Source: an uncultured bacterium
GTDB lineage: Bacteria; Patescibacteriota; Minisyncoccia; Phycocordibacterales; CAIRYW01
DNA length: 64,000 bases
Direction of reading: 5' to 3'
Assembly (NCBI GenBank): GCA_963766885.1
Contig: CAVYBO010000002.1
Span: 528,606 to 592,605, forward strand
Part shown: one piece after another, positions 1-64,000 of the stretch
How positions within the stretch are numbered: position 1 is the first letter of the stretch
How the letters are laid out: every line of letters begins with the position of its first letter
Translations under genes and position numbers: made by a program
The notes under the pieces: model-generated
Databases searched by the model: none
Seen by the model: only the letters and a program-made list of their open reading frames with translations
Told to the model about the DNA's origin: nothing

Positions 1-810
1 CTGGAAGAAGTGCTTCGCGAGGAATACCCAAAGATTGTAAAAGAAAAATCTCTCTCTCCTATCGGCAGACCAAAGATTGTTGTAACTAAATTGGAAGTTG
101 GAAAAGATGCAGAAGTAACCATCCAAACAGATTTATATCCAGAAATTAAACTTGCCGACTACAAAAAAATCGCAGTCAAAATTCTCAAAGAAAAAGATGA
201 TTTTGAAGTCAAAGATAAAGATGTTGAAGACGCAATTGCCGAAATAAAAAAATACCGCGAGAAAAACGAACCAAAAGAAAGTGAGACTGGTAACAAAGAA
301 CTGAGTGATGAATTTGTCAAAAAGCTTGGTAATTTCAAAAATGTTGCAGATTTCAGAGAAAAACTAAAAGAAAATATCCAAAAAGAAAAAGAGTTCAAAG
401 CCAAAGATCAGAAACGTGGAAAAATGATTGACGAAATTGTAAAAGAAAGCAGTGGAGGACTTCCAGAAATTTTGATTGAAGAAGAAATAGACAAAATGAC
501 AAACGAATTTTCTGGCAATCTTTCGCGCCAGGGGTACACACTTGAACAGTACAAAAAAGAAACCGGCAAAACTGAAGAAACTTTGAGAGAAGACTGGAAA
601 GAGAGTGCGGAAAAAAGAGTTCGTGCTGAATTAATTCTTTTGGAAATTGCAAAGCAAGAAAAGCTTGAAGCCAATCATGATGAAGTTCACAAAGAAATCG
701 CTCAGCTCAAAAAACATTATCCCGAAGCGGACGATGCTCGTCTGCATATCTTTGTTGAAGATCTCCTACTCAAAGAAGAAGTCTTTAAATTTTTGGAAAA
801 AATCTCTTAA
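1..810 (+). CDS. tig: Trigger factor, C-terminal part (5' end outside window)
   Basis: Frame is open from base 1. The C-terminal region (LPEILIEEEIDKMTNEF...RVRAELILLEIAKQEKLE...) matches the conserved trigger factor C-domain pattern. clpP lies downstream, as in the usual tig-clpP arrangement. Confidence 0.7.
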   Translation: MEEVLREEYPKIVKEKSLSPIGRPKIVVTKLEVGKDAEVTIQTDLYPEIKLADYKKIAVKILKEKDDFEVKDKDVEDAIAEIKKYREKNEPKESETGNKELSDEFVKKLGNFKNVADFREKLKENIQKEKEFKAKDQKRGKMIDEIVKESSGGLPEILIEEEIDKMTNEFSGNLSRQGYTLEQYKKETGKTEETLREDWKESAEKRVRAELILLEIAKQEKLEANHDEVHKEIAQLKKHYPEADDARLHIFVEDLLLKEEVFKFLEKIS

Positions 811-818
811 TCGACAAT

Positions 819-1505
819 TCAATTTAGTAGAACAAAAGCGCTTGCAACAATGGCGGCGGTTTCAGCGCGAAGTATTGTTTCACCCAGGGAGATAAACTTT
901 GTGCCGCTGTCTTTTAAAAACTTTCTCTCCTGATCTGTGAAACCGCCTTCTGGACCAATCAACACTCCGCATTCTTGAAGAAAATTTACCTTTTTAATTT
1001 CTTCTCCGCCAAAATCCGCAACAAAAATTTGCACCTCTTTAAAAGGCAACTCAGAAATTTTAATTGCTTCAAGAATTTTTGGAACATCTCCTCTGCCAGA
1101 TTGCTCCGCTGCTTCTTTGATTATTTTCTCCGCTCGTTTGATATTTATATTTTTCTTTTCTGATCTCTCGGCAATCACTGGTACAAAATTTGTTATTCCA
1201 ATCTCCGTGCATTTTTGCAAAACCAATTCAAAATTGTCTTTCTTGATCAAACATTGAAACAAAATGATCTGCTTTTTCGGCATTATAGAATCTTTTTTCT
1301 CCAAAGTCTTCAAAGCAATTTCATTTTTATTCAAATCAACAATTTCGCAAAAATAATCAACCCCATCTCCATTAAATACAATAATATTCTCGCAAATTTT
1401 CATCCGAAAAACATTTCTAATTTGATTTATCAATTCCAAATCATCAAGCAAAATATCTTTGCCAATTTTTATTTCCTCTTTTATATAAAATCTATGCAAT
1501 CTCAT
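819..1505 (-). CDS. rsmE: 16S rRNA (uracil1498-N3)-methyltransferase RsmE
   Basis: MRLHRFYI start motif typical of RsmE, and ...GPEGGFT motif. Start taken at the internal Met (ORF table extends to 1559). Confidence 0.7.
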   Translation of the reverse strand: MRLHRFYIKEEIKIGKDILLDDLELINQIRNVFRMKICENIIVFNGDGVDYFCEIVDLNKNEIALKTLEKKDSIMPKKQIILFQCLIKKDNFELVLQKCTEIGITNFVPVIAERSEKKNINIKRAEKIIKEAAEQSGRGDVPKILEAIKISELPFKEVQIFVADFGGEEIKKVNFLQECGVLIGPEGGFTDQERKFLKDSGTKFISLGETILRAETAAIVASAFVLLN

Positions 1506-2289
1506 TGTTATTTTTTGTTTCTTTATCCAACTCCTTTGCCCTGCTCCAAGAAAGTTCATAAATCTTTTTCATTGCATCAGCTATTTCTTCGCTTTCTATG
1601 ATGATTCCAAGTTTTTCCCGCCAAGAAGCAATCATCACTTTGTTGTCATAAATGTTGATTTCCGGTGAAAAATAGTATTTATCAGCCGGTACAAAGGCGA
1701 TTTCTCTTTTTTCTTCACTATCGTGGGTTTGTCTTTCCTTGCTTGTTGGAGTTTCGGGTACAATAGCACGGATTGAAATATTTTTTGCTGCGCGTCTTTT
1801 GTAATATTCGGGAAAATAAGTCGGGAGAGCATTATGCATATCATCAACCGTTGCATACGCGCGTATTGCTTCAGAACTTGTCAAAGTATCCTCGTAGACA
1901 TGTTCCAATCCCTCTTTTCCCTCATAAAATCTTATCCGTGGGCGATTTTGTTTGGCGTGAAGCAGTTCCAGGTCTGGTACAATTTCTTCGGACTTTTTAA
2001 TTTGGTTCTCAAGCTCTTCTTTTTTTCTTTTTAAATATCCGCTAATAGCCTTTGGCGACTCTGCCGCGTATTCCTGCTTTGGCTCTTTACCCGAAACGCT
2101 TATAACCTGCTTTTCTAACAATGAATTCAAAATATCATAACCAGTTGTTCTGTTTATTCCTGCTTTTCTAGAAATTTCTGAGACTGTGCCCTTTCCAAGC
2201 AGAAGGATAGCCACATATACATCTGTTTCTTTGGGACTCCATCCGAATGAATGAAGAATGATTTTGAGCTGTGAATATTTGTCTTCCAT
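1492..2289 (-). CDS. TrmB-family HTH transcriptional regulator
   Basis: N-terminal winged HTH (LKIILHSFGWSPKETDVYVAILLLGKGTVSEISRKAGINRTTGYDILNSLLEKQVI) plus a C-terminal TrmB-like domain. Confidence 0.55.
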   Translation of the reverse strand: MEDKYSQLKIILHSFGWSPKETDVYVAILLLGKGTVSEISRKAGINRTTGYDILNSLLEKQVISVSGKEPKQEYAAESPKAISGYLKRKKEELENQIKKSEEIVPDLELLHAKQNRPRIRFYEGKEGLEHVYEDTLTSSEAIRAYATVDDMHNALPTYFPEYYKRRAAKNISIRAIVPETPTSKERQTHDSEEKREIAFVPADKYYFSPEINIYDNKVMIASWREKLGIIIESEEIADAMKKIYELSWSRAKELDKETKNNNEIA

Positions 2290-2474
2290 ATCTAGATCTT
2301 ATACCTTAAATTGATTTGTGTCAATAATTTTCCACAAAAATTTGTTGATATTAATAAATATATTGATAAATATGGTTATAATTCAATTTTGTATGACGAT
2401 TTATATTGACATTACCTATAAAATATGATAAACTATTACCAGAAATAAAGAACTTTGAAAACCAGCTTGCGAAT

Positions 2475-2525
2475 GTGGTCATAGCCAATAGATTTTAAAC
2501 ATCGAAATTTGCTGGCTATGACTAC
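2475..2525. promoter_or_regulatory. Imperfect inverted repeat gtggtcatagccaa-N23-ctggctatgactac upstream of the 2562 CDS
   Basis: 12 of 14 bases complementary arms seen directly. Lies in the divergent intergenic region between the TrmB-like gene and the 2562 ORF. Confidence 0.25.
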
Positions 2526-2561
2526 ACAAAACAACACAAAAAAATAACCGAAAGAACAAAA

Positions 2562-3047
2562 ATGCATACTGAAGCTATAGAAAAAACTTGGGTAAAAACT
2601 GATTTCCCAGTCTGGAAAACCGTTATTCACAAAGGATCAGAAATTGATCTGGTGAGAGTTACTCCATATCAGATGGGGCTGAAAATGGGCTACCATTACT
2701 ACGGTTCACGCCATAAATTCTGGCATTCTCTTGATTCAGCAGATGTTGCAGAACGAGGTTTCGAGCTTGGTCTCAGTATAGTTCCACGAGAAGTGCTTGA
2801 AACTCTCAAAACAGAAGCTGAGGGATGGGAAGCCGAACGAGCGGTCGAGGAGTTAGGTGTAACTCAATCTGGATTTGGATCACCCGAGACAGATTTCATA
2901 ACGGGCAGCCATTCACAAGGATTTATTTACCGGAATAGACAAACAGGAGAACTGCGGGTAAATGTCCTCATTTCCAGTCTTCACGACATGTATCTAGGTT
3001 CTAGAGCGGTCTTCGTCAAACCTCGCAAGCGGGAAACGGCAGCATGA
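2562..3047 (+). CDS. Hypothetical protein (GC ~45%, above local background)
   Basis: 161-aa ORF with local GC clearly above neighbours, followed by a strong terminator. Confidence 0.4.
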   Translation: MHTEAIEKTWVKTDFPVWKTVIHKGSEIDLVRVTPYQMGLKMGYHYYGSRHKFWHSLDSADVAERGFELGLSIVPREVLETLKTEAEGWEAERAVEELGVTQSGFGSPETDFITGSHSQGFIYRNRQTGELRVNVLISSLHDMYLGSRAVFVKPRKRETAA

Positions 3048-3083
3048 TCTGCCAAACGCTTTGGAGAATAGCGTACAACTCCA

Positions 3084-3121
3084 GCCCGCAAAATCGAAAG
3101 ATTTTGCGGGCTCAACTTTTT
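3084..3121 (+). terminator. Rho-independent terminator
   Basis: 12-bp perfect stem gcccgcaaaatc / gattttgcgggc with a gaaa loop, followed by a T-run. Confidence 0.6.
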
Positions 3122-3135
3122 AATAAAAATAGCCC

Positions 3136-3258
3136 CTAAGGGCTGTCGTCATCATTTTGATTATTATCCTTTTGAGGAATAAATAACATTCCAAAAAATA
3201 TGAGTCCGCACAAAACAGCAAGCGCCCATATCTGAGTATCAGGATCAAGATTTTTCAT
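3136..3258 (-). CDS. Possible small membrane protein (41 codons)
   Basis: [46 protein letters not shown] with one hydrophobic helix, below the ORF-track length cutoff. A palindrome agcccctaagggct sits at its 3' end. Confidence 0.2.
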
Positions 3259-3384
3259 TCCTTATTCACCATAAACAATTTGGTTTTGAATTGCAAGGAT
3301 TTTTTGGGGAAAAAATATCTTTTCTTGACTATTTTTTTGTTTGCAATATTCTTTAGGCATAGCAATTTAATCCAAAATAAAAAT

Positions 3385-3960
3385 ATGAGTTATTTAATTC
3401 CAACAGTTATAGAAAAAACAAGCTTTGGTGAAAGAGCTTACGACATTTATTCCCGACTTCTGAAAGAAAACATCGTTTTCCTTGGCGGCCCGATTGATGA
3501 TGGCGTGGCTAGCACAGTTATTGCCCAGCTTCTTTTCCTACAATCCGAAGATCCGAAGAAAGACATCACACTATATATAAATTCTCCAGGCGGAGTAATT
3601 ACATCTGGCCTTGCAATTATAGACACAATGAATCACATCAAAAATGATGTCTCAACAATTTGTGTGGGAATGGCGGCTTCAATGGGTGCAGTCATTTTGT
3701 CCGCCGGAGCCAAAGGTAAAAGATTTGCTCTGGAGAATTCTGAAGTGATGATCCACCAACCGCACGGCGGAGCGGAAGGTCAGGCATCTGATATTGAAAT
3801 CAGCGCCAAGCGGATTATCAAAAATCGCGAGGTGCTAAATAAAATTCTAGCCAAAAACACTGGCCAGCCTCTAGTAAAAATAGAAAAAGACGCTGACCGA
3901 GATTTTTTCATGAATTCTGAAGAATCCAAAAAATACGGAATTATCGATAAAGTGATATAA
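3385..3960 (+). CDS. clpP: ATP-dependent Clp protease proteolytic subunit
   Basis: Strong ClpP signature ([19 protein letters not shown]..., catalytic Ser region [17 protein letters not shown]). Start placed at MSYLIPTV, since ClpP normally starts near there. Confidence 0.85.
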
Positions 3961-3995
3961 AAATCTTGCCGCTGAATATTTCAGAGGCAAGTATA

Positions 3996-4250
3996 TTATC
4001 GGGAATCCGGGGTTTGGGAAAGATTAAACCAAAAACCTGCTTCATTCCAATTTTGCTCTTCCATACATTCTCCCGCTAAACCAAGTGCGCAACCTCTGTG
4101 AGCCTTTCCGCCTTTTGGCGATTGACAAACATCTTCAAATTGCTCATCGCCCATAGTTATTTCCTGTTTGCAGATGAAACAAACACTCGGCCGCAGGAGA
4201 GATCTCAAGAGCTCTGGATTTTCAATCAAATCTTTAAGAAAAATGGACAT
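3996..4250 (-). CDS. Hypothetical small Cys-rich protein
   Basis: 84-aa ORF with CFICKQ and HRGCALGLAGEC motifs suggesting a metal-binding site. No recognised family. Confidence 0.3.
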   Translation of the reverse strand: MSIFLKDLIENPELLRSLLRPSVCFICKQEITMGDEQFEDVCQSPKGGKAHRGCALGLAGECMEEQNWNEAGFWFNLSQTPDSR

Positions 4251-4457
4251 AAAACCTTCCTAATATTAGGCTTTATTTCTAATTTGCTCAATATTGGACA
4301 AAATTTTGTTTGTTTTGTATAGTATAAACACGAAATTATTATGTTAATTTATACATTCGCAACTAGAAATTCCGAGACGTTTGCTGACCAAAAGATGACT
4401 TTGATTTTGAAAAACTTTTATAACGCCAAAGAAAAACTGGAAGCGAATTAATCGCTT

Positions 4458-5987
4458 ATGTCATTAAAATTAGTATTCATTTTACTAGCTCTCACAGGAG
4501 CAGTTAGTATCCTAGTCGGATACTTTCTTCGTGTGCTTTTGGCTTTGAGCAAAAGAGGAACAATTGAACATGACATCAAACAGATGATGCTTGATGCCAA
4601 GGAGGAGGCTAAAAAAATTACCTTGACTGCCGAAGAAGATGCAACCCAAACTCTCAAATCGGTGCGCGAAGAATTAAAGGAAAAGGAAGACAAGATCAAA
4701 AAAACCGAAGATCGCCTGGTGGCCAAAGAAGAACTTTTGGATAGGCGCCAAGGAGACATTGACAAAGAAGCTGAGGGAATGAAACTGCGTATCAATGAAT
4801 TAAAAGAAAAGAAAGACAAGATTGACGCAATGGAAAGCTCGAAAAAAACCGAGCTCGAAAAAATTGCTCATATGACTCACGACGAAGCGTTTAATAAAAT
4901 AATTGCTGAAACTGAAGTTGAACAAGAAGATGCAATACTCTCTCGCATGCGCAAGCTCGAACAAAACGGCGAGGAGCGCCTTGAACAAAAAGCTAAAGAA
5001 ATTCTTACGACTTCAATCCAGCGCTTGGCAAATTCTGTCAGTCCGGATATTTTTACGACCTCACTGACAATTCCTTCAGACGAACTTAAAGGCAAGATCA
5101 TCGGCAAAGAAGGCAGAAATATAAAATCTTTTGAACGTGAAACTGGAGTGGAAGTGATTGTTGATGACACTCCCGGGACAATTACAATTTCCTGCTTTGA
5201 CCCGGTGCGCAGAGCTGTTGCAAAGCTTGCTTTGGAAAATTTAATTATTGACGGTAGGATCCAACCTGCAAAAATTGAGAAGGAAGTTGAAAAAGCCAAA
5301 GGCGAAATCAACAAAATCATCAAAGAAAAAGGCGAGCAAGCCGCTTTTGAATGCGGAGTCTTTAACCTAGATCCTAGAATTGTCTCAATTTTGGGAAGAT
5401 TATACTTCCGAACAAGTTACGGACAAAATGTTTTGCAGCACTCAGTTGAAATGACTCACATTGCCGGGATGATTGCTGAGGAACTTGGGGCAAATGTGCA
5501 AGTTGCCAAAGCCGGCGCATTGCTTCACGATATCGGCAAAGCGGTTGACCACGAAGTTCAAGGCACCCATGTGGAAATCGGCAGAAGAATTCTGCAAAAA
5601 TTCGGAGCAAACGCTGAGATTATCAAAGCAATGGAAGCACATCACGAAGAATACCCTTACGAAACGCTTGAATCGCGAATCGTACAGACCGCAGACGCAA
5701 TTTCTGGAGGACGTCCAGGCGCAAGACGCGACACGGTGGAAAATTATCTAAAGAGATTAGGTGATCTGGAAGCGATTGCGGGCGGTTTTCCCGGCATAGA
5801 AAAATCTTACGCTCTCCAAGCCGGCCGAGAAATAAGGGTTTTTGTAAAACCATCCGAAATTTCTGATCTTCAGGCAGTTGAATTAGCCAGAAATATCGCT
5901 CAAAAAATTGAAAACGACATGAAATACCCTGGGGAAATCAAAGTTACGGTGATAAGAGAGAACAAAGTAGTAGAATTCGCCAGATAA
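4458..5987 (+). CDS. rny: Ribonuclease Y
   Basis: N-terminal TM helix, coiled-coil, KH domain (GKEGRNIKSFERETGVEVIV) and HD domain (LLHDIGKAVDHEVQGTHVEIG). Confidence 0.85.
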   Translation: MSLKLVFILLALTGAVSILVGYFLRVLLALSKRGTIEHDIKQMMLDAKEEAKKITLTAEEDATQTLKSVREELKEKEDKIKKTEDRLVAKEELLDRRQGDIDKEAEGMKLRINELKEKKDKIDAMESSKKTELEKIAHMTHDEAFNKIIAETEVEQEDAILSRMRKLEQNGEERLEQKAKEILTTSIQRLANSVSPDIFTTSLTIPSDELKGKIIGKEGRNIKSFERETGVEVIVDDTPGTITISCFDPVRRAVAKLALENLIIDGRIQPAKIEKEVEKAKGEINKIIKEKGEQAAFECGVFNLDPRIVSILGRLYFRTSYGQNVLQHSVEMTHIAGMIAEELGANVQVAKAGALLHDIGKAVDHEVQGTHVEIGRRILQKFGANAEIIKAMEAHHEEYPYETLESRIVQTADAISGGRPGARRDTVENYLKRLGDLEAIAGGFPGIEKSYALQAGREIRVFVKPSEISDLQAVELARNIAQKIENDMKYPGEIKVTVIRENKVVEFAR

Positions 5988-6097
5988 ACCTTCTCCACAG
6001 GACGCCAAAAGGTCTTATTGCGTAAAAAATGCCGTAATTTATAATTGTATAAACCTTTAGGGGTCGAATTTAATAGTCTCGTTACTAATAATTTATT

Positions 6098-6370
6098 ATG
6101 AATAAGCAAAGCATCATTGAAGCAGTACATGGAATCTTGGGCGGCACAAAAGTACAAGCGGAATCTGTTGTTGACACCGTTATTAATACAATCGTCTCAA
6201 GCCTCAAAAAAGGCGAGGAAGTATCAATCGCAGGTCTTGGAATATTTTCTGTGAAGGCTCGCGCAGCAAGAACCGCAAGAAATCCTAGAACTGGAGAAAC
6301 AGTCCAAGTGGCAGCCACTAAAGTTCCAAAATTCAGAGCAGCAAAAGCTCTCAAAGAAGCAGTTAAATAA
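6098..6370 (+). CDS. hup: HU-family DNA-binding protein
   Basis: 90 aa with the canonical HU arm RNPRTGETVQV and GLGIFSV. Confidence 0.85.
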   Translation: MNKQSIIEAVHGILGGTKVQAESVVDTVINTIVSSLKKGEEVSIAGLGIFSVKARAARTARNPRTGETVQVAATKVPKFRAAKALKEAVK

Positions 6371-6395
6371 TATAATTAATTTTGTACCACTTACT

Positions 6396-6424
6396 AAAAA
6401 CCCCTCCATTGGAGGGGTTTTTAG
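6396..6424 (+). terminator. Rho-independent terminator after hup
   Basis: aaaaacccctcc attgg aggggttttt hairpin followed by T-run. Confidence 0.6.
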
Positions 6425-6442
6425 TTTTAAAGTTTCTTTTGA

Positions 6443-6607
6443 CTAATTATCTTCACGCGCTTCTTCAATTGCTTTGCGAAGAGCATCTATTTGTTGAGGA
6501 GTTTTAGCTAGAACATCATCAACATTTGGCAAATCACTTTCCGTATTAGGATTTTCAGGTAAATCATCTTCTATATTATTTTGTGGTAATTCTAAACCTT
6601 CATTCAT
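6443..6607 (-). CDS. Possible small acidic protein (54 aa)
   Basis: ATG ORF MNEGLELPQNNIEDDLPENPNTESDLPNVDDVLAKTPQQIDALRKAIEEAREDN, below the ORF-track cutoff. Confidence 0.2.
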   Translation of the reverse strand: MNEGLELPQNNIEDDLPENPNTESDLPNVDDVLAKTPQQIDALRKAIEEAREDN

Positions 6608-6636
6608 AAATAAATTTTAACATACACTGACTAAAA

Positions 6637-6707
6637 TGCGGGCAGAGAGAATCGAACTCTCGTCTACTGCTTGGAAGGCAGTCATTCTACCACTAAACCA
6701 TGCCCGC
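6637..6707 (-). tRNA. tRNA-Gly (anticodon TCC)
   Basis: Reverse complement GCGGGCATGGTTTAGTGGTAGAATG...ACTGC CTTCCAA GCAGT...GGTTCGATTCTCTCTGCCCGCA gives a cloverleaf with T-loop TTCGATT. No CCA encoded. Confidence 0.85.
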
Positions 6708-6796
6708 AAAATATTAAAGAAGTAGAAGAAATATACCAAATCATAACCCTCTTATCAACCATCCTGCGCAAAATCTTGTTGCTATAATAATCAGTA

Positions 6797-7987
6797 ATGA
6801 TCGCCAAAATTATAGCTGTAACAATAATTTCCATTATGTCTTTTTTGGGTTATCCGCAAAAAGATTATGTCGACTTGCTGCCAAAAAATATCCAAAATGT
6901 TACAGACCCATCCGTAATCCAAAATTCAGCAGGCACTTCTACTCCGAAGCAATCGGGGGCAAGTTTGCCAAAAACAACCACGGAAAATGTAACAAAAGCT
7001 CTTAAACCAATAACCCATAAAAGTAGGCCTAAAATAAGAGTGGTTTTCCAAACAACTCCCAAAATCAGCACCACCCAAACTTCAACACCTACAACTTTAA
7101 TCCCGGGAAGCAATACCTTGCAAATTCAAAAAGTGTTTAACCCCCAACCCCAAATCCTTTCTGCTTTAGCAAACCTCAGTCAAAAAATTCAAGCCTCTAC
7201 GGCAAATATTTACTGCGTGGCAAGGCGAGGACCTTATATTGAACAAACTTCTGGTAGCGCCGTAGAAATCGATCCTTCAGGAGTTTATCTGACAAACGCA
7301 CATGTAGCAGTTTATGTAATGCTTGCAGACACGGAGCCTGACGGCACAGTACTCTGTTATATTCGTGAAGGTTCGCCGGCACAAGAAATTTATCAGGCCA
7401 ATATAGTTTATCTGCCTTCTGCTTGGGTTTATGCCAACAGAAACGCATACTCAATCACAACTCGTCTAACCGGTACAGGAGAAAAAGATTACGCTATCAT
7501 TAAAAGAGGTGAACTGCTCACAAATAATCCACCGGCTGAATGGAGTAGTTCAATTGAAACACAAGCGCCAATTATAGGAGAAACTATTTATCTTTCTGGA
7601 TATCCTGTTTTTGACCAGTCGGTTTTAACTTCTGCACTTGTCTCTATTACAGACCAATCTTCCATAACCAATATATATAATTTATCAAATACAAACGGCG
7701 CCCTGTTTGACAGCGCGCCGACAACCATGGCTCAAATAGGCTCATCTGGCGGAGGAGTATTTGATTCAAATGGGAATCTTTTGGGAATTATGGATGCGGA
7801 AATAAGCTCTGTGCCAGGTGAAGCTCCAAGCGAAAGGATTGTTGGGATAAATTATATTGAAAACGATTTGCAATCGGACACAGGACAAAGCTTGCAAAGC
7901 TTTATCTCAAACGCAGCAAGCGAATCACAAAAATTCCTCCAAAATTCCGCACCAGCTCTTTCAAACATTTTGATTTCTAATCAATAG
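6797..7987 (+). CDS. Membrane-anchored trypsin-like serine protease
   Basis: N-terminal TM helix. Catalytic His region (VYLTNAHV) and Ser region (GSSGGGVF) resemble chymotrypsin-fold S1 peptidases. Confidence 0.55.
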   Translation: MIAKIIAVTIISIMSFLGYPQKDYVDLLPKNIQNVTDPSVIQNSAGTSTPKQSGASLPKTTTENVTKALKPITHKSRPKIRVVFQTTPKISTTQTSTPTTLIPGSNTLQIQKVFNPQPQILSALANLSQKIQASTANIYCVARRGPYIEQTSGSAVEIDPSGVYLTNAHVAVYVMLADTEPDGTVLCYIREGSPAQEIYQANIVYLPSAWVYANRNAYSITTRLTGTGEKDYAIIKRGELLTNNPPAEWSSSIETQAPIIGETIYLSGYPVFDQSVLTSALVSITDQSSITNIYNLSNTNGALFDSAPTTMAQIGSSGGGVFDSNGNLLGIMDAEISSVPGEAPSERIVGINYIENDLQSDTGQSLQSFISNAASESQKFLQNSAPALSNILISNQ

Positions 7988-8002
7988 AAAGTAACAAAAA
8001 TA

Positions 8003-8092
8003 GTTCTCGAAAAAGAGACTTTGGAGGAGCGACGGCGACGGAAGCGAGGAAATTTTTCAGCAGAAAAAATTCCGTGCTCTTTGAGAGAACTA
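8003..8092. repeat. GC-rich structured small repeat element, copy A
   Basis: Core ...ggaggagcgacggcgacggaagcgagg aaatttttcagcagaaaaaattcc... with internal hairpin and imperfect terminal inverted repeats. Homologous to the copy at 30475-30565. Confidence 0.5.
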
Positions 8093-8395
8093 TTTTTGTG
8101 AACGTCTCACAATCTTCAAAACCTCCTCAAAATTATCGTTTTCCAAAAGTTTTATCTTCCTCTCCTCTCCACATGAAACACATTGGTGCGTCAACACATA
8201 ATCCTTTCCTCTCTTCTCCAAGGCAATCAGCTTCATCATTCCTCCGCATTTCTCTGCTCTGTCGCCCGGAAACACATCTACATGTTTGCTCCACAAGCAC
8301 TTTGGACAATGATTTGTATAACCACTCCCTTTAACATCCGCACCGCAGTGCTCACATACAAAATCTTCAATTTTCCTCTGAAATTTTTGGGACAT
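8090..8395 (-). CDS. RNHCP domain-containing protein
   Basis: Contains GYTNHCPKCLWSKH and a second Cys cluster (HQCVSCGEERK) typical of the RNHCP zinc-ribbon domain. GC above background. Confidence 0.5.
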   Translation of the reverse strand: MSQKFQRKIEDFVCEHCGADVKGSGYTNHCPKCLWSKHVDVFPGDRAEKCGGMMKLIALEKRGKDYVLTHQCVSCGEERKIKLLENDNFEEVLKIVRRSQK

Positions 8396-8427
8396 AAATT
8401 TATTCTACTATAAAAAATATTTTTTGA

Positions 8428-8463
8428 GACAAAAAAATTCGGCCCTTGGTTTCCCTCGGGCCG
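8428..8463 (-). terminator. Rho-independent terminator after the 8512-9945 gene
   Basis: On the minus strand cggcccgagggaaaccaagggccg hairpin followed by a T-run. Confidence 0.5.
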
Positions 8464-8511
8464 ACTCGATTTTCTTTATACTCCGTCGTTCGGAGTTTAT
8501 TTCACACAGTA

Positions 8512-9945
8512 CTAATTGACCTCGCTCGTCTCCTTCAACTTTCGAGCTTCCTCGAAGACGGGAGCGAACTCCTTCTCCATTTGCTCGGCCGCGGAATAGA
8601 TGAGCTCAATAGTGCGATCAACTTCAGCGACTTTGTACTGCCGCTGTTGTTCCCTCTTCTGCTCTTCGGCGGCCTGCTTCTGCTTGCGCTCGGTGTCGTC
8701 GCGATAGATCCATCCGTGAGAGTTCCAATCGGGGCACCGGAATCTTCCAGTGATCCCTTTCTTCACTTCATGGACGACTTGATCGAGATTGAGCACTGTC
8801 GGCTCGACGTTGCAGTGCTTCAGCGTTCCGTTGGTGGCGTAGGGCGCCTCCTGGAAACGATTCCACTCTGGGCAAGCTAGCACCGAATCGTGTGAGTATC
8901 GCTCCATATCAGTGAGAACTGACCGGCCGCGCAACTCGTTTTCCTTGTCGCGAAGGCGAGCGCAAACATCGCAGGAACACCAGTGTTTTCGGCGATCCAT
9001 GGCGATGTTGACGTTTCCGGTTTCGGGATTTTTGACAATCACGATTCCGAAACCACCTTTGTTAAGTGCTTCGCTTTGCACCCAGCGATTGTTTGTCACA
9101 ATCGCCAGAAGCGGCACGTCGCCGACACGGGTGTGATCCACCCACACGCTCTGCTCGCCATCTTGGAGATGCTTGCCATTTCTGACGCGCTTAATCTCCG
9201 CCTTGGCCTGCTCTTTAAGCGTGAGTGTGAAACCCATGGCCGCTTCGGCCATGCCGAGAAACCACTCGGCTTTCTTATCGCCGAAGTGTCTGCGAATGAG
9301 AATCACCGCAATACCAACGCAGAGCTGCCACCCCTTCTTATCGCCGTAGGATTCCAACAACTCGTCCTTCTCGGCAAGCTGGAAGTCCTCCCTGATCTGC
9401 GCTGCGTAAGCGAGTGCCGACCAGCCACGAACCTGTTCCTCGGAGTAAAGTTCGGTATCGTGAAGCTGCTTCACCATACCCGGGATTTCCTGCGCCATTT
9501 CGGTGCCATTCTTTTCTTCAAACAGCACCTCTCTCAAGGAACGCTTGATGGCGCGACGCTGGAGCTTATTAAGTCGGAGCTTAGAGACCATTTTGGTGGC
9601 TGCGCACTCCTTCCCATTGATCTCCTCGTGTTCGTCGAAGATATCGACGCGCGGTCCCTTTCCCACACCAACGAAGATCGTGTGAGGACCACCGATATTG
9701 CTGTCGGCGATGTGTTCGTCCGAACTGATATAACCAAACGAGGCCGCGCCGATCGCCGGAAAGGTCTTCGCCACCGCGTCTGGAAAGACACTGTTGATGG
9801 CAAAAATAAAATGCTCGTCGGCATCCATCCGAAGATGGCTGACAAAAAGGGTTACTTTGTTTCCTGGCACCCAGTGCCTGAAATTTTCTGCTGTCATTTT
9901 TTCTAACTCCTGCCTATGACTTGTGACTCTGGTCAATTTGCTCAA
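8512..9945 (-). CDS. MYG1/UPF0160-family metal-dependent hydrolase paralog with Cys-rich C-terminal extension (GC-rich, likely foreign)
   Basis: Aligns block by block with the 10900-11946 protein (H..DADE region, G.G..FDEH, NVEPT near the C-term). Local GC ~55% against ~35% background. Confidence 0.45.
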   Translation of the reverse strand: MSKLTRVTSHRQELEKMTAENFRHWVPGNKVTLFVSHLRMDADEHFIFAINSVFPDAVAKTFPAIGAASFGYISSDEHIADSNIGGPHTIFVGVGKGPRVDIFDEHEEINGKECAATKMVSKLRLNKLQRRAIKRSLREVLFEEKNGTEMAQEIPGMVKQLHDTELYSEEQVRGWSALAYAAQIREDFQLAEKDELLESYGDKKGWQLCVGIAVILIRRHFGDKKAEWFLGMAEAAMGFTLTLKEQAKAEIKRVRNGKHLQDGEQSVWVDHTRVGDVPLLAIVTNNRWVQSEALNKGGFGIVIVKNPETGNVNIAMDRRKHWCSCDVCARLRDKENELRGRSVLTDMERYSHDSVLACPEWNRFQEAPYATNGTLKHCNVEPTVLNLDQVVHEVKKGITGRFRCPDWNSHGWIYRDDTERKQKQAAEEQKREQQRQYKVAEVDRTIELIYSAAEQMEKEFAPVFEEARKLKETSEVN

Positions 9946-10130
9946 GTCGTGTGTATTTAGTCAACTAGTTTTTGCTAGCAGCATTTTAGAAAGAAAAAAT
10001 TCCGTTCAAAATGCTGCCAGCAGTCTGATTTCAAAGACCACTTTATTACTGGTATATTCTATCACATTTTTATCATAAAGTCAAACAAGAATACTCTTAT
10101 AAAATAAGCTTAAAATGCTATAATTTTTTC

Positions 10131-10898
10131 ATGAACGAGGACTTATATAAAGACTACGCCGAACAATGGACAGAAAGAATGCGTGCTGGTAAAAACATAG
10201 TTCACGACTACGTAGCAAAACCTGCTTTATATAAAACTCTTGGTGATCTAAAAAACAAAAAAGTTCTTTGCATTGGGTGTGGATCAGGCGAAGAATGCGC
10301 TTATATTAAATCTCAAGGAGCAAGTGAAGTTGTAGGCACAGATATATCTCCAGATTTTATTAGAATTGCAAAAGAAAGTTTTCCAGATATTGATTTTAAA
10401 GTAATGGATATGGAAAAACTTGTTTTGGAAAAAGGATATTTTGACATAGTAGTATCTAGTTTAACGATGCATTATGTACAGAATTGGAAAAAAACTTTGA
10501 GTGAGATAAAAAAAGTCCTTTCTGATAATGGCAGAGTAATCATTTCAACAAATCACCCAATTCGTTTTGGAGCGGAAGTCAAAAGAGAAAAAGAAAGAGA
10601 AATTTTTCTTTTAGGATATATACGATACAAAGATCCAAAATTATTTGGTGATGTTATAGGAGATTATCTAAATGAAAGAAAAATTGATGATATGTGGTTT
10701 AGAAATAAATTTGCAGTCACTTATTATCACAAGCCAATATCATCAATCTTTAATGAAATAAATGAAAGCGGTTTTGAAATAATAAATTTTTCAGAGCCAA
10801 AACCTGAAGAATGGGTTAAAAAAGAAAACGAAAGTTTCTATAATATCCACACAAAAATTCCCCTCTTCATGATTTTTGAATTGAAGAAGAAAATCTAA
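10131..10898 (+). CDS. Class I SAM-dependent methyltransferase
   Basis: Motif I VLCIGCGSGEE and acidic post-I residue. Confidence 0.65.
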   Translation: MNEDLYKDYAEQWTERMRAGKNIVHDYVAKPALYKTLGDLKNKKVLCIGCGSGEECAYIKSQGASEVVGTDISPDFIRIAKESFPDIDFKVMDMEKLVLEKGYFDIVVSSLTMHYVQNWKKTLSEIKKVLSDNGRVIISTNHPIRFGAEVKREKEREIFLLGYIRYKDPKLFGDVIGDYLNERKIDDMWFRNKFAVTYYHKPISSIFNEINESGFEIINFSEPKPEEWVKKENESFYNIHTKIPLFMIFELKKKI

Positions 10899-10899
10899 A

Positions 10900-11946
10900 T
10901 TACCTCAATCCCTCCTTTACAAGCTCAATCACTTTCTGGTGAGGAATTTTAGTCGGCTCCACATTTGAAGCAGTCAGGCTTCCATTAAATCCCATTGCTT
11001 TTGTATGGAAGAGATACCAAGTTGGAATTCCCTTTACAAATCCTTCTTTGGAAAGCTCTGTCCCATCTTTGACTTTTATCCCTCCCCTAAAATGCTGTTC
11101 GGCCAAGCGAAGCAAAACAAAAGCTTTTGATAAATCAATTTTTCTTTTTGTATCGGTCATTATCGAAACATTTCCGCGCGAAGTAAACTGCACAACTAAG
11201 TGCGCACCATTCGAGCGAGCATATTTATTCATCTCTTCGTTGTCAGATTCAATGTGTGCCACCATCAAAGGCTTTCCGTCCCACGCAATTATTTTTTCCA
11301 TTTTTCCTAATTCTCTAAATTCTTTTTTGGCCTTTTCAAATTGTTCTTGACGAAATTTTATTGCTTCATCAGCAAATTTTTTCCAATTTTCTGCTTCAGA
11401 ATTCCCCTCTTTTTTCAAAAGATCGAAAGTATTTTCCAAAGTTGGTCTTTGCCATTTGTCTTTTGGAGTTGAATCTTTTTCCTCTTTCAGAAAATCTGCA
11501 AAATAAGCAGTCTCTGTCCATTGGTATATTTTTTCTGCATCTGTTGAATACTGATGAATAAACTTAATCACCATCGGCAATTCGTTTTTGACTTTGGAAC
11601 CATGAAGATCTTCTTCTTTCAGAAAAAAAAGTGTTTTCTGCAAAGCCTCATCCCTATCAAGTCCCAAATACTTTGCCACAAGGGTTGCACATATTTCGCC
11701 TTCCACCCTTTCTTTTTGACTTGTGGCATGTTCATCAAACATCCCTCCGCCGCAACCCAAGAAAATGGTTTCCGGAAAATCATCAGCGGTCTTCCCTTCG
11801 GGTAATTCCCCGGTAGACAGAAAAGAAATCTTTGCAGTCGAAACTCCAGGAAACTTTTTCTCTCCTTCTGGAAACTTTTTTAAAAGCATCAAAGCCACCA
11901 GCTCGTCAGCATGAGGCCTAAAATGCGTGACAATTTCTTTAATCAT
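10900..11946 (-). CDS. MYG1/UPF0160-family metal-dependent hydrolase
   Basis: IVTHFRPHADELVALMLL, LGCGGGMFDEHATSQ and LFHTKAMGFNGSLT correspond to the MYG1 GTHNGTFHCDEALA, DVGGEYD..YDHHQ and FVHASGFIGGH blocks. Start placed at MIKEI so the CDS abuts tRNA-Pro. Confidence 0.55.
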   Translation of the reverse strand: MIKEIVTHFRPHADELVALMLLKKFPEGEKKFPGVSTAKISFLSTGELPEGKTADDFPETIFLGCGGGMFDEHATSQKERVEGEICATLVAKYLGLDRDEALQKTLFFLKEEDLHGSKVKNELPMVIKFIHQYSTDAEKIYQWTETAYFADFLKEEKDSTPKDKWQRPTLENTFDLLKKEGNSEAENWKKFADEAIKFRQEQFEKAKKEFRELGKMEKIIAWDGKPLMVAHIESDNEEMNKYARSNGAHLVVQFTSRGNVSIMTDTKRKIDLSKAFVLLRLAEQHFRGGIKVKDGTELSKEGFVKGIPTWYLFHTKAMGFNGSLTASNVEPTKIPHQKVIELVKEGLR

Positions 11947-12017
11947 TCGGAGTGCAGGGATTTGAACCCTGACTACATGCTCCCAAAGCATGGATGCTAC
12001 CGTTACACCACACTCCG
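11947..12017 (-). tRNA. tRNA-Pro (anticodon TGG)
   Basis: Reverse complement CGGAGTGTGGTGTAACGG...CATGC TTTGGGA GCATG...CAGGGTTCAAATCCCTGCACTCCGA. No CCA encoded. Confidence 0.8.
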
Positions 12018-12039
12018 TTAAAAATAGAGTCTAACATAA

Positions 12040-12417
12040 TTATTGTTCCAAAACCAAATCATCAATAAATTTCACTTTTGCCCTTTTATTTTTTTCATCA
12101 ATATAGACAATGCAAAGATCAAACTGCCAATCTTCCTTAATATTTTGATTAGACAGATAAACTTGAATCACTCTTGAAAGTCTCTTTAGCTTCCAAGAAT
12201 GTACGTTTTCTTCTGGCCTATAGTTGTTGTTATTCAGGTAGTCAAGATTTTCACGTGAAACCGCCTTAACTTCAACAAATCTTATAACTCCATCCTTTTT
12301 GGCAATAATATCAATTTCGCCATATCTTCTAAGGAAATTTCTTTCAATTACCTCAAATCCCTTGCCTACCAGGTATTTAACAGCAATATCCTCACCTAAC
12401 TTTCCGATCTTATTCAT
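12040..12417 (-). CDS. YraN-family (UPF0102) endonuclease
   Basis: GEDIAVKYLVGKGFEVIERNFLRRYGEIDIIAKKDGVIRFVEVK is the canonical YraN core. Confidence 0.75.
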   Translation of the reverse strand: MNKIGKLGEDIAVKYLVGKGFEVIERNFLRRYGEIDIIAKKDGVIRFVEVKAVSRENLDYLNNNNYRPEENVHSWKLKRLSRVIQVYLSNQNIKEDWQFDLCIVYIDEKNKRAKVKFIDDLVLEQ

Positions 12418-12424
12418 TTAAGCC

Positions 12425-12880
12425 TTATTTTATATAGTTTTTAATAAAGGACATTTGCTTTTTGTCTTTTACAAATTCTCTCACGTATTTATCCAAACCT
12501 TTTATTTTTAGTAATTTATCAACACTTACCCATTTATACTCAACATGTTCAGTACTTAATACAATTTTTATTGTTGAAGTTGCACGTGAAACATATGTCA
12601 ACCTGACAACATACTTCTCGAACTTAATTATATCCTGGGCAGCAATTATGGTAAAACCTTTAATATTCTTTAGTCCAGTTTCTTCATTTATCTCCCTTTT
12701 CAAATTAGAAATTAAACCAATATCTGCATTAATCCTACCTCCAGGAATATCCCATAAATCATTAACGTTTTTATAAAAGTTTTGATTCCTCTTCAAAATC
12801 AAAACCTCCTTATTTTTATTAATTATAAGGGCTTTAACTCCAACCTGGAGCACAATTTGGCTATTTTTTGATGTTTTCAC
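12425..12880 (-). CDS. NUDIX hydrolase
   Basis: Nudix box GGRINADIGLISNLKREINEETGL. Confidence 0.75.
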   Translation of the reverse strand: MKTSKNSQIVLQVGVKALIINKNKEVLILKRNQNFYKNVNDLWDIPGGRINADIGLISNLKREINEETGLKNIKGFTIIAAQDIIKFEKYVVRLTYVSRATSTIKIVLSTEHVEYKWVSVDKLLKIKGLDKYVREFVKDKKQMSFIKNYIK

Positions 12881-13108
12881 GTGAAAAGTTGTTATAAAAA
12901 CGTTTCTTAAGAAACACTACTCCTAATTCCCACTCTGTCCTTATCTTCCAACACTATTATGTAATTTAAGACATACTAAGGCAATGTCTTTTTTATGTCT
13001 TTTACACATATCCACTGAGTTATCCACAGTTTGGAGCTTGCCCTGCTTCATTTTCTAAAATTTTATCGAAATGTAAAGGTCAAAAATACATTCCTCAACA
13101 ATTATTAG

Positions 13109-13179
13109 TGCGGGTAGAGAGAATCGAACTCTCGTCTCGTCCTTGGCAAGGACGCATTCTACCACTAAACCATACCCGC
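13109..13179 (-). tRNA. tRNA-Gly (anticodon GCC)
   Basis: Reverse complement GCGGGTATGGTTTAGTGGTAGAATGCGTCC TTGCCAA GGACG...GGTTCGATTCTCTCTACCCGCA. No CCA encoded. Confidence 0.85.
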
Positions 13180-13226
13180 AAAGTCATAACATTTTAACAG
13201 AAAAAATATTTAACTCAAAACTAAAC

Positions 13227-13298
13227 TGCCCCCGGCAGGACTCGAACCCGCAACGACAGTTCCGAAGACTGTTGTGATATCCATTTCACCACGGAGGC
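13227..13298 (-). tRNA. tRNA-Arg (anticodon TCG)
   Basis: Reverse complement GCCTCCGTGGTGAAATGGATATCACA ACAGT CTTCGGA ACTGT CGTT GCGGGTTCGAGTCCTGC CGGGGGCA. Acceptor stem has a T4-G69 wobble. No CCA encoded. Confidence 0.75.
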
Positions 13299-13356
13299 GG
13301 AAACTAAAACATCATACCAGCTTAGTGAAAAAACAAAAATATAATACAATACCCAA

Positions 13357-14853
13357 ATGAATTCACCTGCAAATAACACTGATATATTTAATCTGCCGAA
13401 AGAAGCTCTTGATGCCCTAAAAGCGCTTGAAGACAAAGGGTTTGAAGCATATTTGATAGGTGGCTGTGTAAGAGACTTGTTTCTTGGCAGAAAGCCAAAG
13501 GACTGGGATATAACCACAAATGCCAGACCTGAAGAAATTCAAGGTTCGTTTGCAAATACTTTTTATGAAAATGATTTTGGAACAGTGGGAGTAGTTTTTG
13601 AAAACGCAGAAGATCCAACACTGAAAGTTATTGAAATCACACCATACAGAATTGAAGGGAAGTACTCCGATTTAAGACACCCTGACGAAGTAAAATTTTC
13701 AAAAAATCTGGAAGATGATTTAAAAAGACGCGATTTTACAATAAATGCAATTGCCTTAGGGGAGAGAAGCGGGAAATTTGAAATTGTAGATTTGTTTGGA
13801 GGTAAAAAAGATCTACAAAAGGAAATTATCAGAACAGTTGGCAATCCAACAGAAAGATTCCAAGAAGACGGCCTTAGAATTTTACGTGCAGTGCGAATTG
13901 CCACAGAACTTGGATTTTCTATAGATCCAGAAACAGAAAAAGCTATTCTTGAAAACGCTTCGCTTCTAAAAAGTATTTCCGCAGAGAGAATTAGGGAGGA
14001 ATTTGTACGCATTATTATGTCTGATTCTCCTATGCAAGGTCTGCTTTTATGCAAGAAATTAGGCCTTATTTCAGAAATTCTGCCTGAATTGGAAAAGGGA
14101 ATAGGCACCAAGCAAAATCAAGCTCATGCATACGATGTCTTTGAGCATTTAATGCGCACACTAGAACATTCTGCAAAGAAAAAATACTCTCTTGAGGTAC
14201 GTTTGGCAGCGATTTTTCACGACATTGGCAAACCGCCAACAAGAAATTTTTCAAAAGAGAAAAACGATTACACGTTTTACGGCCATGATGTTGTTGGAGC
14301 TAGAATTACAAAAAAAATTCTAGAAAGATTCAAATTTTCCAAAAAAATCATTGACGATGTTACAAAGCTGGTCAGATGGCATATGTTTTTTTCAGACACA
14401 GAAACAATTACTCTTTCTGCAGTAAGAAGGATGGTGCGAAACGTTGGACCAGAGCTAATTTGGGAGCTGATGAACGTGCGGACCTGCGACAGAATAGGCA
14501 CTGGCAGGCCAAAAGAGAGCCCTTACAGGCTGCGAAAGTACCATTCAATGATAGATGAGGCTCTTCGCGATCCAATATCTGTTTCACAGTTGAAAATTGG
14601 CGGGCAGGAGATAATCAACAAAACAGGAATCGCTCCTGGACCAAAAATTGGCTTTATTTTGCACATTTTACTAGACGAAGTTCTGGATGATCCATCAAAA
14701 AATACAGAAGAATATCTTGAAAAAAAATCTGCTGAATTAGCGAAAATGTCAGAAAAAGAAATAAAAATTCTAGGAGAAAAAGCGAAAGAGAGAAAAGAAA
14801 AAGACGAAGAGGAGGAAGTAAAAAAGATCAGAGGCAAGCACCACGTAGAGTAG
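13357..14853 (+). CDS. cca: CCA-adding tRNA nucleotidyltransferase with HD domain
   Basis: PolyA-polymerase head domain (GGCVRDLFLGRKPKDWDITT, RDFTINAIAL) plus HD domain (IFHDIGKP...H). Confidence 0.8.
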   Translation: MNSPANNTDIFNLPKEALDALKALEDKGFEAYLIGGCVRDLFLGRKPKDWDITTNARPEEIQGSFANTFYENDFGTVGVVFENAEDPTLKVIEITPYRIEGKYSDLRHPDEVKFSKNLEDDLKRRDFTINAIALGERSGKFEIVDLFGGKKDLQKEIIRTVGNPTERFQEDGLRILRAVRIATELGFSIDPETEKAILENASLLKSISAERIREEFVRIIMSDSPMQGLLLCKKLGLISEILPELEKGIGTKQNQAHAYDVFEHLMRTLEHSAKKKYSLEVRLAAIFHDIGKPPTRNFSKEKNDYTFYGHDVVGARITKKILERFKFSKKIIDDVTKLVRWHMFFSDTETITLSAVRRMVRNVGPELIWELMNVRTCDRIGTGRPKESPYRLRKYHSMIDEALRDPISVSQLKIGGQEIINKTGIAPGPKIGFILHILLDEVLDDPSKNTEEYLEKKSAELAKMSEKEIKILGEKAKERKEKDEEEEVKKIRGKHHVE

Positions 14854-15261
14854 TAGTGGAAAGAAAATTGTTTTGAAGCTCTAAAAAAAGTATTTTCTTA
14901 TTGCCTAATAAACCGAAAGGCCGCCCAACTAAGGCGGATTGCATCAATTAAAGAAAGCTGCATCCGCCGCAGTGAAGCGGCCAAGCGCCGAAGCGCGAGA
15001 TTTTTGAAGTTGTGTAGAAGAGAAGATGAGTGTCAAGATCTTGAAGCTTGAATCCAAAAAAGATAAAAGTTTTAAAATATTGAGAATTCGCTTCGTAATC
15101 TACGAAACAAAACTTTCTTCATAATATCCTTCAAAAATATAAATGTACTTTTGCCGAAAAATAGATTTGAAATCGGCAACTAAGAATATTGTATTCCTTT
15201 AAAAGGACAGAGTAAAGGACAGTTATCCACATATTGTCCTTTATAAAAGACACCTATTTAT

Positions 15262-16059
15262 TTACAAATCGATATCTAAAAGAACAGGGCAGTGGTCAGA
15301 ACCCATTATTTGGCTTAATATTTCGGTTTTTTTTACTTTTTTATTTAGACTTGAAGAAACAAAAAGGTAATCTATTCTCCACCCAACATTGCGAGCGCGA
15401 GCTTGCGCAAAGTGACTCCACCAACTGTAATGACCGTTGCCTTTTGTAAAAATTCTAAACGTATCAATAAACCCAGCGTCAATAAATTTCTGAATTCCTT
15501 CGCGCTCTTCACTTGTAAAACCTTTTTTGCCAGTATTTTCTTTTGGCCGCGCAAGATCATCTGGAGTATGAGCAACGTTTAAATCTCCGCCAAAAATTAC
15601 AGGTTTGGTTTTTTCTAATATCTGCATATATTCAAGAAAAGCAATATCCCACGATTTGTGACGAAGAGGAATCCGACTCAAATCATCCTTGGCATTGGGA
15701 GTATAAACAGAAACTGCAAAGAACTTATCAAACTCTGCCACTATTACTCGGCCTTCTTTGTTTGGATCTCCGTAAATATCTTTTGAAAATTTGTATTTTT
15801 TTGCCAAGTCTTCTGGAATATTTAGAAAAACATTTTTGGGCTTGGTTTTGGAGAAAATCGCTGTGCCGCTGTAGCCTTTTTTGTCTGCAGAATTCCAAAA
15901 TTCCTCATAATTTGCAAGCTTGATTTCAGATTGATACTTCTCGGCTTTGGTTTCCTGCAAACACAAAATATCTGGCTTGTATTCATCAATAAAAGATACA
16001 AAAAGGTCCTTTTTGTGAACCGCCCGAATGCCATTTACATTCCAAGAAATAATTCTCAT
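15262..16059 (-). CDS. xth: Exodeoxyribonuclease III
   Basis: MRIISWNVNGIRA...LCLQETK...GDLNVAHTPDDL...SDHCPV. Full set of ExoIII/APE1 motifs. Confidence 0.85.
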   Translation of the reverse strand: MRIISWNVNGIRAVHKKDLFVSFIDEYKPDILCLQETKAEKYQSEIKLANYEEFWNSADKKGYSGTAIFSKTKPKNVFLNIPEDLAKKYKFSKDIYGDPNKEGRVIVAEFDKFFAVSVYTPNAKDDLSRIPLRHKSWDIAFLEYMQILEKTKPVIFGGDLNVAHTPDDLARPKENTGKKGFTSEEREGIQKFIDAGFIDTFRIFTKGNGHYSWWSHFAQARARNVGWRIDYLFVSSSLNKKVKKTEILSQIMGSDHCPVLLDIDL

Positions 16060-16229
16060 AAAATAATTTTATCATATATCTAAATTGCCCTTGCACTTCT
16101 ATTGATTTTGTGTAGAATCTATTGCGGAGTTTGATGGCTTAGCACTTACGTTTAGCCAACTCTTTTTTGAAAATTGAATCAGGAAACACTTATGTCCCGT
16201 AACCGCAGTCCAACAAGATACTACCATAT

Positions 16230-16650
16230 ATGATCACACCAGATTCCGACGCTTTTGCGGCCGGCAAACTGGCCGAGCGCCGCGAGGCAATGAGAGCGAA
16301 GCCCCGAACCCGAAGAAAGGATATTGAGACGGTGTTGTGCCACCGAGGCTCCGATCTGCCATTCCCCAGATTCTCTCGGTCTGCAAGTCCAACGCCGAAA
16401 GCCTGATTTTCAGGCCCAATGCTGACATCCTCCGTGAGTTGTCGCGTGCATTCGAACTCACTCCAAGCTCCAGTTAAATATCGGCACCGAAGAAAAGCCT
16501 GACATCGTCAGCATTTACTACCTTGGCAACGTGGAAAGCATCGGCGATGATGTCATCGCCATAGTTCCGTACAGCGTCGCCAGCGAGGAGTGGGCAGTGT
16601 GGGCCGCCCAGAACGCGACCCTTTACCCTCAAGAAGAGGCGGCGGCCTAA
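16230..16650 (+). pseudogene. Decayed high-GC coding fragment (foreign gene remnant)
   Basis: GC ~57% over ~450 bp in a 35% GC genome. Coding-like translation in shifting frames (58-aa ORF MITPDSDAFAAGKLAERREAMRAKPRTRRK..., then ...TEEKPDIVSIYYLGNVESIGDDVIAIVPYSVASEEWAVWAAQNATLYPQEEAAA) broken by stops. Confidence 0.35.
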
Positions 16651-16723
16651 GGCCTAAGCCGCACCCCAAACACAAGTTCATTTCACAAGCCCCCGAAACT
16701 AAACATTTCGCAGGGTAATTTTT

Positions 16724-17656
16724 TTATTTATTGCCGCTGTGGAATTTTTTGTGAATATTGTGTAGTTGCTTGTCTGTAACGTGAGTATAAATCTGCGTTG
16801 TGTTTATGTTTGCGTGCCCCAAAAGCATTTGGACTGATCGCAAATCAGCGCCGTTTTGAAGCAAATCCGTGGCAAAAACATGCCTAATAACGTGTGGGGT
16901 AACTCTTCCTGTAATACCTGCAATCATTGCGTATTTCTTTACAATTCTTTCTACCGAACTTCTATCAAGATTACCATCCCCTTTTTTAATCTCCCTTTTT
17001 TTTGTAGAAATTCTAGTGAAAAGCGCGCCGCCCAAATCTTTACGCAAATTCATATATTCCTTTAAAACTTTTTTGGCATTCCCTGAAACAAAAACTACGC
17101 GGATTTTTCCTCCTTTTCCCCTCACAGAAAGCTCATCTGAAGAAAGGTCTATGTCTCTTGGAAGAGAACAAAGTTCGGAGACTCTAAGTCCTGTGGAAAA
17201 AAGCATTTCCATTATAGCCTTGTCCCTGGCTCTCATTTCGGGATTTTTTTCCATTTTAGGGGCTTCCAGAAGGCGACTGAGTTCAGAGCTTGAGATAACG
17301 TCAATTGACCTTTCGGGCACTTTGGCCAGATCAATTTGGTCGGCTGAAACAAGTGTTTCTATTTTTCTCTTTGAAAGATATTTCAAAAAAACCCTTAGAG
17401 TAATCATGTAATAATTCTGGGTTTTTTTGCTCATTGTTTCGTTTGTGCATTGTTGTGGACGGCCAGGCTGGCGATTTAGCCACAAACGAAACTCCCGAAT
17501 AAATTTTCATTTAATATCTTTCGGTGATTTTATATTTCCGAATTCAAAAAATTTGGTCAAATAACCTTCATAATTTTCAATAGTTCTAAGCGCTCTGCCT
17601 TTTTCTATCTCCAAATATTCAAGAAACTGTCTTTTGAGAGTGTATATGTCGTTCAT
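16724..17656 (-). pseudogene. Tyrosine recombinase (XerC/XerD-like) interrupted by an in-frame TGA
   Basis: Catalytic domain with HVIRHVFATDLL and LLGHANINTTQIYTHV. The N-terminal core-binding segment MNDIYTLKRQFLEYLEIEKGRALRTIENYEGYL... (ATG at 17656) is in the same frame but separated by TGA at 17507-17509. A downstream TTG (17485) could restart a truncated 253-aa product. Confidence 0.6.
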
Positions 17657-17755
17657 ACAAGAATTCTACCACGTCGCACAATATTTTGAAGTAATAATCA
17701 GAATTTATTATGAAATATTGCAAAAAAGAGCCTTTTATGCTATTGTTGCCCAACG

Positions 17756-18022
17756 ATGCTTACAAAGACAAAGAAAACAAAAATCATAAAAGAAGCCAGA
17801 ATTCACGACAAAGACACAGGATCTCCTGAAGTTCAGATTGGCGTGCTTACAAAAAGAATTGAAGAGCTTGCAGATCATCTAAAAAAGCACAAAAAAGACT
17901 TTCACTCAAGAAAGGGACTTCTTCAGCTTGTGGCAGATCGCCAAAAGCATATGCGTTACCTAAGAGGAAAAAATCCAAAAAGGTATGAGGTTGTGGCAAA
18001 GAAATTTGATTTGAAGAAGTAA
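17756..18022 (+). CDS. rpsO: 30S ribosomal protein S15
   Basis: 88 aa with GSPEVQIGVLTKRIEELADHLKKHKKDFHSRKGLL. Confidence 0.9.
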   Translation: MLTKTKKTKIIKEARIHDKDTGSPEVQIGVLTKRIEELADHLKKHKKDFHSRKGLLQLVADRQKHMRYLRGKNPKRYEVVAKKFDLKK

Positions 18023-18098
18023 GCTTTGCACTTTGATTTTGTAGTTTAAAGGTTAATATTTTTTTAATAATTTATCAGGGACTTGTTCCCAAATTTCT

Positions 18099-18698
18099 AT
18101 GAGCGTAATAAAACATAAAGAGCAAAGAGTTGGAGTTTTTATAGATACCCAAAATCTTTATCACAGTGCAAAACATCTATATAATTCAAGAGTAAACTTT
18201 GACCAAGTAGTCAAAGACGCTGTTGCCGGAAGAGAGCTTATTCGAGCTATTGCATATGTAATAACCACCGAAAGCGGCGAAGAAAGACCGTTTTTTGATG
18301 CTCTCAAAAATATGGGCATTGAAGCCAAGACCAAAAACTTGCAGATTTTTGCAGGAGGCGCCAAAAAAGCCGACTGGGACGTTGGACTTGCAGTGGATGC
18401 AATTTCTATTTCGCCAAAACTGGACGCTGTGATTATTATTTCCGGCGATGGAGACTTTGTGCCTTTGGTAGAATTTCTCCGATACAGCAAAGGCTGCCAA
18501 GTAGAAGCGGTTTCCTTTGGCAAATCATCATCTGGAATGCTCAAAGCGGCTGTGGATGAATTTTTGGATCTAGATAAAAACGCTAAAAAATATTTGATGA
18601 CTCACAATAGCGGAGGCAAAGGAAGAGTCGGCAACAAAGCAAAACAAGATTTTACACAAAGTGTTGAGAGCCTGCTTGAAGACTTGCCTCAGGAGTAG
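18099..18698 (+). CDS. NYN-domain (LabA-like) protein
   Basis: VGVFIDTQNLYHSA...IIISGDGDFVPLVEFLR are the NYN/LabA acidic motifs. Confidence 0.65.
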   Translation: MSVIKHKEQRVGVFIDTQNLYHSAKHLYNSRVNFDQVVKDAVAGRELIRAIAYVITTESGEERPFFDALKNMGIEAKTKNLQIFAGGAKKADWDVGLAVDAISISPKLDAVIIISGDGDFVPLVEFLRYSKGCQVEAVSFGKSSSGMLKAAVDEFLDLDKNAKKYLMTHNSGGKGRVGNKAKQDFTQSVESLLEDLPQE

Positions 18699-18807
18699 AT
18701 TTTAAATATATATAAAAGTTAAAACCCCCTCGAAATTAATCGTGGGGGTTGAAGTTTGTTTACGCTGTTCTTCAGAGCGCTTGGCAGACCATACTGCCAT
18801 GTATCTA

Positions 18808-19410
18808 CTACACCCGGAAAAGTGTTGGGATACTCCGATACATCTCAAGCCTGGCGGAATAAAAATCCGTCAGCCGATCATCCACCGGAAAGTCTGAGAG
18901 CATGTCCGCATGCCCTCCCTCCATCGAGTCAAGCTCGATGTGAGTCGTTAGGTAATACCTGAACGCGACCAGTGCGGGACTTTGCCAGTTTTCCGCTTTG
19001 AGCACTTGCTCAAAAATTCCAGGAAGCTCGCTTTCGCGAGAAACAATCGACATCGCCCGAACTTCTGGCGAAAGCTTTCGAATGGCCTCTTGATACTTGA
19101 GACCGGCCTCGAGCACCCCCCTTGAAACCTTGCTGAGAAGTCCGAACCCCTCAACAAAATGCCAGAGAAAATCCGCATGGTCACCGACTTTGTCATAATC
19201 GGCGAACTTGAGATTATTAGTCTCCAGTTCCTCTTCGGCCATTTCCAACAAACCGTGACTCGTCGGGTAGAGAGTAAGAGCTCTCCGCAGACTATCACCG
19301 AACTCGCGTGCTGCGAAGTAGGAGAGAACCATCAGAGCGACCAGCTCGTTTTCGGACAATTTCTGCCAGGAAAGACTGCGAATTTGATTGACGATGTTTT
19401 TGTAGTTCAT
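18808..19410 (-). CDS. Hypothetical protein, GC-rich (~50%), likely horizontally acquired
   Basis: ORF-track ORF 18808-19575. Start moved to MNYKN because the upstream part is at background GC. No confident family assignment. Confidence 0.35.
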   Translation of the reverse strand: MNYKNIVNQIRSLSWQKLSENELVALMVLSYFAAREFGDSLRRALTLYPTSHGLLEMAEEELETNNLKFADYDKVGDHADFLWHFVEGFGLLSKVSRGVLEAGLKYQEAIRKLSPEVRAMSIVSRESELPGIFEQVLKAENWQSPALVAFRYYLTTHIELDSMEGGHADMLSDFPVDDRLTDFYSARLEMYRSIPTLFRV

Positions 19411-19667
19411 TTTATAATGCCTCGTTATCGGAGGACTTTTTTGGTTTTTAATGTACTGACTACGCAATTCATTTGCGTGGCCAGCTGAACCACACAAATC
19501 GTCTTCTGTATCTTCTGATAGAATAATATCACAGATTTTAGTATAAGTCAACGATAAATAGCCTGGTTGAGCCATATTATGTATATTTGAAAAGAATAGT
19601 AATCAAACATATTGCAAAAATAACCTTATTTTGATAGACTTTATAGTGTATTATTTTTTAGAATAAA

Positions 19668-20414
19668 ATGGACAATCTAGAAAAACTAGGCTTCACAAAA
19701 AATCTTTCCGCCGTGTATTTGGCACTTTTGAACGTGGGTCAATTGCGCGCTGGAGGAGTAATCAAGGAAACAAATCTCCAAAGAAGTGTTGTTTACAGCT
19801 CGCTAGAAGAATTAGTATCAAGAAACCTCATCACTAAAACAATTACAAAAGGGGTAGCTGTATTTAGAGCTAACGATCCAAAATCCCTCGTGGATGAAGC
19901 AGAAAGCCGTAGAAAACTTGCAGAGGAAGTCTCTAAAGAATTAAGCACGAAACAGGATGTTGGTAATAGAGAAATTAAAACTTATGAGGGTGATGATATT
20001 AGTGAAAGAGTGGCGGATAAAAGTTTAGAAGTCTTAGAACAAGGAGAAACTGTTTATTTTTTGGGATCTGCTAAATACGGCACTCAAGCTAACCTTGAAA
20101 GATATTGGCAGAAATGGCACAAAAAAAGAATAGAAAAGGGAATTCTTTGCAAGATTCTTTACGATAAAGATACTAACAATGAAACTGTTAACGATAGAAA
20201 TGAACTTCAGGGCTGTGAAGCAAAATATATGCCATTTGGATCTGATTTGCCTATGTGGTTTAACATTTTTGGTGATTATGTTGTGATGTTAATTCCAAGC
20301 GAAGAACCTCCAATTGCATTTTTGATAAAAAGTAGAGCAACAGCCGAAGCTTTGAGTAAGTATTTTCAGTTTTTATGGAATTATCAAAGCCTTGAAAAAA
20401 ATTCCCAAAAATAG
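19668..20414 (+). CDS. TrmB-family HTH transcriptional regulator (second copy)
   Basis: N-terminal HTH LGFTKNLSAVYLALLNVGQLRAGGVIKETNLQRSVVYSSLEELVSRNLI, parallel to the 1492-2289 protein. Confidence 0.5.
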   Translation: MDNLEKLGFTKNLSAVYLALLNVGQLRAGGVIKETNLQRSVVYSSLEELVSRNLITKTITKGVAVFRANDPKSLVDEAESRRKLAEEVSKELSTKQDVGNREIKTYEGDDISERVADKSLEVLEQGETVYFLGSAKYGTQANLERYWQKWHKKRIEKGILCKILYDKDTNNETVNDRNELQGCEAKYMPFGSDLPMWFNIFGDYVVMLIPSEEPPIAFLIKSRATAEALSKYFQFLWNYQSLEKNSQK

Positions 20415-20524
20415 AGACCTGTGTTATAGTCAGAAAGTTAAAAGTTAATCGGTGGCCTGTAGATAGGTAGTAATTGAAGCCCTCAAAGTTTCAATCCTAA
20501 AATCTGCAGATCACTTAAAATAGA

Positions 20525-22627
20525 ATGCAAACAAGAGAATACTCTACGGAGGTAGGAGGAAGAATCCTCAAAGCCTCATTTACAGACCTTGCTGATCAAG
20601 CAAACGGATCTGTGTTAATCACTTATGGCAACACAACATTGCTTGCCACAGCGGTGATGGCCAAAAACGCCAAAGATGGCGACTGGTTTCCATTGACTGT
20701 GGATTTTGAAGAAAGATTTTATGCTGCTGGAAAAATTTTGGGCAGCAGATTTATGAGGCGCGAAGGCAGGCCGTCGGACGAAGCGATTTTGGCTGGACGA
20801 GTAGTGGACAGAACAATCCGACCGCTTTTTGATCAGCACATCAGACATGATGTGCAGGTTGTAATTACCATACTTTCAATTGGAGAAGATGATCCAGATG
20901 TTTTGGCAGTAATCGGCGCATCACTTGCTCTTGGCACTTCTGACATTCCTTGGAATGGACCTGTTAGTTCTGTTCGAATCGGAAGAATCAATGGGGAATT
21001 TATTCTCAACCCAAGCTATGAACAAAGAGAAAGCGCGGAATCAGAAATGGATTTGACTGCCTGCGGCAAAGACGGAAACATCAATATGATTGAAGTCGCT
21101 TCAAAAGAAATTTCAAACGAAACTGCAAGCGAATCTTTCAAAAAAGCATCTGAAGAAATCGAAAAAATTCAGACTTGGCAAAAGGAAATCATCAAAGAAA
21201 TCGGAAAAACAAAAAAGGTGATTGAAAAACCTATAGCTCCGGAAGGAATGAAAGAATTATTTGCGGAAAAAATCGGACCAACATTTAAAGAAAATATTTT
21301 TGTAGGCAAAGCTGGAAAGCAACATATCTCAAAAATTCACGAAGAATGGATTGAAATTTATAGAGAAAAGTTTCCTGAAGAAAAAACTTCTTTTGCTGCA
21401 GATTATTTTGAAGACGAGCTGAATGACTTGGTTCACAAGGAAGCAATTGAAAACAATAAAAGGCCTGACGGCAGAACTCCTGACGAGCTGCGCTCTTTGT
21501 TTGCCAAGGCTGGAGGAATTTCTCCTGTGCTTCACGGTACTGGAATTTTCTACAGAGGAGGCACGCATATTCTTTCGGCGTTAACACTTGGCGGACCTGG
21601 CGAAGCACAAATGATTGACAGTATGGAAGGCCAGACAGAAAAAAAGTTTATGCATCACTACAACTTTCCGCCATTTTCTTCTGGAGAAACTGGCAGAATG
21701 GGCGGATTAAACAGAAGAATGATTGGCCACGGACACTTGGCTGAAAAAGCTTTGATACCAGTGCTTCCGCCAAAAGAAACATTTCCTTACACTATTAGAA
21801 TTGTTTCTGAATCTCTGGCTTCAAACGGATCCACATCAATGGGTTCTGTTTGCGGATCTTCACTTGCTTTGATGGATGCTGGAGTGCCAATCACAAGAGC
21901 TGTTGCAGGAATTGCATCGGGAGTGATGATGCAAGATGAAAATAAATATTGCTTGCTTACAGATATTCAAGGACCGGAAGATCATCACGGTGATATGGAT
22001 TTTAAAGTTGCTGGCACAAGACAGGGAATTACCGCAATTCAAATGGACATAAAAGTTGGAGGAATTCCGCTGAAAATTTTGGCCGGTGCTTTAGAAAAAG
22101 CGGAAAGTGCCAGATTTAGAATCTTGGATGTTATGGAGAAAGAAATTTCGCAACCTCGGCCAGAACTTAATCCAAGCGCTCCAAAAATCCTACAAATAAT
22201 GATTGATCCTGACAAAATCGGATTGGTTATCGGCACAGGAGGCAAAACAATCAAAGAAATAATGAAAGAAACTGGTGCAACGATTGATATTGAAGACGAC
22301 GGTTCGGTTTTCTTTACAGGCAGCAACGGTAGCGCTGAGGCAGCCAAGAAAATCGTGGAAGAAATGACCAAAGAATACAAAAGAGGTGAGGCATTTCCAG
22401 ATGCAGAAGTTATCAAACTTATGGACTTTGGTGCGTTTGTCAAAATCGGGCATAACGCAGAAGGATTGGTGCATATTTCTGAAATGGCGCCGTTTAGAAT
22501 TGAAAAAGTGACGGACTATCTGAAAATCGGCGACAAAGTGCCAGTGGTTATCAAAGAAATTGACGAGAAAGAAAGAATCAATCTTTCAATCAAGCAAGCT
22601 GATCCAAATTTCTTTCAGAAGAAGTAA
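20525..22627 (+). CDS. pnp: Polyribonucleotide nucleotidyltransferase
   Basis: Two RNase PH domains, KH (LVIGTGGKTIKEI) and S1 domains. 700 aa. Confidence 0.9.
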   Translation: MQTREYSTEVGGRILKASFTDLADQANGSVLITYGNTTLLATAVMAKNAKDGDWFPLTVDFEERFYAAGKILGSRFMRREGRPSDEAILAGRVVDRTIRPLFDQHIRHDVQVVITILSIGEDDPDVLAVIGASLALGTSDIPWNGPVSSVRIGRINGEFILNPSYEQRESAESEMDLTACGKDGNINMIEVASKEISNETASESFKKASEEIEKIQTWQKEIIKEIGKTKKVIEKPIAPEGMKELFAEKIGPTFKENIFVGKAGKQHISKIHEEWIEIYREKFPEEKTSFAADYFEDELNDLVHKEAIENNKRPDGRTPDELRSLFAKAGGISPVLHGTGIFYRGGTHILSALTLGGPGEAQMIDSMEGQTEKKFMHHYNFPPFSSGETGRMGGLNRRMIGHGHLAEKALIPVLPPKETFPYTIRIVSESLASNGSTSMGSVCGSSLALMDAGVPITRAVAGIASGVMMQDENKYCLLTDIQGPEDHHGDMDFKVAGTRQGITAIQMDIKVGGIPLKILAGALEKAESARFRILDVMEKEISQPRPELNPSAPKILQIMIDPDKIGLVIGTGGKTIKEIMKETGATIDIEDDGSVFFTGSNGSAEAAKKIVEEMTKEYKRGEAFPDAEVIKLMDFGAFVKIGHNAEGLVHISEMAPFRIEKVTDYLKIGDKVPVVIKEIDEKERINLSIKQADPNFFQKK

Positions 22628-22651
22628 AAAATCTATTGTTGCAAAACAAAT

Positions 22652-22660
22652 GGGGGGGGG
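22652..22660. repeat. G9 homopolymer tract
   Basis: tggggggggg seen directly, ~35 nt upstream of the 22695 start codon. Confidence 0.9.
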
Positions 22661-22694
22661 TAAAATGGTCTTATTAATCGGTAATAATTAAAAA

Positions 22695-23471
22695 ATGAAA
22701 AAATACTTATCTCTCCTTGGTGTCGGTCTACTATCTCTAGCGGTATTTTCTCCAACTTTTGCTCAAAGCGTAAGCGCTTCTGCTACAGTCTCCACTAAAC
22801 AACAGATTATTCAGCTTATTACTCAACTTCTCCAACAGCTTGAAGCAGAGTTGCAGACTTTGCTTGCACAGCAGGGTTCAACGCAAAATCAATCTCCATC
22901 TGCATCAATCCTTACAGCCACACAAGTCACAAATCCAGCCCCATACATAATCGGTACAGCAAGCGGGGTGAGTCAAGTTGGCATCGTTTTAGCTGGACAA
23001 TACGGCGATAAAGTATACGCTAGTGGATTAATTCCTGTCGTGAACGGAAATTGGTCAGTGACTGTGTCGCCAGCTCTAGCTTTAGCACAGTATACGATTT
23101 ATGTCTATGACGCAAATAATAATAAACTGACAAGCGGTCCATTGACTATCGTATCCCCTGCAACGCAAAATCCATCAATCTATTCACTGTCTACTACAAC
23201 AATACCTTTTAGCGGAACAACAAATATTACAATAAACGGCTTTGGGTTTAATAGTTCCACAAGAGTATATATAAACGGTCTTACAGGATCTAAAATCATA
23301 CCAACATCAGTATCAAGCGACGGCACAGCACTAACTTTCACTCTTTCTAATCCTGGAGGTTATTACGGCTACGGCAACATAAGTGTTGGAGTGAGCAATG
23401 ATGGTGTATCAATTAATAATCTTCTTTACCTATCAATTCTTAATCCTACTCAGTGTAAATACTCTTGTTAA
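22695..23471 (+). CDS. Secreted protein with conserved N-terminal QLI..LL..LE.ELQTLLA module
   Basis: Signal peptide MKKYLSLLGVGLLSLAVFSPTFAQ. Shares its N-terminal ~70 aa pattern with the 31133-31747 protein. Confidence 0.5.
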   Translation: MKKYLSLLGVGLLSLAVFSPTFAQSVSASATVSTKQQIIQLITQLLQQLEAELQTLLAQQGSTQNQSPSASILTATQVTNPAPYIIGTASGVSQVGIVLAGQYGDKVYASGLIPVVNGNWSVTVSPALALAQYTIYVYDANNNKLTSGPLTIVSPATQNPSIYSLSTTTIPFSGTTNITINGFGFNSSTRVYINGLTGSKIIPTSVSSDGTALTFTLSNPGGYYGYGNISVGVSNDGVSINNLLYLSILNPTQCKYSC

Positions 23472-23491
23472 CAACTTATAAAGCTGTTATC

Positions 23492-23525
23492 AAAAACCGC
23501 CAGAATTTCTGGCGGTTTTTGTTTT
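23492..23525 (+). terminator. Rho-independent terminator
   Basis: aaaaaccgccag aatttc ctggcggttttt hairpin followed by T-run. Confidence 0.6.
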
Positions 23526-23554
23526 GGCTATAAAAAGATATAATTTACTGACAA

Positions 23555-24574
23555 ATGGCTTTAGAAGAAAAAGACTTTATAGAACAGGAATTAAAGGCTA
23601 ACCAAACAAAAGCGGCCGGACTTAGCATGGCTGATTTGGCGGACAAAAATTCTATTGTAAATAAAGGTCCTGAATTGGAAAAAAGAGAGTCCACAATTCC
23701 AGAAACAAAGTCTAAGTTTGACAGAGAAGGGCTACCAGAACTTCCAAATCTTCGCACATATCACGGCGATGTGGCGGATGCTGTGCGCTCAGGTGGACTT
23801 TCAATGATCAAAGTGGCAACCAGAGAACAAGACCGCCGCAGATTAAGTGGAGTAGAAAAAGATGGCAAACAAAATAATTATCATTTGATTTTGATACTAA
23901 TTGCTTCAACGCTTTTTGTGGCGGGGCTGAGCGCGGTCATAATCGCTTTTTTGGTCAAAAGCCAGCAAGCGACAGTTCCCGTTGTGCAAACACCTACTGC
24001 TCAAGACATAATTCCTGCAGATTCATCAGTAACAATGGACATCACAAATCTTTCGCAGACAGAAATCCAAAGCGCTTTGGCGAAATATCTTGTGCCAGCA
24101 TTGGGCACAGGTTCAATTGAAAAAATTGTTCTGACTGAAAACCAAAATGGCAACAAAATAACACTCTCTGCTTTGGATTTTTTATCTGCAATCAAAACCT
24201 CTCTTCCTCAGGTATTGGAAACTTCCATAGTGCCAAATCAATATATGTTTGGAATATATCAAGGCAACGGCGAAGCAGAACCGTTCTTGATACTTGAAAC
24301 TTCTTCAGATGAAACCGCTTTTCCTGGAATGCTTGATTGGGAGAAAACTTTGGCATTTGATATGGAGCCGATTATGGGGGTAGGAACCATTGCTCCCGGA
24401 AACGCCTTCGTAGATCAAGTTATTTTGAATCATGATGCCAGAGTGCTGACCAACGGTACCACTTCTGTATTCTTTTACACCGTTGTAAATGGAAACATAG
24501 TAGTAATAGCAAAAAGCGCTGATGCTCTGGGGATAATTTTGGATAAATTCCGCGTATCAGCCATTTTGAATTGA
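23555..24574 (+). CDS. Hypothetical single-pass membrane protein
   Basis: One TM helix (LILILIASTLFVAGLSAVIIAFLV) with the C-terminal two-thirds outside. No family recognised. Confidence 0.4.
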   Translation: MALEEKDFIEQELKANQTKAAGLSMADLADKNSIVNKGPELEKRESTIPETKSKFDREGLPELPNLRTYHGDVADAVRSGGLSMIKVATREQDRRRLSGVEKDGKQNNYHLILILIASTLFVAGLSAVIIAFLVKSQQATVPVVQTPTAQDIIPADSSVTMDITNLSQTEIQSALAKYLVPALGTGSIEKIVLTENQNGNKITLSALDFLSAIKTSLPQVLETSIVPNQYMFGIYQGNGEAEPFLILETSSDETAFPGMLDWEKTLAFDMEPIMGVGTIAPGNAFVDQVILNHDARVLTNGTTSVFFYTVVNGNIVVIAKSADALGIILDKFRVSAILN

Positions 24575-24622
24575 TTCTGTTTTTTTACTTGCAACATATA
24601 TATATGCTAAACTTTATGTACA

Positions 24623-24994
24623 ATGGATCAGAAACTTTCACAATACAAAAAGGTCCTTAACGAAGAGAAAAATTTGCTTGAAAACGAGCTGAAAACTGTC
24701 GGCAGAAAAAATGCCGAAAGCTCAGAATGGGAGGCTACGCCATCAGTTCCAGACGACGATAATGATCAGGCAGACAGAAACACTGTTGCCGACGAAATTT
24801 CAGATTATGAAAACAATGCCGCAATATTGAGCCAGCTTCAAGGACGCCTTTACAGTGTTGATCTGGCCTTGGAAAAAATAAAAACCGGAAAATACGGCAA
24901 GTGCGAAATTTGCCAAGAGTCAATTGAAGAGGATCGGCTTCAAGCAAACCCAGCAGCTAGAACCTGCAAAACGCACATCAACGAAAAACTTTAA
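24623..24994 (+). CDS. DksA/TraR-family C4 zinc-finger protein
   Basis: C-terminal CEICQESIEEDRLQANPAARTCKTH four-Cys finger after a coiled-coil region. Confidence 0.6.
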   Translation: MDQKLSQYKKVLNEEKNLLENELKTVGRKNAESSEWEATPSVPDDDNDQADRNTVADEISDYENNAAILSQLQGRLYSVDLALEKIKTGKYGKCEICQESIEEDRLQANPAARTCKTHINEKL

Positions 24995-25019
24995 AAATTA
25001 ATAAAGCCTAAGATCGGAA

Positions 25020-26558
25020 ATGGCAGTATCAAAAGTTTATAGCGCTCAAAATGACATCGGTGGCTCTTCTATTATCGAAATAGAAGCGGATCTTTCTCGC
25101 GGACTCTTTGCTTTTTCAATTGTGGGACTTCCTGACAAAGCTGTCGAGGAAGCCAAGGACAGAGTAAGTGCAGCAATCAAAAACTCTGGCCTTGATTCTC
25201 CAAAAAGCCACAACAGAAAAATTGTTATTTCTCTTGCCCCTGCAGATATAAGAAAAGAGGGACCATCTTTTGATTTGCCAATTGCGCTTTCATACTTGCT
25301 TTCTTCTGGTGATATAAAATTTAATCCCAAAGATAAAATGTTTCTCGGAGAATTGGCGCTTAATGGAGATTTAAGAAAAATCAAAGGCATATTGCCAGCA
25401 GCAATCATCGCTAAGAAAAAAGGGTTCCAGAAAATCTTTGTGCCTGAGCAAAACGCCAGCGAAGCATCACTTGTTTCTGGTATCAAAGTTTTTGGATGTA
25501 AAAATTTAAGAGAAATCATAGATCACTTGGAAGTAGAGGAAAAAGAATCCGGAAAGAAAATAATTGAGTGGCAAAGAAAACCACCATTAGAGATGCCAGT
25601 TGAGAACGAAAATGATTTTGCATACATCAAAGGCCAGAGAGCGGCCAAGCGGGCTTTGGAAATTGCTGCGGCTGGCGGACACAATGTTTTATTCTTTGGG
25701 CCTCCCGGCACAGGCAAGACAATGCTTGCTAAAGCATTCACTTCAATTTTACCAAGTTTAAATTACGACCAAACAATAGAGACGACTTCTATTCATTCGG
25801 TTGCAGGCATTTTAAGCGAGAATATTGTCTCTAAGGCGCCCTTTCGATCTCCGCATCACACATCGTCTCATGTTTCAATTGTTGGAGGTGGAGCACAATT
25901 GCGCTGCGGAGAAATCACTTTGGCGCACAACGGCGTTTTATTTTTAGATGAATTTCCGGAGTTTGATAGAAGGGTGATTGAGTCACTCCGCGAACCTTTG
26001 GAAGAAGGAAAAATTTCAGTTTCCCGGGCAAAAGGTACCGCAATATTTCCTGCAAAAATTATTCTGCTTGCTGCTATGAATCCGTGCCCATGTGGTAATT
26101 ACGGTAGTAGTAAGCAATGCACTTGTTCCGTCTTGATAATCCAAAAATACCAAAGAAAAGTTTCTGGGCCTATCTTGGACAGAATTGATTTGATAATTCC
26201 GGTTGAAGAAATCAAATACGATGAGCTTTCAAGCGACAAATTTGAGGAGTCGTCTAAAGAAATAAAACAGAGAATTGAAAAGGCCAGAGTAATGCAGAAA
26301 GAAAGATTCCGTAAGCTTGGATTAAATATTGATATAAACAAAAACATCAAAGCTAAGCATATAAAGAAAGCATCTTTGATTGAAGACAAAGCTTTTAATC
26401 TTCTTTGCCAATCATCAGAAAAACTTTCTCTCTCGCCTAGATCGTTTCATAGAATGATCCGCGTGGCCCGCACAATAGCTGATTTATCAAATTCCGAAAC
26501 GATCAAAACAGAGCACACTCTGGAAGCATTGCAATTCCGCGGAAAAATTTCGGGGTAA
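25020..26558 (+). CDS. comM: YifB/ComM-family Mg-chelatase-like AAA+ ATPase
   Basis: N-terminal Lon-like domain, Walker A GPPGTGKTMLA, and the C-terminal ComM-specific region. Confidence 0.8.
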   Translation: MAVSKVYSAQNDIGGSSIIEIEADLSRGLFAFSIVGLPDKAVEEAKDRVSAAIKNSGLDSPKSHNRKIVISLAPADIRKEGPSFDLPIALSYLLSSGDIKFNPKDKMFLGELALNGDLRKIKGILPAAIIAKKKGFQKIFVPEQNASEASLVSGIKVFGCKNLREIIDHLEVEEKESGKKIIEWQRKPPLEMPVENENDFAYIKGQRAAKRALEIAAAGGHNVLFFGPPGTGKTMLAKAFTSILPSLNYDQTIETTSIHSVAGILSENIVSKAPFRSPHHTSSHVSIVGGGAQLRCGEITLAHNGVLFLDEFPEFDRRVIESLREPLEEGKISVSRAKGTAIFPAKIILLAAMNPCPCGNYGSSKQCTCSVLIIQKYQRKVSGPILDRIDLIIPVEEIKYDELSSDKFEESSKEIKQRIEKARVMQKERFRKLGLNIDINKNIKAKHIKKASLIEDKAFNLLCQSSEKLSLSPRSFHRMIRVARTIADLSNSETIKTEHTLEALQFRGKISG

Positions 26559-26577
26559 ATGAAACTGGATAAATAAA

Positions 26578-27552
26578 TTAGTTGAAAGGATTCCAATCGC
26601 GAACTTTCCAGCCGTTGACAGAACCCCAAAGCTCAAAGTGAAGGTGTACGCCTGTTGCATTTCCAGTCTCACCCATAATACCGATTGGATCTCCTTGAGA
26701 AACTTGGCCGCCGACAGAAACTCCAATTTCTGACAAGTGAGCGTAAAGAGTTTGCAAACCGTTTGGATGTTGGATAACAATATAATTTCCGTATCCGCCA
26801 TTCCATCCAGAATCCTTTGCGATTATGACAACTCCGGAGGCTGCCGCATATATTGGGAGTTTGGCCTCGCCAAGAGAAGCAAGATCGACAGCTGTATCAT
26901 ATTTTCCGTGAAGACCTTGCGTTTTTCTAACTTCTGTTTCATTAACCGGCCAAGCCAAATACCCAGAAATGCCGGATGATGACTTGGATGAACTACCTGA
27001 ATTTCCTTTTGATGAAGATTTTGAAGAAGACGATTTAGATGATCCAGAGCCAGAACTTGGAGAAGAAACTTCGCCGTTTGGAATAATTATACTCATTCCA
27101 ACGCTAAGTTCCGAGGATGAAGCGCTGCCTGAATAAAGATCGTTAAAACTTGAGATATCATCAGAGCTTGCATTAAACTTTTTAGCAATTTTCTCCAATG
27201 TATCTCCTTTTTGGACAGTATATTCAACTCCTGAAACCGGCAAGATGACAAGCTGATCTCCTGTATGAATAATCGGATTGCCTTTTGAATCAAGTTTTAA
27301 ATCATTCGCCCAAACAATAGTATCAACGCTTACACCAAACATATCTGCAATTTGAGACAAACTTGTGTCTGTATCCCTAACTGTATAAGTGCTAATCGAA
27401 TCGCTCTGGACTGCAGCTTGGATTTGAGCAACTGTTCCCGAAGGACCAACAGCGGTCTGAAGAGCGCTTTGGTCAACATCAGCTAAATCAGTATCTGAAG
27501 TTGGATCAACTTGATTAGGGGCTTCAAGCAGCGGCACATTTTGGGAATTCAA
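26578..27552 (-). CDS. LysM-domain M23 family metallopeptidase
   Basis: Two LysM repeats (YTVRDTDTSLSQIADMFGV, YTVQKGDTLEKIAKKFNA) and the M23 HLHFELW motif. The listed start is TTG. A signal-anchor-like segment lies upstream with no canonical start. Confidence 0.7.
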   Translation of the reverse strand: MNSQNVPLLEAPNQVDPTSDTDLADVDQSALQTAVGPSGTVAQIQAAVQSDSISTYTVRDTDTSLSQIADMFGVSVDTIVWANDLKLDSKGNPIIHTGDQLVILPVSGVEYTVQKGDTLEKIAKKFNASSDDISSFNDLYSGSASSSELSVGMSIIIPNGEVSSPSSGSGSSKSSSSKSSSKGNSGSSSKSSSGISGYLAWPVNETEVRKTQGLHGKYDTAVDLASLGEAKLPIYAAASGVVIIAKDSGWNGGYGNYIVIQHPNGLQTLYAHLSEIGVSVGGQVSQGDPIGIMGETGNATGVHLHFELWGSVNGWKVRDWNPFN

Positions 27553-27938
27553 ACCTTGCGAATCCGAAGCCGCTTCTGTTTGAGGAGCAAGAATACCGCT
27601 TATAAAAGAAATGACGCCTGCTTTGGCGTCTGAAGGATAGAGTGTTGCAAAAAAAGCAACAAAAACAAGTATAATTCCTAGACTTACCTGAATGTTCTTT
27701 CTTAAAATATTTATAAGCCTTTTTAAAGGGTTATGGTCTTTATGGTCAATTTTGGAGATAAAATTTAAATTAAATGGTAATTCTTGGATTCAGAAAGGCT
27801 TAACTGCCTTGTCGATCGGGTTAATCAGGATGTCCATTCATTATAGCAGGAGAAAGGTGCTGTCAAAAGCCTAAATCTGTTGTCTGTGGAAAACCCCAAA
27901 ATGAGAAGTTTTTTCAAAACGATGATATATTTTAGCCG

Positions 27939-29891
27939 ATGAATACGGAAAATAACGAAATTGGAGCTCATTTGAAAGGATTAAACCTAAACCAACTCAA
28001 AGCAGCCAATCATTTGAAAGGTCCCTTGCTTATTTTGGCGGGCGCCGGGGCAGGTAAAACCAAGACCATTACAACAAGAATCATTAATTTGATAAAGAGC
28101 GGCGTAAGTCCAAAAGAAATACTAGCTATAACTTTTACCAACAAAGCAGCTGGCGAAATGCGCGGAAGAATCCTTAAAATGATGGAATTGGAAGAAAAAT
28201 TATACGCCGAAGCGGGTATTTTGCCTTTTGTATCAACATTTCATTCTTTAGGAGTTTACATAATCAGGGAAGAATCTTTCCTTCTGGATTTGCCAAGATT
28301 TTTTAATATTTTTGACAAGGAAGATTCAAAAAAAACAATCAAAGAAGCAATGGAACGCGCCAGCGTGGACCCAAAAGAAATCAATCCAGGCAAAGCGATG
28401 AGTATAATTTCTCGTGAAAAGGGAAATGGCGTGGAATTTGAGGAATTTGAAGCTTCTGGAGAAAAAAACTTCATTGAAGAAAGGGTTTCGGAAATTTGGC
28501 AGCAGTACGAGAAAATTTTGAAAGAAGAGAAAGCTTTGGATTTTGATGATCTTCTGCTTAAAACGCTTAATCTCCTGAAAAGAGAAAGTGTTAGAAAAAA
28601 ATATCAGGAAAGATGGCGTTACATTCACATTGACGAATACCAAGACACAAACCGCGTACAGTATGAAATTGCCAAGCTTTTAGCCGAGCAATCAAAAAAC
28701 ATTGCGGTAGTCGGCGATATTGATCAGTCAATCTACAGCTGGCGCGGCGCAGACTTTAAAAATATTATGCGCTTTGAAAAAGATTATCCGGAAGGCGAAG
28801 TGATTTTGCTTGAAGAAAACTATCGATCCACCAAAAACATTCTGGCTGCGGCAAACGCCATCATCGCCAAAAACACTATGCGGAAAGAAAAAAATCTTTT
28901 TACCAAAAATGCAGATGGGCAGCTTATTTCCACTTATGTAGCACTTGATGAAAAAGACGAAGCTTTTTTTATTGCTTCCCGCGCCAAAGAGCTAATTGCA
29001 GAAGGACAAAATGCTGATGAAATTGCAGTTTTGTACAGAGCAAACTTTCAATCCCGAGGACTTGAAGAAGCTTTTTTGAAATTTGGCGTGCACTATAATC
29101 TTCTGGGCACAAAATTTTTTGAAAGAAAAGAAATCAAAGATGCGCTTTCATATATCAAAGCAGCGTTAAATCCTGGGAGTCAATCTGATTTGAAAAGAAT
29201 TATAAATACCCCGGCCAGAGGAATTGGTAAAGTTTCACTTTTGAAGGTTTTATCTGGACAAGAAAATGAGTTATCGGGAGCGACAGCGGAAAAATTCCAA
29301 AGTTTTAAAAGATTGCTTTCAGAAATCAAAAGTAAAATTGAAAATGAAAAAATAAGCGATGTGGTGAAATTTGTTATCCAAAGATCAGGCCTTGAAGAAA
29401 TGTTTAAAAAAGGCAAAGAGGAGGATTTGGAAAGATTGGAAAACCTGCGAGAGCTTGTAACCTATGCGTCGGCCTTTGATTATTATCCACACGAAGACGG
29501 AGTGCTAAAATTTTTGGAGCACGCGGCGCTTTTTTCCGATCAGGATGAAATCAAAGATGACAGAAAAGGTGTCAAGCTGATGACCGTCCATGCCGCCAAA
29601 GGTTTGGAATTTGACGTTGTTTTTATAACTGGCCTTGAAGAAGATTTATTTCCACACAAACGGCTTGATGAAGACGAAAGGTCGCTTGAAGAAGGAGAAG
29701 AGGAACGCAGATTGTTTTATGTAGCTTTGACTCGCGCTCGCAGGAAAATATTCTTGACATACGCATCGGTACGGACAGTGTTCGGCTCCAGAGAGGTACG
29801 GATGCCGTCGGAATTTGTTTTGGATATTGATGATGATCTGCTTAAAAGAGAAACGGGATTCCTGCATAATCTGCCTGATATTAATTTTTAA
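27939..29891 (+). CDS. UvrD/PcrA/Rep-family ATP-dependent DNA helicase
   Basis: Walker A AGAGAGKTKT and helicase motifs throughout. 650 aa. Confidence 0.8.
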   Translation: MNTENNEIGAHLKGLNLNQLKAANHLKGPLLILAGAGAGKTKTITTRIINLIKSGVSPKEILAITFTNKAAGEMRGRILKMMELEEKLYAEAGILPFVSTFHSLGVYIIREESFLLDLPRFFNIFDKEDSKKTIKEAMERASVDPKEINPGKAMSIISREKGNGVEFEEFEASGEKNFIEERVSEIWQQYEKILKEEKALDFDDLLLKTLNLLKRESVRKKYQERWRYIHIDEYQDTNRVQYEIAKLLAEQSKNIAVVGDIDQSIYSWRGADFKNIMRFEKDYPEGEVILLEENYRSTKNILAAANAIIAKNTMRKEKNLFTKNADGQLISTYVALDEKDEAFFIASRAKELIAEGQNADEIAVLYRANFQSRGLEEAFLKFGVHYNLLGTKFFERKEIKDALSYIKAALNPGSQSDLKRIINTPARGIGKVSLLKVLSGQENELSGATAEKFQSFKRLLSEIKSKIENEKISDVVKFVIQRSGLEEMFKKGKEEDLERLENLRELVTYASAFDYYPHEDGVLKFLEHAALFSDQDEIKDDRKGVKLMTVHAAKGLEFDVVFITGLEEDLFPHKRLDEDERSLEEGEEERRLFYVALTRARRKIFLTYASVRTVFGSREVRMPSEFVLDIDDDLLKRETGFLHNLPDINF

Positions 29892-29894
29892 TTT

Positions 29895-30753
29895 ATGAAT
29901 AAAATTTTTGCAAAAAAATCGCTTGGACAAAACTTTCTTTCTTCGAAAAAAATTGTTGAAAGAATTGTTATGGAAGCAAAAGTTTCCAAAGAAGACTGTG
30001 TGCTTGAAATCGGCCCAGGCAAAGGGATTCTAACGGAAGCTTTGCTTGAAAAGGTAAAAAAAGTGATTGCTGTTGAAAAAGATGATTTTCTATTTGAATT
30101 CTTGAAAGAAAAATTCGCCAAAGAAATCAAAGTAAAAAAATTGGAAATAATTCATGAGGATATTGTTGATTTTGATCAAGAAAAAATAAAAAAACCTTAT
30201 AAACTTGTGGCAAATATTCCATACAACATAACCGGAGAAATTCTTCGAAAATTTTTGTCTGGTAAAAACAAGCCAGAGTCTATGACGGTACTTGTCCAAA
30301 AAGAAGTGGCGGAAAGGATTTTTGCTCGAGATGGCAAAGAAAGCCTGCTTTCAATAAGCGTCAAAATATTCGGCACGCCCCGACTTGGATTTGTCATAAG
30401 CCGCGGACAATTTAACCCTGTCCCAAATGTGGACTCTAGAGTTTTATCAATCGATAATATAAACGAGGTCTCAAAAAAATTTGAGGCTCTCGGAGCGCGA
30501 CGGCGCGAGAGCGAGGATGTTTTTCAGCAGAAAAAACATCCGTACTCAAATTTTTTTGAGCCGAGTGAATATTTTTTCAAAAATCGTCCGAACTGGTTTT
30601 GCCCACAAGCGAAAATTTTTAATAAAAAATTTGGAAAAAGTTATTCCGAAAGAAAAACTAGCCGAAATTTTTGCGGAAGCAAAAATTTCGGCTCTAGCTA
30701 GAGCCGAAAATCTGACAGTGGAAGACTGGTTAAAAATTACTTCTGATTTTTAA
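29895..30753 (+). pseudogene. rsmA: 16S rRNA dimethyladenosine transferase RsmA/KsgA interrupted by a repeat-element insertion
   Basis: KsgA N-terminal two-thirds (LGQNFL, EIGPGKG, ANIPYNIT) in frame 1 up to ~30482. The conserved C-terminus (IFSKIVRTGFAHKRKFLIKNL...) continues in another frame (ORF 30481-30753). The intervening ~90 bp is the GC-rich repeat also found at 8003-8092. Confidence 0.55.
30475..30565. repeat. GC-rich structured small repeat element, copy B (inside ksgA)
   Basis: aaaaaaatttgag...ggagcgcgacggcgcgagagcgagg gatgtttttc agcag aaaaaacatc ...ctcaaattttttt with terminal inverted repeats and internal hairpin. Confidence 0.5.
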
Positions 30754-31136
30754 GTACTAGTTCCTGTCCCCGGTAGACTATTTAGTGTTCCATCAATATT
30801 TACGGTCACACAATCATCTGCCACCAAAATCTCACACTCGCCACCCTGACTATATGAGCCCAGAAGATATCTTGAAGCCCAAATGTCGTCATAAATATAC
30901 AAACGTGATTGGCCTGGTTCATAAAGCAGATTTAATTCCCGCTTTGTTCCAAAATCATAAACTATAACCACATCATTGCTGGCATCGCTGCACGTACAAG
31001 GAAGTGTAACCAAATGCAGAGCTCCAAAATATGTAGAAATTCCAGCAGACTGTGCATAAACACGAGTGACAGCAAGAAAAATCAGGGCAGTTGAAATTAT
31101 AGAGGAAATTATTATCAGATATTTTTGCTTTTTCAT
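30750..31136 (-). CDS. Small secreted Cys-containing protein
   Basis: Signal peptide MKKQKYLIIISSIISTALIFLAVTRVYAQ. No family assignment. Confidence 0.4.
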   Translation of the reverse strand: MKKQKYLIIISSIISTALIFLAVTRVYAQSAGISTYFGALHLVTLPCTCSDASNDVVIVYDFGTKRELNLLYEPGQSRLYIYDDIWASRYLLGSYSQGGECEILVADDCVTVNIDGTLNSLPGTGTST

Positions 31137-31747
31137 TGGGTTGGAAAAATGTTTATTGAAACCGGAACTTGGTTGCTTTGTCCAAATTGATTAGTAACGC
31201 TAATAGATGTATTCAAGTATGCTGTATTTTGACTTGGTGAATCAAATATTTTTTCCATTGAAGATTCCATCATGCTTGTTAGTTGGCTTCCATAAGGCTT
31301 GGTATTGTTTTGAGAAATTAAATTTTTCATACTCTGCCCAACATTGGTTGAAATATTTACTTGTATAGTCTGACCGTCAAGAGAAGTGACTGATATAGGT
31401 TCTGTTGGAAATAATGCAATCTGAAGGGTATCTGTTGGGCTAAAGCCGGTTCCTTTGATTTGGATTTCTGAATCATCATTAAAAGTAGATGGGTTTATTG
31501 ATAATATAACCGGTTTAGATATAACAGGAACAGAGCTTGTGGCATTACTAGCTTCATTTGCCAAAAGAGTTTGGAGTTCCGACTCAAGCTGGCTTAATAA
31601 TTCAGTTAAAAGACTTATTAATTGCTGTTTGGCAGAGTTATAAGCAGTTGAGGTGCTTGCAGTTTGAGCAAAAGTCGGAGAAAAAACCGATAATGAAATC
31701 AGTCCAACAACCAAAAAGGAAAAGTATTTTTTACTGCCCTGATTCAT
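31133..31747 (-). CDS. Secreted protein, paralog of the 22695-23471 N-terminal module
   Basis: Signal peptide ...LISLSVFSPTFAQ followed by QQLISLLTELLSQLESELQTLLA. Confidence 0.5.
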   Translation of the reverse strand: MNQGSKKYFSFLVVGLISLSVFSPTFAQTASTSTAYNSAKQQLISLLTELLSQLESELQTLLANEASNATSSVPVISKPVILSINPSTFNDDSEIQIKGTGFSPTDTLQIALFPTEPISVTSLDGQTIQVNISTNVGQSMKNLISQNNTKPYGSQLTSMMESSMEKIFDSPSQNTAYLNTSISVTNQFGQSNQVPVSINIFPTQ

Positions 31748-31795
31748 ATGATAATTCTATCACGAGCAGATATGTTTTGATGCTATAATATTTTA

Positions 31796-32710
31796 ATGAT
31801 GAGTAAAGTAAAAAAACCAAGCAAAAAAATCATTGCTCTGCTCATAATTTGCTTGGCGATTATTGCAAGTCTGCTCATTATCACCAGAAAAACACTGCCT
31901 ATCGCCGCTCCTGCTCTTGGATACAAAATCGAAGATATACAAACATATAATTCGGAGCACGACAACGATCAAGATTCGCAAGAATTGCAGAATCTATTAG
32001 GAAACGCAAGTTCCACAGATGATTCAGCTGATGCTTCTTCCACCAACACAAGTGATCTTGTGGCCAGAAGTTTATACGCAGGATATCTGCAATTGTCCCA
32101 AAACAATGATACATCTGATCAGTCAAAAATAGACCTGACTCAAAGCATAGTATCCCAAGCTGCGCAGAATTTTGCATATACGCAATTTTCGCCCGGCAAC
32201 ATGAATATTGTAAGCGATCCAAACCAACAATCTATCCAATTTTTTGCTTCTTCTCTGGCTTCTATCCAAGAAGAAATTCTTGCCGGAATGGTGTCAGAAA
32301 GTCAAAAGCCGGGTGCAATAAATTTGTCCAATATTTCAAATATTTACACAAAAGCAGCGCAGGATGTTTATAATCTTCCAACACCTGTTGATCTATCAAG
32401 CACAGCCCTGGATATTGCCAACAATTACAACATCACAGCCGCTTTTTATATGGATCTTTATAACGAAAAAAAGGATCCTGTAACAGTTGAAATCGCAATC
32501 AAATATTTTGAAACTGCTGCCGCAAATCAGACTAGCGACCTTAACGCCATAGCGGATTATTTGAAGCAGAGTGGTATAATTTTTTCACCAGATGAGATAG
32601 GAAATTATTGGAGTAATTTCGGCACAGGATCAATAAACGATATTCCAGCAACAAATAATACATCAGAAAATTCAGACACTTCTTCTTTGGATTCGGAACA
32701 ATCGCAATGA
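31796..32710 (+). CDS. Membrane-anchored hypothetical protein
   Basis: N-terminal TM helix IIALLIICLAIIASLLII. Ser/Asp-rich. Confidence 0.4.
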   Translation: MMSKVKKPSKKIIALLIICLAIIASLLIITRKTLPIAAPALGYKIEDIQTYNSEHDNDQDSQELQNLLGNASSTDDSADASSTNTSDLVARSLYAGYLQLSQNNDTSDQSKIDLTQSIVSQAAQNFAYTQFSPGNMNIVSDPNQQSIQFFASSLASIQEEILAGMVSESQKPGAINLSNISNIYTKAAQDVYNLPTPVDLSSTALDIANNYNITAAFYMDLYNEKKDPVTVEIAIKYFETAAANQTSDLNAIADYLKQSGIIFSPDEIGNYWSNFGTGSINDIPATNNTSENSDTSSLDSEQSQ

Positions 32711-32720
32711 AAATAACACA

Positions 32721-34553
32721 ATGAAAATAAACTGTAGAAAAATTTTTAATTTTTTCTCTCCGATATTAATATTTTCAATGGTTTTTTATCTTCCTCTCAG
32801 TGCTTATGCCCAAGCCACACAAGCCCAGGTTCAACAGTATTCGAGTGCGCTTTCACAATACGGAACATCAGTGCAAGGCGGCACAGGCACAAGCCCAACT
32901 TATGGACAATCTGGGACAGCAGGACTGGCAGGTGCGGCGGGTTCTTGTTCAATCGGCACACTAGGTGCAGCGTTAATTACCAGCACGATAACAAAAGCTA
33001 TTGGCGCTGTGGCCGGTTTGGGACAAACAGCAACTGGTGCCGGAACAAGCGCAGTCACAAGCTCAACTGGCCAAGCTGTTCCAATCCAATACGCCACAGG
33101 GGATGAAATGGTTTTTCAAGCCATAAGCAAAAACCTCAAGGACCAAGGTCAAAGAAATTTTTCCTTAAATGCAAGCGATGGTTCTTTCAACGGAATTGTG
33201 GCTCAAGGAGCTTCGCTTGGATTTAATCTACCGAGCCTCAACGCCATTGGATTTTGCATAGTAAATGAGATTCTTGCCTATATTACCCAGTCAACAATTC
33301 AGTGGATTAACAGCGGTTTTCAAGGCAGTCCTGTTTTTGTGTCAAATACCGGAGAGTTCTTGCAAGGAGTAGAAGACCAAGAACTTGGAAATTTTGTGAA
33401 CGGTATTGCAGAGGGAACCCTCGGAATAAATCTCTGCCAACCTTTTAAGGTGCAGGTGCTTTTGGGCACCCTTGGTGTTGGCGGAAGAGGCCAGCAAAAT
33501 CCATTAAGCTGCACATTAAACGCTATAAAAAATAACTACAATCAATTTGTGGGAGGCAACTGGGGTTCGGGCGGAATGCAAGGTTGGTTTGAGCTTACTC
33601 AAGGAGCAAATAATCCATACGGAGCTACAATGATCGCTCAGCAGCAAGCCCTACTCCAAGTCAACAAACAGCAAAATAATCTTTTGATTAATCTTAATTG
33701 GGCAAAGGGCTATCACGACTTTACATATTGTCAGGATAAAAGCACCCCTAACACCACAACAGGCAAATGCTCCAACGGAGCAGCGCCGGTTACAGGCACT
33801 CCAGGCGATTATATTCAAAACCAAGTCAACGCCAGAGCAGCTGCTCCAGAACAACGTCTGAATATTGCTACAGACTTTGATCAATTAGTTTCAGCGTTAG
33901 TTAATGAGCTGATACAAATCGCTATAAATAAAACACTGGAATCTGCAAATCCTAATACTCCTTACTACACTCCTCCAACTTACAACAACACATCATCAGG
34001 CGGCGGATCTTCTGGTGGTTCGCCAGTAACATATACTCAACCTGTTGTATCTTGTTCTGGTAGTGATGTATATACGACAAACAGTACTGCAAGCAGTACC
34101 TCAACAATAATATGGTCTGCTTCTGCTACAGGCGGAAGCGGCAACTTCGTATATTATTGGAACGGAGACGCTTATGGAAATTCTCAAAATGTTACAAATA
34201 CATACAGCACATCTGGAACAAAAAATGCCACACTAACTGTATATGACGCTACTTCTGGACAGACATCCTTGGCTACTTGTTCTGCTGTTGTATATGGCGG
34301 CAGCACTAGCAGCATTACCGCTTCTTGCTCAGCATACCCATCAGGAAACGCTATAACCTGGATTGCCGACACCACGGGCGGAAGCGGCAACTACACATAC
34401 TCTTGGAGCGGAGACGCTTACGGATCTTATTCAAGCGTTACAAACACATACGCCACTAGTACAAGTGGAACAAAAAGCGGAACAGTGACCGTCTCTGACG
34501 CGTCTTCTTCAAGCACTCCAGCCACAGCTAGCTGCTCTGCAAGCATTAGTTAG
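32721..34553 (+). CDS. Secreted Gly/Ser-rich protein with two C-terminal PKD-like ~85-aa domains
   Basis: Signal peptide. The C-terminal repeats containing TGGSGN(F/Y)(V/T)Y(Y/S)W(N/S)GDAYG and bounding Cys residues resemble the repeat unit of the 61023 gene. Confidence 0.5.
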   Translation: MKINCRKIFNFFSPILIFSMVFYLPLSAYAQATQAQVQQYSSALSQYGTSVQGGTGTSPTYGQSGTAGLAGAAGSCSIGTLGAALITSTITKAIGAVAGLGQTATGAGTSAVTSSTGQAVPIQYATGDEMVFQAISKNLKDQGQRNFSLNASDGSFNGIVAQGASLGFNLPSLNAIGFCIVNEILAYITQSTIQWINSGFQGSPVFVSNTGEFLQGVEDQELGNFVNGIAEGTLGINLCQPFKVQVLLGTLGVGGRGQQNPLSCTLNAIKNNYNQFVGGNWGSGGMQGWFELTQGANNPYGATMIAQQQALLQVNKQQNNLLINLNWAKGYHDFTYCQDKSTPNTTTGKCSNGAAPVTGTPGDYIQNQVNARAAAPEQRLNIATDFDQLVSALVNELIQIAINKTLESANPNTPYYTPPTYNNTSSGGGSSGGSPVTYTQPVVSCSGSDVYTTNSTASSTSTIIWSASATGGSGNFVYYWNGDAYGNSQNVTNTYSTSGTKNATLTVYDATSGQTSLATCSAVVYGGSTSSITASCSAYPSGNAITWIADTTGGSGNYTYSWSGDAYGSYSSVTNTYATSTSGTKSGTVTVSDASSSSTPATASCSASIS

Positions 34554-34639
34554 AAGTGGTCACTGTCAGATTAAAATAAATAAAAATATTCAGGATTTTC
34601 TTTTTGATTTGTTCTATAATATAAACATATTCAACTGAA

Positions 34640-37399
34640 ATGACTTCAAAAAGATTTTTAAAATGGGCGGGATTTATTTCTATATTTTTTGTTTTATGTA
34701 TTTTTAGTACCAGCAGCGCAAGGGCAGATACTCCTGTAATAATTACTACGAAAGGTCTTCCCTCTGGCGTATCAATTCCTTCTACATCACCGTCTTTAAC
34801 ACTTACTGATAGTAGTGGAAACACAGATAGTAATGTGTACAAAGCAAGTAATGGAAACTACTACGAATTAGCGCTACCATCTTACTCAAATGGAGAGACT
34901 GCAACATTTACACAAGTAACACCAAAAACTGATGCGAATGGAAACCCTATAATTACGAGTACTGGACAACCTTTTGGAAGTTCTTCTAACGGATCAGGTG
35001 CCTCCACAGGGGCTAATGGCCAAAACGGCTATACTAGCGGAGGAGTCAACACCGCCGCTGAAACTAATAGCCAATGTCAGGGTACTCTTGCAATTTTATT
35101 TGATGTTGAATGTTGGATATATGCTGTAATGTATTTTATTTTGTGGGCACTGAGTTTGGTCATAACAGTTGTTGGATCTCTGTTTAATTTTGTCTTCAGT
35201 TATACGGTCTTTGATATGTCTGCCAACATCAACAGCTTGGGTGCAATAGACGTGGCTTGGAAAACTATGCGCGACTTAGCTAACATCTGTTTTATATTTA
35301 TTCTTCTTTACCTTGCTATTTCCACAATTCTTGGCTTGGATGAGCACGGGGTCAAGCACACTCTCTCAAAGCTTATTATTATGGCCCTTCTTCTAAACTT
35401 CAGTATGTTCTTTACTAAAATAATAATTGATGCGGCGAACATCATTTCTATAAATTTCTATAATGCAATCAATTATGGCGGAAATGCAAATATGGGAGAT
35501 ATTTTTATGTCTGCTTTCCAACTTCAAACAATATACAACAATTCGGGTATAAACGTCGCTAACACACAATCGGCCAATACCATAAGCAATATTGCGGCAT
35601 TCATTCAAAGCGATCATCCTATAGCGATATTCTTGGGAGGATCAATTTTTGAACTTGTGGCCCTGGCTGTTTTGGTTTCATCAATAATGATGTTCATCAA
35701 GCGTTTTGTAATATTAGTGTTGGTAATCATATTTTCTCCTCTTGCCTTTGCTGGAATGGTGCTTCACCAAACCGAGCACTTTGTGCGCGAATGGTGGAAT
35801 TATCTTCTAAAAGAAGCGTTCTTTGCTGCGATTTATATGATAATGCTTTGGGTCGTAATATCCATAATCGCTAGTTGTGGATTCAAAGCAAGTATCGGAT
35901 TGCTCCCAAGCGGCGCAAGTTGTAAAAACAGCACAGACACCAGTTCTTCTTCTAGTGTAGGCGGACAAGGCTTGGGGTATTCTTTTGAAAATCCAGTAGC
36001 AACTGGGGCTAATGGCTTGGGAGGTTCTGGAGCAGTTTTCTTTGATTTTGCTATTGTAACGGCGCTTCTAATTGCCATTCTTATTGCATCAGAACATATG
36101 GGAGTTGTGGGAGCAGACAAAGCAGTGCATGGAGTAGAGCATTTTATGGGCAATGTCGGCGGCTGGGTTGGGTCAAATACATTAGGAAGGATTGGGAATA
36201 CAGTATTGAACAAAGGTGATTCTGCTACATTTTTGCGAGATGCTGCTGCTGGTAGACTTGGTAATAATCCTGTATCTAAATTCATATATCGTAGAATTGG
36301 AGAGGCTGGAGTGGGTGTTACCTCAAGCATGAGTGCGGGTAAATATGGAGGACATCATAGTTATGAAGATAAGGTTCATCACAGAGAGGAGGCGTTTGAA
36401 GCATCAAGCGATGAACACCACGAGGATTCATTAGTTGACGCAGAGATGCTTATGCGAGGAGCAAGTGATCCCCTAAGAACTATGGGTACAGATTTTAAGA
36501 CTGCCGATCATTTACATCATAAATGGAACGCGGAAAAACACGCTAACGTAATGCTAGCACTCCAAAGTATTGAAGGAGATGCAAATAGACCTGCAGCAGA
36601 AAGAGCAAGAGCAACAGGAGCATTGGACAGATTTTATACGGGGGGTCATGCCGGAACAGGAAGGCTAACACCTGAAAAAGCTAACCAGGTATCTAGAGCA
36701 ATAAGTGGGGGTGTGGAATTTATTAACGATCAATATAGAAACTTGATAAATAATTTTGACCCAAATAATCAAGCAACAGTTGATGCTTTTAGAAACTTCT
36801 TTCGTGCTGAAGGTAGGACTCAAGCGCAAATCTTGCAGGCAATTAAATCGCAAGGACAAGCTGCTGCTACACGATTCATGGGTGCCACAGCCCAGGCGCA
36901 GACGCTGCGAGACACGTTAACAGAAGAAACAAGAAATGTTTTCAACGGAGAAAGGCCTTACGCAGCCATTGCAAGCGATGATCTTATAAGCGACGAAGTT
37001 AAAACAGCTATTGCCACGGGCGGTTACCAAAAAACAATGTTATCAAATCTTTATTCTATCTTTACAGGAGCACATGCTAACACAGCTCGTACCAATCCAG
37101 CCGTAGTAGCTGATTTTCTACATAGGCTTACAGATTACGCGGCGCATGCCCCGGCAGCAAATGTTCAACAGATTACAGCAGCTCTTGGACAAATTACACC
37201 CGGCATGACACCAGCTCAAGAACAAGCAGTGTTACAAGCAGCAATTACAGCATACGGAAATGAAGGAACGACTCATGCAGCAACAGCGTCTTACTATAAT
37301 GGACAAAATGGACAACGAAGCCAGACTAGATCTCCTGTAATAGATCGGGAATACAGACAAAATAGTAATTGGATGAATGATCCAAACTTAAGACCGTAA
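34640..37399 (+). CDS. Large polytopic membrane protein, VirB6/TrbL-like (tentative)
   Basis: Signal peptide, then a cluster of 5-6 TM helices with conserved aromatic residues, then a long hydrophilic C-terminal extension. Sits in a locus with VirB4 and PrgI-like genes. Confidence 0.4.
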   Translation: MTSKRFLKWAGFISIFFVLCIFSTSSARADTPVIITTKGLPSGVSIPSTSPSLTLTDSSGNTDSNVYKASNGNYYELALPSYSNGETATFTQVTPKTDANGNPIITSTGQPFGSSSNGSGASTGANGQNGYTSGGVNTAAETNSQCQGTLAILFDVECWIYAVMYFILWALSLVITVVGSLFNFVFSYTVFDMSANINSLGAIDVAWKTMRDLANICFIFILLYLAISTILGLDEHGVKHTLSKLIIMALLLNFSMFFTKIIIDAANIISINFYNAINYGGNANMGDIFMSAFQLQTIYNNSGINVANTQSANTISNIAAFIQSDHPIAIFLGGSIFELVALAVLVSSIMMFIKRFVILVLVIIFSPLAFAGMVLHQTEHFVREWWNYLLKEAFFAAIYMIMLWVVISIIASCGFKASIGLLPSGASCKNSTDTSSSSSVGGQGLGYSFENPVATGANGLGGSGAVFFDFAIVTALLIAILIASEHMGVVGADKAVHGVEHFMGNVGGWVGSNTLGRIGNTVLNKGDSATFLRDAAAGRLGNNPVSKFIYRRIGEAGVGVTSSMSAGKYGGHHSYEDKVHHREEAFEASSDEHHEDSLVDAEMLMRGASDPLRTMGTDFKTADHLHHKWNAEKHANVMLALQSIEGDANRPAAERARATGALDRFYTGGHAGTGRLTPEKANQVSRAISGGVEFINDQYRNLINNFDPNNQATVDAFRNFFRAEGRTQAQILQAIKSQGQAAATRFMGATAQAQTLRDTLTEETRNVFNGERPYAAIASDDLISDEVKTAIATGGYQKTMLSNLYSIFTGAHANTARTNPAVVADFLHRLTDYAAHAPAANVQQITAALGQITPGMTPAQEQAVLQAAITAYGNEGTTHAATASYYNGQNGQRSQTRSPVIDREYRQNSNWMNDPNLRP

Positions 37400-37400
37400 A

Positions 37401-38102
37401 ATGCAAAAGCTAAAACAAAATCAATACACCGAAATTTTTCAAAAGCTTCCTGCTCCAATCAAGGATGTGGTAGCAGCAAGTACCACTTCGGAAAAAATTT
37501 TTAAGATTGCCCAGACACATCGTCTGCAAGTGGATCAATCTGGAACTTTAAATAATATAGTGCTTGATGTTTTGATGGGTATTACTTCTGTCAAAAATTT
37601 TTTGGACACAGTTAAGCAAGAAATCAATCTGGAACCCCACGAAGCGGTGGCACTGGTAAATGATATTGATGAACAAATATTCAAGCCGGTGCGAGAAGCT
37701 ATGGAAAAGGCTTTTGCCGGCGGAGCGCCTTACAAGCCGCGAACAATAGCCACAGCAGACGAGAATGACGATGAGCATCTGCATCTTACCAAGCGCGATG
37801 TCCTAAAGGAGATTGAAAATCCGGCGGAATCTCAAGTAAGAAAAGTTTTGATTAATAATCCTGATTCTCATAAAGAAGATAATCCAAAACCTGAAAATAT
37901 TCCCAAGGAGCCCGAAGCGACAATAGCAACAACAGAGGCAGTGGAGGAATATCACGAAGAGCTTACTGGGAATAAAATTGAAATAAGAAAATTGCCAGTA
38001 GAAGCATCTGAAGAAGCGCCAAAAGAAGAAATCAAAACTCCAGAACCTCAAAACACTGAACAAAAATACCAAGTTGATCCATACAGAGAGCCGATAGAAT
38101 AA
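37401..38102 (+). CDS. Hypothetical acidic protein
   Basis: ORF immediately following and co-directional with the T4SS-like genes. Confidence 0.35.
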   Translation: MQKLKQNQYTEIFQKLPAPIKDVVAASTTSEKIFKIAQTHRLQVDQSGTLNNIVLDVLMGITSVKNFLDTVKQEINLEPHEAVALVNDIDEQIFKPVREAMEKAFAGGAPYKPRTIATADENDDEHLHLTKRDVLKEIENPAESQVRKVLINNPDSHKEDNPKPENIPKEPEATIATTEAVEEYHEELTGNKIEIRKLPVEASEEAPKEEIKTPEPQNTEQKYQVDPYREPIE

Positions 38103-38135
38103 CTACACATAGGAATTTTCTGCTATAATTTATAT

Positions 38136-38627
38136 ATGCAGTATCAAGTTCCTCAATTCATAGAAATAGAAGACAAGATTTTTGGTCCTCTGACCTTTAA
38201 GCAATTTGCATATGTGGCCGGAGGCGGCGCAATGTGCTTCTTGGCTTGGAGATTTTTGCCTGTTTTCATAAGTATTTTTATCATAGTTCCTGTTGGCGGC
38301 TTTGCCTTAGCATTAGCATTCTATAAAGTGAACAACAGGCCTTTTGTTTTTATGGTTGAGTCGGCTATAAAATATTTTTTCAACAAAAAACTTTATATCT
38401 GGCAAAAAGAGAAGAAAAAACAGGTAGAAAAAACTGCAGCTGTGGCAGCAAATAAAGTTTATATACCCAAACTTTCCGAATCTAAACTCAAAGAGCTGAC
38501 ATGGAGCTTGGATATTAATGATACAATTTATTCAAAGTCCCAAAAATCGCCAATCATTAACGGGGATAGTAAAGAAGTTTCGAGTTTCAAAGGACTAAGC
38601 GAAGATATGAAAAAACAATGGCAATAA
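38136..38627 (+). CDS. PrgI-family (VirB3-like) small membrane protein (tentative)
   Basis: VPQFIEIEDKIFGPLTFKQF followed by two TM helices. Positioned directly upstream of VirB4, as PrgI/VirB3 usually is. Confidence 0.45.
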   Translation: MQYQVPQFIEIEDKIFGPLTFKQFAYVAGGGAMCFLAWRFLPVFISIFIIVPVGGFALALAFYKVNNRPFVFMVESAIKYFFNKKLYIWQKEKKKQVEKTAAVAANKVYIPKLSESKLKELTWSLDINDTIYSKSQKSPIINGDSKEVSSFKGLSEDMKKQWQ

Positions 38628-39259
38628 GTTCTCAAGATTTTGTTCCAATAAAAGAAGTAAGGGAAGGCGTCGTGATTATGAAAGACGGCTCCCTTAGGAA
38701 TATCATTATGACTTCTTCAATAAACTTCGCCCTCAAAAGTGAAGACGAGCAAGAAGCGATTATAATCCAATTCCAAAATTTCTTGAATACTCTGAATTTT
38801 TCAATTCAGATTTTTATGCAATCCCGTCGTTTGGATATTAGACCGTACATTGCCCTTTTGGAAAATGTTCTCAAAGAACAGAGGAACGACTTGCTTAAAA
38901 TCCAAACCAGAGAATATATCGCTTTTATCAAGACGTTCACCGAGCAGGTAAACGTTATGAGCAAGAGTTTTTTTATCGTAGTGTCTTATGAACCAGCCAT
39001 GCTAAAAATGAAAAAAAACCCTGTAAGTAAATTCATTGGGTCTAAAAAAGAAGAGGATAAAGTGCAGAGTAATGACAATTTTGAAGAACAGCGGGAACAG
39101 CTTCTTGAAAGAGTGGAAGTGGTTATTCAAGGGCTGACTAGACTGGGTGTACGGTCTTTGACTCTCGGCACCGAGGAAGTCATTGAGCTTTATTACAAGC
39201 TTTTCAACCCAGGTGAAACAGAGAAGCCTATAAATATAAACCAAGTAGTAGAACATTAA
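38618..39259 (+). CDS. VirB4-family ATPase, N-terminal fragment
   Basis: DFVPIKEVREGVVIMKDGSLRNIIMTSSINFALKSEDEQEAIIIQFQNFLNTL resembles the N-terminus of Gram-positive VirB4 homologues (TrsE/Orf16-type). Stops 2 nt before the next ORF. Confidence 0.55.
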   Translation: MAISSQDFVPIKEVREGVVIMKDGSLRNIIMTSSINFALKSEDEQEAIIIQFQNFLNTLNFSIQIFMQSRRLDIRPYIALLENVLKEQRNDLLKIQTREYIAFIKTFTEQVNVMSKSFFIVVSYEPAMLKMKKNPVSKFIGSKKEEDKVQSNDNFEEQREQLLERVEVVIQGLTRLGVRSLTLGTEEVIELYYKLFNPGETEKPININQVVEH

Positions 39260-39261
39260 TT

Positions 39262-41085
39262 ATGTCAGTATTAGATAAATTATTTAATAGAAAACAAGAT
39301 TCACAATTGCGGCCCGCAACAGCAATATTGCCGGAAGAAATTTACGAATCGGCGGTATTGGAACTCAAAGACGTCATCGCTCCATCAGCCATCAAAGTAT
39401 CTCCTCGAGAACTCAATCTGGGCGACAAAATAGCCAGAACATTTTTTGTTATTTCTTATCCAAGATTTTTGACCGAAAGCTGGTTCGCGCCGATAATCAA
39501 TCTGGATAAAATTTTTGATGTTTCAATATTCATTCATCCGATAGACACAGCTCAAATCCTTAGAACATTTCAAAAAAAAGTGGCAGAAGTCCAAAGCCAG
39601 ATACATATGCGGGAAGCAAAGGGCTTGGTCAGAGACCCTGTGCTAGACACCGCATATCAAGACCTGGAACAACTTCGAGACCAGCTGCAACAAGCCCAAG
39701 AAAAAATATTTGATGTTGGACTTTACTTCAGTATTTATGGCAGCACCGATGAAGAATTGGACAAGATCGAATCAGAAATAAAGTCCATCCTTGAATCAAA
39801 GCTTGTTTACGTAAAGCCTGCGCTATTTCAGCAAGAACAGGGCTTCAGAAGCGTTATGCCATTTTGTAATGATGAGCTCAACGTCAATTCCAAATTAAAT
39901 TCTTCTCCGCTTTCAAGCGTTTTCCCGTTTATTTCTTTTGACCTGACAAGCGACAAAGGTATTCTCTACGGCGTCAATCGTCATAATTCCAGCCTTATTC
40001 TTTTTGACAGATTCTCTCTTGAAAATTACAACTCAGTAACGTTCGCCAAAGCGGGAAGCGGCAAAAGCTACTGCACCAAACTTGAAATTCTGCGTAGTCT
40101 GATGTTTGACATAGATGTTATTGTTATTGACCCGGAAAAAGAATACGAATATTTATCCGAAGCCACAGGCGGAAGATATTTTAATATTTCCTTGAATTCC
40201 GAGCACCATATCAATCCTTTTGACCTGCCGATTCCAAGAGAAGACGAATCTCCTGCAGATGTTTTGAGAGGAAATATTATTAACCTTGTGGGACTCTTTA
40301 GAATAATGCTTGGCGGCATCACTCCTGAAGAAGACTCGATCATAGACAAAGCAATTACTGAAACATACGCTCTCAAAGACATTACCCCAGAATCAGATTT
40401 TGGATCAATTGAGCCGCCGCTTCTTTCTGACTTTGAATTGGTGCTCGCAGGAATGGAAGGCGGTGATTCGCTTGTACAACGCCTTGAAAAATACACCAAA
40501 GGCACATGGGCGGGATTTATCAACAAGCCGTCAAACGTGGACATCAACAAAAAATTCGTGGTGTTTTCACTGCGAGATATGGAAGACGAGCTCAAACCTG
40601 TGGCAATGTATATCGTCACTCACTATATATGGAACGCTATCAGGCAGAAATTAAAGAAAAGAATTCTGGTTATTGATGAGGCCTGGTGGATGATGAAGTC
40701 CGAAGACACAGCGTCGTTCCTGCTTGGGCTTGCTAAACGATGCAGAAAATATTTTCTTGGGCTTGCCACAATCACCCAAGACGTGGACGACTTTCTCAAA
40801 TCTCCATACGGCTTGCCGATTATCACAAACTCATCCATTCAGATTTTGCTCAAGCAATCCCCGTCTTCAATAGACAACGTGCAGCATACTTTTAACTTAA
40901 CAGATGAAGAAAAATATCTTTTACTTGAATCAGATGTCGGTGAAGGAATATTTTTTGCTGGCCTCAAGCACGTGGCAATCAAAATCATTGCTTCATACAC
41001 CGAAGACCAAATCATCACTTCTGACCCATCTCAAGTTTTGGCAATTCAACAGGCCAAGAAAGATGCTGAGGAGGATAAGTTATAA
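39262..41085 (+). CDS. VirB4/TrsE/PrgJ-family type IV secretion ATPase, main part
   Basis: Walker A FAKAGSGKSYCTKLEI, Walker B VLVIDEAWWMM and CagE/TrbE/VirB domain features. Confidence 0.8.
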   Translation: MSVLDKLFNRKQDSQLRPATAILPEEIYESAVLELKDVIAPSAIKVSPRELNLGDKIARTFFVISYPRFLTESWFAPIINLDKIFDVSIFIHPIDTAQILRTFQKKVAEVQSQIHMREAKGLVRDPVLDTAYQDLEQLRDQLQQAQEKIFDVGLYFSIYGSTDEELDKIESEIKSILESKLVYVKPALFQQEQGFRSVMPFCNDELNVNSKLNSSPLSSVFPFISFDLTSDKGILYGVNRHNSSLILFDRFSLENYNSVTFAKAGSGKSYCTKLEILRSLMFDIDVIVIDPEKEYEYLSEATGGRYFNISLNSEHHINPFDLPIPREDESPADVLRGNIINLVGLFRIMLGGITPEEDSIIDKAITETYALKDITPESDFGSIEPPLLSDFELVLAGMEGGDSLVQRLEKYTKGTWAGFINKPSNVDINKKFVVFSLRDMEDELKPVAMYIVTHYIWNAIRQKLKKRILVIDEAWWMMKSEDTASFLLGLAKRCRKYFLGLATITQDVDDFLKSPYGLPIITNSSIQILLKQSPSSIDNVQHTFNLTDEEKYLLLESDVGEGIFFAGLKHVAIKIIASYTEDQIITSDPSQVLAIQQAKKDAEEDKL

Positions 41086-41086
41086 A

Positions 41087-41659
41087 ATGGATAAAAAAGA
41101 AAGAATTTCAAAAGGCACCAGAAAACTAATGATTGGCTTTACGTTAACCCTGGATGCAATAAAGTTTTTGCTTGCAATTCTAGTAATAGGCGAAATTGCC
41201 AATAGGCTTATAAATATTTTTGCGGAAATAATACTTTGGATATGGTTTAAATCCAAGGGAGTAAGTTTTTATGGGTCAAGAAATGCAGTCAGGGCTGGCA
41301 CTACTTTTTTTATCGGAACAACACTTGGAGAAGTACCTGTGGTTGGGGACTGCTTATTAACTGTTGAAACAGCTTTGATACTTTATATGATAAAATTGGA
41401 AGATAAGACAGGACTTTCAACACAAAAATTAATACAGGATCCGGTCCAGATGAATAAAATTGTCCGATACGGCCAAAAAATTAATAATAAAATACAAAAA
41501 ACAGGCAACCCTCAACAGCAAAAAATTATAGCCCAAAGGGAACATTTAGCAAAACGAAACGCGGATAATCAGCCTAAAAACATACTCACTCCAGCAAATT
41601 TAAGTAAAAATAATGTCGAAAATAATTCAACACAAGAAAATCTTCAAGCCGCTGCTTAG
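41087..41659 (+). CDS. Hypothetical membrane protein
   Basis: Start taken at MDKKER immediately after the VirB4 stop. 2-3 TM helices. Confidence 0.4.
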   Translation: MDKKERISKGTRKLMIGFTLTLDAIKFLLAILVIGEIANRLINIFAEIILWIWFKSKGVSFYGSRNAVRAGTTFFIGTTLGEVPVVGDCLLTVETALILYMIKLEDKTGLSTQKLIQDPVQMNKIVRYGQKINNKIQKTGNPQQQKIIAQREHLAKRNADNQPKNILTPANLSKNNVENNSTQENLQAAA

Positions 41660-42692
41660 CGCTTTGGGTCTTATATGCATATTTGGATTTGCATTTGAAG
41701 TAAAAGCTCAATTGGACACTTCTCCTTCTATTCCTTCCGAGATACCAGAAATCCAAGAACAAGTTTACGTTGACCAAGCTCCGGGAAATCCAAATCCGGG
41801 AGACACGGTGAAAATAAGTTTGGAAGCCTACGGCACAGACTTGAACTCCGCAAATGTTACTTGGAAAATTAACGGCACCGTTGCCAAAGAAGGCAGGGGG
41901 ATTGCAGAGCTTGATGTTGTTGCCGGAGATTCTGGCACCAAAAAAACCGTAGATGTATATATCGACCCTCCAAATGGCCCAGAGATACAAAAAACAGTAG
42001 TCATAGAGCCGGAGCAACTGGATATTGTATGGGAAGCCAAAGCATATACACCTCCGTTTTATAAAGGCAAAGCCTTGTATGCTCCGCAAGAAAAAGTTGT
42101 CATTGCTGCTTTTCCAAACTTTGAAGCAGATGGTTCAGTTGGAGTTGACCCAAGCCACATCTCATACAGTTGGACAAACAATCTTGACGCTGTGCCGCAA
42201 TATTCCGGTTACGGATCAAACTATATGCTTTTCCAAGGGCCGATTGTCCAAGATGATCAATATATATATGTAACAGCAACAGCCGATTCTGGAGCTAGCG
42301 CTGAAGCCAATATAGACATGCTTCCAACGCTCCCAAATGTTTTAGTTTACGAAGACAATCCGCTTTATGGAGTATTATTCAACAAAGCACTGCCGGCAAA
42401 CTTTAGTCTTCAAGACAGCCAGACCACATTGGCGGCTTATCCATATTACTTTGGATTTACATCACAGACTGATCCAAATGCAGAATATCAGTGGACAATT
42501 AATGGACAAAATATTTCTGCTTCGCAAAGTCAGGCTACAATGGTATTTACCAACTCTTCTGGACAATCCGGAAGCTCTGAGGTAGGTATTGATGTACAGA
42601 ATGCAAACAATTTTTTGGAAGAAGCAACCCAGAATCTAAATATAAATTTTAATGCAACGAGCAATCAACAGAATACAGGTGTATCATTTTAA
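41613..42692 (+). CDS. Secreted or membrane-anchored hypothetical protein
   Basis: Signal/anchor LLSALGLICIFGFAFEVKAQ. No family recognised. Confidence 0.4.
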   Translation: MSKIIQHKKIFKPLLSALGLICIFGFAFEVKAQLDTSPSIPSEIPEIQEQVYVDQAPGNPNPGDTVKISLEAYGTDLNSANVTWKINGTVAKEGRGIAELDVVAGDSGTKKTVDVYIDPPNGPEIQKTVVIEPEQLDIVWEAKAYTPPFYKGKALYAPQEKVVIAAFPNFEADGSVGVDPSHISYSWTNNLDAVPQYSGYGSNYMLFQGPIVQDDQYIYVTATADSGASAEANIDMLPTLPNVLVYEDNPLYGVLFNKALPANFSLQDSQTTLAAYPYYFGFTSQTDPNAEYQWTINGQNISASQSQATMVFTNSSGQSGSSEVGIDVQNANNFLEEATQNLNINFNATSNQQNTGVSF

Positions 42693-42696
42693 TTAA

Positions 42697-43911
42697 ATGC
42701 AAAATATTAAAAACCAAAAAAATAGACTCTTCAAAATAATAATATTTTTTATTGTTTTAACTTCTTCTGCAGGTTTGGTAAAAGCCCAACAAACAGCACA
42801 ACCGTACACTCAACTTGCTCCTATTACTTTGCCGTCTGCTTTGCCAGGTAGCAGCAACCAAATTACAAGCAGCAACTTAGGACAATATTTTTCTCAGATG
42901 TATCAATTAGGGGTAGGAGTGGCTACGGCATTAGCAGTACTAATGATAATTCTTGGAGGAGTTGAGTATGTGACCACAGACGCAATTGGTGGCAAAGAAG
43001 AGGGAAAAACAAAAGTTCAGAATGCAATATTAGGACTTTTACTAGCTTTAGGCTCGTGGATAATTCTCAATACAATTAATCCCGCTTTCTTGAATACCAA
43101 CTTGCAGATTTCAAATGTCACTTTGAATTGTACTAATCCTGCTGGCTGCGGGCCTGGATTTGGAAATTCTAATGGGTTAAGTACAGGAAATGGTGGGGAA
43201 GGAGCAGGAACAAACAACAGCACAGTGGGTGCTTTAACACCTAGTCAACTTGCAATTAATAGTATGACACCAGCTCAACAACAAGCTTATGAGCAGGCTC
43301 TTTATGATCAAGCCATGGGTAATCCTCTAACACCAGATGATCTAGCCGCAATGTCAGAATACAACACTGCACTTACCGCTGATAGTTCCAGTTCCAATGC
43401 CACTGGTGGAGTCCCAAATAATGGAGGAAACATTGCGCAAAATTCTTTAGCAGGATCAACTTTTCCAGCAGGTAGTGGTGTTACAAATGCGCAGGTGTTA
43501 AATTTAATAAATCAATCAGGACTTACAGGACTAAGTCCATCCGATGCTTCTAATTATTTTCCAAATGGACAAATCACAGCTCAGGATTATGAGAGTCTTC
43601 TTGCAAGTGTGGCAGACAGTGAATCTGGATTTAACCCACAAGATAATACTAATGGCAAAACTGTTGATTATATTGACCCGAATACTGGTCAGCCGGTGTA
43701 CTCGGAAGGTCTTTTTTCACTTAGTACAACAGATCCAGCAGTAACAGCTTTGGCAAACCAATATGGAATTACCCCTCAACAAGTTATAAGCAATCCCCTA
43801 TATAATACTCAAGCTGCAATAAATATTTTAAAAACTCAAATACAAAAAACCGGATCTATAGCTGGTAATGCTGGCATACATTATTGGGGACCGCTTTATA
43901 AGGGAGAGTAG
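42697..43911 (+). CDS. VirB2/TrbC-like membrane domain fused to SLT-type lytic transglycosylase (VirB1-like)
   Basis: N-terminal signal plus two hydrophobic segments (YQLGVGVATALAVLMIILGGVEYV...AILGLLLALGSWIILN). C-terminal ESGFNPQDNTNG...GLFSLS corresponds to the SLT E-S-x-F-N-P ... GLMQ motifs. Confidence 0.5.
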   Translation: MQNIKNQKNRLFKIIIFFIVLTSSAGLVKAQQTAQPYTQLAPITLPSALPGSSNQITSSNLGQYFSQMYQLGVGVATALAVLMIILGGVEYVTTDAIGGKEEGKTKVQNAILGLLLALGSWIILNTINPAFLNTNLQISNVTLNCTNPAGCGPGFGNSNGLSTGNGGEGAGTNNSTVGALTPSQLAINSMTPAQQQAYEQALYDQAMGNPLTPDDLAAMSEYNTALTADSSSSNATGGVPNNGGNIAQNSLAGSTFPAGSGVTNAQVLNLINQSGLTGLSPSDASNYFPNGQITAQDYESLLASVADSESGFNPQDNTNGKTVDYIDPNTGQPVYSEGLFSLSTTDPAVTALANQYGITPQQVISNPLYNTQAAINILKTQIQKTGSIAGNAGIHYWGPLYKGE

Positions 43912-43951
43912 AGATTATAATAATCCAATTAAATTTGTATAAAATATAAAA

Positions 43952-45394
43952 ATGTCCAGAAAACAAATATTCATAATATTCTCACTAATCCTGCTTATTT
44001 TGATTTTTGTTTTTATTTATATTTTTGCTTTGCTCCAAAAAAACAATGGCCAATACGATCTAAGCGACGGATTTTCAAATTCTGTCAGAGGTTTTCTTCC
44101 TTTTGGCAATCTGGCTCCGTCAAATGTCGTAAGTAATAATCAAAATTTAAACCCAAATAGCAGTCCATCAAATATTTCTTCCACAACTCTACCAGAAATT
44201 ATGCCCCGTCTTCGAGAAATTTCTTCTGTGCCTGTGGCCGGATCTGAAATCGTAGCAAGGGAAAGAGATGTTGTTGTAAACAAAGTTAAAACAAAAGTTT
44301 ATGATCAATACATCAGATTTGTGGACAGGGCAACGGGCCATGTTTTTGAAACCAAAAGTGATAGCCCTGCTATCACAGAAATTTCCGATACCACAATACC
44401 AAAAGTTTATGAAGTGGATTTTTCTTCAAATCCGAATGTGGCGATTTTCAGATCGTTGGATGAATCCACAGATACTATTCTTTCTGAAGTGGCCACTCTA
44501 GCAAGTTCAACTTTACCAATACAAGCCACTTCCACAGCTTTTGAAATAAATTCTACCTCAACAACAACCAGCACTTCAACAGTTGAAGTTTATACTGGCA
44601 CTCCTTACAAAACTGAAATCTCATATCTTCCTAACAATATTGCAAATCTTGCCGTGGGTCCTAGCTTGCAAAAAATGATTTATTCACTGCCAAATGCTAG
44701 TGGAGGAAACATACTAGTTTCAAATATAGACGGCTCCAAACCTTTGGTGGCATTTACTTCTGCTCTCAGCGGCTGGCTGCTTAGCTGGCCAAACTCCAAA
44801 TATACGGTTTTGACTACCAAGCCATCCGGCTTTGCCAACGGCATCTCGCTTCTGTTAAATCTTTCGAGCGGCTCTTTAAGCAAAATTGCTTCTGGCAATG
44901 GCCTGACAACTCTTGTTTCTCCAGATTTAAGCACAGCTTTAGTCGGGAAAGGTGGATTAACAATGGATTTGAGTGCGGAGAACTTAAAAGACAGCAGTTC
45001 TTTAGGACTCTCTCTTCAAACTCTTCCTGAAAAATGTGTCTGGGCAAATACTGAAAACTCAATTGCATATTGTGCTATTCCTAACATAGTGCCTAAAGGC
45101 ACTTACCCAGATGATTGGTATCAAGGATTAATTTCATTTACAGATAATATTTGGGAAATAAATACCTCAACAGGAGTAAGTAATATAGTTGCCGCACTTT
45201 CGGAAGATTACAATCAAAACATCGACGCTATCAACCTGCAAATTTCTTCAGATGATTCTTATCTTACTTTTATGAACAAAGATGATCTGACTCTCTGGGG
45301 ATACTGGCTTCGCCTTGCAACTTCAACTCAAGCAACATCCACCACAGCTTCAACCAACAAATCAAATAGTGCCTCCACTTCTGCCACCTTCTAA
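43952..45394 (+). CDS. Membrane-anchored Ser/Thr-rich hypothetical protein
   Basis: N-terminal TM helix IFIIFSLILLILIFVFIYIFALL. Last gene of the co-directional cluster. Confidence 0.4.
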   Translation: MSRKQIFIIFSLILLILIFVFIYIFALLQKNNGQYDLSDGFSNSVRGFLPFGNLAPSNVVSNNQNLNPNSSPSNISSTTLPEIMPRLREISSVPVAGSEIVARERDVVVNKVKTKVYDQYIRFVDRATGHVFETKSDSPAITEISDTTIPKVYEVDFSSNPNVAIFRSLDESTDTILSEVATLASSTLPIQATSTAFEINSTSTTTSTSTVEVYTGTPYKTEISYLPNNIANLAVGPSLQKMIYSLPNASGGNILVSNIDGSKPLVAFTSALSGWLLSWPNSKYTVLTTKPSGFANGISLLLNLSSGSLSKIASGNGLTTLVSPDLSTALVGKGGLTMDLSAENLKDSSSLGLSLQTLPEKCVWANTENSIAYCAIPNIVPKGTYPDDWYQGLISFTDNIWEINTSTGVSNIVAALSEDYNQNIDAINLQISSDDSYLTFMNKDDLTLWGYWLRLATSTQATSTTASTNKSNSASTSATF

Positions 45395-45873
45395 ATATTT
45401 TCAGAAATTTTATCCAGTTCGTTTTGTTTTTCAACAAACTTAACAATAATCCTTCTGAATTTTCCTTCACCGACTGATTCGGTTTTTATATAAGGCATTG
45501 ATTCAAGCGCTGTATGCACAATCATCCTGTCGTAGGAGGACATCGGTTCCATCTCAATATCTTTTTTGAATTCTCTGGCACGCTCAGCAATGATTTTGGC
45601 TTTGGTTTTTAAAGTTTCTTCCTGCTTTTGTTTTATATTATTAAAATCCACTGAAACTTTTTTTTCTTCTCCAAGAATTTTTTCAGCCATTCTTTTAAGC
45701 AGATAGGACAGGGCATCGAACCTGTCTTTGTCTCTGCTGATAAAATCCTTGCTTTCATCGCACTTTATAGAAATAAGATAGCCAAATTCGCTTTGTTCTA
45801 TCTGAATATCACACTCCGAAATGCCGAGTTTATCTAAAAAAGATAAAGTTTGATTTTTTAGGTCTTCTATCAT
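45391..45873 (-). CDS. Jag/KhpB-like RNA-binding protein (KH + R3H)
   Basis: Position after yidC, domain pattern, and C-terminal R3H-like region. Confidence 0.65.
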   Translation of the reverse strand: MIEDLKNQTLSFLDKLGISECDIQIEQSEFGYLISIKCDESKDFISRDKDRFDALSYLLKRMAEKILGEEKKVSVDFNNIKQKQEETLKTKAKIIAERAREFKKDIEMEPMSSYDRMIVHTALESMPYIKTESVGEGKFRRIIVKFVEKQNELDKISENI

Positions 45874-45915
45874 AGACCTTTATCTTATATATTCAATGCC
45901 CAAAGTCAACCGAGA

Positions 45916-46635
45916 TTAGACTGTAGGATTTTTTCTTTTTCTTCTTACGATAAATTCTTGAATAGACATAAATGTGCTTCTGGAAGCCCAATAAAGGGGC
46001 AGGGCGCTTGGAAGAGTGGTGCCTATCATCAGGATAATGACAGGCAAAAAGTACTTCATCTGCATATTCATTGAATGAGCAAAATCCTCAGCCATGCTGC
46101 CGTTTTCGCTTTTCTTTGTTTTTGGAGACATAATCTGGGCTTGGATAAATTGGGCAACCCCCGCAATTATTGCCATAAAAATGTTTTTCTTGCTTATGTT
46201 AAGAATGCCCAAAAAATTCATGTTTACCATCTTAGGGATCATCACAAAAGGATAAAGCGTTTTGACATTTATCGAGGGTAAGCCTCCTTTATAAAAAACA
46301 TAATACAAGCCCAAAAGAATAGGAATTTGGAGGAGAGCCACAACAATTCCTGAAAAGGGATTGATCTTGTATTTTTTATAAAGTTCTAGGGTCGCTTTTG
46401 TTTGCTGCTCTTTGTCTTTTATCTGCTCTTTGATTTTTTTTAGTTCCGGTTCAATCTCTTTCATTTTGAGCTGGGTTTTGATTGCTTGTTTGGAAATTGA
46501 AAACAAAAGCAGGCTAACCACCAAGGTTGTTCCGATTACTGCAAGCCCAACATCATGATTGGGCATTATATCAATCAGCCAAACTAAAAGATTGTAGAGT
46601 GGAAGGTAGAAAATATTATTGAATAACCATTGCAT
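45916..46635 (-). CDS. yidC: Membrane protein insertase YidC/Oxa1 family
   Basis: Multi-TM 60-kDa inner-membrane protein family pattern. Sits in the rpmH-rnpA-yidC operon. Confidence 0.8.
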   Translation of the reverse strand: MQWLFNNIFYLPLYNLLVWLIDIMPNHDVGLAVIGTTLVVSLLLFSISKQAIKTQLKMKEIEPELKKIKEQIKDKEQQTKATLELYKKYKINPFSGIVVALLQIPILLGLYYVFYKGGLPSINVKTLYPFVMIPKMVNMNFLGILNISKKNIFMAIIAGVAQFIQAQIMSPKTKKSENGSMAEDFAHSMNMQMKYFLPVIILMIGTTLPSALPLYWASRSTFMSIQEFIVRRKRKNPTV

Positions 46636-46649
46636 AAAAATATTTTAAC

Positions 46650-47000
46650 TCATTGCGCTTTTTTAAGATAGTTGCTTTTAAGATACTCTACAAACTTTTC
46701 CGCTTGTTCTTTTAAATTTTCAAAATTAATATCAAGAGAATTTTTCTGAATAAAGACTACAGCTTCTACCGGTGGAATATTTAGAGCAAGCGGGGTAAAA
46801 GCTTCTCTTATTCTTCTTTTGGCCAAATTTCTTTGGACCGCCTTTTTAAATTCTTTTTTTGAAGCAACAAAGGCAATCTTTGGCTTTCCTACTGAGTTTT
46901 TTCTAAATCTGACATAAAAGCATTCCGAAGAATATTTTTGACTGCTTTTTAAGACCAAAGGGATTTCTTTGGCAGAGAGGGAGTGCGCTCTTTTCATCAA
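46650..47000 (-). CDS. rnpA: Ribonuclease P protein component
   Basis: RNLAKRRIRE motif. Between rpmH and yidC. Confidence 0.75.
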   Translation of the reverse strand: MMKRAHSLSAKEIPLVLKSSQKYSSECFYVRFRKNSVGKPKIAFVASKKEFKKAVQRNLAKRRIREAFTPLALNIPPVEAVVFIQKNSLDINFENLKEQAEKFVEYLKSNYLKKAQ

Positions 47001-47017
47001 AATAAATTTTAATCCGA

Positions 47018-47152
47018 TTAGACAGAAAGCTTCTTTCGGCCTTTTCTCATTCTGCTCTTGATTACTCTTTTACCTCCGTGAGTTTTCATCCTCACGAGGA
47101 ATCCGTGAGTTCTGGCTCGTTTTCTTTTTTTTGGCTGGTATGTTACTGACAT
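47018..47152 (-). CDS. rpmH: 50S ribosomal protein L34
   Basis: [44 protein letters not shown]. Start at the internal Met of the listed ORF. Confidence 0.85.
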
Positions 47153-47207
47153 GATTTTAGTTGACAAACTATAATATAAAATGTTCTTTAATGCAAATTT
47201 GTTTTTG

Positions 47208-47216
47208 TTATCCACA
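47208..47216. promoter_or_regulatory. Consensus DnaA box TTATCCACA between rpmH and dnaA
   Basis: Perfect 9-mer seen directly in the rpmH-dnaA intergenic region. Confidence 0.5.
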
Positions 47217-47282
47217 AATTATCAACATACTTATGAACTTATTTCAAGTTCCTAAAGAACGCATGGATACTATAATTCTTTC

Positions 47283-48635
47283 ATGCAAGACCTTGAAGAA
47301 AAAGAATCAACTTGGAAAAAAGTTTTATCTGGTGTAGAACTTGAACTCTCCAAGCCTAATTTTACTACATGGTTTAAAGGCACATCACTGGTCAAAATAG
47401 ACGATGGAATGGTTTTTGTCGGTGTACCGAACGCTTTTGTAAGAGATTGGCTTTTAAATAAGTATCACAAAATCATTTTGAAGTCTTTAAGAGACATTTC
47501 TTATGAGGTCAGGGGTGTAGAATACATTATAGTCAAAGAAAATCCCATTCAAAAAGCGGAAGTTAGGCCTGTTTTTAAAATTTCTACGGCAAGTGAATTG
47601 CCGCTTGCAGATTTGTATATCAATAAGGACTACAACCTAAATCCTAGATACACTTTTGACAATTTCGTCATTGGTCCGTTTAATGAGCTTGCATATGCGG
47701 CTGCACAGGCGGTGATAAAAAAACTGGCGTCTTATAATCCTTTGTTTTTCTATGGAAGTACCGGGCGAGGAAAAACCCATCTTATCCAAGCCATCGGCAA
47801 CCACATCAAAAAAGATTTTCCTTCGACAAAAATCTTTTATATCAGCTCGGATCGTTTTGTTCAGGAATACACAACCGCAGTTCAAGACGGAAAAATCAAT
47901 ACTTTCAAGGAAAAATATCGCAAATATGATGTTTTTATAGTGGATGACATACAGTTTCTTTCCAAAAAAGAAAAAACTCAGGAAGAATTATTCCATCTGT
48001 TCAACTTTTTTCACGAGAACAACAAGCAAATCGTCTTTTCTTCAGACCAGCATCCAAATTACATACCAGATCTTGAAGAAAGAATAAAATCTCGCCTGGT
48101 TTCAGGAATGATTATAGATATTGGTGCTCCGGACTTTGAATCCCGAGCTGCTATTGTCCGAAACAAAGCCAAGTTAAGAAATTTTAACCTGCCTGACGAG
48201 ATTATTGACTTTCTTGCCGGCTCAATAGAAGGGAATATAAGGGAATTGGAGGGTATATTAAACACCATTATCTGCCAAACAGAACTCAAAAACAGAGACT
48301 TGGATCTTACTGAGGTAAAAAATCTAATCAAAGACTCCGCCAAGCCGCAAAAAACCGTTTCGGTGAAAGATGTTTTGAAAGTAATATCAAAATATTACGA
48401 TGTGGAAGAAAGCTCTCTTATAGACAAGACTAGAAAGAAAGAAGTGGTAAAACCTCGCCAAGTGGCAATGTATATTCTGCGCGAAGACTACAATATTTCC
48501 TTTCCTTCAATCGGAGCGAAGCTAGGGGGCAGAGACCATACCACAGTTATTCACTCTTGTGAGAAGGTAAAAACCGATATAAAAAATAATCCTGGTCTTG
48601 CTCGCGAGGTTACAGAAATCCGGACAATGCTGTGA
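47283..48635 (+). CDS. dnaA: Chromosomal replication initiator protein DnaA
   Basis: AAA+ Walker A GSTGRGKTHL and C-terminal DNA-binding domain ending ...IRTML. Confidence 0.9.
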   Translation: MQDLEEKESTWKKVLSGVELELSKPNFTTWFKGTSLVKIDDGMVFVGVPNAFVRDWLLNKYHKIILKSLRDISYEVRGVEYIIVKENPIQKAEVRPVFKISTASELPLADLYINKDYNLNPRYTFDNFVIGPFNELAYAAAQAVIKKLASYNPLFFYGSTGRGKTHLIQAIGNHIKKDFPSTKIFYISSDRFVQEYTTAVQDGKINTFKEKYRKYDVFIVDDIQFLSKKEKTQEELFHLFNFFHENNKQIVFSSDQHPNYIPDLEERIKSRLVSGMIIDIGAPDFESRAAIVRNKAKLRNFNLPDEIIDFLAGSIEGNIRELEGILNTIICQTELKNRDLDLTEVKNLIKDSAKPQKTVSVKDVLKVISKYYDVEESSLIDKTRKKEVVKPRQVAMYILREDYNISFPSIGAKLGGRDHTTVIHSCEKVKTDIKNNPGLAREVTEIRTML

Positions 48636-48639
48636 ACAA

Positions 48640-48853
48640 CATGTTGGTAAGGCTCGGGTTTATTTGTTGATAATTTGTTAGGGAGTTTGCAATAAAAAAA
48701 TATTTTAAAAAGTAACAAACATGAAAACCCAATTTTCCACATCCTCAATTATCAAAAAGGTAAATAAAAACCTTTTAAACAAAGGTTTTTTAAAGTTTTC
48801 CCCACTGTCCACATACCTTTATTAATCTTATTTATTTATATTAAATATATTAT
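48640..48853. promoter_or_regulatory. Putative oriC region (dnaA-dnaN intergenic)
   Basis: DnaA-box-like 9-mers ttttccaca (48733-48741) and tgtccaca (48805-48812), plus an AT-only stretch tattaatcttatttatttatattaaatatattat that could serve as a DNA-unwinding element. Confidence 0.45.
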
Positions 48854-49954
48854 ATGAGAATAGAGTTACCAAAAGAAAAATTTACAGAAGCAGTGGCAAG
48901 TGCTGAAAGAATTACAAGTAAGAACGCATCGCTGAAATCTTTGTCTTGTATTTTGATAGAATTTTCTGAGAAAGAGGTTGTGGTTAAAGCCACCAACTTA
49001 GACGTTGGTGTTGAGTTCAGGGTTCCGGCAAAATCCAGCGGTGAAGGAATGTTTTTGATAAATGGAACCTCTCTCAGATCTTTTTTAACCAACTCGCCTG
49101 TTTCCAAAGAGGTTGTGCTTGAAAAGAAAGAAAATATTTTGGAAATAAAATCAGGATTAAGCGAAGGAGAACTTGTTCTTGAATCGTCAGAAGAATTTCC
49201 AATTATTCCAAAGGTTGAAAATGCTACAGAATTTGAAATTTTAGCTGAAGAGCTTGTTTCTGGTATCAAGTCTGTATTTTGGAGCGCTTCAATGTCGCAA
49301 ATAAAGCCTGAATTATCAAGTGTTTATATTTATGAAGACAAGGAAGATTTGGTTTTTGTGGCTACTGATTCATTTCGCCTTGCCGAAAAAAGAATCAAGA
49401 CTAAAAAAACCAAAAATATCAGCTCAGTTTTGATTCCTTTTAGAAATATTTCAGAGGTTCTAAGGATTTTTGACGGACTTAAAGGCTCGGTTGCGGTCAA
49501 GACCAACAAGAACCAGATATCTTTCCAATTAGGGGGTATTTATGCCACTTCACGCCTCATTGATGGTATCTTCCCAGACTACAAACAGATTATTCCAAAA
49601 GAATTTTCGACCAAGGCTATTATTCTGAAGGAAGAACTTTCAAGCGCTCTTCGCCTAACAGGTTCGTTTGCCGATTCTTTCAATCAAATTGAGTTTAAAG
49701 TAACTCCATCCAAAGAAAAGCTGACTATCAAATCAAGCAACAAAGGCACAGGAGTTGTTTCTGAGGAAATCAAAGGTTCTTTTGAAGGCGAAGAGGTTCA
49801 GCTTTCTTTTAATCACAAATACATCACTGAAGCTCTACCCTCGATTAATTCTTCAAGTGTAAGTGTTTCCCTAAATTCTCAAGGCAAGCCAATGATAATT
49901 CGTGAAAGTTCCAATCCAAGCTTTCTGTATCTTGTTATGCCTATGAACAAATAA
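48854..49954 (+). CDS. dnaN: DNA polymerase III beta sliding clamp
   Basis: 366 aa, three-domain clamp pattern, directly downstream of dnaA. Confidence 0.85.
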   Translation: MRIELPKEKFTEAVASAERITSKNASLKSLSCILIEFSEKEVVVKATNLDVGVEFRVPAKSSGEGMFLINGTSLRSFLTNSPVSKEVVLEKKENILEIKSGLSEGELVLESSEEFPIIPKVENATEFEILAEELVSGIKSVFWSASMSQIKPELSSVYIYEDKEDLVFVATDSFRLAEKRIKTKKTKNISSVLIPFRNISEVLRIFDGLKGSVAVKTNKNQISFQLGGIYATSRLIDGIFPDYKQIIPKEFSTKAIILKEELSSALRLTGSFADSFNQIEFKVTPSKEKLTIKSSNKGTGVVSEEIKGSFEGEEVQLSFNHKYITEALPSINSSSVSVSLNSQGKPMIIRESSNPSFLYLVMPMNK

Positions 49955-49955
49955 A

Positions 49956-50210
49956 ATGGACTTAATAAGTTCTTTTCTTGATAAATTTAAAAAGTTTGAG
50001 GATCCTAAGAAAGCTCGAGGGCAAATTGCCAAGATAATAAGCGCTGAGTTGGGCGAAGAAATAAGTGAATCTGCGGTTACAATAAAAAATAAAGCTATAT
50101 TTTTGAATATTAATCCGATGCTCAAAAGCCAAATTTTCATAAAAAAAGAAAAAATCCTCTCTGCCATAAAATCTGAAATGAAAAATATTTACGCGGAGGA
50201 TGTGAGGTAG
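49956..50210 (+). CDS. Small hypothetical protein downstream of dnaN
   Basis: 84-aa ORF coupled to the dnaN stop. Confidence 0.3.
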   Translation: MDLISSFLDKFKKFEDPKKARGQIAKIISAELGEEISESAVTIKNKAIFLNINPMLKSQIFIKKEKILSAIKSEMKNIYAEDVR

Positions 50211-50303
50211 ATATATAAAAGTGAAAACCCCATATCGATCAAGATATGAGGTTGAAGGTTTGCGGCCATCCTTCAGGCCGAGTGGTCTACCACTATATTT
50301 GAT

Positions 50304-51044
50304 TTACGAATTGAGCATCTTCTTCCAGTCGAGCCGCTCAAAGCCGAGTTGCTGCCCGATTTTGTCGATGGCCCCGAACTGGTTGCGAAGCCGCTTCCTG
50401 TCTCCTTTGACTCCGTCGCGCTCTGCCGCCTTGAAATCAGCAGCAGTTTTTTGCGCAAGAGTGTCCAAAGTAGACTCGAGCCTTTTCTGGAGCTCCTCTC
50501 CGCCGAAATCGAAGTCATCGATTTCCCACAACAAGCGACTACCGTCACTATCATGTTGGGAATGCCACTGGATTTCGAAGGCGAGGCCTTCAATAATTTT
50601 TGCAGCAATCACTCGCTTGCGCCACGGCCTCCAGGCTTTTGCCACCATCTTGGTGGTGTCGCCGGGGCGACTGGATAAAGCCCTTTTATTTGGGAAATAG
50701 AGCAGACCGACTAGTATTGAGAGAAATATCCCAACCATCGAATATGTGTCCAGGTAGTGGCGTGTAGATACGACAATCACCGCGGTAATCGGGATGATTA
50801 TCAATACCGAGCACAGAAACATCCACAACTTGATGGAATTCCATTCGCTGAGCTTATTGAGGCAGCTCTCCGCGTTGTCCAGGAAGCCCTTGAGCTTAGA
50901 ATTGCCCAAGGATTCGATGAACGTTTTGGTGAAGTGGGTTCCGATGACCTGCAGCGCGTAGCTGCTGGCCTGGTCGCCACTTATCCCCTCCCTTTTTTGG
51001 GGAAGGGTTATTCTTACGGTTTCTTTCTTCGTTATCATTTTCAA
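50304..51044 (-). CDS. Hypothetical two-TM membrane protein, GC-rich (~50%)
   Basis: Complete ORF. GC clearly above flanking genes. Two adjacent TM helices. Confidence 0.4.
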   Translation of the reverse strand: MKMITKKETVRITLPQKREGISGDQASSYALQVIGTHFTKTFIESLGNSKLKGFLDNAESCLNKLSEWNSIKLWMFLCSVLIIIPITAVIVVSTRHYLDTYSMVGIFLSILVGLLYFPNKRALSSRPGDTTKMVAKAWRPWRKRVIAAKIIEGLAFEIQWHSQHDSDGSRLLWEIDDFDFGGEELQKRLESTLDTLAQKTAADFKAAERDGVKGDRKRLRNQFGAIDKIGQQLGFERLDWKKMLNS

Positions 51045-51233
51045 TGTTCCTTATAGCCATTCAAATACAAGATAGGGCGCTTTGCCCAGACTGCTTTTTC
51101 GTCTGCAAAGACGAGGTATCTGCTAAGACACCAGACAGTCCTGTTATCTCGCAAGAGTATTTTGGCCTATGACTCTGTAATATATTATATCACATTTATG
51201 TAAAAAATCAATAGCAATATAAAATCACCACTT

Positions 51234-51827
51234 TTATGAAGTCCTTCTCCTAATGAAACATATAATTAACACAGTTAAGTTGCAAATAATAATAGTTACA
51301 AGATAGGTTAGTGTTAGAAAATTATATTGAGCGCTTGAAGCTACGGTGAGAATATTTGCAACTACCATAATCGCCCAAAATTTAAGGGTTTCACTCCAAG
51401 GATCTTCAAAAGATTTTCTAAAAGTTGGAAAGTAACCAAAGCCATCAATTATAGAAATCATTATTATTGCAAGCAGTAGGTCTTTTAATTGCCACCACAC
51501 AACGATAGCAACTAAGCAGAAAAGAAGGATTACTGTGTCTATTGGCTTTATATTTTTTGTTCCGTATTTAAAAGAAAGAAGAAAAACTAAAATAACAAGA
51601 AGTAGGCAGGTGAATAGAACTAGTGTCGCAAAATTTCCGCCGCCATACCACGAAGCTATCGTTGCCATACCTACAGTGATTGTCCATATCAGCCAAGTGT
51701 ACAAATGAGGTTTTGTTTTCCTAAGAAAAATATCTTTGAAATACGGAATGTATCCTAAAATAGTGAGTATTACAGCTATGACAGCAAATATAAATTTGTA
51801 ATTTATGTAAAACAACTTTTTAATCAC
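51234..51827 (-). CDS. Hypothetical polytopic membrane protein
   Basis: 5-6 predicted TM helices. Confidence 0.4.
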   Translation of the reverse strand: MIKKLFYINYKFIFAVIAVILTILGYIPYFKDIFLRKTKPHLYTWLIWTITVGMATIASWYGGGNFATLVLFTCLLLVILVFLLSFKYGTKNIKPIDTVILLFCLVAIVVWWQLKDLLLAIIMISIIDGFGYFPTFRKSFEDPWSETLKFWAIMVVANILTVASSAQYNFLTLTYLVTIIICNLTVLIICFIRRRTS

Positions 51828-54252
51828 TCAAACCTTGCACTTGGAAATTTACGCTGGCTGTGCCGGTGTTGTTGTTTTGGTCGGTGATGACAACTTTCAG
51901 AGTGTTCGTGCCTGGTGTCGCGCCGACGCCTGTTGGAATAAAGCTGAATGAAAATGGGTAACTTGTAGAACTGCCTATATAGTTTCCGTTCAAAAAGTAG
52001 TCTGCTTTTTTTGGAGCGCTTGTGCTATTGATGCTTACCACTGTTTGAGTATTTGCAGGAATTGTTGCTCCATTTGTTGGGGTGATGAATGCAACGCCGA
52101 GCTGGCTTGATGTCACTGTTGGGCTTGAGAAATTAATTCGGCCTACGCTCTGAAGCCAGTATTGAACACCGTATTCCCAGCGGGAAAATTGCGGATCGTT
52201 GTTTGGATTTGAAGGAGGAGGGCCGAGGGGATTGCTTTTGTCTATCCAATAAAGCTCTGAGTGTATTGATCCGTCCGGGCCGACATATGTGCCGTTTAAG
52301 AGCGGTTTTTGATTGCTAACATCAACCGGATCCGGCTTATCAAATGATTCGTTTGGAAGTCCTGGTAAAATCTCGTTCATAAACGCGTGCCACATCGGAC
52401 CGGCAATATATCCTGCCACTTGCTTAGCGATAGGGCTGTTGTCGTTGTTTCCCATCCATGCGCCAACTGTAATTGACGGAGTGTAGCCAATAATCCACAT
52501 ATCACGGAAATCATTTGTTGTTCCTGTTTTAACAGCAACATCTCTGCCGGGAAAATACAAACTTGATGCTGCTCCGAATTCCGGAGTTCGGGCCACGTTG
52601 TCGGAGAGAACATCTGTTATTAGAAGGGCAGTTTGTTTTGGAAGAACTTGTATAGGGTTATTCTGGTACTGTTCCAAAACATTTCCCACACTGTCGGTAA
52701 TGCTTAATATTCCGGTGTCAGGATGCCTTACCCCTTCGTCTGCAAATACACTATAAGCAGATGTCATATCAAGAAGTTTTACCGCTCCTCCTCCAAGCAC
52801 AAGGGACAAACCGTATTCCTTTGGATCTGTCAGAGTTGTGATGCCCATGTCTTGAGCCATTTTGATAGCGTTAGGCACTCCTACTAGATAAAGCGTTTTT
52901 ACTGCCGGAATGTTTATGGATTGTGCCAGGGCATTTCTGATTGTTATTGGTCCGCGGAATTTGTTGTCATAGTCGTTTGGCGAGTAGCAGTTTTTAGAGT
53001 TATCGTTTGATGTGCTGTAGAACGGACAGGTTGTTGAGAACTGTGTTTTAACGTCAAATAGTACGGTGTTTGGCGTATATCCATCATTGAATGCTACAGA
53101 ATATACAAAAGGCTTGAACGAAGATCCTGGCTGACGAAGAGCGGTTGTTACGTTGAAGTTGCCGTCGTTTGCTGTATCAAAATAGTCTGCTGAACCAACC
53201 ATAGCTAAAATTTGTCCTGTCGGAGAATCAATTGCCACAAGACCGGCATTTGTAGCGTGGTATTTCACAGCATCTGTTGCAACATATTGTTTGACGACAG
53301 CTTCTGCTTTTTGCTGCATATCGTAATCAAGGGTGGTGATTACTTTAAGTCCACCGGTCTGTAAAATTGTGTCGCCATACTTTTGCTCAATGTAATCTCT
53401 GATATACATCACAAAATGCGGCGCCTTGATGCCTCCGGAGAGAGAATCTTGGAAAGCCACTTTTTCGTTTACAGCCTGTTCATATTGCGTTTCTGTGATG
53501 TATCCGTACTGCTTCATTTTTTGGAGAACAAGATTCTTTCTTGTTTCAAGATCGCTTAGATGGCTTCCATATGGAGAATAATATGTGGGCGCTTGAGGAA
53601 GAGCTGCAATATATGCTGACTCGGCAATATCCACATCACTTGCATTTTTTCCAAAAAATTGTTCCGCTGCTTCCTGTACGCCGTAAATAGTGCCGCCGTA
53701 AGGAGTTTCATTTAGATAAAGCTCCAGAATTTTGTCTTTACTCAATTCTTGTTCAAGTTTTATTGAAAGTACTATTTCTTTGATTTTTCTGGTGATTGTT
53801 TTGTCCTGGGTTAAGAGGGCGTTTTTGATAACCTGCTGTGTAATTGTTGATCCTCCTTGGCTGAATTTTAGGGAAAATATGTCGGCAAGAGCAGCGCGGA
53901 TTGTTGAAGAAACTTTTATTCCTCCATGGCTGTAAAATCCCTCATCTTCAATTGAAATCGTAGCATCCTGAATGTAGGGAGAGATTTTATCAAGCGGCTC
54001 GTAAGTGCGGCGTGTACTATTGCCGAAGTCATAAAGCAAAACCGTGCCGGTACGATCGTAAATCTTGGTAGACTGGCTCATTATCTGCTGGTCAAAATTT
54101 GAAAGATCTGGGAGCTGAAGAGAGGAAATCCAGATAACAAGTCCGCCGGCAAGCAAAAGGAAAATGATCAAACCAATCATCATTAACTCCTTTACTTTTG
54201 CTTTAAGGAGCCATTTTTTTACCCTTTTAAAAAATCGGCTTATTTTCTTCAC
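51820..54252 (-). CDS. Class A penicillin-binding protein (glycosyltransferase + transpeptidase)
   Basis: N-terminal TM, GT51 motifs (EDEGFYSHGGI, GGSTITQQV) and transpeptidase region. Confidence 0.8.
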   Translation of the reverse strand: MKKISRFFKRVKKWLLKAKVKELMMIGLIIFLLLAGGLVIWISSLQLPDLSNFDQQIMSQSTKIYDRTGTVLLYDFGNSTRRTYEPLDKISPYIQDATISIEDEGFYSHGGIKVSSTIRAALADIFSLKFSQGGSTITQQVIKNALLTQDKTITRKIKEIVLSIKLEQELSKDKILELYLNETPYGGTIYGVQEAAEQFFGKNASDVDIAESAYIAALPQAPTYYSPYGSHLSDLETRKNLVLQKMKQYGYITETQYEQAVNEKVAFQDSLSGGIKAPHFVMYIRDYIEQKYGDTILQTGGLKVITTLDYDMQQKAEAVVKQYVATDAVKYHATNAGLVAIDSPTGQILAMVGSADYFDTANDGNFNVTTALRQPGSSFKPFVYSVAFNDGYTPNTVLFDVKTQFSTTCPFYSTSNDNSKNCYSPNDYDNKFRGPITIRNALAQSINIPAVKTLYLVGVPNAIKMAQDMGITTLTDPKEYGLSLVLGGGAVKLLDMTSAYSVFADEGVRHPDTGILSITDSVGNVLEQYQNNPIQVLPKQTALLITDVLSDNVARTPEFGAASSLYFPGRDVAVKTGTTNDFRDMWIIGYTPSITVGAWMGNNDNSPIAKQVAGYIAGPMWHAFMNEILPGLPNESFDKPDPVDVSNQKPLLNGTYVGPDGSIHSELYWIDKSNPLGPPPSNPNNDPQFSRWEYGVQYWLQSVGRINFSSPTVTSSQLGVAFITPTNGATIPANTQTVVSINSTSAPKKADYFLNGNYIGSSTSYPFSFSFIPTGVGATPGTNTLKVVITDQNNNTGTASVNFQVQGLSD

Positions 54253-54309
54253 TGTTTGTATATTTTACACTAAAAAGTAATTTTTTTGTGGTAAAGTAAT
54301 ATAACTATT

Positions 54310-55509
54310 ATGGCCGCTAAAGTAAACACTGACCCAAAACTGATTGATGAGATTTTAAGCCGGGGAACGGAGGAAATTTTTATCAGAGAAGATTTGAGGA
54401 AAAAACTTCTTTCGGGAGAAAAATTACGTATTAAACTCGGCGTTGATCCAACTTCGTCTCACATTCACATAGGCAGAGCGATTCCTTTGAGGAAACTCCG
54501 AGATTTTCAAAGGCTCGGCCACAAAGTTGTTTTTATTGTTGGAGATTTTACCGCGCGCATTGGAGATGCTTCGGATAAATTAAACAAGCGCCCAATGCTT
54601 TCAAGTTTGGATATAAAAAATAATTTAAAAACTTACAAAGCTCAGGTTGGAAAAATATTAGATCTTTCAAAAGCCGAGTTTTATTACAACAGCAAGTGGC
54701 TTTCAAAACTTAAATTTGCAGAAATTGCAGAATTGGCAGAAAGCTTTTCTGTTCAGCAAATGATCGCTCGCAAGAACTTTAAAGACAGATATGAGGGTGG
54801 CGAAGAGATATCGCTTAGAGAATTTTTGTATCCACTGATGCAAGGCTTCGACTCTGTTGCAATCAAAGCCGATGTTGAAATCGGCGGTTTTGACCAACTA
54901 TTTAATCTCAAGGCCGGAAGAGTGATTCAAAAACACTACAAATATTCAGAGCAAAACATAATGACATTTAAGATGCTTTTGGGCACCGACGGCAGGAAAA
55001 TGTCTTCAAGTTGGGGAAATATTATTGCTATTGATGACACTTCCGACAGCATGTTTGGAAAAGTAATGAGCATCAAAGATGAATTGGTTCCTGACTATTT
55101 GGATCTGACAACAGATTTTTCTGTGGATGAAATTAGTGATATAAAAAATAAGCTCGGCGCCGGAGAAAACCCAAAAAATATTAAATTAATCTTAGCTAGA
55201 GAAATTGTCAGAATTTACCATGGTGAGAAAGAGGCAACCAAAGCCTTGGAAAATTTTGAATCAACCTTTTCCAAAAAAGAAATTCCAGAAAATATTCAAG
55301 AAGTTTCAGCTTCTAACACAGAATTTCTATCAGATGTTCTATTCCGAGAAAAAGTTATTTCTTCAAAATCTGATTTTGTACGTCTAACTAGAGAAGGTGC
55401 AATCACAGAACTTGAAAGCAATAAGAAAATCACAGAAATAAAAGCACCCGCAGAAGCGGGTACCTACAAAATCGGCAAACACCGATTTATAAAAATTAAA
55501 AATAAATAG
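54310..55509 (+). CDS. tyrS: Tyrosine--tRNA ligase
   Basis: GVDPTSSHIHIGRAIPL (HIGH region), QGFD, GGFDQ and KMSSS (KMSKS). Confidence 0.75.
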   Translation: MAAKVNTDPKLIDEILSRGTEEIFIREDLRKKLLSGEKLRIKLGVDPTSSHIHIGRAIPLRKLRDFQRLGHKVVFIVGDFTARIGDASDKLNKRPMLSSLDIKNNLKTYKAQVGKILDLSKAEFYYNSKWLSKLKFAEIAELAESFSVQQMIARKNFKDRYEGGEEISLREFLYPLMQGFDSVAIKADVEIGGFDQLFNLKAGRVIQKHYKYSEQNIMTFKMLLGTDGRKMSSSWGNIIAIDDTSDSMFGKVMSIKDELVPDYLDLTTDFSVDEISDIKNKLGAGENPKNIKLILAREIVRIYHGEKEATKALENFESTFSKKEIPENIQEVSASNTEFLSDVLFREKVISSKSDFVRLTREGAITELESNKKITEIKAPAEAGTYKIGKHRFIKIKNK

Positions 55510-55514
55510 AGAGA

Positions 55515-55673
55515 TTATCTTTCTTCGTCCTCATCCCACATTGGTTCGTCTTCATCATCTACTGCAACATCTGGAACAGTGTCATCATCAACATCTTCAA
55601 GGGCATCAGAATCTATTTCATCTGTATCGCTGGTTGCAGCAAAGGGATCTTTAAGCTCATCATCGTCTGGCAT
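55515..55673 (-). CDS. Possible small highly acidic protein (52 aa)
   Basis: ATG ORF MPDDDELKDPFAATSDTDEIDSDALEDVDDDTVPDVAVDDEDEPMWDEDEER, below the ORF-track cutoff. Confidence 0.2.
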   Translation of the reverse strand: MPDDDELKDPFAATSDTDEIDSDALEDVDDDTVPDVAVDDEDEPMWDEDEER

Positions 55674-55757
55674 TTTGTTTCTTAATTACTTAATAATCTT
55701 GTTATAGTTTTTTATCAAAACTAAATAAATAATGCAAGACCCAACAATGTGGAAAAC

Positions 55758-56270
55758 TTATTTAAGATATTTTGATCGCTGTAAAAATTTTTGGAGCGCG
55801 AAAAAAGCTAAGCCGCAGGCTATAGCATCAAACTCATCGTCAAGCTTTTTTTCTTTATTATTGCCTTTAATATTAAGGATTATCTGAACCATTTTAATCA
55901 TTGCTTTTTTATCAGCACTTGCTGTGCCGCAAACAGCGATTTTTATTTCAGCAGGAGAGAGCTCGCAGATTTGAAGCTTATTTTCTAAAGCTTTTGAAAG
56001 CAATGCGCCGCGCACCTCAGCAACTTTCATTGCGGTTTTGGCATTTTTGGCAAAAAACAATGTTTCAATTACTATTGCCTCTGGATCAAATTTTCTGATT
56101 ATTTTTTCAAGCTCGCAGGCTACCAAAAATATTCTTTCCGGATGGGATAAATCTTTGGATGTCTTGAAGCAATCAGAAAAAATCAATTTCTCTTTACCGC
56201 CATTTTTTTCTTTTTCAAGCACGGCAATGCCCAATCTTTCGTATCCAGGATCAATTGCGATTATCTTCAT
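55758..56270 (-). CDS. ruvC: Crossover junction endodeoxyribonuclease RuvC
   Basis: MKIIAIDPGYERLGIAVLE and RNase H-like fold motifs. Confidence 0.85.
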   Translation of the reverse strand: MKIIAIDPGYERLGIAVLEKEKNGGKEKLIFSDCFKTSKDLSHPERIFLVACELEKIIRKFDPEAIVIETLFFAKNAKTAMKVAEVRGALLSKALENKLQICELSPAEIKIAVCGTASADKKAMIKMVQIILNIKGNNKEKKLDDEFDAIACGLAFFALQKFLQRSKYLK

Positions 56271-56273
56271 TTT

Positions 56274-56801
56274 TTATTCTACGTTAGTGAAGACTTCTTG
56301 CACCTCGTCGTTTTCTTCAAGTTCATCAACAAGACTCGCAAGAATTTCTAAATCGCTGTCTGAAATATCAACAGTTGTTTGTGGAATCCATTTCATCTGC
56401 TCTTTTTTAAATGCCCAGCTTGCCGATCCTGGCGCGGCCAAAGCAAATCCGTTTTTGCTCAAAATATGTTTTATTTCCTGCGCAGCTTTATTGCGGTTTG
56501 AAGTTAAAGCCTCAACAATAATTGCGCTTCCGCCCGGACCGTATGTTTCGTAGACAATCGTTTCAAGGGCTTCGCCACCAACCTCAGTGCCTTTTTTGAT
56601 TGCTCTTTCAATCACTTCTTTTGGCACGTTGTCTCTTTTGGCGTTTTCAATTACTTGGTTTAGGCTTGCTGACATTCCTCCGCTGGATTTTTTTGATTCA
56701 AGAGAAATAAGTCTGGCGTGCTTGGAAAAAACTTTACTCTTCTTGGCATCTGTTGCTCCTTTCTGCCTTTTTATTTGAGTCCATTTATTGTGTCCTGACA
56801 T
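56274..56801 (-). CDS. YebC/PmpR-family DNA-binding regulator (short form)
   Basis: MSGHNKWTQIKRQKGATDAKKSKVFSKHARLI. Confidence 0.7.
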   Translation of the reverse strand: MSGHNKWTQIKRQKGATDAKKSKVFSKHARLISLESKKSSGGMSASLNQVIENAKRDNVPKEVIERAIKKGTEVGGEALETIVYETYGPGGSAIIVEALTSNRNKAAQEIKHILSKNGFALAAPGSASWAFKKEQMKWIPQTTVDISDSDLEILASLVDELEENDEVQEVFTNVE

Positions 56802-56827
56802 ATTACTGATTTTAGTATTTTTTAAAA

Positions 56828-57109
56828 TTAAAACAAATACGAATGAGATCCTAGCTCAACTAAGATAAGAATCATTTTCTCCTTTTCAATCTTATATACA
56901 AGCAAAACATTTGCCCTGATATGGCATTCTCTAAATCCTGCATATTCTCCTTGAAGCGCATGGTCAGTATATTTTGGATTAAGTTTCAAACCAGCAGCGA
57001 GTGTGTTTATTACAGAACTTAAATCCAAAAGAATCTTTTTGCCGCTGATTCCGGAACTAATTCTTTTTACACTTTTCAAAAAAGATTTGCTTTTATAAAT
57101 CCGATACAT
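56828..57109 (-). CDS. Type II toxin, YafQ/RelE family
   Basis: C-terminal ...FRECHIRANVLLVYKIEKEKMILILVELGSHSYLF matches the YafQ-type motif. Confidence 0.6.
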   Translation of the reverse strand: MYRIYKSKSFLKSVKRISSGISGKKILLDLSSVINTLAAGLKLNPKYTDHALQGEYAGFRECHIRANVLLVYKIEKEKMILILVELGSHSYLF

Positions 57110-57114
57110 ATTTT

Positions 57115-57366
57115 CTACAAAAGTTCATGGAACATTTCTTCGGCCGATCCATAACTTTTTGTTTTTAAAGCTTCTTTTACTTCCTTGTTCCATTTTGCTC
57201 GTATAGCCCTTCTTTGGGCGCTTGGAGTGAAAGGCAGCCCTTCTTCTATTACAACCTGGTTTAGGAAAATTTTTATGGCGGTTGACATATCTATGCCCAA
57301 AGAGGACAAAGTTTTGTTTGCTTTTCTCTTTATGCTTTCTTCAATTCTTATGTTTATATTGGTCAT
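57115..57366 (-). CDS. Type II antitoxin, DinJ/RelB family
   Basis: MTNINIRIEESIKRKANKTLSSLGIDMSTAIKIFLNQVV is a ribbon-helix-helix antitoxin pattern. Lies 6 nt upstream of the toxin. Confidence 0.6.
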   Translation of the reverse strand: MTNINIRIEESIKRKANKTLSSLGIDMSTAIKIFLNQVVIEEGLPFTPSAQRRAIRAKWNKEVKEALKTKSYGSAEEMFHELL

Positions 57367-57503
57367 ATTTAAATTATATACTCCGTGCGCACACTGTCAA
57401 TACATAATGACGAGTCACATAATGATATCTTACAAATCCTTTTTTAGTAAAACTTGTCTTGGGTTTTCTCTACCTTTTTCTTTTTGAAATTCTTCTTCAC
57501 TAT

Positions 57504-57794
57504 TTATTCTTGTATCAAAATTCTTAACATTAAACCGCCGGAAATAATGCCACCTTTACTACTTTTATTTTCAATACCTGTGATGCCAAAGCGACCGTCT
57601 TCAACTTCAAAAGAGACAGGTATTTCAAAATCACCAACTTTAATATTATGAATATTTGTTTCTTCGGCACGGTGTGGATGAATAAATTTATCGGGGATAC
57701 GAGTTTCGTAGTAGATTGACTGTGCAACTTCGGTTTCAGGTTGGCCTCGTTCGTCGATATTTTCCTCTGTTTTTGGTATACCGAAATTTTCCAT
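57504..57794 (-). CDS. Hypothetical protein
   Basis: 96-aa ORF translationally coupled to ruvB. Not similar to RuvA. Confidence 0.3.
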   Translation of the reverse strand: MENFGIPKTEENIDERGQPETEVAQSIYYETRIPDKFIHPHRAEETNIHNIKVGDFEIPVSFEVEDGRFGITGIENKSSKGGIISGGLMLRILIQE

Positions 57795-57797
57795 AAA

Positions 57798-58811
57798 TTA
57801 AAACAATTTCTGCCTATCAAGGGGAAAATCAATATCTAAATGTTTGTAGGCTTTTTCTGTTGCCATTCGGCCGCGGGGAGTGCGTTCAATAAATCCAATC
57901 TGCAAAAAATACGGCTCGTGAAATTCTTCGATTGTGGCTTCTTCTTCTGCAAGTGAGGCGGCAAGAGTATTTAATCCAACCGGCCCTCCGCCGAATTTAT
58001 CAATCATGGTTTTTAGAATCTTTATATCAGCACTAGATAGACCTTCGGTATCTATACCAATCATCTCCAGTGCTTTCTCTGCGAGTTTTTTATCAATATT
58101 TTTATTTTCCATCTGAGCCACGTCGCGTGTGCGCTTCAGTAGATAGTTTGCAGTTCGCGGAGTTTTGCGGCTTCGCTTGGCGATTTCCTTGCTTGATTCA
58201 ACGTCAATTTTTATTCCAAGAAGTTCTGCAGAACGCCTGATTATTTTTTCTATTTCTTCATCTGTATAAAAATCCAGGCGAAAAACCCCGCCAGAAAATC
58301 TGGAGCGAAGCGGGGAAGAAACCATTGCGATACGCGTAGTGGCAGCAATTAACGTAAAGGGAGGAAGATCCAATTGAATGGTGCGAGCTGATGGACCCTT
58401 GCCGATTATGATATCTAAAGCGCCGGATTCCATTGCAGGGTAGAGAATTTCTTCAACGGATTTATTTAAGCGGTGAATCTCATCAATAAACAAAATATCA
58501 CCAGGCGAAAGGTTGGTTAGGATTGATGCCAAGTCGCCAACTTTTTCAATTGCGGGACCGGAAGTAATTTTCATTTCAGATCCTGCTTCTCTAGCAATAA
58601 TGTGGGCCAAGGTAGTTTTGCCCAAACCCGGTGGACCATAAAACATAATATGCTCTGGAGCATGATTCCGGGCTTTGGCAGCGGAAATTAGAATTGAAAG
58701 ATTTTTTTTGATTGCCTCTTGTCCAACGTATTCAGCAAAAGAACCGGGCCGAAGTGTTTGATCCAGCACACGGTCTTCAGAAAGATTTTTCTCACTATTT
58801 TTAGTGCTCAT
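57798..58811 (-). CDS. ruvB: Holliday junction ATP-dependent DNA helicase RuvB
   Basis: Walker [12 protein letters not shown], sensor motifs and C-terminal winged helix. Confidence 0.9.
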
Positions 58812-59145
58812 AACTTAATTCTTGCTGTTTAATTAAAAGTCCTTGACATAAAAAAGATACTATGCTAATATTGTAACACAAGTTCTATAAAACATCTCAG
58901 CGTTTTGACGCAAAGAATCTCTAAGCAATGGGACAATTAATTTTGTCTTTTGGTATAGTTTAAAGGACGACATGGTTTTCTCCTTTGAGAGAAGCGACTG
59001 TTTCTATCCTCAAAATTATTCCTTACTTTTGCACCACGCCAAAGTATTGCTCAGAGATTCTTTTCGTGAAATCACGTAGGAATCTCTTATCTCAATTATA
59101 CCTCAGACTATTTTTTGTCTATCTTTTCAAGACAGACTTTTTGTT

Positions 59146-60870
59146 TTATTCCACTCCTTCTGTTTGTGGGGCGTTGTATAGAAAATTCTCTGGAAGCTCA
59201 AAAGACAGATCAACTGTGCCTTCAAGTTCTGTAAGAGAAGTAATACCGTCCGCAACTTTCAGGAGTCCGTCTTGGGCAAGAGAGAGAATGTTTTGTGGTT
59301 CTGCTCCGTCTGCAATTTCTCTTTCACTTGGGTTTTCTTCGATTAGTTTTTCAATTGCACGATCTATCATAATGGCTTCATAAATTCCAATTCTGCCTTT
59401 GTAGCCGGTATTATTGCATTCTTTACAGCCAACTTCTTGATAGACAAAATCTCTCTGTGATACTTTTTGCCCCTTTTTTTCAATTTTTGCCCAGATGATT
59501 TCCAAAGCAGCTTTTTTATCTGCTGGAATTGGAATTTGTTTTTTACATACGTTGCAAAGTCTTCGCAAAAGTCTTTGGGCTATTGCCAAGTTGATTGCTG
59601 AAACAAGAATCTTTGGATTTACTCCTAAATCCATAAGGCGGGGGAATGCGCCAGCGGCGTTGTTGGTGTGAAGAGTGGAAAAAACTAAGTGTCCTGTCAG
59701 CGCGGCTTGCACAGCAATTTCCGCTGTTTCATTATCTCGAATTTCACCAACCATGATTACGTCAGGATCTTGCCGGAGGGTGGAGCGAAGTCCTGAAGCA
59801 AATGTGTATCCTTTTTCAACATCAACTTGAGTCTGCACAATTCCTTCCAGGTGATATTCAACAGGATCTTCAATAGTAATTATTTTTACTTCCGGAGTGT
59901 GCACTCTTCGAAGAAAGGCGTAAAGAGTGGTGGTTTTTCCGCTTCCTGTCGGTCCAGTAGTTAGGATCATTCCATTTGGCTTTGAAATTTCTCTGATAAA
60001 AAGATCCAAAAGTTTTGGTGGAATACCAAGTTCCTTGAGAGGAAACTGAATTGATTTTGGATTTAGAATTCTAAGCACTATTGATTCTCCAAAAGCTCCG
60101 GGCAAAAGAGAAGTTCTGATTTCAATGTCGTCATTAAAAATTTTGACGCTAAATCTGCCGTCTTGAGCGTTGTTTTTTATATTCAACTTCAATCCTGAAA
60201 GAAGTTTTATTCTTGAAAGCAGAAGTTGGTATGTTTCTTTGTCAAACTGTAGAAGTTCAACAAGAGCGCCATCTAAACGGTATCTTAAGCGGGTGAATTT
60301 TTCTTCTGGTTCAATATGTATGTCAGATGCTGCTGTTGAAATGCTTCCGGCGATTATGATTGCCAAAATTTTTGAAACTCTGTAAACCTTGTTGGTGTCA
60401 ACGTTTTCGAGGATAAGAGTTTTGATATCATTGAGGGACTGTACTTTATTCAAAAAACCTTCAATTTCATCATTGGAAATATCCAAGGTTCCGGCTTTTG
60501 TTTCTGTAGCAAAAGAAAGATCCTTATATCTACTCCAGGCTTTTTCCAAACTCTGTCTAGAAACCATATAAGGCTCAAGAGTATAATCTTTTTCTTCAAG
60601 TTTATTCATCATTTCAATAGTGCTTTCATTTTTTGGGGCGCGCATAGCTACAAAAAGTTTCTTTCCAACTATTTTGAAAGATGCCATTTCTCTTGCCCGC
60701 GCTTCCGCCTCAGGAATTATTCTTAGGGCATCCGTATCAATTGGAATACCTGAAAGATCAGCGTATTTAACACTATATTTTTGAGAAAGAATTTCAGCTG
60801 ATTTTTCTTCTTCATCCTCAAGAAGTTCTTTAAGCTGTCTATTTTGCTTGTCCTCATCAAATTTAACCAC
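59146..60870 (-). CDS. GspE/PilB-family type II secretion / type IV pilus assembly ATPase
   Basis: Walker A TGPTGSGKTTTL, Asp and His boxes, and the tetracysteine motif (CNVCKK...CKECNNTGY). Confidence 0.8.
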   Translation of the reverse strand: MVKFDEDKQNRQLKELLEDEEEKSAEILSQKYSVKYADLSGIPIDTDALRIIPEAEARAREMASFKIVGKKLFVAMRAPKNESTIEMMNKLEEKDYTLEPYMVSRQSLEKAWSRYKDLSFATETKAGTLDISNDEIEGFLNKVQSLNDIKTLILENVDTNKVYRVSKILAIIIAGSISTAASDIHIEPEEKFTRLRYRLDGALVELLQFDKETYQLLLSRIKLLSGLKLNIKNNAQDGRFSVKIFNDDIEIRTSLLPGAFGESIVLRILNPKSIQFPLKELGIPPKLLDLFIREISKPNGMILTTGPTGSGKTTTLYAFLRRVHTPEVKIITIEDPVEYHLEGIVQTQVDVEKGYTFASGLRSTLRQDPDVIMVGEIRDNETAEIAVQAALTGHLVFSTLHTNNAAGAFPRLMDLGVNPKILVSAINLAIAQRLLRRLCNVCKKQIPIPADKKAALEIIWAKIEKKGQKVSQRDFVYQEVGCKECNNTGYKGRIGIYEAIMIDRAIEKLIEENPSEREIADGAEPQNILSLAQDGLLKVADGITSLTELEGTVDLSFELPENFLYNAPQTEGVE

Positions 60871-61022
60871 CTATATATACTAACGTTTTTATTTCAATCT
60901 GTCTTTACTAAATAGCTATAAAAAATATGCAATAACTTTTTTATCTAGTATAGTTCTTGACAATATTTATAAATAGTGTATAATAGCCTAATTAGTAAGA
61001 AAGGTTAGTAAAAAGCGAATAT

Positions 61023-64000
61023 ATGCAACATAAATCAAGACAAGTAAATACGTTTCTGGTCGCAATTCTAATCATTTTTTGTATTTCCTTTCCTATAGTT
61101 ACATTTGCTCAGTACGACGATGGTTCAGATGATTCTGGTTCTACATACGATTCAGGAAACTACGGATCAACATATGACTCTGGAGATTCTGGTTCTACAT
61201 ACGATTCAGGAAACTACGGATCAACATATGACTCTGGAGATTCTGGTTCTACATACGATTCAGGAAACTACGGATCAACATATGACTCTGGAGATTCTGG
61301 TTCTACATACGATTCAGGAAACTACGGATCAACATATGACTCTGGAGATTCTGGTTCTACATACGATTCAGGAAACTACGGATCAACATATGACTCTGGA
61401 GATTCTGGTTCTACATACGATTCAGGAAACTACGGATCAACATATGACTCTGGAGATTCTGGTTCTACATACGATTCAGGAAACTACGGATCAACATATG
61501 ACTCTGGAGATTCTGGTTCTACATACGATTCAGGAAACTACGGATCAACATATGACTCTGGAGATTCTGGTTCTACATACGATTCAGGAAACTACGGATC
61601 AACATATGACTCTGGAGATTCTGGTTCTACATACGATTCAGGAAACTACGGATCAACATATGACTCTGGAGATTCTGGTTCTACATACGATTCAGGAAAC
61701 TATTCTTCAGATGAATATTACATTACAGGGACAGGATCTGAAGAATATATATATTCAACAACACCCACTTATTCTTTCATACCATATTATTCAACCACTG
61801 TTGTAAATAATAATTGTACTGGTTCTAGTTGTAATACAACCACAAAAACCCCTCCACCACTTACTGGTTTTTGTTTAGGATATCCAAGTTCTGTAATGAC
61901 TGGCCAATCTGTAGATTGGTCTGTTACTGCGTCTGGAAGCAAGGGAGATTATGCATACTCATGGAGCGGAGCTGTCAGTGGATCTGATAAAAGTTTATCA
62001 ACATCATATGATACTGCCGGTATCAAAACTGCTGATGTTGTGATTTCTTCTGGCGGTTCAAGTTTTAGTACAAATTGTTCTGTAAAAGTTACCGCGCCCC
62101 CTCCAGTCAAAGCATATTGTATTGCAAACCCATCAAGCACCAAGATCGGTGATGAAGTAACCTTCAGAGTAGCTCCATCTGGCGGAAGAGGAGGAGCAGG
62201 ATACACATACTCATGGAGCGGAGCGGTTAGCGGAAACAACATCAGTGAATCAAATACTTTCTCTTCTTCTGGAACAAAGACTGCTGTAGTGAAAGTGACT
62301 TCTGGATCTGACAGTGTAGAAGCACAGTGCTCAACAAACATCCAACCAAACCAAGTCATCCCTCCAGTCAAAGCATATTGTATTGCAAACCCATCAAGCA
62401 CCAAGATCGGTGATGAAGTAACCTTCAGAGTAGCTCCATCTGGCGGAAGAGGAGGAGCAGGATACACATACTCATGGAGCGGAGCGGTTAGCGGAAACAA
62501 CATCAGTGAATCAAATACTTTCTCTTCTTCTGGAACAAAGACTGCTGTAGTGAAAGTGACTTCTGGATCTGACAGTGTAGAAGCACAGTGCTCAACAAAC
62601 ATCCAACCAAACCAAGTCATCCCTCCAGTCAAAGCATATTGTATTGCAAACCCATCAAGCACCAAGATCGGTGATGAAGTAACCTTCAGAGTAGCTCCAT
62701 CTGGCGGAAGAGGAGGAGCAGGATACACATACTCATGGAGCGGAGCGGTTAGCGGAAACAACATCAGTGAATCAAATACTTTCTCTTCTTCTGGAACAAA
62801 GACTGCTGTAGTGAAAGTGACTTCTGGATCTGACAGTGTAGAAGCACAGTGCTCAACAAACATCCAACCAAACCAAGTCATCCCTCCAGTCAAAGCATAT
62901 TGTATTGCAAACCCATCAAGCACCAAGATCGGTGATGAAGTAACCTTCAGAGTAGCTCCATCTGGCGGAAGAGGAGGAGCAGGATACACATACTCATGGA
63001 GCGGAGCGGTTAGCGGAAACAACATCAGTGAATCAAATACTTTCTCTTCTTCTGGAACAAAGACTGCTGTAGTGAAAGTGACTTCTGGATCTGACAGTGT
63101 AGAAGCACAGTGCTCAACAAACATCCAACCAAACCAAGTCATCCCTCCAGTCAAAGCATATTGTATTGCAAACCCATCAAGCACCAAGATCGGTGATGAA
63201 GTAACCTTCAGAGTAGCTCCATCTGGCGGAAGAGGAGGAGCAGGATACACATACTCATGGAGCGGAGCGGTTAGCGGAAACAACATCAGTGAATCAAATA
63301 CTTTCTCTTCTTCTGGAACAAAGACTGCTGTAGTGAAAGTGACTTCTGGATCTGACAGTGTAGAAGCACAGTGCTCAACAAACATCCAACCAAACCAAGT
63401 CATCCCTCCAGTCAAAGCATATTGTATTGCAAACCCATCAAGCACCAAGATCGGTGATGAAGTAACCTTCAGAGTAGCTCCATCTGGCGGAAGAGGAGGA
63501 GCAGGATACACATACTCATGGAGCGGAGCGGTTAGCGGAAACAACATCAGTGAATCAAATACTTTCTCTTCTTCTGGAACAAAGACTGCTGTAGTGAAAG
63601 TGACTTCTGGATCTGACAGTGTAGAAGCACAGTGCTCAACAAACATCCAACCAAACCAAGTCATCCCTCCAGTCAAAGCATATTGTATTGCAAACCCATC
63701 AAGCACCAAGATCGGTGATGAAGTAACCTTCAGAGTAGCTCCATCTGGCGGAAGAGGAGGAGCAGGATACACATACTCATGGAGCGGAGCGGTTAGCGGA
63801 AACAACATCAGTGAATCAAATACTTTCTCTTCTTCTGGAACAAAGACTGCTGTAGTGAAAGTGACTTCTGGATCTGACAGTGTAGAAGCACAGTGCTCAA
63901 CAAACATCCAACCAAACCAAGTCATCCCTCCAGTCAAAGCATATTGTATTGCAAACCCATCAAGCACCAAGATCGGTGATGAAGTAACCTTCAGAGTAGC
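61023..64000 (+). CDS. Giant secreted tandem-repeat surface protein (3' end outside window)
   Basis: ATG at 61023, signal peptide MQHKSRQVNTFLVAILIIFCISFPIVTFAQ, then (SGSTYDSGNYGSTYDSGD)x10, then a linker and at least 8 PKD-like ~87-aa domains. No stop in frame to the window end. Absent from the ORF track because it has no stop. Confidence 0.6.
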   Translation, partial: MQHKSRQVNTFLVAILIIFCISFPIVTFAQYDDGSDDSGSTYDSGNYGSTYDSGDSGSTYDSGNYGSTYDSGDSGSTYDSGNYGSTYDSGDSGSTYDSGNYGSTYDSGDSGSTYDSGNYGSTYDSGDSGSTYDSGNYGSTYDSGDSGSTYDSGNYGSTYDSGDSGSTYDSGNYGSTYDSGDSGSTYDSGNYGSTYDSGDSGSTYDSGNYGSTYDSGDSGSTYDSGNYSSDEYYITGTGSEEYIYSTTPTYSFIPYYSTTVVNNNCTGSSCNTTTKTPPPLTGFCLGYPSSVMTGQSVDWSVTASGSKGDYAYSWSGAVSGSDKSLSTSYDTAGIKTADVVISSGGSSFSTNCSVKVTAPPPVKAYCIANPSSTKIGDEVTFRVAPSGGRGGAGYTYSWSGAVSGNNISESNTFSSSGTKTAVVKVTSGSDSVEAQCSTNIQPNQVIPPVKAYCIANPSSTKIGDEVTFRVAPSGGRGGAGYTYSWSGAVSGNNISESNTFSSSGTKTAVVKVTSGSDSVEAQCSTNIQPNQVIPPVKAYCIANPSSTKIGDEVTFRVAPSGGRGGAGYTYSWSGAVSGNNISESNTFSSSGTKTAVVKVTSGSDSVEAQCSTNIQPNQVIPPVKAYCIANPSSTKIGDEVTFRVAPSGGRGGAGYTYSWSGAVSGNNISESNTFSSSGTKTAVVKVTSGSDSVEAQCSTNIQPNQVIPPVKAYCIANPSSTKIGDEVTFRVAPSGGRGGAGYTYSWSGAVSGNNISESNTFSSSGTKTAVVKVTSGSDSVEAQCSTNIQPNQVIPPVKAYCIANPSSTKIGDEVTFRVAPSGGRGGAGYTYSWSGAVSGNNISESNTFSSSGTKTAVVKVTSGSDSVEAQCSTNIQPNQVIPPVKAYCIANPSSTKIGDEVTFRVAPSGGRGGAGYTYSWSGAVSGNNISESNTFSSSGTKTAVVKVTSGSDSVEAQCSTNIQPNQVIPPVKAYCIANPSSTKIGDEVTFRV
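61131..61705 (+). repeat. Ten perfect 54-bp tandem repeats (18-aa units) plus a partial unit
   Basis: Unit gattctggttctacatacgattcaggaaactacggatcaacatatgactctgga starts at 61131, 61185, ... 61617. Confidence 0.9.
62101..64000 (+). repeat. At least seven identical 261-bp tandem repeats (87-aa PKD-like domain), continuing past the window end
   Basis: Unit starts at 62101, 62362, 62623, 62884, 63145, 63406, 63667 and 63928 with exact 261-bp period. Confidence 0.9.

Follow-up and report, generated by a model that had tools for sequence, protein, structure and literature searches.

A gene at the right-hand end of a 64,000-nucleotide stretch of DNA from an uncultured bacterium (the whole of the analyzed stretch is called the window below) contains two tandem arrays in which all repeat copies are identical in every base. 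This raises the question of what kind of protein such a gene encodes, how its repeats became so uniform, and whether it works together with a second gene that shares one of its domains and lies in a T4SS-like locus. The explanation we favor, at a probability of roughly 0.65, is that the gene encodes a Sec-exported surface protein of a CPR bacterium, the second domain of which has recently been amplified, giving a length-variable fibril similar to those of the Periscope Proteins. The features of the window that bear on this question are as follows.

34062..34550, plus strand: C-terminal pair of paralogous PKD-like domains in the secreted protein 32721-34553 (BLASTP, 36% identity, E = 5e-16)
59146..60870, minus strand: gene of a PilB-type (T2SSE) ATPase (Pfam T2SSE, E = 2e-121), a divergent neighbor conserved in loci L081, L082 and L084
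60957..60984, plus strand: promoter-like site, TTGACA and TATAAT with a 16-nt spacer (12/12 match to the consensus)
61023..64000, plus strand: surface-protein ORF, 992 codons with no stop, the frame running past the window end
61023..61109, plus strand: predicted Sec-type signal peptide (residues 1-29), read from the sequence, with equivalent N-termini in the orthologues
61131..61702, plus strand: perfect 54-bp tandem array, 10.6 copies, encoding (DSGSTYDSG NYGSTYDSG)n
61703..61850, plus strand: Tyr/Thr-rich linker with C-x4-C (NNNCTGSSCNTT; Cys265 and Cys270), from sequence and orthologue comparison
61851..62096, plus strand: first PKD-like domain, unique, from Cys284 to Cys352, 43% identical to the amplified unit and corresponding to domain 1 of the orthologues
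61949..63970, minus strand: spurious antisense ORF of ~673-683 aa, not conserved in the three orthologous genes
62099..64000, plus strand: perfect 261-bp tandem array, 7 full units and 75 bases, one unit encoding one 87-residue domain

It is evident that the gene is truncated at its 3′ end and begins with a signal peptide, as the original prediction had it: the plus-strand frame stays open for 992 codons up to the window end, and a stop codon beyond the window is what is expected of it. The description of the protein as giant is overstated, with 992 residues visible here and 620-722 aa in the orthologues. An in-frame stop is located upstream at 60996-60998, no alternative start lies between this stop and the ATG at 61023, and the N-terminus of the window protein (MQH...) aligns with that of the orthologues P0089 and P0053 (MQN...). 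The promoter-like site, which is sigma-70-like by its consensus match only, lies 38 nt 5′ of the ATG and is the sole 12/12 match within 60500-64000. The predicted signal peptide starts with MQHKSRQVN, in which K4 and R6 make the n-region basic; a hydrophobic core follows, and cleavage is predicted between VTFA and Q. A role as a pilin beside pilB was rejected because the protein sequence contains no prepilin-type signal. The Pfam matches of the 992-residue fragment (DUF7800, RsgI_N, Glyco_hydro_25, Collagen and others) are noise, which arises because eight identical units add up, and include 0 significant stretches. The only Rfam families found in the window are tRNAs.

The sense gene had been said to be masked by an antisense ORF and missed by the ORF track. 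The ORF listing confirms this, since it shows the antisense frame at 61949-63970 and omits the sense frame at 61023, which runs off the window end. The antisense ORF is long because the repeated unit happens to be stop-free in the reverse frame; the longest antisense ORF in the three orthologous genes is 62-165 aa, compared with ~673-683 aa here. Codon-usage scores do not discriminate between the frames (0.163 for sense and 0.144 for antisense). The sense frame is preferred on the grounds of homology, fold and the non-conservation of the antisense ORF in the orthologues, not of codon usage.

The 261-bp tandem repeats proved to be exact. TRF gives a 261-bp period at 62099-64000 with 7.3 copies, 100% matches and 0 indels, and, counted directly, 7 complete units (62099-63925) and a further 75 bases make up 1,902 bases that are free of mismatches. 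This amounts to 7.29 copies, so the earlier figure of at least 7.5 was slightly too high. The left edge of the identity falls exactly at 62099, and the right side reaches the window end. Chance is not an issue for this array: besides it and the 54-bp array, no other long arrays are present in the 64-kb window, and the best long-period array in 1.25 Mb of related loci has 4 copies at 87% identity. Each unit is a Cys-bounded PKD-like domain, the counterpart of domain 2 in the orthologues, and the junctions between units sit in the Pro-rich interdomain linker (between NQVI and PPVKAYC). The DNA of the unique first domain resembles that of the unit only in a 29-bp patch.

We then consider what the repeated unit folds into. 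AlphaFold2 models a single unit with seven strands at a pLDDT of 93.4 and a pTM of 0.80. In a Foldseek search against the PDB, PKD domains lead (1l0q, 4jrw, 4tn9, 4aqo and 2y72, including those of ColG/ColH; TM 0.66-0.75), the best match being that of 1l0q, a surface-layer protein from an archaeon. The domain profile matches the Ig domain of phage T5 pb10 (E = 1e-6) and the PKD domain of ColH (E ~3e-3). The unit alone reaches 15.9 bits against Pfam PKD_4 (E = 0.014), below the cut-off of 27 bits, which complete relatives exceed (44.6 bits for P0054 and 111 bits for P0032). Among 14 family domains, 11 match PKD_4 (best E = 5.5e-9), 7 match PKD and 7 match SprB. The window unit itself has no match to the SprB repeat model (PF13573); in the relatives, where P0054 and P0075 exceed the cut-off for this model and the best domain E is 1.9e-5, the match is confined to the half of the domain with GG-x-G-x-YTYSW. 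Structure prediction, fold search and the relatives above the PKD_4 threshold thus agree with the claim of one Cys-bounded PKD-like domain per unit, and on these models the 87-residue unit is a PKD/Ig-type beta-sandwich domain. Cys8 and Cys78 of the unit are predicted to form a disulfide within the domain. It shares with known PKD domains (PF00801/PF18911; 1l0q and ColG/ColH) the fold, the length of ~85 residues and the tandem use in extracellular proteins, and its aromatic-Trp motif YTYSWSG occupies the place of the canonical WDFGDG region. It differs from them in that the subfamily has an extra conserved Cys near each end and the GG-x-G-x-YTYSW motif, and the unit by itself falls below the Pfam cut-off.

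The 54-bp array lies in the same gene and had been overlooked. By TRF and direct comparison, it spans 572 bp with 100% identity between copies, and it has unique sequence on either side within the contig. It forms the core of a 234-residue low-complexity region rich in Ser, Gly, Tyr and Asp. A homologous period of 54 bp is found in the L081 orthologue, where the copies match each other at only 64-76%. Across the relatives, the composition of this Tyr-rich tip is kept and its sequence is not. PHROG tail-fibre matches of the low-complexity region are compositional and were rejected. The linker that follows shares CTGSSC with P0054 and C-x4-C with all orthologues.

Three positional orthologues are present in related Parcubacteria-type genomes, each adjoining a divergent pilB-ruvB-yebC-ruvC block like that of the window. 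For L081 and L082, this block consists of PBP1, TyrRS, RuvC, YebC, RuvB and PilB, with the surface gene divergent from PilB, and the 10-kb contig of L084 carries RuvC, YebC, RuvB and PilB together with the surface gene. In L082 and L084, the surface gene is followed by an unassigned gene of 315-370 aa and by tsaE. The PilB of the window is 72-78% identical to those of L081 and L082, the two for which identity was computed. All three orthologues have a signal peptide, a Tyr-rich low-complexity region, C-x4-C, exactly four PKD-like domains and an anchor-like C-terminal end, and the same architecture is seen in P0054, P0089, P0053, P0075 and P0001. The 261-bp unit matches domain 2 best in P0075, P0053 and P0089, and the unique first domain of the window protein has its best match in domain 1 of P0089 and P0054. 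The counterpart of domain 2 is found in 1 copy in the three positional orthologues, compared with at least 7.3 copies in the window gene. No 261-bp array exists in the orthologous genes, and their repeats have diverged in DNA. The domain count of 109 complete family members peaks at 4, and 89% of them have 3-5 domains. Near-identical domain copies can also be found elsewhere in the family, in P0034 (100% at the protein level) and in the gene of P0047 (99.6% over 237 bp). The gene is thus a member of a family conserved in Parcubacteria/Paceibacteria-type (CPR) bacteria, and recent expansion or gene conversion, as originally put forward, is the natural reading of an array for which the orthologues have one corresponding domain and diverged repeats.

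The copy-number difference is observed between genomes whose PilB proteins are 72-78% identical; there were no strain-level relatives in the collections searched. Exact-protein look-ups of the neighboring PilB and RuvB gave no match, neither an exact 42-mer sought in genome contigs nor a 30-mer from the repeat unit sought in metagenome contigs was found, and a protein-seeded scan of metagenome contigs returned no relatives. No copy of the PKD-like domain occurs in 80 GTDB loci found via PilB (at most 62% identity in the best-aligned segment). The synteny emerged only via the loci of family members, not via these GTDB loci.

Could the uniformity of the arrays have been introduced by assembly or polishing? 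The tandem structure would then be real, and the copy number or the perfect identity would come from assembler looping or consensus homogenization. We consider this unlikely, yet it is the alternative that survives best. Repeat arrays are hard to size from short reads (PMC8201768, PMC6851277), and with lengths of 572 bp (54-bp unit) and at least 1.9 kb (261-bp unit) the two arrays exceed what short reads can normally size. Both are exactly 100% identical, the longer one extends to the window end, the orthologues from other assemblies have diverged repeats only, and no independent copy of the sequence is present in the public collections searched. However, short-read assemblers usually collapse or break at long repeats rather than expanding them. 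The unique flanks on both sides of the 54-bp array inside the contig, the position of the unit boundaries in interdomain linkers of an array that is in frame, and the independent origin of near-identical domain copies in family members from other assemblies also argue for arrays that are genuine in the genome.

How the protein is held at the cell can be judged from its relatives. All three positional orthologues end with SGVFLS[QE]IPYTG, a membrane helix and a basic tail, and the motif, a TM segment and a basic cluster are present in 111 of the 257 relatives. Curated NCBIfam or Pfam anchor models do not match the C-terminal signal of the relatives. A sortase gene lies directly upstream of the paralogues P0047, P0051 and P0074, which share one conserved locus type; the 64-kb window and the loci of the three orthologues (L081, L082 and L084) contain no sortase gene. 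Many relatives have a conserved or long tail beyond the membrane helix, which is unusual for a cleaved sortase signal, so a retained membrane anchor fits equally well. The LS[QE][VI]PYTG-type end in the family most likely acts as a cell-wall sorting signal of the sortase type, or failing that as a membrane anchor. The window protein, the C-terminus of which is beyond the window, would be anchored in the same way, as predicted from the orthologues alone. Between its array and this end, two further diverged PKD-like domains would be expected.

These results suggest the following scheme. From tip to cell, the plan of the family would comprise a disordered region of ~200 residues rich in Tyr, Ser, Gly and Asp and composed of 9-residue repeats, a small C-x4-C knot, a stalk of Cys-bounded PKD/Ig-like domains, and finally LS[QE][VI]PYTG, a membrane helix and a basic cluster. 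The second stalk domain of the window gene may have been amplified via unequal homologous recombination or replication slippage, with the Pro-rich interdomain linker as the junction, which would have produced the 7.3 or more copies that agree in every base. In the tip region, the 54-bp array may have been homogenized to one unit with about its ancestral length retained. Because both unit lengths are divisible by three (261 = 3 × 87 and 54 = 3 × 18), a change in copy number alters length and not the on/off state. With both units in frame and no repeat tract in the promoter region, the proposal of a contingency locus, read as on/off switching, is not supported. Gain or loss of copies in frame would instead alter the projection of the Tyr-rich tip from the cell, and the product would be a length-variable fibril, probably for attachment to a host cell or surface. 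The Pro-rich linkers (NQVIPPVK) suggest an extended stalk, a single domain having been modelled. We infer that the stalk behaves like a rod and that copy number continues to vary. An adhesive role is conjectural, since domain searches recognize no ligand-binding or adhesive domain in the 61023 protein.

The protein might also be a static component of the envelope, an S-layer-like or wall-associated spacer rather than an adhesin, in which case the amplification would be a neutral and transient accident. Such a component would accord with the best structural match, the PKD domain of the archaeal surface-layer protein 1l0q, with the lack of a recognizable adhesive domain, with the exactly four domains held by three orthologues, and with the housekeeping neighborhood conserved in four genomes, which suggests a core function. 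It accords less well with two independent arrays of one gene that are both freshly homogenized, with repeated and independent domain duplications in the family, and with a tip conserved in composition and not in sequence, as is typical of exposed and fast-evolving interaction regions. Taken together, we regard a static envelope component as quite improbable.

It remains to ask whether the surface protein is tied to the T4SS-like locus. The gene at 32721-34553 adjoins T4SS-type genes (those for PrgI, a VirB4/TraC-like ATPase and a T4SS pilin+SLT protein), and, as claimed, its protein does end with divergent copies of the domain, two in number and 36% identical. Nevertheless, the loci are not linked as a shared family in the sense first proposed, since the two proteins have nothing but the PKD-like module in common. 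Representative protein clusters with this module number at least 1,814 at E ≤ 1e-3 (128 at E ≤ 1e-30), and secreted proteins of these bacteria commonly use it as a building block. No alignment between the two proteins extends beyond the module; protein 32721-34553 has neither a Tyr-rich region nor a C-terminal anchor, and its N-terminal 430 residues have no match among solved structures. Despite the two domains of the same subfamily and the adjoining PrgI, VirB4-like and T4SS-pilin/SLT genes, one adhesin or surface-display system formed by both proteins with the T4SS-like locus is very hard to credit, because the loci are 26 kb apart with dnaA, dnaN and housekeeping genes between them, the similarity is limited to this widespread module and the remainder is unrelated, and three other genomes have pilB/ruvB rather than a T4SS as the conserved neighbor of the surface gene.

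The favored reading of an amplified, length-variable surface protein finds its closest known concept in the Periscope Proteins, by analogy. These are Gram-positive surface proteins of variable length, such as SasG, Rib and Sgo_0707 (Whelan et al. 2021, PMC8201768). Like them, the window protein has an export signal and long, highly identical tandem DNA repeats, each repeat encoding one folded domain (mostly Ig-like in Periscope Proteins; 7.29 copies at 100% here). The units are in frame, so that recombination would change the length of the stalk, the repeat number differs between this gene and its three positional orthologues (at least 7.3 here and 1 copy there), and the orthologues predict a C-terminal anchor of the xPxTG type. 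In contrast to Periscope Proteins, the organism is a bacterium of the CPR/Parcubacteria type, the stalk domain is Cys-bounded and PKD-like, and a low-complexity region of Tyr, Ser, Gly and Asp takes the place of a folded ligand-binding domain at the distal end. The alpha C/Rib proteins of Group B Streptococcus carry nucleotide-identical tandem repeats, the copy number of which changes by recombination. The window gene likewise has base-identical, domain-sized and in-frame repeats in a surface protein, whereas the folds are unrelated (the Rib domain there and the PKD-like domain here). Variation of alpha C/Rib in those pathogens is driven by immune escape; we know of no driver of this type for the window gene. 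Within the CPR, a hypervariable surface protein with PTD repeats is described from a Gracilibacterium, with a 9-nt unit that encodes a tripeptide and shows synonymous hypervariation (Sieber et al. 2019, PMC6851277). Both cases involve a CPR bacterium, an extracellular repeat protein, a perfect short array that is expected to slip and difficulty in assembly, whereas the base-identical units here measure 54 and 261 bp, the longer one coding for a folded domain. The window protein also resembles staphylococcal Sdr/Clf proteins, as a putative sortase-type surface protein with an acidic, Ser/Asp-rich, low-complexity tandem region. The SD repeats of Sdr/Clf adjoin the wall anchor and serve as a wall-spanning spacer, whereas the region here lies at the N-terminus, which would be the distal end of a C-terminally anchored protein, is rich in Tyr and has a 9-residue period.

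Bacteria are well known to vary their surface by means of proteins whose domain repeats are identical and in frame, and to our knowledge little is known of how CPR/Patescibacteria attach to hosts or surfaces. The locus defines a conserved and easily recognized family, with a Tyr-rich tip, a stalk of Cys-bounded PKD domains and a predicted LSQ[VI]PYTG-type anchor. If the copy number varies in populations, the idea of Periscope Proteins would extend from cultured pathogens to uncultured ultra-small bacteria, and this surface protein would stand out as a candidate host-interaction protein. It is tempting to go further and see in it the host-attachment fibril of an episymbiotic CPR bacterium, with a sticky, disordered Tyr-rich tip, a reach tuned on short timescales by changes in the number of identical PKD-like copies, and attachment to the wall by a CPR-specific LSQ[VI]PYTG sortase signal that curated signal libraries do not yet include. 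In full, this picture is speculative and we would not count on it. If the fibril reading is true, Periscope-type proteins would help ultra-small bacteria to adapt to different hosts.

The surface-protein gene carries two perfect tandem arrays, whose unit lengths (54 and 261 bp) are both multiples of three. The 261-bp array extends from 62099, a sharp left edge where identity breaks off, to the window end with 7.3 copies, 100% matches and 0 indels in TRF; counted directly, it holds seven full units (62099-63925) and 75 further bases, and 1,902 bases show 0 mismatches. The original prediction was right about the exactness of the copies but not about their number, which is 7.29 rather than at least 7.5. 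The second array, absent from that prediction, consists of 10.6 copies of 54 bp (61131-61702), which are 100% identical and encode (DSGSTYDSG-NYGSTYDSG)n. Perfect arrays of 572 bp and >1.9 kb cannot be sized from short reads, so that these copy numbers are reliable only with long reads, and consensus polishing could have erased small differences between copies that now show 100% identity. No further sizeable tandem array is found in the 64-kb window, and the best long-period array in 1.25 Mb of related loci has four copies and 87% identity. The 7-nt sequence CCCTCCA (linker Pro-Pro codons) opens the unique first domain (61849-61855) and each of the amplified units (the first at 62099-62105), a microhomology from which the initial duplication could have started.

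The plus-strand frame is open over all 992 codons from the ATG at 61023 to the window end. This ATG is the first start codon after an in-frame stop at 60996-60998, and the sole 12/12 sigma-70-type match in the region, TTGACA-16-TATAAT at 60957-60984, lies 38 nt 5′ of it. As first noticed, the gene is masked in the ORF listing: its frame is missing because it runs off the window end, and an antisense ORF is shown, which owes its existence only to the lack of stops in the reverse frame of a single unit. Stop-free antisense stretches reach at most 62-165 codons in the three orthologous genes. The antisense ORF and the parts of the visible protein are listed below.

61949-63970, opposite strand: antisense ORF, listed by the ORF caller in place of the surface-protein frame
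Residues 1-29, + strand: Sec-type signal with basic n-region, hydrophobic core and VTFA-Q
Residues ~30-264, + strand: low-complexity region of 234 residues, almost all S, G, Y, D, T and N
Directly after the low-complexity region, + strand: C-x4-C motif (CTGSSC)
Between C-x4-C and the amplified domains, + strand: unique domain of 82 residues, single copy
After the unique domain, + strand: at least 7.29 identical 87-residue domains, each with Cys near its start and end

The core of the low-complexity region is the 18-residue unit DSGSTYDSG-NYGSTYDSG, with a 9-residue sub-period. The 87-residue domains are joined by Pro-rich linkers (..NQVI-PPVKAYC..), in which the DNA unit boundaries sit. The protein had been called giant; if the plan of the orthologues holds, the whole of it would have at least ~1,300 residues.

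The PKD-like nature proposed for the 87-residue domain is borne out by structure prediction, although one unit alone matches Pfam PKD_4 only weakly (E=0.014, under the cut-off, which whole relative proteins pass). AlphaFold2, supplied with 26 aligned family sequences, predicts a seven-strand beta-sandwich (pLDDT 93.4, pTM 0.80), for which PKD domains rank first in Foldseek against the PDB (archaeal surface-layer protein 1l0q, ColG/ColH PKD; TM ~0.7). By sequence, the domain profile has matches in the phage T5 decoration protein (its Ig-like domain, E=1e-6) and in ColH (PKD, E ~3e-3), and the 14 family domains have Pfam matches to PKD_4 (11/14), PKD (7/14) and SprB repeat (7/14). Taken with the fold model, these matches indicate a divergent PKD/Ig-like domain, whose subfamily signature is C...GG-x-G-x-YTYSWSG...C.

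Positional orthologues show how the 261-bp array may have arisen. The genes of P0089 (locus L081) and P0053 (L082) share the window's gene order PBP1, TyrRS, RuvC, YebC, RuvB, PilB and are divergent from PilB, which is 72-78% identical to the window PilB; for P0075, on the 10-kb contig L084, the RuvC-YebC-RuvB-PilB part of this order is visible. Between yebC and ruvB the window holds a RelB antitoxin/YafQ toxin pair (56828-57366, - strand); no gene is called in this gap in L082 and L084, and in L081 it contains a 99-aa gene for which no Pfam hit is recorded. In all three orthologues (620-722 aa) the PKD-like domains number exactly four and the anchor is present, and none of their genes contains a 261-bp array. 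The amplified unit best matches their domain 2, and the unique first domain best matches domain 1 in P0089, which is not top-scoring in P0053 and P0075. Their low-complexity regions have 144-219 residues, compared with 234 in the window; that of L081 has a homologous 54-bp period whose copies match at only 64-76%, and across the orthologues the diverged copies of this period match at 64-79%. These comparisons at the sequence level indicate an ancestral gene with four diverged stalk domains, of which domain 2 has multiplied to 7.3 or more identical copies in the window lineage, and homogenisation of the tip 54-bp array there with little change in length. Domain duplication or conversion is recurrent in the family: P0034, another relative, has four identical superunits, and the gene of the paralogue P0047 has two non-adjacent domain copies 99.6% identical over 237 bp. 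No close strain of the window genome was found in the genome and metagenome collections searched.

PilB, RuvB and other neighbours point to a CPR/Patescibacteria genome of Parcubacteria/Paceibacteria type. The window contains the chromosomal genes dnaA, dnaN, class A PBP, TyrRS, RuvC, YebC, RuvB and PilB. dnaA lies next to dnaN (47283-49954), so the replication origin is probably near 46.6-47.3 kb and the window is chromosomal rather than a mobile element. A GC-rich island at 8001-10000 (50% GC vs ~38% elsewhere), near tRNA genes, may have been horizontally acquired; its long ORFs overlap on both strands (8512-9945, - strand, 477 aa; 8983-9906, + strand, 307 aa), and neither has a Pfam match. 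The window also contains a T4SS-like cluster.

31796-45394: T4SS-like cluster, by gene content
38136-38627: PrgI-like protein
39262-41085: VirB4/TraC-like ATPase
42697-43911: T4SS-pilin+SLT protein

The secreted 610-aa protein encoded at 32721-34553 adjoins the PrgI-like, VirB4/TraC-like and T4SS-pilin/SLT genes and begins with a signal peptide. As originally described, its C-terminus consists of domains of the unit's subfamily, which number two (36% identity, E=5e-16). Its N-terminal 430 residues have no match in Pfam or PDB sequences, and the large cluster proteins 34640-37399 (919 aa) and 43952-45394 have none in Pfam. The shared domain was taken to link the two loci. However, the module is very common, the rest of the two proteins cannot be aligned, 26 kb of sequence with the replication-origin genes separates the loci, and in other genomes the surface-protein gene has pilB, not T4SS, as its conserved partner; sharing this domain thus creates no functional link between the loci.

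By exhaustive phmmer the domain is present in 1,814 representative clusters (128 at E<=1e-30), many of them multi-domain. Several relatives share the whole plan of signal peptide, Tyr-rich region, Cys linkers, two to five Cys-bounded PKD-like domains and C-terminal motif, their Tyr-rich short repeats being similar in composition and different in sequence. Among 109 complete family members the modal domain count is four, and 89% have three to five. The C-terminus of relatives, (S/G)(G/S)V(Y/F)LS(Q/E)(V/I)PYTG with a conserved hydrophobic helix and then a K/R cluster behind it, is tripartite in this way in 111 of the 257 retrieved, and matches no curated anchor model in NCBIfam or Pfam. In three CPR genomes a paralogous member lies directly downstream of a sortase gene.

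L083 5207-8592, L085 7184-11243, L086 7198-10994: GyrB, CARDB-like protein, sortase, PKD-like family member, ThrRS; the member ends LS.[IV]P.TG + TM helix + basic residues

Given this sortase, xPxTG + TM + basic residues is most simply read as a sortase-type signal, and the LS.[IV]P.TG-type C-terminus looks like an uncurated CPR sorting signal; long or conserved post-helix tails in many relatives make a retained membrane anchor also possible. Eight short domain homologues (P0014, P0016-P0018, P0020, P0021, P0023 and P0024), mostly on contigs of ~1-6 kb, all end ..(I/Y)NF(N/D)PxFEEF immediately before the stop, which could be a distinct C-terminal motif or could reflect stop readthrough, or recoding of the stop under an alternative genetic code.

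The product would be displayed on the outside of the cell and anchored through the C-terminal signal that every orthologue has, with the PKD-like domains forming a stalk and the Tyr/Ser/Gly/Asp-rich region a distal exposed tip. The first and last strands of the AlphaFold2 model carry the conserved terminal Cys, and a disulfide bond formed by these two residues possibly stabilises the stalk domains. Base-perfect repeats would feed unequal recombination or slippage, altering the stalk by 87-residue and the tip by 18-residue steps while the gene stays active. The gene had been called a contingency locus, but its units are in-frame and do not make an on/off switch; it shares with Periscope Proteins (PMC8201768) the logic of length change through in-frame identical domain repeats. 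An adhesive role is plausible in an episymbiotic lineage, and no ligand-binding domain is recognisable in the visible 992 residues. The feature is real and its explanation ordinary, a CPR-lineage addition to the surface proteins already known to carry identical, in-frame, domain-sized tandem repeats. It is of modest interest for the clean comparative evidence of a very recent domain-2 amplification, for a conserved and so far uncharacterised CPR family architecture, and for an uncurated LSQ[VI]PYTG-type sorting signal.
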